NCBI GenBank assembly: GCA_963693365.1
Contig: CAVNZM010000004.1
Location: 2,502,389 to 2,566,388, forward strand
Source: Amoebidium appalachense
Lineage: Eukaryota > Protista > Ichthyosporea
Length of the DNA stretch: 64,000 nt
Direction: 5' to 3'
This document shows, piece by piece, positions 1-64,000 of the stretch. Numbering within the stretch: position 1 is the first letter of the stretch; each line of letters begins with the position of its first letter. The notes beneath the pieces are model-generated. The model did no database searches, had not been told where the DNA came from, and worked only from the letters and a program-made list of their open reading frames with translations. The position numbers and the translations under genes were made by a program.

Positions 1-784
1 CCCTCGGGTACTGTGGATGACATGCCCCCCCCCCCCCCCCCCCCCCCCCCCTTTGGAGATGGGCTCTGCCTATTATGCATACTCTTTATGCATGGTTTGC
101 ACTCTGCATCGTGTTATCCGTTGTTCATGAGTAATTCGTACTTTATGAAGCATTCAATACCCCCCCCCCCCCCCCCTCCCCGCGGCAAACGCCCCAAACA
201 CAGACACACACACCATGTACACAATCCCTCCCCCCACCCACACACCCTGCAGGGGTCATATTGACCCTCAAACCCACTCACATTTCCTTGATTGAAATCC
301 AGCTCCTCGTTGGTACAAACATTCAACTGCTCTGTCTGTCCACATAGGCTCGTGTATTTGATGATGAGGAGCATGCATGTTCTTCAGACATTTACTCTAT
401 CCACTATATGCTCACGTTTATGTAAACGCTATGAAGACAGGAGAGTGTATGCTTTGGAAACGGTTACATAATCAATGATCTGTGGGTGTGCAGGTAGGGG
501 AAGATGCATATGTGCTTGCAGTAGGGGCCATCAACAAAAAAAATCGACTCGTATGCAAACCTCGGGCCTAATCCTGCCAGCGCAACTAAACCTAAGAAAG
601 GTTTGTTCCCTATCCTCCTCTATCTATGTCTCTGCAGAGCTGATATTAGCAAGTCTGTAAAAGTTTGTGGATCAGTGAATCTTCCTTGATTACGTGCACA
701 TGGTTTTTCTCCTGTGATGTCTGCTTATTGAAATAAAGGGGATTGGGGTGGAGTGGGGTTTAGGGGGGAGGGGAGGGGGGGGGG

Positions 785-828
<44 letters not shown>

Positions 829-1029
829 GAGGGGGGGGGGGGGGGATGCTGTGAATGTGTTGGCTAGTTTACCGACCACTTTCCCTCTGGAAAACTGACG
901 TTTACAATGGGCATATGGCTTGTTTTGAGTACAAATGGCACGAGACAAGACCAAATTTGCAAGGCTTCGACACAACGTTCTGTAGACTGAGTGAAGTTAT
1001 TTTCTCACGGGGGTTTTTTTGTTTCTTAG

Positions 1030-1086
1030 ATGCAGGCAGTGAGCCAGCAGCAAAACGTGTTAAGGTGGACTTGGAGCCTGAAAGGT

Positions 1087-1121
<35 letters not shown>

Positions 1122-1239
1122 TTAACCACCCTCACCCCCACCACCCCCACCACCCCCACCACCCCCACCGATCGGCTGCTATAGTGCTCACACCGGTTGG
1201 ATACCGGTGATCCTTTACCCTGTTTGGTTTTCTTCTCTC

Positions 1240-1287
<48 letters not shown>

Positions 1288-2672
1288 TGTGTGTGTGTAT
1301 GAGAAAGGGTTGAGAGGGGAGGAGAGGGCGGGATGTAGGAGCAGACTTTACGGGCATATAAATTTTGTGGGAGCACTCAGGGCAGATGCATAGACACTAT
1401 GAATGAACCCAAGAAAGGCCCGTTGTGTACGTGGTCATAGTGTAAGCAGAATGGTGAGCACGGGTAGGGGTGTGTCTGTGTGTGTGTTGAGGGGGGGGGG
1501 GGGGGGGGTTTGTCGTGTAAAAGAAACAGTGTAAATTAGCTGGGTATGCCCACCCACCCACCCACCCACCCATACGTACACTCGCGAGTGAACAGACTCA
1601 CACGAGTTCGAACACACAAACACATGCATATGTCAAACACACACACGATGTGTGAGTCCAAGGGAAACAGTGTAAAAAGTTAGATGTGATACACATGCAC
1701 CCACCCACCCACCCATCCACACATAGGCCTGCAAGTGAACAGACTCGCAAACGCTTGCACACACACACACATGCATATTGTCGAACACACACACGATATG
1801 GGAGTCCCGCAAGCAATGCCAACCCTAAAATACTTGTGTGCTGCAATATAAAAAACAACAATAAAATAGGAACTTACCATGCGCTAGGTAGATATGCAGG
1901 AGTGAAGATTCTCACAGGTGTTTATTTTCTATGTTACAGCCCCATCATGCAGATGATCAGACAGCTACAGCAGGGAGAGAAGGCAATGCTTATCAACATG
2001 AAGGTGTGTTGTCTGTGTGTATGTGCATGGGTATTGTGCACGTACATAAGCTTACCGTACATGCCGTGTGTTTGTATATTGTGATTGTGAGGTGACGTGG
2101 TGATGTGATGTGTGCACGTGTACTGCGCTTTGTGTACCACCAACATGATGCACTTGTGTTAGGGCGCGTTTGGTAGTCATTTTCGTGTGGATATTTGCTT
2201 TGCCGACGAGAAAATAAAGAAATGTCTGCCACATCAAAAAGTTACCACATGCATATCCCCATTTTTGAACAGCTTGACAAGACTATAGAGGGCACTGGGT
2301 TTACATGTTTGGCTGTTGTGAGATCAGAAGAGATCATCTAGACGGCCTATTTGGGTTCTTGAAGGTTGCTAAAAAGAAGGGGAACAGGGGCAAGTGTGTA
2401 TGTGTGTGTGTGTGTGTGTGCTGCAGTTACGGCTGGGGGCCGACGGGGGTACACTTATTGTGTCCACCTGACACCAATAATCATTCCTTTATTTCCCCCT
2501 TTTCCCCGTCCAGAAACTTGCATTGCAAAGACTACTTCTAACGGCCAACAACGGAGAAGAAGAAGACGGTAACGGAGAGGAGGATGAGGAAGACGAAAAC
2601 GACGAAGAGGGTGAGGAGGAGGAGGAGGAGGAGGAGGAAGAAGAAGGGGAGGATGGAGAGGAGGATGAGTAG
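1030..2672 (+). CDS. 3' exons of an intron-containing gene with an acidic C-terminal tail; weak resemblance to the C-terminus of SET-domain/Rubisco-LSMT-type methyltransferases (partial, upstream exons unresolved)
   Basis: Three phase-compatible GT-AG exons, 1030-1084, 1940-2003 and 2514-2672, read (D)AGSEPAAKRVKVDLEPESPIMQMIRQLQQGEKAMLINMK/KLALQRLLLTANNGEEEDGNGEEDEEDENDEEGEEEE...DE*. The family guess rests only on the MIRQLQQGEKAML motif. Confidence 0.5.
1523..1807. repeat. Diverged ~140-bp tandem duplication in an intron
   Basis: aaacagtgtaaa...cccacccaccc...agtgaacagactc...cacatgcatat...acacacacacgat...gagtcc occurs at ~1523-1658 and again at ~1664-1807. Confidence 0.7.
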
Positions 2673-3393
2673 CATTGGTGGTTTAGATGATCCTGTGCCT
2701 GATATTTTCGTGTTTTTTGGAATGAATGGTTATTTTGCTCCCCCTTCCCCAACTGTTTTCGTTCCCTCGTTCCCCTCCCTCTCATGTCCTATAGGGTGAC
2801 ATCCGTGTGGGTGGGCGGGGCAGTTTTTTTTTTTTTTTTTTTTTTGGTTTGCCTAAGAAGGTGGGGGGGGGATAAGATTGTGGCACAGAACGAAGTACAA
2901 ATCTACAACGGATAGCATACCGAGAACGCAACACAAGCCAAGCCCATTCGGCCAGGGGGGAGAGGGGGGGGGGGGGGGGGGAGGGGGAGGGGAGGGGGCA
3001 GGGAAGCAAAAACTTTACTAATTAGTTGGACTGTGTGATATAGCGACCGTTTTTGGAATCATTATTAGCGGGCGCTGAAAAACACCCTGCTGTTAGAGTT
3101 CAAATGTGATCCAACTCATTACGGCTATACCGGAAATTGCGTCACATGACCCCATTCTGCATAAAGAGAGGGTAGACATTCGATGGAATTCGTCCTAATA
3201 AAAGAAGAAGAGATTCGGCCCGGACGCGGGTCGTCTCGGAGGCAATAACTATTTCCTAATAACATACTAAACATGTGCATATTCGCGCGTCTTGATCAAA
3301 AATCTACATATATGTGTGTATGTGTGCGTCTCTAAAAATAAATGCAGCCCTCGGCACTGCCCTGTATTCAGGTGCCGCAGGTAGGGAAGGGAG

Positions 3394-3584
3394 TTATTTG
3401 ACGGGCAGGCGGTGCAGCAGTTGCATCAGCAGAGACTTGTGGTCGGGTGATGAGATGAGGTTCTCCTGCAAAGGACACACAAGTGCTTAGTATACGTGCA
3501 CGTGCAACTACCAAATGTAATGTTTACATGTTTTACTATTTCATGCCCCCCCTCCTCCCCCCTTTTACAGCTTTTTTTTTTTTT

Positions 3585-3631
<47 letters not shown>

Positions 3632-3832
3632 CTGGCTGGATGCACCACTCCACCCCACACAAACAACAGCAACAACTGCAAACCTTGCATCATCCAGCTC
3701 GCTGACAACGTCGGTCTATATGTGTGAGAGACATTTTACCCAAATACCAGATAGATGCCTTAGAAATCGAATCATCCAAGAGGAGGATGAGAAGAAGGAG
3801 ACCAGACCGAGGGGCCCACACGAGGAAGGCCG

Positions 3833-3871
<39 letters not shown>

Positions 3872-4151
3872 CTTGATGTGCTTATGTGTGCGTGTGTCAT
3901 GAGGTGGGGAGGGGTATTTCATGGTGTGTAGAATTTTTTTACTACCTGGAAATCGTCCGTGACCAGCACGCTGCAGAAGTGCTTTGTGATGTAGCGCATG
4001 CATGCCTCCCTCAGGCGGGTGCAGTGGTGCGTGTCAGCCAGCACCAGCAGGGACACAACATTCTTGGGCCCAAGAACCCCTGCACGTGCTAGCTCCAGCT
4101 CACAGTGGCTCTGCATAAGAAGTGTTTTATTACATACCCACACACACACGT

Positions 4152-4214
<63 letters not shown>

Positions 4215-4548
4215 CTCTCTCCTCTCTATATATCTCTCCCCGCTCCCCCATATCTCAATTCCACACACACAACCCATCCCCCGTGACCTCCTTCCGTTGT
4301 TACAACCAAAACACGTATGACAATGGTTGCGCTTAAGCAAGACACGCTACCTTAGCACTATTGTTAGCTTGGGTCAAGTACACAATGTATCTGAATGCCT
4401 CTTTGCATCTGTGCCAGGGGCCCGTAGAGCAGGAATGGCTGGGTGGCTGGGTGGGTGGGAGGGTGTGGGTGTGTGGTGTTTTTTTTTTTTTTTTTTTTTT
4501 GGTGGTGGTGGTGGTGGTGGTGGTGGTGGTGGTGGTGGTGGTGGTGGT

Positions 4549-4601
<53 letters not shown>

Positions 4602-4700
4602 AAATCCCCGTTGCAGCCCATTCGCTCGCACGTGAAATTCAACTCAGACACCGCTTCATATGTGTGCGGTGATGGTGATGGTGTTTGTGATGGTGTCGGT

Positions 4701-4760
<60 letters not shown>

Positions 4761-5176
4761 GGGGGGTAGGTTATGTATAAGGGGTACCTTGATGTCAGGC
4801 AACATGAGCTGGTCGGCAGCCAGCAGCACATCGACCAGCTGGGACTCAGAAAGTCGAGGGGTTAGGTCCCCGTGGTACAGGTGGTGCACGATGGCCTGAA
4901 ACGTGCCTGCAAACAGCATCAGTGCATGACCGTGCATGTGCAAACCACATACATGCTTACGGTCGAAACATAAAAATGCTTGCTGAGGTTGTCGAGCAGT
5001 TACAGTTAGCTAATATGCTTGGTTCCAGAAAGAAAAAGGAGCAGCAAGGGAATATAGAGCCTTCCCCCCCCCCCCCCCCCCCCTCCCCCCCTCCCCCCCT
5101 CCCCCCCCCCCTCCCCCCTCCCCCCCTCCCCCCCCCCCCCTCCCCCCCCCCTCCCCCCCCCCCCCCCCCCCCCCCC

Positions 5177-5226
<50 letters not shown>

Positions 5227-6878
5227 TCTTCCACCCTCTTCCCGGCGAAATAGCACACATCCGTGAATGATACCAATGAAGACAAGCAGTGAAGGAGGGG
5301 AGAGGGAAAGAGGTGAGTACTGCAGAAGGAAAGGGGGGCGGGTAGGTGAACTTCAACTGAGCACAAGAGAGAAAAGGGGTGTCTGTGCACCCACCCGGGG
5401 TGATATGAGGTAGGTTGACTCTGTTTGAAGCTGCCTCAGCCAATCCATGCCTCTGCATGGCCGTGAACATACGGCTAGCCCCCGTCAGCACGGCCCAATG
5501 CATCTCAAACACCTGCACTCTGCCACTACCCTCCCCAACAACAACCGTGCAGTCGTAGGGTGTGATGCTATGTCCGCTCTGTGTGGGGCTGGTTGGTGCG
5601 CGCGGTTGCCCTTCCGTGTCTGTGTGGTGTCGTGTGTTCTATTGTTAGTTAATGTGGTTCTGTCGCATGGTGTCATGCAAAGGCCAAAGACACACCATCA
5701 CGAAAGTGCAAAGCAAGCATAGCGCATAAATCTTAATAAACGTGTTGCCATACAGCAGGTGTGTGTAGGGCATGGGGTATCAGGACCAAAACATGTACAA
5801 AAAATGTCCAAAAATCAGCGACATGTAACACTGCGACAAGAAACCATCACATCTACGCACACACAGCAGAAATCATCCTTTATCATGCGCAAGGCCCATC
5901 CAAGAGGGACAAAAACTCCACAAATATGGCTGTTTCAAAGGTGCCGAGAGCAACTTGTGTGTTCGGGCGGAATTCAGGCATATGGAAAGGAGGCGGGGGG
6001 AGGGGGGGGGGGGGGGGGGGGGGGCGGGTTGGAGAGTCACACCACCCACCACGCCATCCCCCCCCCTCCCCCCCCCCCCCCCCCCCCGGACATGATACTC
6101 CACCTACCAGCAGCAAGAGTCCACAAGACCTCTCCCCCATCCTCCAGCACCCACGCTTGACCCTTATGATGAATCACCGCACAGATGTTGTGTGGTGGCG
6201 ACAACGTGCTTTCTGGACTGTCGAGGGAGCGACAGTGCATGCTTTTTGCGTCCAGAAGCACGGGGTCGTTTTTGCGTTGGTTCGCTTTGCATGTTGTGCC
6301 TCCGTAGATTAGAAGTGTTTCTGGTTGGATGGGGAATGGGAAATGGTAATAGAAGGCAAGTAGATGGATTTTTGGAGGCAGTTTGGTTTGCCACAGAGGG
6401 AAGAAAATGTGGTTATAAGGGCTCGGGATGAGTTGTCTGTGCAGTGCGTTTTGCAAGAGAAATGTGTGTGCACGCCTCTGTGCCAGTTAGAATATGGTTT
6501 TCTGACGAAATGTGCTGGTTTATTGTGTATGTGGATGCATGGTGTGTGTGTGCGTGTGCCTGTGTGTGTGTGTGTGCGTGCACACGTGCATGTGTGCGCG
6601 AGAGCGTTAGCGGGTGATCGTGCAAGCACGTGGATATTTGCTGTGTATGCCTGTTGGGGAGAGTGAGTGCGTGAGTGGCTTCGCGAGTGATAAGGTTGTC
6701 ATTGAGATAATCTTCGTGTTTTCCTGCTTGTTTGTGTGTGTATGTGTGCCCGGAACTTGTGATCACGGTAGGCAGGGCAAGGAGGTGGGGGAAAGGGGGA
6801 GGAAGGGGGGGGGGGGGATTTGGATTATGTTACAGAGCACAAAACAAACATGAATGACGACAAGCAAATTTTTGCATA

Positions 6879-6912
<34 letters not shown>

Positions 6913-6979
6913 GGACGAAAAGGCACACACACAGAGTAGGCATAATAAGTAGAGGTCCACACACGAGGGGAAGAGATGT

Positions 6980-7036
<57 letters not shown>

Positions 7037-7581
7037 GGGGACGGGGGGGGGGGGGGGGGGGGGGAGGGGGGGGGGAGGATAAGGGGCAGCACACAAACAC
7101 ACCTTGAGCATGGCCATCGGTGCATTGCCACTGGAGGGCCACTGTGTGGTGGAAGGCACGGGGGGTGAAGGCAGATGCCTGCAGCGCTGTGGGATACTGC
7201 ACACACCTGCATGGTGAGTGTGTGAGTATGTGAGTGTGAGTGTGTGTGTGTGTGTGTGTGTGCGTGCGCGCGCGCGTGTGTGTGTGTGCGTGCGTGCGTG
7301 CATGTGTGTCTGTGTGAGGGGAAGGGGCGTGTGTGTGCGTGCGTGTGTGTGTGTGTGTGCGTGCATGTGTGTCTGTGTGAGGGGAAGGGGGAGCGTGTGT
7401 GTGTGTGTGTGGGTGTGGGTGTGTGTGGATGTGTGTGTTGGGGGGGAGGGGAAGGGAGGGTGGAGGGGAGAAGGGGACATAGGAGCAGTTCAAATCAGAT
7501 TCCACGGATGTGCTTACAAACTTAATTACAAGACTTGATTTGACTTTTGCGAACCGCAAGGGATGTGCTCTACTTGAATAT

Positions 7582-7615
<34 letters not shown>

Positions 7616-7786
7616 TTCATCCATCTCCTGTTCCCAGATGCAGCCCTCCATCCACCCATCACCCATCACCCCCCCCCCCCCCCCCCCCCCACCTCCCGTT
7701 ACCACACACGCTGTCCATACATGTACTCTAAACCGGCAACAGCAATCCCTCCCTCTCCTTGAAACAAACACACACACCCGCATCCA

Positions 7787-7817
<31 letters not shown>

Positions 7818-8594
7818 CACACACACACATACACTACCACTATAACCACCCCATACACACCCACCCACGGAATCCATCATACACAGCCCACAAACACACA
7901 CACACACACACACACCTTCGTGTCACCAAATCCACCAGAAAGATACTGTTTGTGGGTGTACCCGTGGCATCCCTACCACCCAGAAACAAAAGACAGTCAT
8001 GATCACCGACTCTGATGTGTGTGCACGTGTGTCCACTCCGTGCCGGGGGTGGCTTGGGCTCCACTGAAAGAAGCTCCCATTGAAGCGTGTCTGTACAGAG
8101 GCATAGAGCACAGAGGCACATGTCTATGAGTGTTCAAGTGTGTGTGGGGGATCCCTTCGTTTAATGCAATGTTGTTGCGTGAAAAATATAATTATTCAAG
8201 GCAAGGCTGCGTATTGTGTGTGTATGTGTATGTGTATGTGCCTGTTTTTGTTTTTGTTTTTTGTTTTTTTTTGTTTTTTTTGAGGGGGGGGGGGGGAGGG
8301 GGGCACAAGCTTTTGTTATGGAACGAGTGCGTTGGTTTATGAGGCAATGCTAGGGCTACATATATATTCAAACCACCAGGCTGAGCCACCAGCACCAGCA
8401 AGAGAATTCCTCTGTGTTCTTGTGTTTCTAATCATGCAGCCATATGCTCATACCTCTCTTACAGCCTCACAATATGCTTCACTTATTTATTCGAACTGCA
8501 TTTCACGGGTGTGCGGTTCTTGATACGGCTCTGCCATGTCAAGGATACTCGGGAGCACAACCCATACAAGTAATGCATACACGTCAAGAGAGCG

Positions 8595-8630
<36 letters not shown>

Positions 8631-8638
8631 ACCGTCCT

Positions 8639-8672
<34 letters not shown>

Positions 8673-9813
8673 ACGCACACACACACACACTGACCAAGCA
8701 CACCACACCACACAACTTGCGGAATTTGCCCCACTTTGTTCTGCTGGCATCGGGCAGGAAAGAAACCTCCTACACATACCTGTATCAAGCACGTGTATTC
8801 CAGAAAACGTCTTGTCTGCCCAGGTACCTCCGGCAACGTAAAGCTTTCTTTCCACGACAGTACATGTGTGATGGATTCGAGGGGACGGCCCAGGACCCGT
8901 GGATTCTACCGATGTCGTTTCCAGTGTTCCTGCAGCACACATCTCAGCAAAGGCAGACATTAACTACTCAAAACATGCACCTGGACAAACAAAAAGAAGA
9001 AAGCATCTCTCCCCATTTTTTAAGGCAAGTTCCAAACTTCCCTCCAGAGCTGGGTTGTAGTTTAGAACACTTACTTGGGTTGATCGTTACCAGAGCATGC
9101 TGTGGGGCGCAACCGAAAGCAGAAGCACCACCCAAAACCCACACCAGTCCTCGCGCACAGACAGCAGTGTGGGCAGCTCGTTTTCCCAGAATCCCACTAT
9201 CACCAAGGACTCCTTGGCTCCATTGCTTTGTTTCTGCAGTTGAAACTGTTAGTCTTGCGCTAACAGGCACCAGCTACCTGGCAGAAAAGGAAGACCCACC
9301 ACTATGAAACGTGAAGAAATCAGCTGTAGCGGTGGCTGCCACAGTGTCGTATCCCCCCACTAGATAGACTTTGGTGCCGTCATCCGACAAGCAGCTGGCT
9401 GCATCTCTCCGTTTGCTTGGCTGAACCCCTGGAAGAATAGCAAAAAGAAAGTAAGGTTGGAGAGAAGAACCAACTCCTGGGCCGGCATTTAACGTCCCAT
9501 GTAATTAACATCCAAAAACCAAAGCATGTTTTGAGCAAGACGTTCGTCAAGGAAAATAGGTTTATATATGCATTGCCTATACTCACGCACCTACTTTCAA
9601 GCAAACAGGCAGGGTTGGCAAAGCTGATCCCGGGGACATACATGCCGATTTGCCACCTTGTATTAGCTACTGAGATTGCGACCGATCTACCACTTAAGAA
9701 CGCGCAAAAATACAGCACATACCTCCATTAATGGGCAGTTTCCTCCAAGGCCCATAGGCCCGCTTCTGTCGCAGCACACGACAGTGGTCACATGTCACCT
9801 TGTGGGTTGGCAT
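3394..9813 (-). CDS. Kelch-repeat + BTB/POZ + BACK protein (LZTR1-like domain order, putative Cullin-3 adaptor), ~533 aa, 11 exons
   Basis: Exons 9813-9723, 9428-9300, 9233-9075, 8929-8780, 8090-7916, 7206-7103, 6320-6108, 5619-5395, 4906-4788, 4110-3946, 3465-3394. All are GT-AG and phase-consistent (1602 nt). Five Kelch-like repeats (KVYLVGGYD; [14 protein letters not shown]; [21 protein letters not shown]; [14 protein letters not shown]; [14 protein letters not shown]). BTB ([45 protein letters not shown]). BACK ([29 protein letters not shown]). Confidence 0.85.
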
Positions 9814-10510
9814 CTTGGCGTGCCGTGCGGGGAGCCGCCCTCTTTAGCTAGTCGGGATAGCTTTGTGAGGTATAGCTGCACTGTTTGGCTGAAAATTTTT
9901 GTCAGCTGGATAGTGCGCGCTGAGAGCTGCTAGCTAGTGGCCGCAAAGAAGTAAAAAATGAAGAGGACGGTTAATCATGAAAACATGCTTCTCGGTTCAA
10001 CTTCGTGAAGGCCCTCGGAGAACTTGGGCCGGTGACGACTTTCCTGTCCGGTGCGATATTACAACGGACACACCTTCTATCTAAGAAAAAGGCCGCGTGA
10101 TTTGTTCTTTTACGAAAAGTAAAAACAGATTAAAGCTTTCGAAATATATATATAAAACGCTTTTGATTGCATAATTCAATTTACAGCTTGTGAAGTATTG
10201 TCCGGTAGCATTCCATTAGAGATGGGCAAAACTTGCGGCAGCGAACCCTTGAGAATACACTAGCCGAATGTTCTGCCGTTACTATAGCTTTCTTATGTAG
10301 CACTAGAATCAATTTATGTAGGCTAAGAGTTATTAATTTTATCTTATTTTACTTAGTATTGCAATGTAAAACCGGAACGCATGATAAAGTACCCCAAAAT
10401 GTTACATCCCAATTTACTGCCCTCGAACCATGGTGATTTAGCGATAACGGCTCGACCAATCACACTTTGTCAACTTTTCGATAGCCTTTTTTGGACATTC
10501 GGGGCCGGAG

Positions 10511-10554
<44 letters not shown>

Positions 10555-10737
10555 TATGGCCATATGGGGGGGGGGGGGGGAGTCAGCTGGGCCACTGGGG
10601 GGCCTCAGGGAGAGAGGGAGAGAGGGAGAGAAAGTGAGGGGGGGGGGGGGGGGGAGGGAGGGAAGAGAGAGAGCTCTGAGAGAGAAGAGAGAGAAAGCTC
10701 TGAGAGAAAGAGAAAGAGAGAGAGAGTGAGAGAGCAA

Positions 10738-10772
<35 letters not shown>

Positions 10773-11849
10773 GGGGGGGGGGAGGGGGGGGGAGGGGGAG
10801 CTCCTAGGGGGAGGGAGAGGGAGAGGGAGAGGGAGCTAGAGGAAGAGAGAGAAAGCTCGCGAGAGCTTGCCCCACTGAGTGGAAGGGAGGGAGGGAGGGA
10901 GGGAGGGAAGGAGGAAGAGATGAGGGAAATAAAACCCCGATTTCCATGTGTCCTAACCCTGATTTTGTTCTTGCCTATGTTAGGCTTCAAACCAAGGCCT
11001 TGCTTCAAACTCGTCTGAATCCACCTGTGCACGTGAGTAGTAACACAGAGAATCTCTTATGATATTTAGTCAAGCTAGTTGTCCGTGCTTGCTAGTAAAA
11101 CCTTGCAAGTATTGGTGAAGATAGAAAAGACACAAAACGAAGGTAACGATGCATACAGGCAAAGTTGGTAGCTTGGCATGATGGTTGGCTGCCTTGTCGA
11201 GCTACACAATTCTGCTATCTACACAGTGTTTGTGAGAGGGGACAGAGGAATGCTCAAATGGAAATAAAAAGAGACACTAATAACGCAAACAGAAAGTGTG
11301 TGCATCAAAGGCGGAGCTAATCCTCAAAGTCACCCATATCAAACAGTACCTGAGAGGGTAGGGGGCTATTGCCTTCCTCGCTGCTGGTAATTATAGCGAA
11401 GTTCTAGGAGCAAAGTAAACAGGACAGTGATAGAGCAGGTCACCGACCGGCATACATTTAGCAGCAAAAAATTGACTTCGTATATGGGCAGCAAGGGCAG
11501 CAAGGATTGCGTAGTGCTCCAAGGTGCGCTGATTGTGGGCGACACTGCTCAAATGTTCTGGTTAAAACAGGTGTTTTGCTTTGCAACCACAGGTAGCGAA
11601 GCAGTAGGAGCCGATGGTAATTCTTATACAACCACGACACTTGCTGAAAGACCGACGAATTTATTATTAGGTTCATAGGAGACTTGGCACAGCCAGCTAC
11701 ACGCCAAACGTCGTATCCTGAGGAGTTCATCGCCACTGTCTTCAACAACTCTCCACTTCTGCAAGGCAAGAGGGGACACCCTGTTAGCAAGGGGAGGAGA
11801 AAAACAGTGAAAATACCACAAGACGGTTGGTTAGAGGAGCTCATAAAGC

Positions 11850-12290
11850 CACGTGTCTCCACGAGGCAAAAGACTTTTGTACATCAAGTATCAGTTGTCC
11901 CTATCTTTTTTAAAATCATAGCTCCTTGTTTCACGACCACAAAGAAGGACCCCGGCCCTGCCTTTAGAGAATTAGCCAGCCACGTGCACTTAACAACATG
12001 AACATGACACGTGTCTGAAGCACCTTCCCTTCGAACGCCTTTACACGCAAGATCATCTGTAGCACACGAGTCTATTCCCTTGCTCGCCCGCAAGCAACGA
12101 GAGGGAGAGGGCTCAGAGTTCAATGGTCATGACACTTACCATAAACCAGAAATATACAGCTTTCGTTGTGTAACAGCTAAAATATGATGGGAGAGGGAAA
12201 ACAACGGAGCTTTTGTAGTTCGTAGCCACGTGACCAAACGCAAAACTCGACATCCTTATTTGGAAAGCCGATTTCTGGCCATCCAATCAT
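11850..12290 (+). promoter_or_regulatory. Putative PRMT5 upstream region with four CACGTG E-boxes and a CCAAT box, in the divergent intergenic region
   Basis: CACGTG at 11850, 11981, 12008 and 12227; CCAAT at ~12283; PRMT5 ATG at 12477. Motif match only, and CACGTG is common in this genome. Confidence 0.25.
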
Positions 12291-12476
12291 AATAAGAATA
12301 TTGTAGATCGATTGAGCCACCTTTCCCTTTCATGCTTCTCGTGTTGTCGTCACACACAACCTCAAGTCAAGTATGAAATTTGCGACCCAAACGCATCTCG
12401 AGTCAACCGGATTTTTTGTTTCAACCACACACATCATACTCATTTTTCTCACTACTTTACCACACACACGTCAAAA

Positions 12477-26126
<13,650 letters not shown>

Positions 26127-26907
26127 GAAATACCAACGCGCAACTAGTACCTGACACTGGGGTATGGGATTGAGTTCTCACCTTCTCCCTTTCTCGTCCG
26201 TTCTTTCTTTGTCCCCCCTTCAGCATATATTAGAGCTGCATACAACACACTTTCCTGTTATCAGTCACGAACATACCACGACAAAGGCATACCATGCACC
26301 GTAGTATTGAAGTACAAAACAAAACTGATTTGTTTCGAATTTGCAGGGCATGGGCAACCCCTGTGTAAATAGGACGTACTTTAATGATCCACCCACAAAC
26401 TGTGCGCTAGCATAGCCGGGTTTGTGTGCATGTGAAATATACAAAACAAATCTTAACGGAAAATGACCTTCTACTAACTCACTTTCCACACATTGACAAA
26501 CATTCTGTAAATGTGGTGATTTCTTGGGGTTTCCATTCCTGGTAATACACTGCCGCTGTACCGCTGCAATGAGTTGCTCGTGATATTACACCAATGAACA
26601 ATTGCTGTAGTGGAGTATCATGCTTGATGTAAACGTAAATCATAGTATGCCTCAAGCCCTGGTGGCTGAAAGTGTGCACAGTGTGGATGATTGTGAGCCA
26701 ATAAAATGCAAGTATGGACACTGCCTATCGAATTGCAAAGCCTTCAATGCGTAGTTCAAGTCTCTGCCATATTATAGAGGTACTTTGTAAGAACTATAAT
26801 TATGCTTTGAGACCGTGACCTTGCGAGCGTAAGGCACGCATGATCATGCGTACAAACGTGTTGTTTCCGGTCGTGTATTTTGGCATGTGTACTTTGTCAC
26901 CTTCCGG

Positions 26908-26941
<34 letters not shown>

Positions 26942-29555
26942 CCCCCCTCCCCCGCGGCAAAAAAAAAAAAAAAAAAAAGAAAAAAAAGAAAAAAAACGTT
27001 TCCTGCTCCCCGGCGTCCCAGGCTAGCTAGGCCCTCTGGGAATCTCCCTTTTCCCCATGCACTGTCACCAATACATTGGTAACAATAGAATAGTTATTCT
27101 CTTGAGTTTGGCAAACCTCGTGGTACCTTGGTCTCTGGCTAAACAGTCTTTAAATCGCTCCACCTTTTACATAATGGTTAGCTACTGTACATGTGCAACG
27201 TGCGTATGCTTAGGCTGACTAGAAGTGGGGCCAAATCGCCGTGTAGCATCGATGATAATCAATCTTGTACTGCATAATATGTATTTTCAGAAAGCTACCA
27301 GCAACCTTGCACACTGTAAACATGTGTTGTTTGCCATCCACGGCATGCAGTTGCCCCGCCCATGCAATTACCACAGTACACCCCATGGCCATCATTGCCA
27401 TGGGCACATGTGCATGCGCACATGGCACATGCCCACTTCCGCGCATGTACTGTACATGTGCACATGCCATGACGGCTTGCAGCATTTTGTGTTCCTGCAA
27501 GGCTTCACACACCCCGCTTTCTGGGCAGCAGCACTTCTTTATGCATGTCGTGGCACTAAAGGCACACATCGCCCATGCACCAAACCCATATTGCTTGTGA
27601 CGCCCCCCGTGTCTCCCCATAGAGTAAAAGTCATTCTATACCTCTGACCGGAATTAGGATCGACAAGATGTCAAAGGGGTGTTTTTGTGGGACTCTTACA
27701 AAGGTTTTAGGGGGTGCTATACTGTATTCCGACTTACATTTACGCAAAATGGTCCGACCACTATCTCGCGCGATCTCTCGAATCCCCTAAACTCATGCCC
27801 TACGTGGGGTGTTGTGCCTTGTTCTTCTTGTCTACTTTGTAGTGCCATTCCCCATAAGAGCCAAACAAGAAACTCGGTTGCCCATAATCCAAAGTATTTA
27901 TGGTCTCCTTCAAAACCAGTTTTTGTATCTAAGCTTGTAGCTTTAAATTGCTTGGCATAGGCAACAAATCGGTCACAATGTAAAGAAAAGACTGCACTGG
28001 AAAATCTAGACAAAACGCCATGCGTCTACCACAACAGGCTCTCGGGGGTCGAGCGCGCCAACTTGAACCAGCGGAGCCGCTAGGTAGTGCTACCTGGTAC
28101 GCACATGAGAAGGCAAGCGAAAGAAAGGAAAAACGAAAAAACATGCGCGCTTCACTTAGAGACTATTATTACCGTTTATTGTACCTTTTCCCCCTCTTTT
28201 AAAAAGCGCATCAGTATTTCATATGGGATCATATACATACGCGGCACTAGTACGAGCGAAATGTACAGCAAAACACGAAACAATTCTGCTTAATGCAAGA
28301 CTGCTCCGTAAAGCCAACAATACGGTAAGTCAAAGGATATTCCCTCCGTAAATTTATGAACACCGGGCTTTGTATCCTTGTCTAAAGCAAAAAAAAACAC
28401 GTGCAAGCTCTCTTTAGGAGGTCGAGGGCTCCTTTTCCTGCCTTCCCCGTGTTCGAATTGGTCCACTAGCTGGGGGTATTTTCAGCCTCTAGCGACAGTT
28501 TACACGTGTTTTTGGTTTACAAATGTGCGCTTAGTAACTAAAGGATTGGTCTAGAAAGTCTCTCCCTGTCTATGTTCCCCGTGTCGCTAGTTTGTCTTGC
28601 CTGTGCTCAGTTTCCCCAAGGCCTACTTTGCCTATGTTTTTGCACCGCATAACAACACCGGGAGCTGTCAGATACACAATTTTACCTTCAAATCTTTTGT
28701 GTCTTTAACAAAAAAAAACAAGTTCTCGCCCTTTTTTTTTTGGGAAGTTCTGTCGTAGTGTGTTTTTCCTCTTTGTAAGACGGCGTTAATTCACAGTTTT
28801 TGGTTTATGAAATAGATATCACCTTGCGACAACTCACTCAGCGAACTTTTAGCACCTATCCATTTTTCTTTTGAACACGCTATTTTTCGGTTATTAACCG
28901 TTTCACTCCTGGACCCTTTTTTTACCTCCTCCCGACTCTCCCTCTGCCTTCCCATTATGCAAGGGTGTTTCTTCAACGTCTCACGGCACTGCACACTTTT
29001 TGTCTATTCTAAACTTCCATTTCTTAAAAACCTGTGTTTCTGTATAATATTTTTCCCTTTTACCCGAGTTTGCTTTGTAGAGCACAAACATTTTGACAAC
29101 GCAAGGGTTGCCTAAAAGGAGGTGCGTGATGTTCTTCTTTTTTCTTGCATTTTGGTAAAGTAAAGACGTGGATGACCCTCGTTGAAGCGTTTATTTAGAT
29201 TTTGAGAAGTTTGTTGGTGGCAAGAGTATTCTAGTCCAAACAGTTTTCGTTAGGTGTGTTATGCATGGGTTTGGGTGTATGTGTACGGTGGTTGTGGGTG
29301 TGTGTTTTTTTCTTCTTTATTTCGTATTCATTGTTTGCTATTTCGGTCTTAGTTTTTCTTTTAATTATTATTATTATTATTCTTCTATTTTTTTTTTTTT
29401 TTTTTGGGGGGGGGGGGGGGGGGGGAGGGGGAGGAGAGGGGAGGGGGGAGGGGGGGGGGGGGGGGGAGTGGATGCGCTGGCAGCCTGAGAGTTGGCGAGG
29501 AGGTAGGAGGGTGGGTGAGTGTGGGTGAGAAAAGCGGGGTGAGGCTGGTCGGTGT

Positions 29556-29698
29556 GGTGGATGTGTGCACGTGTTTGTATGTGTGCACGTGTTTGTATGT
29601 GTGCATGTAAGTGGATGTGTGCATGTAAGTGGATATGTGCATGTGTGTGGATGTGTGCACGTGTTTGGATGTGTGCACGTGTTTGGATGTGTGCACGT
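29556..29698. repeat. 18-bp minisatellite, about 8 units
   Basis: Units tggatgtgtgcacgtgtt / tgtatgtgtgcacgtgtt. Confidence 0.85.
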
Positions 29699-30191
29699 TC
29701 GCCTTTTCCAATAAGCTTGTTTATTCAGGAGTTTTTAGATGGAATTCACACGGTGTTACTTGCTGCCATTGTGCAAACGAAGAAGGTAGCTGTGGTTATG
29801 GTGCTGGTGGTTGGTCAAGAAATCATAAGTGCACTGGGGCACCGAACTTTTCGAGCAATAATACACGTTAAGGAAACTCAAAAAAAAAAAAAAAAAACGT
29901 TTTCGTGCTGGGAGTCCCTACGTAACGTGGGAGCTGTTGCACGGGGTTGGGATGTGTGTGCCCCGCTCCCCCCCCCCCCCCCCCCCCCCTCCCCCCCCCC
30001 CCCCCCCCCCCCCCTCTCCCCCCCCCTTCCCCCCTCCCCCTCCTTCCCCTTCTCCCCCTCGGCCTCCTCCTATCCCGCCTGGGGCCCGTCCCCCTAGACC
30101 ACATTAAGTTAAACATGAAACATGTCTTTTATATGCTCTGTATGTTGTCAAGGGGTTTAAAAGGTCTTATTCCACAGCTATTCAACTTATC

Positions 30192-30230
<39 letters not shown>

Positions 30231-30247
30231 CCCCCCCCCCACCCACC

Positions 30248-30279
<32 letters not shown>

Positions 30280-30546
30280 AGAGAGAGAGAGAAAAAAAGA
30301 AAAATAAATAAGGTTTATTTCTTGGTTACTGTTAAGCGGTTATCATTATGGTGGGTGTAGTGATATATGGTGTACGTGTGTGAGTGCTGGTGGGCATGGG
30401 GGCTCTAGACTTCTTTTGGGGTTATTGACTACTTTTCTACAGCACCATCACAGAATCGGCACCGGGACCCAAGCCAAAGCACCCGTGCACCCACCATCCA
30501 GCAACAAGCACCTACACAGAACCCAACCCCAACTCCAACCGCACAC

Positions 30547-30838
30547 ATGGCTACCGAGAAAAATAGTGATAACAAGCTTCGTGTCAGGTTCGAAAACATC
30601 CCTCACAAAGTGCAAATTAACCATATGGAGAAGAGATGGGAGTTTATCAAGGAGAAGATACTGTCGTGGCTGTTGCAGGAGTCAAGACAGCACCTGCTCA
30701 GATGGTATCCGTCTATGAGAAAGAAACAGGTGCGTGTGGCGGCATGTCTTTTGGGTTTTGCTTCATTTGAGAATTTCTCTTCCGAGAGTTTCTTTTGTTT
30801 CTTCCTGCTTTCTTTCCTGTGTCTGCGCTTCGTTACTT

Positions 30839-30869
<31 letters not shown>

Positions 30870-31108
30870 TCCTTAAACCCGCCAGAGCTCCCAGTTCCCC
30901 TCCCCTTCCGCTCCCCATTTGATGTTTTGTTTGGTATGTTTGTTGGTTATCATCGTTTCTGGACGTGTGCCCATGCATTGCAAGCCTGTGCGCACATACA
31001 CGCACGCAAAATAAACACACACGGGCCCACACACAAACAATGCACATGTTCACCTTTGTGCACACAGGTGGGTACAAACACCCTCTCCCCCCCCCCCCTC
31101 CCCCCCCC

Positions 31109-31139
<31 letters not shown>

Positions 31140-32042
31140 ACTTGTACACGTGCATCCCCCCCCCCCCCCCCCCCCAACCCCCCTACACAAAAAAGAAAAG
31201 AAAGAAAGAATGAAAGAAAGAAAGAAAGAAAGGGCTTACACTCATTACTTCATTCCCTGCCCCCCCCCTGCCCCCCCCCCCCCCCCCCCCCTCCCCCCCC
31301 TCCCCCCCCCCCAAAAAAAAAAGAAAAAAAGAATGAAACCACCCTGACACGAGCCATCGATCCAATCTTTCACTGAGTAAGCCATGCCCCTTCTTCATTC
31401 CTGTTAACCCCACCATCCCTCCCCCCCCCCCCCCCCCCAACACACACATACACACATGCCCCCCCCCTCTCCCCCCCCCCCTTACTTACGTTTACCCCCC
31501 CCCCCCCCCCCCTCCCCCCCTTCCCCCCTTCCCCTCTCCCCCCAACACCCCCGCCCACCGAAAAAGAAATATGAAAAGAAAAGGAAACAGAAAAATACAA
31601 ATTTGGACTAACTATTATACTAACTACAGTTATTCCCAAAGACACAGATCGACGACAAAGAATTCTACAAAATGGAGCTGGGCCCAGACTTCACCTTCCA
31701 ATTGTTTTTTGAACGCGCGGGTAAAAGGACTGTTGTTCCGTCAGACCATGCAGATTTCACCCTCATGACGCTTTTCAACATGGACACAACAACACCCGAA
31801 GTTATCGTTATTGCCAAGTACATCCCCTCTAGGAAGGAGGTGGGTGGCAAGGATGCATGCAAGCACGTACATGGATGTATGCTCTTCGCGTATGAATGAA
31901 AGTGTGTGCTTTGTGTATTAGGCGTGTGCCCTTTTTTGCATATGGGTGTGTGCTTGTAAATGCCCGTGTGCTTGTGTGATTTTCATGAAGGGCGGAGGAA
32001 CGGGTAGGGAGATCAAAGAGGTTGGCGAAAGGGATGGAAGTT

Positions 32043-32135
<93 letters not shown>

Positions 32136-32695
32136 CGCGCGCGCGCGTGTGTGGAGGGAGGGGTGGGGGGAGGGGTGGGGGGAGGGGTGGGGGGGCGGTG
32201 GTCAAGGGGGTTCGCAAGAGGGAATGGGGGATGTTTGTTCAAAGAATGGAGAGGGGGGGGGGGAGAGGGGAGGGGGGGAGGGGGGGAGAGGGAGGGGGAG
32301 AGGGGAGGGAGGGAGGGGTTGAGGGGAGGGAGGAAAAGAAGGGGGGGGGGGGGGGGGGGGGGGGGGGCTCAAGCTCATTAGTGGTCGTTTTGGGTGAACT
32401 ATTAACTGTTCTCTCTTTGCTTTCCCAAGGACCTGTCTCTGTATCATTTGTCCCTTTCTTTGTTCCTCATTGTTCATGCTTGTAGACTGTACACGACATA
32501 TAAGGTCAGAAAACCACCGTGTAAGATAACTGATATGTCTAAAATAATGATATATAAAAAAATTCAATTGTCAAAATCATCCCCGCATCAACATAAGCAA
32601 ACAATCTACAACAACTTACGGCATTTTATTCCTCTGTTGTACAATCACCTGCAAAATGACTCATGCACTTGCCTCTCCTTCCTCCCTCCTTCCCT

Positions 32696-32726
<31 letters not shown>

Positions 32727-32818
32727 GGCTCTCTCTCTTCTTTTCTTTCTCTCTCTCTCTCCCTCGTAAATCTTCCTCTCCGCCGCTTCCCACCTCTCTC
32801 CTTCTTTCTCCCCCCCCC

Positions 32819-32849
<31 letters not shown>

Positions 32850-32949
32850 ACTCTCCCTTCCACTTTCTCTCTCTCCTCGCCAACATTATCTTGCCTACAG
32901 GTACACTGTAATACACACACAGCGCGCGAGCGCACGCGCGCGCGCGCGC

Positions 32950-32997
<48 letters not shown>

Positions 32998-32999
32998 GC

Positions 33000-33031
<32 letters not shown>

Positions 33032-33050
33032 CTTCCCCCCCCCCCCCCCC

Positions 33051-33088
<38 letters not shown>

Positions 33089-36000
33089 ACACACACACAC
33101 ATACAATCTCCACAGCCACCGCCCCCTTCTCCCAAGCACCAGTTGACCATCCGTCCTCCTGCATCCCAAACACCATCCAAGAAAAACGACCAAACCCCCC
33201 ACCCCCCCAAGCCAGCCCCGCTCCAGAACAAACGCCCAGCACCGACACCCCAAGCCCCACCCCCCAACAACACCAAGAAAACTCGCACGGACGGAGACCA
33301 CACAAGTCCACCCAAGCAACGAAAAACAACCCGCCCACACTCCTCACCGAACGACCGTGTGTCGACGTTTTCTGATGCCCCCCTGAGCGGATTCCTTTTC
33401 GACACTTTGAGTTCCTCTTGGGAGTCCCCTTCCCCTCCCACCACTGCCTTCGATCAATACACCAGGGATATATTTACCACGCCTCAACCAACACTTGTTT
33501 ACCCGGGGAAGAAAACCAACAGTGGAAAAACGAGAAGTGGGGAACGTGGCAAGGGGGGTGGAAATGGAAACGAAACACCGGCCGAACGACAACATGTAGC
33601 ACCTGTGGTGAGTGTGGAAAAGGGAGCGGCGGGGGAAAGGGTGGGAAAGAAAACGGTAAAGGGTGGTGGGGAGAAGGTGGTCAGTGAGCAGAAAGGGAAA
33701 GGGAGGGAGAATTTAACGCAACAGATGGATAAGCAAATGGATATGATGGTAAAGATGCAGCTGGAACTAACAGAGAAAAGAAACGAGAGCGAGAGATTGT
33801 CGAAAGAGTTGGAAGAGAAGGAGACAGAACGGAGGAAGTTATATACAGAAAACGTGGATTTGGATTGTAAGCTGAGTGCGATGGCGGTTGAGGTGAAGAA
33901 ATCAAATAAGGAAGTGGCTAGGATGAAGGATGAGAGGGAGAGGGCTATGAAAGAGAAGGAGACACTTCAGGGTGAGTTGGAGGTTGAAATCGAGGGGTTG
34001 AAAAAAAGAGAGGGAGGAAATGATTAAGGAAATTGCAGAGAAGGAGAAGGAGAGAAAGGCGGATGTGGGAAAATGGGAGAAGGAAAGAGAGAGAATGACG
34101 GGATATGCGCAGATTTTGAAGGGGGTCAATTCAGGGCTGGAGGAAAAGTTGAGGGATTCGGAAAGAAATTTGGGGGGGGTGAGGGAATTTCTGGAAACTA
34201 GGACGAAGGAAAACGAGGAATTAAAGAGTGAAAAGGAAAGTCTGGAACAGAAAAGGTTGTCTTTGGAAGAGGAGGTGAGTGGTCTGAATGCAAGGATTGT
34301 AAACATGGAGCAGGAGAGAGAGAAGGAGAGGGAAGAAAGAAAGAAGAAAATCGATGAATTGAGCAGGGAGAAGGATTCATATGTATCCAAGGTGGAGGGA
34401 CTTGACAGAGATATGGTGGAGAAGGATAAGAAAGTGGAGGAGAAAGAGGGAGAGTTGGCGGTGTTGAAGAAGAGGATAAAAGAAATGGAGGAGGAATACA
34501 AAAACGAGGTAGAGGAGAAACAGAGGGCCATGAGTGTGAAGGAGAGAAATTTAATTCACCAAATTGAAATGAACGAGGAAAAAATTGGAGTGTGGAAGGA
34601 AAAGGTAAAAGAGTTGGAGAAAACGAACGATGAATTCAAAAAGGACACAGAGGAGAAGCAGAGGGCAACGAGAGCGAAGGAGCGCGACTTGACACACCAA
34701 ATTGCAATGAACGAGGAAGAAATGGAGAAAGGTAAAGGGAGAATTGAGGAAATTAGCGGCCGGTTAAGGGATTTGGAGCAGCAACTTGAAGGGAAGGAGG
34801 AAGAGTTCGAGAAGGTAAAGGGGGACAAGGAAGGAATCGGTGAGAGGTGCATAGGTTTGGAGCAGCAACTAAAGAGGAAGGAGGAAGAATTGGAAGAGGT
34901 AAAGAGGGAAAAGAAAAAGGAGCTGGACCTAAAAGAGGAAGAAATCAAGGAGCTGACGAGGGAAAAGGAGGAGCTGGAAGCCAAAAAAGAGGAAGAGATA
35001 AACGAGTTAACGAGGGAAAAGGAGGAGCTGGAAGCCAAAAGAGAGGAAGAAACAAACGAGCTAAAGAGGGAAAGGGAGGAGCTGGAAGCCAGAAAAGAGG
35101 AAGAAATAAAGGAGCTGAGGAGGGAAAAGGAGGAGCTGGAAGCCAAAAGAGAGGAAGAAATTAACGAGCTAAAGAGGGGATTGGAGGAAATGATAGAGCG
35201 GTTAGAGGTGGCAAGGAGGGACTGTGGTCAGGTGGTGGTTGAAAAGAACGAGGAGTTGAAGAAGGCGAAAGAAGAGAAAGAGATATTAGAGAGGGAAAAA
35301 GAGAAAATCGAGGGGGATCTGGAAGATGCCAGAAGAGGATTGGATGACGCACTGAGTCGTTCAGCCAAGGGATTGGCTGAAAAAGAAAAGGAGATTCGTG
35401 ATCTGAGGGCAGAATTGCATAGGGGATTAGTTCAAGCGCTGAGTGGGGAAGAGAGGATGAAATTAGAAGAATTGAGGAGAGAGAAGGAGGATTTGATGGA
35501 AAAGATAAGAAAGAAAGACGGAGAAAATAAAGGGCTTCAGAAGATTATTTATAAGGCAAAGAGGATTGCCGTGGATGGGGATGCTGGAGAGGACGTGATG
35601 AATTTGGTCGAGGAAAATGTGAAATTAAAGAGTGAAATTGAGACGCTTAAGAAAGAAATTGAGAGGCTGAAGAATGAAACGAGGGAGAATGGCCAGAATT
35701 GGCAGGAGGGTAAGAGACAGATGGATGAGGTGCAAGAGCGGCTGAAAAGACTGGATGAAATTATTGAACAGATGAAAACGGAAGTGGAAATGACTAGAAA
35801 CGAGAAGAGAAATATTGAAGATAGAATACTTGAGTTGGAGGAGAGAGAGAGAGAAAAGGAAGAGAGAATCCGTGAGTTAGAGGGGGAGGTTGAAGAGACT
35901 GGAGAGAGATTTGGAGAGGAAACGACGGAACTTGCAGAATGACCGTCCGAATTCACAACACAACCTCAGGTTCGTGCTCCTTTATCCCCTCCCCCCCCCC

Positions 36001-36252
36001 CTTCCCCCCCCCCCCCCCCCCTCCCTCCCCCCCTTTCGGGGCCCCTCCCATTCTGAAATTCCCACGCGCACCCATATCAAACCCCCGCCCTCCCCCCTCC
36101 CCCCCTCGTCCAACCCTTCTCGCATCCCCCCAAAAAAGAGAAAAAAAGAGAAAGAAAGAAAAGAAAAGGCATACATATGACATAAGATGCACACCCGCAC
36201 ACGTTTTGCTAGTTGCAGTTTTTATATCCAAAGCGGGTCGTTGGGTAGGTAG

Positions 36253-36289
<37 letters not shown>

Positions 36290-36292
36290 ACA

Positions 36293-36325
<33 letters not shown>

Positions 36326-36371
36326 AAGAAAAAAGAAAGTAAAAGGTAAAAGAAAAGAAAAGAAGAAAAAA

Positions 36372-36413
<42 letters not shown>

Positions 36414-36785
36414 GAAACAAAAAATAAATAAAGAGATACATAAGTGAGCGAATAGACAAACAAAACTCGTACCCATATTATCCAGCTGTCCCTCTGAGTC
36501 ATGCGCTGCCTGTTCTTCCTGTCCCTCCCTCACTCCTCCCCCCCCCCCCCTCCCCCCCCCCCCCCCCCCTACCCCTCCCCCCTCCCCCTCCCCTCCCCCT
36601 CCTCAGTTCAAATTCTGGTATCCCCCCCCCCCCCCCCCCCCCCTTTTAACCGACGGGATGCCAATCTCTTTTTTTTTGCAGCAGGGCGACTGCATCTGAT
36701 TTGGAGCTTTTGGATGAGCAGACCAGCGAGGATGAGTCTGACCAAAATAGCCACGGCCACACAAATGACACACAGGTGCACACGG
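30547..36785 (+). CDS. Orphan long coiled-coil protein, copy 1 (small N-terminal domain, Pro/Thr-rich linker, E/K/R-rich coil); both ends uncertain
   Basis: Exons 30547-30729 (frame also open back to an acceptor at 30442), 31648-31839, 33116-35969 and 36685-36785. Two +1 shifts, in an A7 run (34001-34007) and a G5 run (~35882-35886), are each repaired by comparison with the paralogue. After repair the phase-2 donor at 35970 fits the exon at 36685. TACTAAC lies before exon 2. The terminal exon was not identified. Confidence 0.7.
34925..35175 (+). repeat. 54-bp coding minisatellite (18-aa unit KEEEINELTREKEELEAK)
   Basis: About 4.5 units here and about 6.5 units in the paralogue at ~57855-58230. 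Confidence 0.85.
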
Positions 36786-37177
36786 TGAGTGGGGTGGTGC
36801 GTTGACCATATCGAATGGTAGCGTGATGGCACAAATTTTGCACTTAACATGCGGAGAGTCTGGGTTCACAAACATGCATATACAAATGTTTTACATCATG
36901 ACACATGCACACACACACACAAGTGTACACACCAGTGAAGGTGCATGCATTGTGGTAGTTGCAGCAGGTAATAATGGGCACGAAAAATCGGGGTGCTATG
37001 CTTGGATAGAGTGCTCAGGGGGGGTGAATGGGGGAGGAGGGGGAGGTCGCCGGGGGGGGGGGGGGGGGGGGGGGGGGGAAGGGGGGGGGGGGGGATTTGA
37101 ATGTGGTTAAACTTTGCCGAGAGCGGCCAAAAAAATGGAACAGAAAGTCCTATGATGTGATGATCATTATATGATAT

Positions 37178-37295
<118 letters not shown>

Positions 37296-37869
37296 GTGTG
37301 GATTTGGGCACGAGAGTAGACGTGGTGTTGTGTAAGTTTTCTTTTTCGTGTGGCCCACATTGTGTGTGCACGTGTGTGCCTGTGTGACAGTGCCTGTCTA
37401 ACTTTCGATTGGGGAGCCGTTTGCAATTGAAATTGCTGTGTGACAAAGAAAACTTCATCCATGTCAATATGGGAATAGCTGAAACTATGGGAACGGTGGT
37501 AGTTTTGTGTGTCTGTAAATAGGAAGAGAAGGGGAGTGGAGGTTGGGGTGGGGGTGGAGGTGTGTGTGGGTGTTTGGGGACGGGTCGGTTTTGGTTTATG
37601 AACTGACCATCAGAGACAGATCATTGGGTGAAATGCAAATTCCTGCGGCCAAAAGGCTAACCAATCATCAACGGAGCGGGTGGAGACAGTGATTTGACTG
37701 GATCGACGTTATCCACGACAAAAAGACGATTACCCATTTTTGGTCTGCTGGTTGACCTTGTTTTGGTGATCGGGGTTTTGTATTGATGTGGGAGTCAGGG
37801 TTGTATTTGGCATTGTAGATAGATGAAACCATGGAAATACTTGGTCACGATGATGATTTGTTCCATATT

Positions 37870-38703
37870 GAATTTTCTCGGTTTGTGCCTCCCTTAATCA
37901 GTATGTTTGGATTGTCGTCTGCTGTTTGTCGTATGGAGGAATTGTCTCTTCGTTTTTGTTTTCATTTAGTTAGGCTACCTGATGGTCACCCTCTTTATGC
38001 TTTCTTTCCCCCCCTCCCTCCATCCCTCTTCCCCCCCGATTCACCAACGCTACTTCTGAATGTCCTCAGCCTACCCTCTTTCTACCTGATTCTTCCTCTC
38101 GCTATCTCACTCCCTCTTTCTTTTCTCTTCCTGTTTTTTCTGCCTTTTTGCGTTATTACCATACGCAGTATAAGTTTCTTTCTCGTTCTGATAGAGAAAT
38201 CAAAGGTAAAACTCAGTCGGCATGTGTTATGTTCCTTAGGCAACACCGTACTGATCATTATCGCTTTTTGGGAGCTTTGGCAGGATACATTTCTCCTGCT
38301 GTACGTATGGATACCACCCTAGTAGATAAGTCTGTATGGTGCTCTGATGTTGATATTGCCTGGGAAGTTGTGCAGTGGCGCTGTAATTCTTGTTTTCATC
38401 GCCGCTGGTGCCACTTTTGTGCTGACCTTTTTAATCGCAAGCATGTTGATAGGTGTGAATTTTTATGTCGCGTTTTACCTCTTTCCCTCCGGGTATCTGC
38501 TACACTAGCTGGCAATGTGAACACTTTAGACTTTTTGTTGAATTCTGTTGGTCGTCACATTGAGTATTTATATGATTTTCACACAGTGTTCAGGTATCTC
38601 AGTATGCACTTGTTACTGGATAACTCGTGAAGTTTTTATTGTCTTCTCAGTATGCCGTGCATACTTGTCATATCTTTCCGTCGAATAAATCCAGTCAAAA
38701 GAA
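37870..38703 (+). mobile_element. 5'-truncated non-LTR retrotransposon (LINE) 3' fragment
   Basis: Frameshifted ORFs 37831-38322 and 38148-38630. SMFGLSSAVCRMEELSLRFCFHLVRL..HPL aligns with the post-RT segment of the fragment at 40485-41090 (SIYGLVPIAARVSHLALKFNKHISRL..HPL). C-terminal WR..CHFC..FNRKHVDRC zinc-knuckle-like motif. The last ~240 bp recur at 49542-49781 inside a TSD-flanked insertion. Confidence 0.65.
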
Positions 38704-38741
38704 TTTTTTTTTTTCGAAGTTCTCTGTGATATAAACATGAA

Positions 38742-38845
38742 TGTGATTAAGTGGTAAATTAGATACATATAAAGCGTAGCACTATATAACTTTGTGATAA
38801 AGTGGTAAATTAGATACATATAAAGCATAGCACTATATAACTTTT
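38742..38845. repeat. Two-unit ~52-bp tandem duplication
   Basis: tgtgat(t/a)aagtggtaaattagatacatataaagc(g/a)tagcactatataactt occurs twice. Confidence 0.85.
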
Positions 38846-39294
38846 TAAGCCCGGTAAAATATATTGAGAAACTTTCAAATTCATACTTCTCTCTTCCTTA
38901 TCAAGAAACGTACCTCGTACTGAGTGTGTAAGGCTCAAATTTGTATAGAAGTGTGGGGGCATGGGGCGGGCGGGCGGGCTGGCGCATGGGGAGGGAGGGG
39001 GGGGGGGGGGGGGGGGGAGGGATTCACCTCATCTATTGACTCACTCTGCAATTCTCTTTTTTTCCCCATAAAAAAATCTTTTTTTCTCTATTGTAATTAT
39101 TCTCTCCTCGCAATAAATGTTTGGGGCACCGGATAAATAACCGTTTCACGGTCAGACGGTGGCACATCGAGTCGCCTATGTTCACACGCACACGCACACA
39201 TGCACGCACACACGCATGCACACACGCACGTACACACGCATGCACGCGCACGCACACACGCACGCACTCATGCACGCACGCCCTGTGCGACACA

Positions 39295-39351
<57 letters not shown>

Positions 39352-39620
39352 AGTTAACACGGGGTTTACGCTGTTTACTCGAGGCAAAGAGAGACCAGTC
39401 TCAGGTATGGGGGGTTTTTGCTCGGAATATCCCCTCAGCGGTATATCATGATCACGTACATAGATGTCGGATGATGACTATATATCAGGGTTTACTTTCT
39501 CTACGGGACACCTGGTCATAAAGACTAAGAAAAATCAATTAGTTGGGGTTCCCCGTTTTTTTTATTTATTATTTATTATTTTTTATTTTTTATTTTTTAT
39601 TATATAATTTTTATTTTTTT

Positions 39621-39654
<34 letters not shown>

Positions 39655-39683
39655 CTCCCCTGGGACACTCGGTATCAGCTGGT

Positions 39684-39783
<100 letters not shown>

Positions 39784-40484
39784 CGTGCGCTAGAATTTTG
39801 TAATGATGTGTTTCTCAAGCCAATCAATACATCTAATAAACAGGTCGCAGTTATGCGTGTTTAGCATAAAATCAAGGATGTTGTAATTTACAGGTAGGCT
39901 ATCTTTCTGGGTGTCTGTTGTGAATGTGACGTGTGTGTGTTGCGGTATTATGTGGTCTATCAAACTGCATTTGGCGATACATGACCGTTTAAACTGGTGT
40001 GTATGTGTGTGTTGTTTGGGCATGCAAACGATGCCACCTTATACTTATTAGATCTCCACTGTATAGCACGTGTACAGTAAAAGCGTGGTAATTGATCAAT
40101 AATACCATCATGCTAGAGAAAGACCAGTTCTACAGGAAGGTAATATGTATTTAGGTGTTATACATTTGCGAGTGCCATATTTGGCAATATGGTTAAGGTG
40201 GTCATTATATATAAATGAGACATAAGGCTTAGTTTTTCAAGGTGTCTGCTTTCATCGGGTCTAGTGTCGTGTGGTATCCTTTTTCCATTTGTTATATTGC
40301 GTGATTATCTTGTGATTGTGTACATGTTTAATAAGTATGTGGCAGTCCAAAGTCACACGCACACTTTTGCAGGGTTTATTTGTATTTGTGCCCGGGGGAG
40401 AAGGAGAGAGAGAGGAAACTTGAAGGAAAGAGGGGAGAGGTGAGGAGGGGACAGGTCGGATAGAGAAGAGAGGGTGGGAGGGCA

Positions 40485-41090
40485 AATACTTCTTTAAGCG
40501 GCTTATGTGCTTATTGAATTTCAGCGCGAGATGGGATACTCTAGCAGCTATTGGGACCAGACCATATATCGAGAGCGTTACAGGCCCAGGTTTACAACAG
40601 TTGTTAGATAGAAAGGAGGCAACTTCTGCTTCAAGGAAATTTGTTTAGGGGTTAAACGCTCTAGTTCTCTCTTTCTTGATCCAAGCGGCGAGAAGGGGTA
40701 AACCGTATTCACATGCCGGGAAGACAAAGTGCGAATAAATGTAAGTCTAATAGAAGGATGGAGGGGTGTGTCTCTAAAAATATTAGCCGAGAAGAAAGCT
40801 AACCGCTTACGAGCCAACTCTACCCTCTTTTCGACCATATGGGAAAACAAAACACCAACAGAATTAACCGGAACACCAAGATATTTGTATTCTGGAACTA
40901 TAGGTGCAGGTTTAGATGACAATGTAAATGTGTGTAAATTATTAGCTATATCAGGTACAAGAACACCACATTTGTCTATGTTAAGGGTCATAAGGTTTGC
41001 CTTGCACCACTCTGACACTACATCGAACAGTCTTTGCAGGCATCTAGGGGTACGGGCAAGGAGGGACAGATCATCAGCATAGAGATGCTG
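40485..41090 (-). mobile_element. Degenerate LINE reverse-transcriptase fragment (YADD through thumb and downstream region)
   Basis: LYADDLSLLARTPRCLQRLFDVVSEWCKANLMTLNIDKCGVL...EYKYLGVPV. Truncated just before YADD and frameshifted after ~40720. Confidence 0.85.
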
Positions 41091-42255
41091 CACCAGCTCT
41101 TCCGCGGATCCAGTTAATTCAGCTGCAGGATGTTGATGTTTTATATCAACAGCATCCTTTGTGTTTGGGTGTTTTACCTCCTTTTGACCTTGCATGGGTG
41201 GCTTATATAAGGTGTGGAGCACATGCTGCCCCCCCCCCCCCTCCCCCCCTCTCCCCCGTGGGGAAAAAGCCACTGAGAACAAGATTGGGGGTAAAAAATT
41301 AATAAATTAAGGGTCTCTTTCTCTCTCTAATTTTCCTCCCCCTCAGTCAGGCTGAAACTCCCTCCTCAAAAAGGTTTTCTCCCCATCACCATGCATCTAG
41401 CCGCTTTTTATGCATGTGCCAAGTTGGTAGATATCGATGGCCATAGGCAGCTGTGCGCAGCCTGGTTTCAGCCTCCGCAGGTGGTGTCACTGAATTGAAT
41501 AGAGATCTTCTCTTCTGCATACACCCAACTGCAGCATCAAGAGTTTATCTTTACTGATTGGCAATCACTACTCCGACGGCAGGATGTTCACTGCTGGTGG
41601 AACTGTAAACAAGGGATGGGCCAGGCGCCCCCTAAGGTTATAAATGCACATTGACCGTTTTACCAGTGGGCCCTGGAACATTCGATCGATGGCCCCCCTT
41701 AGGGCCGCCCGCTGGAGCTTGGAGCAGCTACCAAAAAATAATAACCAAAAAAGCCCTCGTTACAAAAGCATCTCCCATGTGCCCTCTCTGCCTCCCTGAT
41801 GATTGCCGCCGTCTTCCGGGCAGCGGCAAGACTGCACAGGCACAAAATGGAACCACGGCAGTCCACTGCTCCATGTCTTTCAGTGAGCAGGTGCAGATGC
41901 ACAGTATACATACGTATTGTGTTTATACATATCCGTCTCACAGTTGACTCCTCGGCCGGCGGCTGGGTGTGCATGTGCTCCGAGTGGCTCACTGGCAGTC
42001 ACGGGAGCCTGTTCACCCTATACACTTTGACTAGATTTCACCTTTTAGGGGTGTGTTTGTGCCTTAGTGTACATTAAAAGGGGTGTGTGAACAGGCAAAT
42101 TGAGGCAATTTTCGGCAGCTTTTTACGCAAAAATATCAACCATGGAACTGAATGCAAAATAATCCCCCAACACTGTTGGCTACGGGGTGTCATGGTGCTA
42201 ACTCAAAATTTCCAGATTTGATATTTCGAGTTTTACCTCTTTCCCTACGGGTGTC

Positions 42256-43128
42256 TGTTGGAATACGTCACCATGTATGACAGCAAGAGCCTTGAAGTAT
42301 GTATGTGTCCTAGCTTGTTTGTATTCGTGTCTGCTTTCCCTCTTTGTGCTCTCTCTCTCTCTCTCTCTCCCCCCCCCCCCCCCCCCCCCCCCCCCCGTAT
42401 CTCTCTCTCCCTTGTTTCTGTGGGCACAGATATCTGTAGATCTGTGCACACCTGGCTCTCTTGCCTGATAAGAACTTATTGTGTTTTATTTCTGTTTGCT
42501 CTCCTCTGTTTATCTGAGAGGTAGCGTGATTGGCTAGCCTCACTCGTTGTCTTTCCTTTATTTCAAAATGGCCTAGTTTTGTTCTCAAAAGGATGGCTCG
42601 CCAATAGTCGCGAGCGAGTACATCTGTAGATTGTGTTGTGCATTCCTGTCTATTAATATATGTGTGTTGTGATTGGACAATAGATATATATGGAATTCGG
42701 TTTATTGCAAAGTGTCTTCACTTTGAGAGTGTCGACTGTTAGGAAATATATGTATTTAAATAAGTTTCTTTATAGAGACGAACATAAATATATATGTGAG
42801 TTAATAGTGACTAGATGTATAATTACTTAATTTATTTAAGTAAGAGTTTCTACACTTTAGTTTTATCGGAAGTTGGAATGCGTATGCTCTGTCGGAATGT
42901 GTTTTTCTATCTTCTGATAGAACCGATTGGTTCTCCCTCTTTAGTTGTGATAAGGTGATAAGTCGCAAGTACAAAAGGAACCGAAAGCACAATAAAGATT
43001 TAGTTGTTGTTTGAAATCTTTTCAATGTCTCGTGAACAACTCCGATTGCCCTCTCATTAATGTGTTAGTCGTGTTTTACATGACACCTCTGTGCACTCTG
43101 CTCCCTTAGACCCGTACAAAAAACAACA
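42256..43128 (+). repeat. 5' LTR (873 bp)
   Basis: TGTTGGAATAC...AACAACA. It differs from the 3' LTR by about two substitutions seen by eye, plus simple-repeat length. Confidence 0.95.
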
Positions 43129-43246
43129 GGTTAAAGGCCCATTTTCGCACGCTCTCGCAACACATACTCTCGCTGCAATCAAAAATATTCAAATTTGAAT
43201 ACGGATCTGATTCCTCTCTCACGCATCATCTGACTGATTGATCACC

Positions 43247-46200
43247 ATGTCGGAGAAACCTGCGTATCTCAACCTCACCCCCTGGAAAGGGGATGACACC
43301 ACGGACAAGAAGTCCGGCAAACGTCTCACCTATTATGAGTGGGAACCCGTCATCTTCCGGTACCTACGTACCACCACCGCGGCCAAATTAGTGCCCGTCA
43401 TCAAGGCCCCCGAGTGGGTCGACCCTTCCGACGAGAATGAGTGGCACGGCTACGACACTGAGGAGGCCTACACCGAGGCTTCCAACCTCCTTGAACAGAT
43501 GTTTACTCAACTCGTCTCCAATGATGAGCTGTATAACTCTGGTCAAATCCACGATGATGTGTCACCTGCCCAAGCTTTCCACAACCTCCGTATGACCTAT
43601 GCGGCTGAACGTGAAGATCGTGCTCGTCAAATCCTCCTCGACTACCATGAGCTTGAACTCAAAGACTTCAAGACCGTCACGGCCTACCTCACCATGGCAC
43701 GCCGTCTGTGCACTACCCTGCACATCCTCGAAGAGCCCATTCCTCACAAGACTATGGTTGATAACTTCTTCATCCACCTCAAGAAGAACCGTAAGTTAGT
43801 TTGTACCGACATCCAGGCCATGATTGCCGACTACTTCCGTCGTACCATTAACTACGAGACCTACAACCGTCTAATCAGTGACATCAGAGCTGCAGAGATC
43901 CGTGAAGGTCTCATCGACTCTGGGTCCGGGTCCTCCTCCACCGTCCGAACAGCACGTGCCCTGCAAAGCCGTGTACTCACCAAGGACGACCTCAGACACC
44001 GGATCCCCCGACGTGACAGCTCCGTCTCCCGTCACCCCCGCGGTCGTCCCACCGATCGATCCCCCTCAGTTGACCGTGATTACTCACGGTCCCGTTCCCC
44101 CGGCTATTGTTCCCGGTCACCCTACCCCCCACGTAAAGGGGGTAACCGTCATTCCCAGCCACCCCGAGCCAAGACCACTGGCTCCCTCGACTGTGCCTAC
44201 TGTCACGAAGACCATCATGTCACACAGTGTGACAAACCTGGCTGCTCAATTGCCCGTCGTCACCGTGCCAACACCAAGTCTGGAAAAGAGGTGCATTTTG
44301 CCCTCGTGTCCACCACGGCCTCCCTACCCATGGACCCCTGCTGGGACTCGGCTTCAAACGTCCACGTGTGCCCAGTAAAAGAGTACTTCTCTACTCTTGA
44401 GCCATGCCCCCCGACTGACGTCCACGGCCTCGGCATCGTCACTGCACATCACCGTGGTGTCATCAACCTGGCCGTCACCTACAACGGAGTAACATCAGTA
44501 CTGAGCCTCAACACCCTCTATGTACCCGACTCCCCAGCCTTCCTGATATCACCCTCAATGGCCTCCAAGTCGGGTCTCCTTGCCCACCTCGATGATGAGG
44601 ATGCATTCCCATCATACCTCTACACTCGTGGTGGCAACATCGTGTGTTCCCTCACAGGCACAGATGGACTGTACTTCATCACTGACTATGAGATACGTCC
44701 CTCCATCCCTCGGACCGTCACTCCTCTGGTAGCCAACGTCAAGGTAAACAATGATCCTCAGCTCTGGCACCACCGTCTCGGTCATCGTGCCCTGTCCACC
44801 CTCACCAAGATGGTGAGAGGTGACCTCGTGACAGGCCTCCCCTCATCCCTCTCAGTGGCTGACACCACTGACTGCTTCGGTTGTGTCTCCGGCAAGACCA
44901 CCAAAGCCCCATTCTCCGGCACCAGAACCCAGTGCCCCTTCCCCGGTGCCAAGTGGCACATGGACTTCTTCGAGCCTCCCTGTGCCTCCTATGGTGGCTA
45001 CAAGGTGGCCCTCGTGTGTACCTGTGATGCCTCCGGCTACACCATCGTGTACCTCCTCCGTGATCGATCCGAAACTCTCGAATACGTCAAGGCCCTGGTT
45101 GAGACTACTGACAAGCAACCCGACAAGGTGGTGACCCACTTCCGTTCAGACTCTGGGTCCGAGTTCACCTCCCACGCTATGGAGCAGTACTGCCAGTCCA
45201 AGGGCATCATTCAGGAATTTGCCCCGGTTGACTGCCCCCAACTCAACGGCTTCGTTGAACGTAAGATGAGGGATCTGCAGGAGATCGTTCGGTGCTTCCT
45301 TCATCAGGACAAGGCCGACTCCCTTTCCCCCAAACTGTGGGGAGCTGCTCTCAAGCATGCTGCCTACATCATCAACGTGACCCCGGCCAGAGCTGCCAAT
45401 GGCCGTACACCGTTTGAAATTTTCTACGGCGTCAAGCCTGACATCTCCCACCTGCACGTGTTCGGCTGCCCAGCCTATGTACACGTCCCTGCATCCAAAC
45501 GAGACAAGTTGGCCTCTACCGTCAAACTCGGCACCTACGTGGGCTGGGATATCACCAACAAAGCCCACAAGATCATGAATCTACGTGGCAACACGGTCAA
45601 CCTCTACCGCGATGTCGTCTTCGACGAATCACAATTCACCACGGCATCCAATCAGCTTTCTGTGCAGGCCACCAATCAGACGACCTCAATCGATTCATCC
45701 CTGCATTCCGGAAATTCCAATTCCGATGACGATGAAATTCCGTCGGTGATTATCCGTCGTTCCCCCCGTCGTGTACCTGCCCCCGTGGCTCCACCCACCC
45801 CCCCCCCCCACCGGTCAGCAACCCCTGCTGCCGGCCCCTGCCGTCAATGACCACGTACCTGGTCATCTCACCCCGGTTCGTCCTGGGTCTCCGGAGTTCC
45901 ACTCGGCCCCGTCCAGCCCCGTGTTATCCAACTCCCCCCTCAACACGGCACCCATTCCTGGCTTCCAGGCCCCCATCCCCGACCACCGAGTGTCTGTCCC
46001 AGACACCCCCCCGGCCCCTGAGCCCCTCCGTACCGTCCCCCGTCGTTCCTCCCGTCTCTCCTCTCGGCCTGCCATGGCTATGGTGAGCATCTCCCACCCA
46101 GCCTTGATGTGTCTCAGCTGCCCCGGTCAATTCAGAAGCTGTGCTCCGGCACCAAGGGTGATGAAGTGGTGACTGCCCTCACTGCCGAGTACAAGGCTTT

Positions 46201-47669
46201 CATCGACAAGGACATCTTCGACGTAGTTGAGCCCCCCTCCGATGCCAACATCATCCGATTCAAGTGGATTGTCACGGAGAAGGTCCTCAACTCTGCTGGT
46301 GACACCAAGATCAAGGGTCGTGGTGTGGCCAAGGGTTTCACCCAAGTCTACGGTGTTGACTACGGTGAAAACTCTTCCCCCGTCGTCATGTCCTCCTCCG
46401 TCCGTGCCCTGCTTGCCCTCGGTGTGCAACAGGACCACGAGATCCATCAACTCGACATCAGCACGGCCTTCCTCAACAGCCCCCTCGACGAGACTTTGTA
46501 CATGGAGCAACCTCCTGGTTTTATCCTCCCTGGCACTGAACACAAAGTCTGGAAACTCAAGAAGGCCATCTACGGACTCAAGCAGGCATCCCTGGCATGG
46601 TACGAGTTCTTCAACTCCATTCTCATTGCCCACGGCCTCACCCGTCTCCGTTCCGATCCGTGTGTCTACTTCCGTCAGTTCCCCAATGGGCACATCATCC
46701 GTTCGGGCAACTACGTTGATGATGCCATCATCACCTGCACACGGAACTCCACCATCATGCAGGGGCTTGTTCGTCACATCACGAAGTCTGCCGAGTGCAA
46801 GGTCGGTCTGCCAGACATCTTCCTCGGCACCCAACTGCTGTACACCCGTGACTCCCTCAAGCTGCTGCAGTCCTCCTACATCAAGGACATCATCACCGAC
46901 TTCAACCTGGTCGATGCCAAGCCTAAGGCAACCCCTATTCCCGTGGGCACCATCATCAACGAGACCTCCCTCTCATCCCTGCCCACCACCGTCCCCTACC
47001 GTGAACTCCTCGGCCGTCTGCTGTGGGTTGCTCGGTGCTCCCGGCCTGACATCTCGTATGCCATTGGCTACCTCGGCCGATTCAGCTCCAAGCCCACCAA
47101 GACTGCCTGGGAGCTTCTCCTCCGTGTCGTTCGTTACCTGCTCGGCACCATCAACCTCGGCCTCTACTACAAGAAGAAGGCCCCCAACAGCAAGGTGCCC
47201 ATCCTTGAGTGCTACTCGGATTCTGACTTTGCTGGTTGCCCCACCACCCCGTCGTTCCACGTCTGGGTACGTCATCCTCCTCGAAGGCTCCCCCGTCACC
47301 TACCACTCCAAGCTGCAGACGATCACTGCAACTTCCACGTGTGAGGCCGAGCTCCTGGCCCTCAATGCTGCCGTGCAAGATGTTGTCTGGCACCGTGATC
47401 TACTAAAGGAGCTGGGCTACCCCGTGACCGAGCCCACCCCCGTGTACTGTGACAATCAGTCCACCATTGCTCTGGTCCACTCCAACACCATCAAGCACCG
47501 GACCAAGCACATTGCCGTTCGTTACTTCAACACAAAGGACTACATCAACAGTGGGGACGTCACTGTCACCTACATCGACACCAAGAAGAACCTGGCCGAC
47601 ATCTTCACCAAGCCTCTGGCTGGTCCGGCCCACGACACACACCGTGCCAACCTCAGTCTCCGTGACTGA
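43247..47669 (+). CDS. Copia Gag-Pol polyprotein (three single-base frameshifts as assembled)
   Basis: Zinc knuckle CAYCHEDHHVTQC; protease WDSASNVH; WHHRLGH/CFGC; integrase WHMD..RSDSGSEF..PQLNGFVER; RT QLDISTAFL, YMEQPPGF, LKKAIYGLKQA, YVDD; RNase H YSDSDFAG, EAEL, CDNQS, ADIFTK. Shifts at ~45800, ~46110 and ~47250. Confidence 0.92.
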
Positions 47670-48392
47670 CCCGTGCACTGGTGTTCATCATCAAGTGGTT
47701 TTCTGAGTAGGTTGGGGCCCTGGACAGCAGTTGACACACCTACGGTGATCAAGATGCCTCCCAACGAAAGTCTACTACTCCTCATCGTTTCTCTTCATCA
47801 GTGGGGACTCAGTCTTCCATCGTCATATGTGTGCATCTTCAGTGGGGATTATTCTCCCCCATCCGTCGTTTATTTATATTCATATCCCACCATATATATT
47901 GGTTTTCTTCTATATTCGACTTATATATATGTCGAACTGGGATGGCGTCCCAGTATAAATAATTATCTATAGCCATGACGTGCTGGTTGACTGCCAGTCT
48001 AAACCTAGTCCACGGGATGCACCTTCCCCGTGTCTTAACTGGTTGACCACCAGTCTATAAATCAGTCCACAAGATGTTCATGTCTTGTGTTTACCTGGGT
48101 GGTCCCCAGTATAAACCATTAGCCACCAACACGTCACACATACACTAGTGTTTCCTATATATATATATATATATATCGCCGATAACCACCATGATTTCTT
48201 ATTTCGAGTCTTCAGAGGCAACCGTCGTTGTGTGCCTCTTCAGTTTTGATTCTCTCCTTCCCACCTCAAGGATCTTCGGTTTGCATCCTCGAGTGGGGAA
48301 ACTTGAGTGTGACGGCCCCTCCTGTGTTTGGACCTCATCTACCGTCACATCAACAGACACGAGAACACAAACTTCAACCCCTTGAGTGGGGA

Positions 48393-49253
48393 TGTTGGAA
48401 TACGTCACCATGTATGACAGCAAGAGCCTTGAAGTATGTATGTGTCCTAGCTTGTTTGTATTCGTGTCTGCTTTCCCTCTTTGTGCTCTCTCTCTCTCTC
48501 TCCCCCCCCCCCCCCCCCCCCCGTATCTCTCTCTCCCTTGTTTCTGTGGGCACAGATATCTGTAGATCTGTGCACACCTGGCTCTCTTGCCTGATAAGAA
48601 CTTATTGTGTTTTATTTCTGTTTGCTCTCCTCTGTTTATCTGAGAGGTAGCGTGATTGGCTAGCCTCACTCGTTGTCTTTCCTTTATTTCAAAATGGCCT
48701 AGTTTTGTTCTCAAAAGGATGGCTCGCCAATAGTCGCGAGCGAGTACATCTGTAGATTGTGTTGTGCACTCCTGTCTATTAATATATGTGTGTTGTGATT
48801 GGACAATAGATATATATGGAATTCGGTTTATTGCAAAGTGTCTTCACTTTGAGAGTGTCGACTGTTAGGAAATATATGTATTTAAATAAGTTTCTTTATA
48901 GAGACGAACATAAATATATATGTGAGTTAATAGTGACTAGATGTATAATTACTTAATTTATTTAAGTAAGAGTTTCTACACTTTAGTTTAATCGGAAGTT
49001 GGAATGCGTATGCTCTGTCGGAATGTGTTTTTCTATCTTCTGATAGAACCGATTGGTTCTCCCTCTTTAGTTGTGATAAGGTGATAAGTCGCAAGTACAA
49101 AAGGAACCGAAAGCACAATAAAGATTTAGTTGTTGTTTGAAATCTTTTCAATGTCTCGTGAACAACTCCGATTGCCCTCTCATTAATGTGTTAGTCGTGT
49201 TTTACATGACACCTCTGTGCACTCTGCTCCCTTAGACCCGTACAAAAACAACA
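48393..49253 (+). repeat. 3' LTR (861 bp)
   Basis: Direct repeat of 42256-43128, followed by the TSD GTGTC. Confidence 0.95.
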
Positions 49254-50796
49254 GTGTCTGCTACACTGGCTGGCAATGTGACCACTTTAGACTTTTTGTT
49301 GAATTCTGTTGGTCGTCACATTGAACATTTATATGATTTTCACACAGTGTTCAGGTATCATGTCGCGTTTTACATCTTTCCCTACGGGTGTCTGCTACAC
49401 TGGCTGGCAATGTGACCACTTTAGACTTTTTGTTGAATTCTGTTGGTCGTCACATTGAGTACTTATATGATTTTCACACAGTGTTCAGGTATCTCAGTAT
49501 GCACTTGTTACTGGATAACTCGTGAAGTTTTTATTGTCTTCTTATGTCGCGTTTTACCTCTTTCCCTACGGGTGTCTGCTACACTGGCTGGCAATGTGAC
49601 CACTTTAGACTTTTTGTTGAATTCTGTTGGTCGTCACATTGAGTATTTATATGATTTTCACACAGTGTTCAGGTATCTCAGTATGCACTTGTTACTGGAT
49701 AACTCGTGAAGTTTTTATTGTCTTCTCAGTATGCCGTGCATACTTGCATATCTTTCCGTCGAATAAATCCATTCAAAAGAAATATTTCGAGGTTTAGAGG
49801 CGACTGACGCGACTCTGAAAACACTATGTCAGTGACAAACGACTGCAGGTTTTAAATACGTAACAGGCACCAGAAATTTGACCCGGTATTTTATTTTGCG
49901 ATAGAGGTGCTATATTTCTTCATCCCTCCTGCATGATGCATGATGCATCTGTGATGTATCCTCTGAAATCTGAATGTGAGTCCTGACGGTTCAACGAAAA
50001 GTTTTCTTTTTTTCTTTTGACTCGGGTTTATTGATCCGTTGATGAAGGCAACGTGCAGCCACAGGCTACATAACCACCAATAGAACTGAAAAAGCCAAAG
50101 CTACGAAATAAAAATAAAGCGACAAGTGACAAAGGACACCAGCGGGCAAAACCTTAAGTGTACGTGTATGCGTGAAACTAGTTTGCTCCAACTAGTCATA
50201 TGCATCGATGTTGACCAGACCACACTCCGCAAGAAGACATCATTACTGCTCCTTCCCAACAGGCCCCCCTCAAAACCTACCGAGACACAGCAAGCAAGTC
50301 AGCCTCTAAAAGAGCAATGCAGACCAAATCTGAGCTAAAAAACAATCCCAACAGGCCCGGCCCCTAGATAACCCGGAGAAACTGCATCTAGCTCTCTGAT
50401 AAGGTGGCCTATAGCTAGTTGTGGAAGGACACACAGAAAAACACAATTACAGAATGCATGCAAGCAAACCCGGTCATTGCCATACGACTGGAGGCTAAGG
50501 ACTGGCAGTCACTTGGAAAGCTCCCTGACGACCAAGTAGCCGCCCCTCCACTCACGCAGCGCAGAAGTAGCTGAAGAAGTTGCAGCAACCCACCGCCAAT
50601 AGGTCGCGTAGAAGCGTAGACAGCGTGTAGAAGTTACCATAGGTTGCAGTGGACCACCAGGCGTTGAAGAAACCACTTCTCAAGCGAGAAACTCCGCGAA
50701 AGGGAGATGCCCCCACACTCTCACAGCAGTAGGAATACACCAGGCCACACCACACACACGCTGCAGTCACGTTCCCCTGAGTGGGACTCCCTCCCA

Positions 50797-51000
50797 CCAC
50801 AAAAAGAAGAAACGAAAGCCTTTATATACCTGCCAATAGTGAAGAATCGGGAAAAAAAGTTGACGTGACAGCTAAGAGATCGAAGTGAAAGTGAAGTCCC
50901 ACAAAAAGAAGAAACGAAAGCCTTTATATACCTGCCATGGTGAATAATCGGGAAAAAAAGTTGACGAGACAGCTAAGAGATCGAAGTGAAAGTGAAGTCC
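50797..51000. repeat. Two-unit ~102-bp tandem duplication
   Basis: ccacaaaaagaagaaacgaaagcctttatatacctgcca...gctaagagatcgaagtgaaagtgaagtc occurs twice with few mismatches. Confidence 0.9.
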
Positions 51001-52653
51001 AAACGTAAAGTCGAGGGTTTTGGGGGAGTAGCGCCACCAAAGGGCCGCCCAAAAGCCTTGTCCACGTTCGGAGTAAAGAGCCGAGAGAGAGAGGAGAGAA
51101 AGGGAGAGACAAAAAAGTGCATTTCACATGTTCATTAATTCTACATGCTGTTTTTTTTTGTTCTAATTTTTGTGTGCGCTGAAATTTTGTGTCACGGTAT
51201 TGACTTATTATTCTTGACACTATGTACTGGGTGCCGGGGGCCTGAAATCGATTCTGCTGCCCAATAATAACGCCCGAAACCTCGTAAGTCACCGTTTCTT
51301 CACTCCCCCATTTCCCAATCTCACTTGCTCATACATGCACCCTTATCATTCCTTTGTTGAAAGGAAAATACACCTGCGCATGCCTTGGGTTGTGGTTTCT
51401 CTCCTGCCTATCTTCAACACCCGTGCTCGAGAGACGTAGGTGTGTGTGCCTTTCAGGAGTCCCAAGAGAGGCTATCACCAACGTCACGGTACGGTATTAT
51501 TAGTGTTTAAGCATTGAAAATTTTCGTAGAGGCGATGCTTTAAATTTTTTTTCCACAAGCCCTAATTTGGTGCTAGTACGCACTGTTTCCTCTACATTTA
51601 GTGTTGTCCTTTTTTTGTGTACACCATGAAATCCTCAAGGCCATCTTTAATTTGTTTTCTTGCGATTGGGTGCTTGTCAAGTGGTACAAGCAAAAAAAAA
51701 AAAAAAAAAAAAAAAAAAGACCTTGTATTTGGTTTTATTACGGTCTCCATCGTGTGCCAAGTTTACTTTTCGTTTTCCCCCTTTTAAAGGAGGTGTAATT
51801 AAGTATGTCATGTTTTTAAGATATGCCCACGCACAATAAATTTCGCACGGTGCCCTTTTTCGAAAATACCCTTAGCTTCTTCTTCGCATTTGATTCACTA
51901 GTTGATTTACTTTTTTCCTTTTGAATATTTTCTCTCTCCTCCCGCTTCTCTCCTTCCATACCTAGTTTGCTAATATTAGTGAGGTTTTATCTAACTCTTT
52001 ACAGTTCTACGCTCTTCCTTTTAAGAGACGGTACACAATAAGGAAAGTGAGGTCATTAATGCTGATGATGGTAAAAATCTGCACTCTAAGACTTCCTTGC
52101 TTATTCTACAAGTCCTTATTTTGCTTGATTCTTTTCTTTGAGCCTCGCTTTCCGCCCACTTCACGAAACAAACCTCAATATCCCTAAAAGGCTAATATTT
52201 AACACAAAGGCAGCCTACACGAGGCAACACATTGGATTTTATATTTTTGCTTGAATTCGAAATTTGTGTGTGGCCGCCGTTGGATCGTCCAGTAGTATTA
52301 GCAAAGGTTCACGTTAATGGGGTTTTACAGTCAAAAATAATCCAGAATTCATGCATATGGGTATGTTTCTTCGGGTGCGTGTGTTTGTGAGTGTTTGTTT
52401 GCAGGGCCCGGGATGGGCAGGGGGGGGGGGGGGGAGGGTGGGGAGGGGGCGGTTGTAACAGCGGTGTGCTTGCCACGTGCCATCACGGTATGTGTGCATG
52501 TGTGATCGGCGAGTGTGTGTCCATAGAAGTGGAATTGTCGACATGGTGCGGATGATCTGGCAAGAGACTATCGGGGTGCTTTCGTCGACGAGCAAAAGGA
52601 CAATGTAATGCACGTGTGCTATTGCACGGGTTTGTCACGTGTGTGCTTGAAAA

Positions 52654-52694
<41 letters not shown>

Positions 52695-52707
52695 ACCCCC
52701 TCCCCCT

Positions 52708-53432
<725 letters not shown>

Positions 53433-53861
53433 ACACACGCGCGCGCGACTGTTGTAATGTCATGGAACGGGTAACGTGGACAAGAAACAAAGTGCTTGAT
53501 ACCAAGAATTTAAGGTATCATTTACCAAAGAGTTAATCGTCCTTTGTTTTGTGTTATTTTACTCGATGTATTTATGTCTTACTTTACCTTAAATTATTAG
53601 CCTTTTTGAAAGGTTCTATCTGTTGTTGGAAATCTTGTTGTTGCTTTCCCGATGGTGGTTGTAATGGTGTGTGAGTTTGTGACAGTGTGCGTGTGATGGT
53701 AGTGGTTATTGAGCGGAGCCCATACCCCTTCTTGTGTATTAACTATTTTTCTACAGCACCATCACAGTTCGGCACCGGGGGCCAAGCCAAATCACACGTG
53801 TCCCTGCATGTAACGACAGGAACCCACACAGAAACCACCATCACCCACCCCAACCGCACAC

Positions 53862-54973
53862 ATGGCTACCGAGGGGAAGGAGAGGAAAGAGCTTCGTGCA
53901 AGGTTCGAAAATGTTCCCCACCAGGTGCAAGTCAGGGAGTTCTGTGCCAGATGGGAGTTGGTCAAGGAGAGGAAACTGTCGTGGTTGTTGAAGGAGCTAA
54001 GACAGCACCTGCGCAGATTGTATCCGACTATGAGAATGAAACAGGTGCGTGTGGCGATATATCATGATCCTATAATTAAAATTTGCATTATGAATAAAAA
54101 CCTTTGAACAATTCATCTTTGGATAGTCCGACGATTTTGAATAATGTCTTATGAATTGTCAAATATTATGGTTCATTTTGATCCGTGCCGTATAATCCCT
54201 TCTGAAGACGTTTTTTTTTTTTTTTTGACAGTCCACATTTTTGATCCGGTTTGAATAGCCCCTTCTGGATCCGATGATCCATCTTGGATATCTATTCCTT
54301 TTAAGTGGTCCATTTTTTATGAAGTCCTTGGTGACTCCGTTTCGGATGGTCGGTTTTCAATGATCTTCTATCACTAAAAATCCATCATGCTGGATAGTCC
54401 AAATTATCCATTTTATAAAGCCCATCTTAAAATTGGAACAAATAGTTCATTCAATAACGAATCATTTTGAATAGTCCATTTTGAATGAACCTTTAATTGC
54501 ATAGTCCATTTTGCATGTTTCGTTTTGAATATTTTCTTTTGAGAGACTTGATTCGGCCTCTGGGGTTCACCAACACAAAGTCAGTGCCACTGGTACTGCC
54601 ACTAGTCTTGGTGCGTGTGTATTTTTAGAGGAGGAGGATGGGGGGGAGGGGAGGGGGAGGGGGAGGGGGAGGGGAGGTGGGAGGGGCAAGTGGTGGGGGA
54701 TATGTGTGAGGGACACCCGTGTTCTTTGTTTGTGAGGCGGGAAGGGGGAAGGGAGGGATCGGGGAGGAGGGGGGGGAGGGGGGGGGGGGGGGGGTTGGAT
54801 GGGGGGGGGGGGGGGTAGGGGGGGGGGGGGGGGGGGGGATGATTCTTTGGCCATGATGCAAGATATGGGAATGGAAATCATATTGTTAACGTTCTTACGT
54901 TCCAACCCTTCCTTTCTTCCCCTTTGCCTCCCCCCTCCCTCCCCCCTCCCCCCCCCCTCCTCCTCCTCCCCCC

Positions 54974-55005
<32 letters not shown>

Positions 55006-55712
55006 AAAAACAAAAAAAAAAAAAACGAAGACACAGACCGAGATCTCGAATAATGCCTACCTACTGGAGCTGGGTGACTTCACGCTGCAACTAGAGTTTA
55101 AAGACGAGGGGGAAAGACTGGTGGTGACGGATGACTGGGCAGAGGACACCCTAGATGAATTGTTTGCGGGTTTGGGCCCTGGGGGCATTGTGATTGCTCA
55201 GTATATCCCCCCTAGAGAAGAGGTGGGTGGAAGGATGCGTGCATGCACGTTTGTGTGGTTGCCTGCTCTTTGCATTCAGATATGTGCTTGTACACACCCG
55301 TGTATTTGAGTGCGTGGGTGTGTGTTTGCGAGTATTTTTGAATGGGCGGGGAGATCTTGTAGGCATCTGGGGGTTGGGGAGAAGGCCCTGGGTGAGATTG
55401 GTTATCTCAGACGGGGTAGAAGTTGGGCCCCCCCCCCGGGGTCATGGTGGGGCTACCAAGAGATCGGGTGCCACAATTGACGTTAGGTATCCCCCCCCCC
55501 CCCCTCCCCCCCCCCCCCCCCCTCCATCTTCCGACCTCAAAATGCTTTTTTTCATGCCTTTAATACCTAAAGCTTGCAAACGCACATGTACACTCCCACC
55601 TGAGCGTGGATGATGTGGAAAAACACACTCACACATATACATATACACACAACACGCACACGCACAAGAACGCACGCAATCAAGCACACGCACGCGCACG
55701 GGTGCACACACA

Positions 55713-55764
<52 letters not shown>

Positions 55765-58700
55765 GTGGCACACGAACGCACACGAGACACACACACATAC
55801 AAACACATACATACACACACACACACACCGGAACGCACGGACACTAACACACGCACAATCTACCCAGCACCCGCCTCTACTCCGAAAGTTTAGACCTCCC
55901 CACGTCCACATCTCAACCCACCCAAGAAGAACGACCAGCCACCACAACCTCCCAACCCAGCCCCGCAGAAAAAGCCCCCACAGGAACAACAAAACCCACC
56001 CCCCAACAAATTTAAGAGAAATCGCGCGGACAGAGACTACACAAGTTTGCAACAGAAAAAACCAACCCACCCACTCTCCTCTCCGAACGACCGTGTGTCG
56101 ACGTTACCTAGTTCCCCATGCAGCAAATTTCTTTTTGACGATCTCGATTTATCTCGAGAGTCCCCTTCCCCCACCACCACTGCCTTCGATCAATACACCA
56201 GGGACTCAGCCAACACGCGTATTGCCCGGGAAAAAAACGAGCGGTGAAAAACCGAAAATTGGGGGACGTGGCAAAGGGGGTGGAAATGGAACCGAAACAC
56301 CGGCGGAACGACAACATTTAGCACCGGTGCAGAGTGTTGCAAAGAAAACGGAGGAGAAGAAACCGGTAAATCGCAGCGGGGAAAAGGTGGTGAGTGAGCA
56401 GAAGGGAAACGCGACGCAAGTGCAACAGATGCAAAAGGAAGTTGCTATGGTGGCAAAGGAGAGACGGGCACTTGAGAAGAAGAAAAAAGAGTGTGAGAGA
56501 TTGACGAAAGAGTTGGATGAGAAGAAGAGGGAACGGGAAAAATTGGTTGAGGATAATTTGAATTACATGCATGTGTTTGGTGAGATGGAAGGCGAGGTGA
56601 AAAGAATGAGGGAAATGGTGGCTAGGATGAAGGAGGAGGGGGAGAGGGCTGTGAAAGAGAAGGAGACAATTCAGGGTGAGTTGGAGGCTGAAATCGAGGG
56701 GTTGAAAAAAGAGAGGGAGGAAATGTGCAAGGAAATTGAAGAGAAGGAGAAGGAGAGAATGGCGGAGATGGGAAAACGGGAGGAGGAAAGAGAGAAAATG
56801 ACGGAGAAAATGAAGGGGTTGAGAGGGGCACGTTCGGCACTGGAGGCGAAGGTTGAGGACTTGGAAGAAAAGTGGGTGATGTGGAAAGAGAAGTGGTTGA
56901 GGTGAAGAGGGAAAACGAGACATTGAAGAGTGAAATGGAAAGTCTGATTCAGATCGGATCGTCGTTTTAGGTAAAGGTGAGGGGCCTGAAGGCAAAGATT
57001 GAAAACTTGGAGCAAGAGAGAGAGAAGGAGAGGGGAGAAACGAAGAGGAAAATTGATGAGTTGAGCAGGGAGAAGGATTCATATGCATTAAAGGTGGAGG
57101 GACTGGAGAGAGATATGATGGAGAAGGATAAGATAGTGGAGGAGAAAGAGGGAGAGTTGGTGGTGTTCAAAAAGAAGATGAAAGAAATGGAGGAGGAATA
57201 CAAAAACGAGGTAGAGGAGAAACAGAGAGCCATGAGCGTGAAGGAGAGAAACTTGGTGCACCAAATTAAAATGAATGAGGAAGAAATGAGTGTGCGGAAG
57301 GAAAAATTGAAAGAGTTGGAGAAAACGAACGATGATTTTAAAAGGGACACAGAGGAGAAACAGAGGGCAAAGAGAGCTAAGGAAAGAGATTTGAGGCATC
57401 AAATTGAAATGAACGAGGAAGAACTGGAAAAGTTGAGAGAAATGGTGAAAGAATTGGAGAACACGATAGAGGATATTACGAATGACGCGGAGGAGAAACA
57501 GAAGGCAATGAGAGCTAAGGAGAGAGATTTGAGTCATCAAAATGAAATGAACGAGGAAGAACTGGAGAAAATAAAGCGAGAATTGGAGGAAACCAACGAA
57601 GGGTTCAGGAATGTGGAGCAGCAATATAAAGGGAAAGAGGAAGAGGTGGAGAAGGTAAGGGGGGAGAAGGAAGGAAGTGATGAGAGGTGCATAAGTTTGG
57701 AGCAGCAACTGAAAAGGAAGGAGGAAGAATTGGGAAAGGTAAAGAGGGAAAAGGAAGGAAATGTTGATAGGTGTATGCGCTTGGAGCAACTACTAAAGAG
57801 GAAGGAGGAAGAATTGGAAGAGGTAAAGAGGGATAAGAAAAAGGAGGTGGATCTAAAGGAGGAAGAAATAAATGAGCTGACGAGGGAAAAGGAGGAGCTG
57901 GAAGCAACGAACGAGAAGAAATAGACGAGCTAACGAGGGAAAGGGAGGAGCTGGAAGCAATGAAAGAGGAAGAAATAAACGAGCTAAAGAGGGGAAAAGA
58001 GGAGCTGGAAGCAAAGAAAGAGGAAGAAATAAATGAGCTAACGAGGGAAAGGGAGGAGCTGAAAGCAAAGGAAGAGGAAGAAATAAACGAGCTAACGAGG
58101 GAAAGGGAGGAGCTGGAAGCAAAGAAAGAGGAAGAAATAAACGAGTTAACGAGGGAAAAGGAGGAGCTGGAAGCAAAGAAAGAGGAAGAGGTAAACGAGC
58201 TAACGAGGGAAAAAGAGGAACTGGAAGCAATTAAAAAGGAGCTAGCAAGGGAAAAGGAGGAGCTGAGAGAGCGGTTAGAAGAAGCAGGGAGGGACTGTGG
58301 TCAGATGGTGGTTGAAAAGAACGAGGAGTTGAAGAAGGTGAAAGCTTGGTGAAACTGAGACCCAGTCCAAGGAGAAAGAGAATATTGAGAGGGATCTGGA
58401 AGACGCCAGAAAGGGATTGGATGACGCACTGAGCCGTTCGGCCAAGGGATTGGCTGAAAAAGAAAAGGAGATTTGTGATTTAAGGGTAGAATTGCAGTGG
58501 GGATTAGTTCAAGCGCTGAGTGGGGAAGAGAGGATAGGACTAGAAGAATTGAGGAGAGAGAGGGAGGATTTGATGGAAAAGATAAGAAAGAAAGACGGAG
58601 AAAATAAAGTGCTTCGGAATATTGTTCATAAGACAAAGAGGATTGCCGTGGATGGGGATGCTGGAGAGGACGTGATGAATTTGGTCGAGGAAAATGTGAA

Positions 58701-59058
58701 AATAGAGAGTGAAAATGAGATGCGTAAAAAGGAAAACGAGGGGCTGAAGAATGAAGCAAGGGAGAATGGCCGGAATTGGCAGGATGGTAAGAGACAGATG
58801 GATGAAGTGCAAGAGAGGCTGAAGGGGCTGGGTGAAATAATTGAACAGATGAAAACGTATTGGAAATGACTAGAAACGAGAAGGAAAAAAGTGAGGATAG
58901 AGTGCTTGAGTTGGAGGAGAGAGGAAAGAAAAGGACGAGAGGATTCGTGAGTTGGAGGGGATCATGAAGGGACTGGAGGGGGAGTCGGACAGGAAACGTC
59001 CGAAGTTGCAATGTGATGTGTTGCTGTCTGACCGGCAGAATCCATAACACAAACCCAG
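53862..59058 (+). pseudogene. Orphan coiled-coil gene, copy 2 (decayed paralogue of 30547-36785)
   Basis: Same exon layout: 53862-54044 MATEGKERKELRARFENVPHQVQ.., 55036-55222 ..GIVIAQYIPPREE, and a long exon from ~55868. The long exon is split into at least five frames by indels, stops and a replaced segment at ~58343-58385, several of them outside homopolymers. Confidence 0.8.
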
Positions 59059-59331
59059 GCACGTGCCCCCCCTCCCCCCCCCCCCCCCCCCCCCGTTTCC
59101 TCCCGTCCTGCTATTACCACTCGTGCCTGCACCCTGATGAACCCACAACCCCCTCCGGCCCCTCATTCCTCCTCCTCCTCCCGGGATGCTGGGGGGGGGG
59201 GGGAGGGGGAAGGGGGAGGGGGGGGGGGGGGGGCAGCACTCAAACTATATCGTCCCCCTCCCCCTCCCCCCCTCCTTCCCCCCCCCCCCCCCACACACAC
59301 ACACACACACACACCACCACCACCACCACCA

Positions 59332-59396
<65 letters not shown>

Positions 59397-59837
59397 GAAA
59401 GAAAGGGAAGAAAAAGAAAAGAAAGACATACACATGACATTAGGCGCACACCCAAACCGGGGCTCATAGATGCTCTCTATACCTCTCCTCCCGGGTCCCC
59501 TCCCCCTCCCGCCCCTTTTTTTCCTAATTCCTTTGTCACTAGTGCATTTTGTATCGTTTAATGTCCTCGGAACCTCCCCCCCCCCGCCCCCCCGTCCCCT
59601 CCTCCCTCCTCTCTCACCGGGGGGGGGGGGGGGAAGGGGGGGGGGGGGGGGGGGGGGGGGAGGGGGGGGGAAGGAGGGGGAAGGGTTTTGGGGGAGAGGG
59701 AGGGGAAAGTATGTGGGCACATGGGTTTGGGGGGAGGGAGGGGGAAAGGATTGTGTGGGCACTGAAGTCTCGTGAAGGGCCATGTGGTAAGGGAAGCTAG
59801 AACATGCATGGCTGCTCGGAGATGCCCTCTCACACAG

Positions 59838-60777
59838 TGCGGCACCCCAGAGATCCGGGCGCAGGTATTTACACGGGACTGCAGCCACCAGGAGATTGAG
59901 CCCGTGATCCAGCGCATCTCTGCCACCACGGCGGCGCTCAACAGCAAGGGCCCGGCCTTCTTCTACACAGATCGGTGCTGCCAAGACCGGGCGTTTGTTG
60001 AGCGCATGTTTCCAACCCTAGCCCGGCCAAAATGCCCCGTCCGTCTGAACGAGGCTGCGCTGGTAAGCGTGACGGACGGTCTGCCTGGGCTGGAGCTGCC
60101 GGCCAACTACCCTAAGCCGGTGTACACCGACTGCCAGGGGGCGGTGGTGGCTACAGCGGCCATTCGTGCCGACCTGGAGGGGCAGCAGCACCGCGTGGTG
60201 GGGCTGGACTGCGAGTGGGTCTATCGGGTGGGCCAGGCGCGGTCCAAGGTTTGCACGCTGCAGATTGCCACCGCACGGGCCGTGTACATCTTCCACTTGG
60301 CACGCATGGGCCCCAACCACAGCCCGCCCGCGCGGCTGGTGGACGAGCTGATTGCGCTGCTTAGGGACCCCAGCATCATCAAGGTGGGCAAGCAGATCGG
60401 CACGGACTCGGCCCACCTCAACAAGGACTACGGCACCCCTGTGGCCAGCTATCTGGAGCTGGGCCGGTTCTGCTATGCCCGTGCAGCTATCACCTCTGCG
60501 GCCCGGGGCTTGGCCGACATCACTGCCCAGGTCATAGGCAAGAAGCTGCCCAAGCCGGCACTTGTTCGATGCTCCAACTGGCACGAGCCGCTATCAGAGG
60601 TGCAGGCCACCTACGCTGCCCTTGATGCATATGCGTCCCTGCAGGTCTACTCGGCCGTGGTCGATAGGCCAAACCTGTCAGGTGTGTATCCCACCTGCTT
60701 TTTGCCCCAGTGCTTATGTGCTTATGCCAGATATAGAAAGATTGTGGGCCCCCCAGAGGAGAGGGGGAGGGGGGGGA

Positions 60778-60809
<32 letters not shown>

Positions 60810-61975
60810 TGGCTGACCACATGGGCCAGTGTTCCAGTTGTGTTATGCTGGGTGTCGGGTGGCTATCAAAGGAGGGGGTGATTGGTGGTGGTGGTGGTGG
60901 TGGGGGGGGGGGGGGGGGGGGGGGGGGGGGGCTATAGCACTGTTAACACGTGCAAGTGCCACACAAGCTGGGCACTGGGAGAGGGGGGGGGGGGGAGGGA
61001 GAAGGGGGGGGGGGGGGGGGGGGGGGGGGAAGGGGGGTTGCTAAGGAATATGCATTTGATTTTTGTGGAGCGAAGAGAAAAACGTTGGTGCTGTGGCTTT
61101 TTGGCTGAGTTTTTTGCTTCCCTCTATGACATGCAGCGCGGCTTCATGCAAAGGCACTCGGTGAAGGGGTTGAGATTGTGCCCCGGCGGGGCCCACATGC
61201 TGCAGCAGCCACCGGGGTGGTGCTGGCTGTGCAGCCGGAGCGCTGGGGGGGCATGAAGGTGGGCAAGAAGCATGCAGTGGTGCGGGTGGATCAGGTGCTG
61301 TCGCCGGCCATGCAGGTGCCCTTTGGCCCCGACAAGGGCAAGACCCTGGGAGAGCTGGGCCCGCCGCCCTTTGAGCTGATGGTGCACCTGCAGTGGCTAC
61401 GGCCCATTCAGCCCCCACCGGACCCAGGTGCCGAGGTGCCGGTGGTCCCTGACCCAGCCCCTCCCCCTGCCAGTCCTCCCCCTGCCGAGCAGCAGCAACC
61501 CCTTGCCGGCCCACAGGCACCCCCCCAGGACCCCCAGGCAGCCCCGGGGGGCCTTGAGGCAGCCCCAGGGGGACCCGAGGCAGCTCCCAGAGAGGGCATG
61601 TTGGGCCAGGCACCGCCTGGGGAGGTGGTGTGGCAGACTGTGCTGAATGACGCCTTCCACTCCATTGCAAACACGGCGGACGGCACGTACAAGTCACACC
61701 CCCGCAGGGCTGAGTACGCACGCGCACTCAGCGAGGCAATATTTGTGTGGAATTACGGACATGTGAAGGTGCCCCCCCCCCTCCCCCCCCCCCCCAAAAT
61801 AAAAAATAAAAAATAAAAATAAAAAAAACGGCAACAACAACATGCGTGACTGACGCGCACACACACATACACTCGTTAGCACACACTCACCATTCCACCC
61901 ACAACCATGCACACCTTCGACAAAACTTCTGAGGGAAGAGAGAGAGCCTGAGCCTCAGAGAGAGGGGGGGGGGAA

Positions 61976-62015
<40 letters not shown>

Positions 62016-62550
62016 GGGGGGAGGAGAGTGGGGGTTATTCATATGCCTAGAGAGAAATAATGTAGGGTTGTGGGGGGAAATAGCCACATGCATTTTTTAC
62101 TTGTGTTGGGGGAGAAGATGGGGGGGGTGGAGGGGAGGGGTCCTACAATAACGGCAGGTATCAAAGTCTACCAAACCCAAATTGCAGTGTGCGTAGTAAA
62201 TTAATATTGGCATCCTGCCTCACAGGGGGTGCTGGAGCAGAAGGGCATCGACATTGAAACCGAGCTCAAGGGCGGCGACCTGAGCTACTTCATGGAGCGC
62301 ATCCGGCGGGTTATTCCCGACCCATACACGCTGGTCTCGCGGCTGGTGGAGTTCAAAAACACCTACAAGGATGTGCCGCCCGGACCGGATGGCAAGCCTC
62401 TGTTCAAGAAGGATGGCTTTGAAAGACTCGAGGCAACATCCCCCCCCCCCCCCCTCCCCTGCAGGCGCCCAACAACTCCACCACCACAGAAAAGATTCTT
62501 CGCTTATTTGTCATCCTTGGTTCATCTGCACACACACGCACACCCTAGCC

Positions 62551-62583
<33 letters not shown>

Positions 62584-62587
62584 ACAT

Positions 62588-62659
<72 letters not shown>

Positions 62660-62741
62660 CCCGCACGGCCCTTGCTGCCTAGCCAGTTGTTTTTTGCCTT
62701 TCCCTGCTCGTTTTTTTCCTTAGCAACCCCATCCCCCCCCC

Positions 62742-62772
<31 letters not shown>

Positions 62773-64000
62773 ACACATACACACACACTACCACCACCAC
62801 CACCCACCCATCTCTCTGATGTTTGCTTGTGCCCCCACAGTCGCTGCTCGAACACGCCCAAAATGGCTGTCTGTCGGACCCCCCCGGCCTGCCCCTCTAC
62901 TACGAGACCACTGCCGACGCAGATGGGCTCATGCGCTACCGCTGCATCCGGGGCACCAACGAGGTGGAGGGGGCAGTGCACAACCCCCTGGCCACCCACT
63001 TTGGGGCCACACGCATGTCGCTGCGCCTGCTGGACGCCACCATGTCCAATAGGCGCCACCGCCACAACCTGCGTGCACACTACCGCAACCGCCTGGGCCA
63101 GGCATCGGGGCCCCCCCACTACAGCCCCTGGATTGTTGACGACATGGAGGCACTGGCGCTGATGCTGTACGGCCATCACCTCGACCCCCAGTGGGTACCC
63201 GTAGGCTGCTACAAGCTACCGGAGGAGTACTTCAACTTTGCCCCGCTCTCCTGTGTGGCCAATGCCCCGGCGCAGGAGCCAGTTGCGGTGCCCGCACCCC
63301 CACCTCCGTCTGATAACATCGAGCCTGCAGCCAATGGCGTGATGGGCGGGCCAGAGGACTGTGAGGTCGAGGAGGGTGACGGTGCTGCCATGGGGGGGGG
63401 CAACCAGGTGGCGCGTGGTGCACCACAGCCGGACCCTGCACTGAGGGGCGACTACAAGTTCCTGGCGCAGAAGCAACATGTGGCCATCCCCTTCCTTCCG
63501 GTGCTTACCCCTCAGGAGCGCAAGCTATTCAGCACGCTGCTCCTGGGCACCTACAAGGCACATGCAAAGCCCAACGGCCAGCTGTTCGAGGCTTTGGCCC
63601 AAGACTTCAACAAGGCTGCCTCTGTGGCTGGGGGAATCTACATGAAGGATGCGGCCTACATCAAGAAGCATTTCGACAAGTGGAAGACCTGGCAGACGGC
63701 ACATGCACAGCGCTCCACACACGAGGGCCTGGCAGATCACCGCAAGCGTATGCGCGAGGAGAGGGCAGACGCTGTGCCAGCAACCATACGGCCTGCCCCC
63801 TTGCCACCCCTCCCTGTTCCAGACGGTGTCGATGCAGGGGCGCAGCGTGAGCGGCCCTTGCCCATGCTAGTGGGCAAAAAGCATCGCAACATTGGCCCTG
63901 AGGGGCCCCTGCAGATGGATTTGCCGGTGCCCCCTCCTATGCAGCCACCCCAGAGAGCCCCCAAGACCTGCAAGACGTGTGGCCGCCAGGGCAAGGGCTG
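59838..64000 (+). mobile_element. Dada-type DDE DNA transposase with an inserted DEDDy (DnaQ/WRN-like) 3'-5' exonuclease; spliced, 5' part missing, continues beyond the window
   Basis: Exons ~59838-60681, 61137-61768, 62226-62432 and 62841->64000. Motifs in order: EIRAQVFT, FYTDRCCQDR (second D), exonuclease GLDCEW / GKQIGTD / YAALDA, LNDAFH (DxxH), RRVIPDP, GCLSDPPG, YRCIRGTNEVEGAVH (E), HYSPW, LPVLTPQERKLF, and CKTC at the window end. An exonuclease between the second D and DxxH is the arrangement I recall for some Dada transposases. Confidence 0.8.

What the first reader, a model, noticed from the sequence alone, without database searches (positions are those of the whole stretch)
43247..47669. 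Copia coding region is CpG-rich but almost devoid of CGC/GCG
Seen by manual scan: only about eight CpG sites in 4.4 kb are in CGC or GCG context, and I found none from ~45612 to 47669 among roughly a hundred CpGs. Simple codon bias does not explain this. C-ending codons are kept before GA/GG/GT (ttc gac, tac gag, ctc ggt) but switch to T before Ala codons (att gcc, gat gcc, tat gcc, act gcc, aat gct), and Arg is mostly CGT. PRMT5 exons and the Dada exons use CGC/GCG freely. Known (from memory): 5mC that prefers CGC/GCG has been reported in the ichthyosporean Amoebidium. Inference: the element has been shaped by, or evades, a trinucleotide-specific host methylation or defence system, through deamination or selection.
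Basis: partly seen in the sequence, partly recalled or inferred. Interest (0 to 1): 0.8.

Follow-up and report, generated by a model that had tools for sequence, protein, structure and literature searches.

The report
Retrotransposon purges host-methylated CGC/GCG sites
A young copia retrotransposon in a protist related to animals (likely Amoebidium) keeps its ordinary CpG sites but has lost nearly all CpGs in CGC or GCG context, the context Amoebidium methylates by default, and the pattern of loss suggests the element was likely selected to avoid that mark rather than simply decayed by it.

Summary
Confirmed: 11 of 255 CpGs in 43247-47669 are in CGC/GCG context, 0 of 119 after 45612. Synonymous shuffles give 73 (0 of 2000 as low); other CpGs are exactly at expectation. 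The element is a young, high-copy Ty1/copia (861-873 bp LTRs, 5-bp target duplication). The host is an ichthyosporean, likely Amoebidium, which methylates CGC/GCG by default. Neighbouring genes are mildly depleted too (o/e 0.66), but only where deamination is silent. The copia also lacks the motif where deamination would change the amino acid (Arg CGC 1 vs CGT 29, host 24 vs 3; G before CGN 0 of 17, host 15 of 20). LTR and leader keep the motif; loss deepens downstream. Of 71 well-powered copia loci from other hosts, one is as low, and it is CpG-poor overall. A cytosine-converted library shows most copies methylated in all CpG contexts and a minority unmethylated. Best reading (0.45): selection in active copies against the methylated motif, on top of deamination. 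Mutational load (0.2) and pure decay (0.12) remain open. No whole genome was available.

The parts
42251..42255 (.). 5' target-site duplication (5 bp, repeated at 49254-49258)
   Evidence: sequence; empty-site joints
42256..43128 (+). 5' LTR, TG...CA, 873 bp; keeps CGC/GCG (7 sites; first-order o/e 0.92)
43129..43246 (+). primer-binding site and leader; keeps CGC (5 of 6 CpGs scored after repeat masking)
   Evidence: the primer tRNA was not identified by any search
43247..45850 (+). gag - protease - integrase frame; 7 of 56 CpGs in CGC/GCG context up to 44060, 4 more up to 45611
   Evidence: Pfam Pol_BBD, gag_pre-integrs, rve, SH3_retrovirus; counts
45728..46171 (+). low-complexity linker in which this copy's reading frame is broken; 0 of 30 CpGs in CGC/GCG context
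46172..47242 (+). reverse transcriptase; 0 of 57 CpGs in CGC/GCG context (18.5 expected)
   Evidence: Pfam RVT_2 E=7e-59
47268..47669 (+). RNase H region, in another frame after a second break near 47.25 kb; 0 of 21 CpGs (6.8 expected)
   Evidence: aligns to 43-44 of 45 copia homologues; no Pfam hit or PDB hit; domain name recalled from motifs
47670..48392 (+). 3' untranslated region ending in a polypurine tract (48384-48392); 2 of 24 CpGs in CGC/GCG context
48393..49253 (+). 3' LTR, 861 bp; 2 mismatches to the 5' LTR in 861 aligned columns, 12 gap columns
49254..49258 (.). 3' target-site duplication
12477..26126 (+). control: host PRMT5 gene, 17 exons, 612 codons scored; mild deficit, only in deamination-silent registers
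59853..64000 (+). control: Dada-like DNA-transposon gene (4 exons seen, 933 codons); mild deficit, only in deamination-silent registers
   Evidence: exonuclease placement as described for some Dada

Best explanation
The coding body of this young copia family lacks CpGs in the CGC/GCG context while keeping all other CpGs, most likely because selection on its active copies removed the one motif that the host (likely Amoebidium) methylates by default. Shown here: the deficit, its symmetry across strands, its presence in all six codon registers, its sparing of LTR and leader, and CpG methylation of the element in an organism that carries it. Taken from the literature: Amoebidium methylates CGC/GCG in active gene bodies, spares promoters, and methylates all CpGs only in silenced DNA. 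Inferred: the lineage passes only through copies that stay active; such copies would carry gene-like methylation (CGC/GCG only, away from the promoter); a CpG-dense, intronless new insertion bearing those marks would more often be converted to full silencing, so variants without the motif left more descendants. Deamination adds to the loss where the change is silent.
For: Register test. Where CpG deamination would change the amino acid the pooled PRMT5 and Dada-like exons show no deficit, but the copia does: Arg CGC:CGT not before G is 1:29 vs 24:3 (difference p=1.9e-4); G-ending K/E/Q/L/V codons before CGN are 0 of 17 vs 15 of 20 (p=0.021). Where deamination is silent the host drops 3.5-fold (CI 1.8-6.8), the same as the published 70%/20% methylation ratio, while the copia drops 26.9-fold (CI 7.2-100.7; p=0.007). 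Other CpGs drop equally in both (3.2 vs 3.3-fold). At 17 Arg columns conserved among 45 homologues only 1 is CGC, and the Arg after Met is AGG. A generic mutation-only model gives P<=0.046 for 1 of 30 up to 86-fold hypermutability, even with no amino-acid constraint. Gradient: 12 of 28 CpGs in LTR plus leader, 7 of 56 in 5' gag, 4 of 199 in the rest, mirroring low promoter methylation. In run X20, minority contigs over 5' gag have every G converted, including CGC and GCG sites.
Against: The dominant X20 contig keeps 3 of 3 CpGs in three contexts, and a TCGG site is only 6% converted: most copies are fully methylated despite lacking the motif. Active host genes tolerate CGC/GCG methylation at any expression level, so the mark alone is not repressive. 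The Dada-like transposon gene in the same window does not avoid the motif. No contig with CGC/GCG-only methylation was seen among the 8 of 144 X20 contigs listed. Two of the register contrasts are not significant (p=0.19, p=0.087). Controls are two genes, 1545 codons. The host species is inferred.
Confidence: 0.45

Rival explanations
1. Mutational load: in active copies only CGC/GCG is methylated and so hypermutable, and selection across many copies removes codons that would mutate into damaging ones; silencing plays no part.
For: Explains loss at Arg codons and G before CGN, the sparing of the promoter end and the full methylation of most copies. High copy number would make weak selection more efficient (inference).
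Against: Depth of loss is similar in all registers (about 21- to 57-fold against the nearest control class, wide intervals) rather than scaled to amino-acid cost. No C>T or G>A at 1% or more at any of 12 such sites in two unconverted runs (40 of 46 rows shown, young family, little power).
Confidence: 0.2
2. Neutral decay: deamination of mCGC/GmCG alone erased the motif, with amino-acid changes tolerated.
For: This is the pattern in the neighbouring genes. A modest CGC decline with TGC/CAC gain is reported in endogenous retroviruses (PMC12548410). TGC/GCA o/e is 1.17 in the coding region.
Against: Conserved Arg codons also avoid CGC. The model needs about 300-fold hypermutability and nearly unconstrained Arg, against about 11-fold seen in the host exons. 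TGC/GCA is no higher than in the rest of the window (1.19).
Confidence: 0.12
3. Restriction-like sensing: because self DNA is methylated at CGC/GCG, a host factor attacks unmethylated CGC/GCG in freshly made cDNA.
For: Strand symmetry, near-total loss in all registers, and it would spare DNA transposons that are copied from methylated DNA, like the Dada-like gene.
Against: LTRs and leader are part of the same cDNA and keep 12 of 28 sites. No such factor appears in the passages read.
Confidence: 0.1
4. Codon or RNA-level bias (tRNA supply favouring CGT, codon-pair effects, an RNA sensor) with no link to DNA methylation.
For: Highly expressed host genes were not available as control. One of 71 control loci (L057) is as low.
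Against: CGC and its complement GCG are both lost on one strand, across six registers and many amino-acid pairs, and in the frame-broken linker (0 of 30). The motif equals the host's published methylation context.
Confidence: 0.08

Closest known systems
Ty1/copia LTR retrotransposons (Pseudoviridae)
   Same: LTRs with TG...CA, 5-bp duplication, order gag-protease-integrase-RT-RNase H, RVT_2 domain.
   Different: No listed relative above 42% identity in RT; trinucleotide-specific CpG loss seen in 1 of 71 well-powered control loci, and there with general CpG loss.
Amoebidium CGC/GCG methylation (Sarre et al. 2024, PMC11244446)
   Same: Same trinucleotide context; promoter sparing; elements methylated in all CpG contexts (seen).
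   Different: The sections, passages and supplement legends I read describe the mark, not any sequence depletion in elements ('depleted', 'deamination', 'copia': 0 hits in the main text).
CGC decline in endogenous retroviruses (LaMere et al. 2025, PMC12548410)
   Same: Retroelement loses CpG preferentially in CGC context, linked to methylation.
   Different: Described there as decay after endogenisation with TGC/CAC gain and overall CpG loss. Here other CpGs are kept, loss is near total and extends to registers where deamination is not silent.
Element-encoded counter-silencing (VANDAL, DNMT-, TET-, MBD- or DAM-carrying retrotransposons)
   Same: Element adapts to host methylation (10.64898/2026.05.21.726589).
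   Different: Those carry an extra protein. No extra domain was found here; the adaptation would be in sequence composition alone.
Restriction-site avoidance by phages and CpG avoidance by RNA viruses (recalled, no call)
   Same: A parasite lacks a short motif that the host marks or senses.
   Different: Eukaryotic chromatin mark; LTR and leader are exempt; no sensor known.

Membership tests
Ty1/copia | Integrase upstream of reverse transcriptase | tested here: met
   rve in the 43247 frame, RVT_2 downstream
Ty1/copia | Copia-type RT (RVT_2) | tested here: met
   E=7.4e-59
Ty1/copia | Two LTRs, TG...CA, 5-bp target duplication | tested here: met
Ty1/copia | tRNA primer-binding site and polypurine tract | tested here: inconclusive
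   purine tract abuts the 3' LTR; a primer-site-like stretch abuts the 5' LTR, but no tRNA was matched and the paper search found nothing
Ty1/copia | RNase H after RT | tested here: met
   aligns to 43-44 of 45 copia polyproteins; no Pfam or PDB hit
Amoebidium-type methylated host | Ichthyosporean host | tested here: met
   PRMT5 exons 78% and 77% identical to Ichthyophonus hoferi, the only hit among 4 candidates
Amoebidium-type methylated host | CpG methylation on elements in all contexts | tested here: met
   run X20 (organism C) pattern; whether the window itself is organism C is not known
Amoebidium-type methylated host | CGC/GCG-preferring methylation in active gene bodies | not tested
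   both read-laying runs went to the element; only the indirect 3.5-fold deficit in host exons
Amoebidium-type methylated host | DNMT1/DNMT3 repertoire | not testable with these tools
   no genome held
Neutral deamination decay | Loss confined to changes reachable silently by C>T or G>A at the CpG | tested here: not met
   met in the two control genes, not met in the copia
Element-encoded anti-silencing | Extra epigenetic domain | tested here: not met
   only standard copia domains in the three frames scanned

The most novel reading that the evidence does not exclude
A retrotransposon has rewritten its whole coding body to be invisible to the host's default CGC/GCG methyltransferase, which implies that this 'neutral' gene-body mark is the first step of de novo silencing or of self/non-self recognition in a pre-animal DNMT1/DNMT3 system.
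Probability: 0.4. Interest if true: 0.85.

Novelty: new variant of a known kind. Interest (0 to 1): 0.66.

Why it matters
How a DNMT1/DNMT3 host first recognises a new insertion, and what gene-body methylation is for, are open questions. Amoebidium separates a default mark (CGC/GCG) from a silencing mark (all CpG). An element that specifically lacks the default target suggests the default mark costs active elements something, and it gives a direct test with published genome and methylome data and with simple reporters. The register test also separates decay from selection without experiments, and the signature could flag context-specific methylation in unstudied hosts.

Tried and rejected
No whole genome is held, so no genome-wide family comparison. 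No RNA holder listed. Viral-contig scans found no relative; the metagenome scan gave 4 distant loci. Protein searches found no listed relative above 42% for RT or 39% for integrase, so there is no close outgroup. Apparent deficits of CTAG, CATG and GATC largely vanish under codon-preserving swaps (0 vs 2.9, 13 vs 13.2, 16 vs 14.5; CCGG 16 vs 25, z -2.9 among 256 words): rejected. The coiled-coil elements were tried as controls, but one set was scored in frames with stops and the other has 18 CpGs: not used. A minus-strand BTB-like gene was translated but not added to the counts. Copy variants as a mutation spectrum: 0 of 24 coding variants create the motif, 3 create other CpGs, 1 of 3 leader variants creates it; 2 of 50 other CpGs and 0 of 12 motif CpGs show C>T or G>A at 1% or more: too few to decide. 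Rfam found nothing in the window. Earlier findings: none.

Full report
Observation. In 43247-47669 there are 255 CpGs and 11 lie in CGC or GCG context; none of 119 does after 45612. I scored the three in-frame pieces separately (43247-45727, 46172-47242, 47268-47666; 1317 codons, 222 CpGs). Synonymous shuffles that keep protein and codon usage give 73.4 +/- 5.5 such sites, and 0 of 2000 reach 11. Dinucleotide shuffles give 88.8 +/- 6.4. Other CpGs are at expectation, 211 vs 211.3. CGC/GCG is by far the lowest trinucleotide (o/e 0.12; next 0.62), and both orientations are hit on the coding strand (5 vs 61.2 and 6 vs 36.7). Other candidate word deficits did not survive a codon-preserving null.

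What the element is. A full-length Ty1/copia: LTRs at 42256-43128 and 48393-49253 with 2 mismatches in 861 aligned columns, a 5-bp target duplication and a polypurine tract; protease-like, integrase and RVT_2 domains in copia order. This copy's frame is broken at least twice, in the 45.8-46.1 kb linker and near 47.25 kb. Twenty listed runs hold it; 6555 and 5234 contigs of two runs lie on it, from which I infer a high-copy, young family. No listed RT relative exceeds 42% identity. The motif site at 45430 is private to this copy in all four runs laid (40 of 370 rows shown), so the family carries at most 10 by these data.

Host. No genome is held. Two PRMT5 exons are 78% and 77% identical to Ichthyophonus hoferi PRMT5, the only hit among 4 candidates, so the host is an ichthyosporean. 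Sarre et al. 2024 (PMC11244446; abstract, introduction, section 6, passages and supplement legends read; figures not seen) report that among ichthyosporeans with genomic data only Amoebidium has DNA methyltransferases. There CGC/GCG is about 70% methylated against about 20% for other CpGs, active gene bodies carry mainly the CGC/GCG mark, promoters are low, and silent genes and young elements are methylated in every context. I put the host as Amoebidium at about 0.85; this is inference.

Direct methylation evidence. Run X20 behaves as a cytosine-converted library (my inference from its pattern). Of its 13 G>A rows, 12 are non-CpG G (11 at 99% or more, one at 43%) and one is a TCGG CpG at 6%. 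Its deepest listed contig (depth 1992) has 8 other letters over 8 non-CpG G and 3 CpG G in ACGC, CCGT and TCGA, so all three CpGs read as methylated. Three minor contigs (depth 249, 216, 33) have 10, 12 and 11 other letters over 10, 12 and 10 G, so they read as fully unmethylated; the first two include CGC and GCG sites. This rests on counts, not on displayed letters; only 8 of 144 contigs were listed; treatment of the sample is unknown; depth is not copy number. It shows that most copies are methylated in all contexts despite lacking the motif, which counts against any strong claim of evasion.

Controls. PRMT5 (612 codons) and a Dada-like gene (933 codons; exonuclease as in some Dada, PMC3706591 passages) are mildly depleted: 27 vs 40.7 and 88 vs 132.2. 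The rest of the window, with simple repeats masked, shows no first-order deficit (0.99). I fetched 83 copia loci from other sources (their eukaryotic hosts are unknown), dropped 3 without a stop-free frame and scored 80. Among the 71 with at least 10 expected sites the median o/e is 0.80. One (L057, 1 vs 11.5) is as low as the window's element but is CpG-poor throughout (CpG o/e 0.21); the next is 0.43.

Decay or selection. Deamination removes the motif silently in some codon registers and only by amino-acid change in others. In the pooled control genes the deficit is confined to the silent registers: 3.5-fold (CI 1.8-6.8) before Ala relative to other CpG junctions, which equals the published methylation ratio, and none at Arg (CGC:CGT 24:3) or at G before CGN (15 of 20). 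In the copia the silent register drops 26.9-fold (CI 7.2-100.7; difference p=0.007), Arg is 1:29 (p=1.9e-4) and G before CGN is 0 of 17 (p=0.021). Two other contrasts point the same way without significance (p=0.19, 0.087). Non-motif CpGs drop alike, 3.2 vs 3.3-fold (all). At 17 Arg columns conserved among 45 of the 89 full-length homologues, codons are CGT 10, CGG 3, CGA 2, AGG 1 (after Met), CGC 1. A generic one-codon mutation-selection model rejects 1 of 30 at P<=0.046 for hypermutability up to 86-fold even with no constraint on Arg; only about 300-fold with little constraint fits. The model assumes Arg shares the C-ending preference of other codons; a tRNA-driven CGT preference would weaken the Arg test but not the G-before-CGN test.

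Position. The motif makes up 12 of 28 CpGs in LTR plus leader, 7 of 56 in 5' gag, 4 of 199 in the rest of the coding region and 2 of 24 in the 3' untranslated region (gag vs rest p=0.003). This resembles the methylation profile of an active gene, and fits poorly with a sensor acting on the whole cDNA. Functional promoter motifs or faster gag turnover could also produce it.

Mechanism. Shown: the deficit, its symmetry, registers, gradient and methylation of the family. Inferred: the lineage runs through copies with gene-like methylation, and selection removed the methylated motif. I favour selection through silencing risk (0.45) because the loss is about equally deep in all registers; mutational load (0.2), neutral decay (0.12), restriction-like sensing (0.1) and codon or RNA bias (0.08) remain. 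Copy variants had too little power to separate them.

Comparison with what is known. The element is an ordinary copia by anatomy. A modest CGC decline by decay is reported for endogenous retroviruses (PMC12548410; abstract and passages). Elements that carry anti-silencing enzymes are listed in 10.64898/2026.05.21.726589 (passages). 10.1101/2025.04.15.648976 uses non-CGC methylation as the silencing mark in two Amoebidium species (passages). Searches found no report of CGC/GCG avoidance by an Amoebidium element; of the 13 papers listed I opened three, the library lacks most subscription papers, and bioRxiv supplements are closed, so this may be noted where I could not see.

Verdict. Real, specific and better explained by selection than by decay, but resting on one family, two control genes and an inferred host. 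New variant of a known kind; interest 0.66.

Noticed in passing
window 38460-38667, 49254-49746 and the 5' flank at 42215-42255: The copia sits inside a unit of about 184-208 bp that recurs in tandem; public contigs show many empty sites. No Rfam match. Whether it is a preferred target is untested.
   Followed up: partly
window 59853-64000: Multi-exon Dada-like transposase gene with a 3'-5' exonuclease; it does not avoid CGC/GCG beyond the deamination pattern.
   Followed up: partly
window 30400-36000 and 53700-59050: Two diverged copies of a multi-exon element with a long Glu/Lys-rich coiled-coil frame; no significant Pfam family.
   Followed up: no
window 52709-53440: About 730 bp of a ACGC tetranucleotide repeat, that is a long array of the very context the host is reported to methylate.
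   Followed up: no
window 39900-41300, minus strand: Degenerate non-LTR reverse transcriptase fragment (RVT_1 E=1.5e-6); no CGC/GCG deficit (1.28).
   Followed up: partly
window 3349-9300, minus strand: Multi-exon gene that reads like a Kelch/BTB protein (family recalled from motifs; translations).
   Followed up: partly
window 42599-42616 and 43146-43172: Clusters of CGC/GCG in the LTR and repeated CTCTCGC words in the leader; candidates for promoter motifs.
   Followed up: no
runs X1, X5, X9 on window 43135-47600: Contigs 80-90% alike show related copia subfamilies in the same organisms; their sequences could not be read out.
   Followed up: partly
L057:729-1640: A copia fragment from an unknown eukaryote with 1 of 16 CpGs in CGC/GCG context on top of general CpG loss; chance or a second case.
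   Followed up: partly
L005-L083: 79 copia-coding contigs lie inside prokaryotic genome assemblies, presumably eukaryotic contamination.
   Followed up: no
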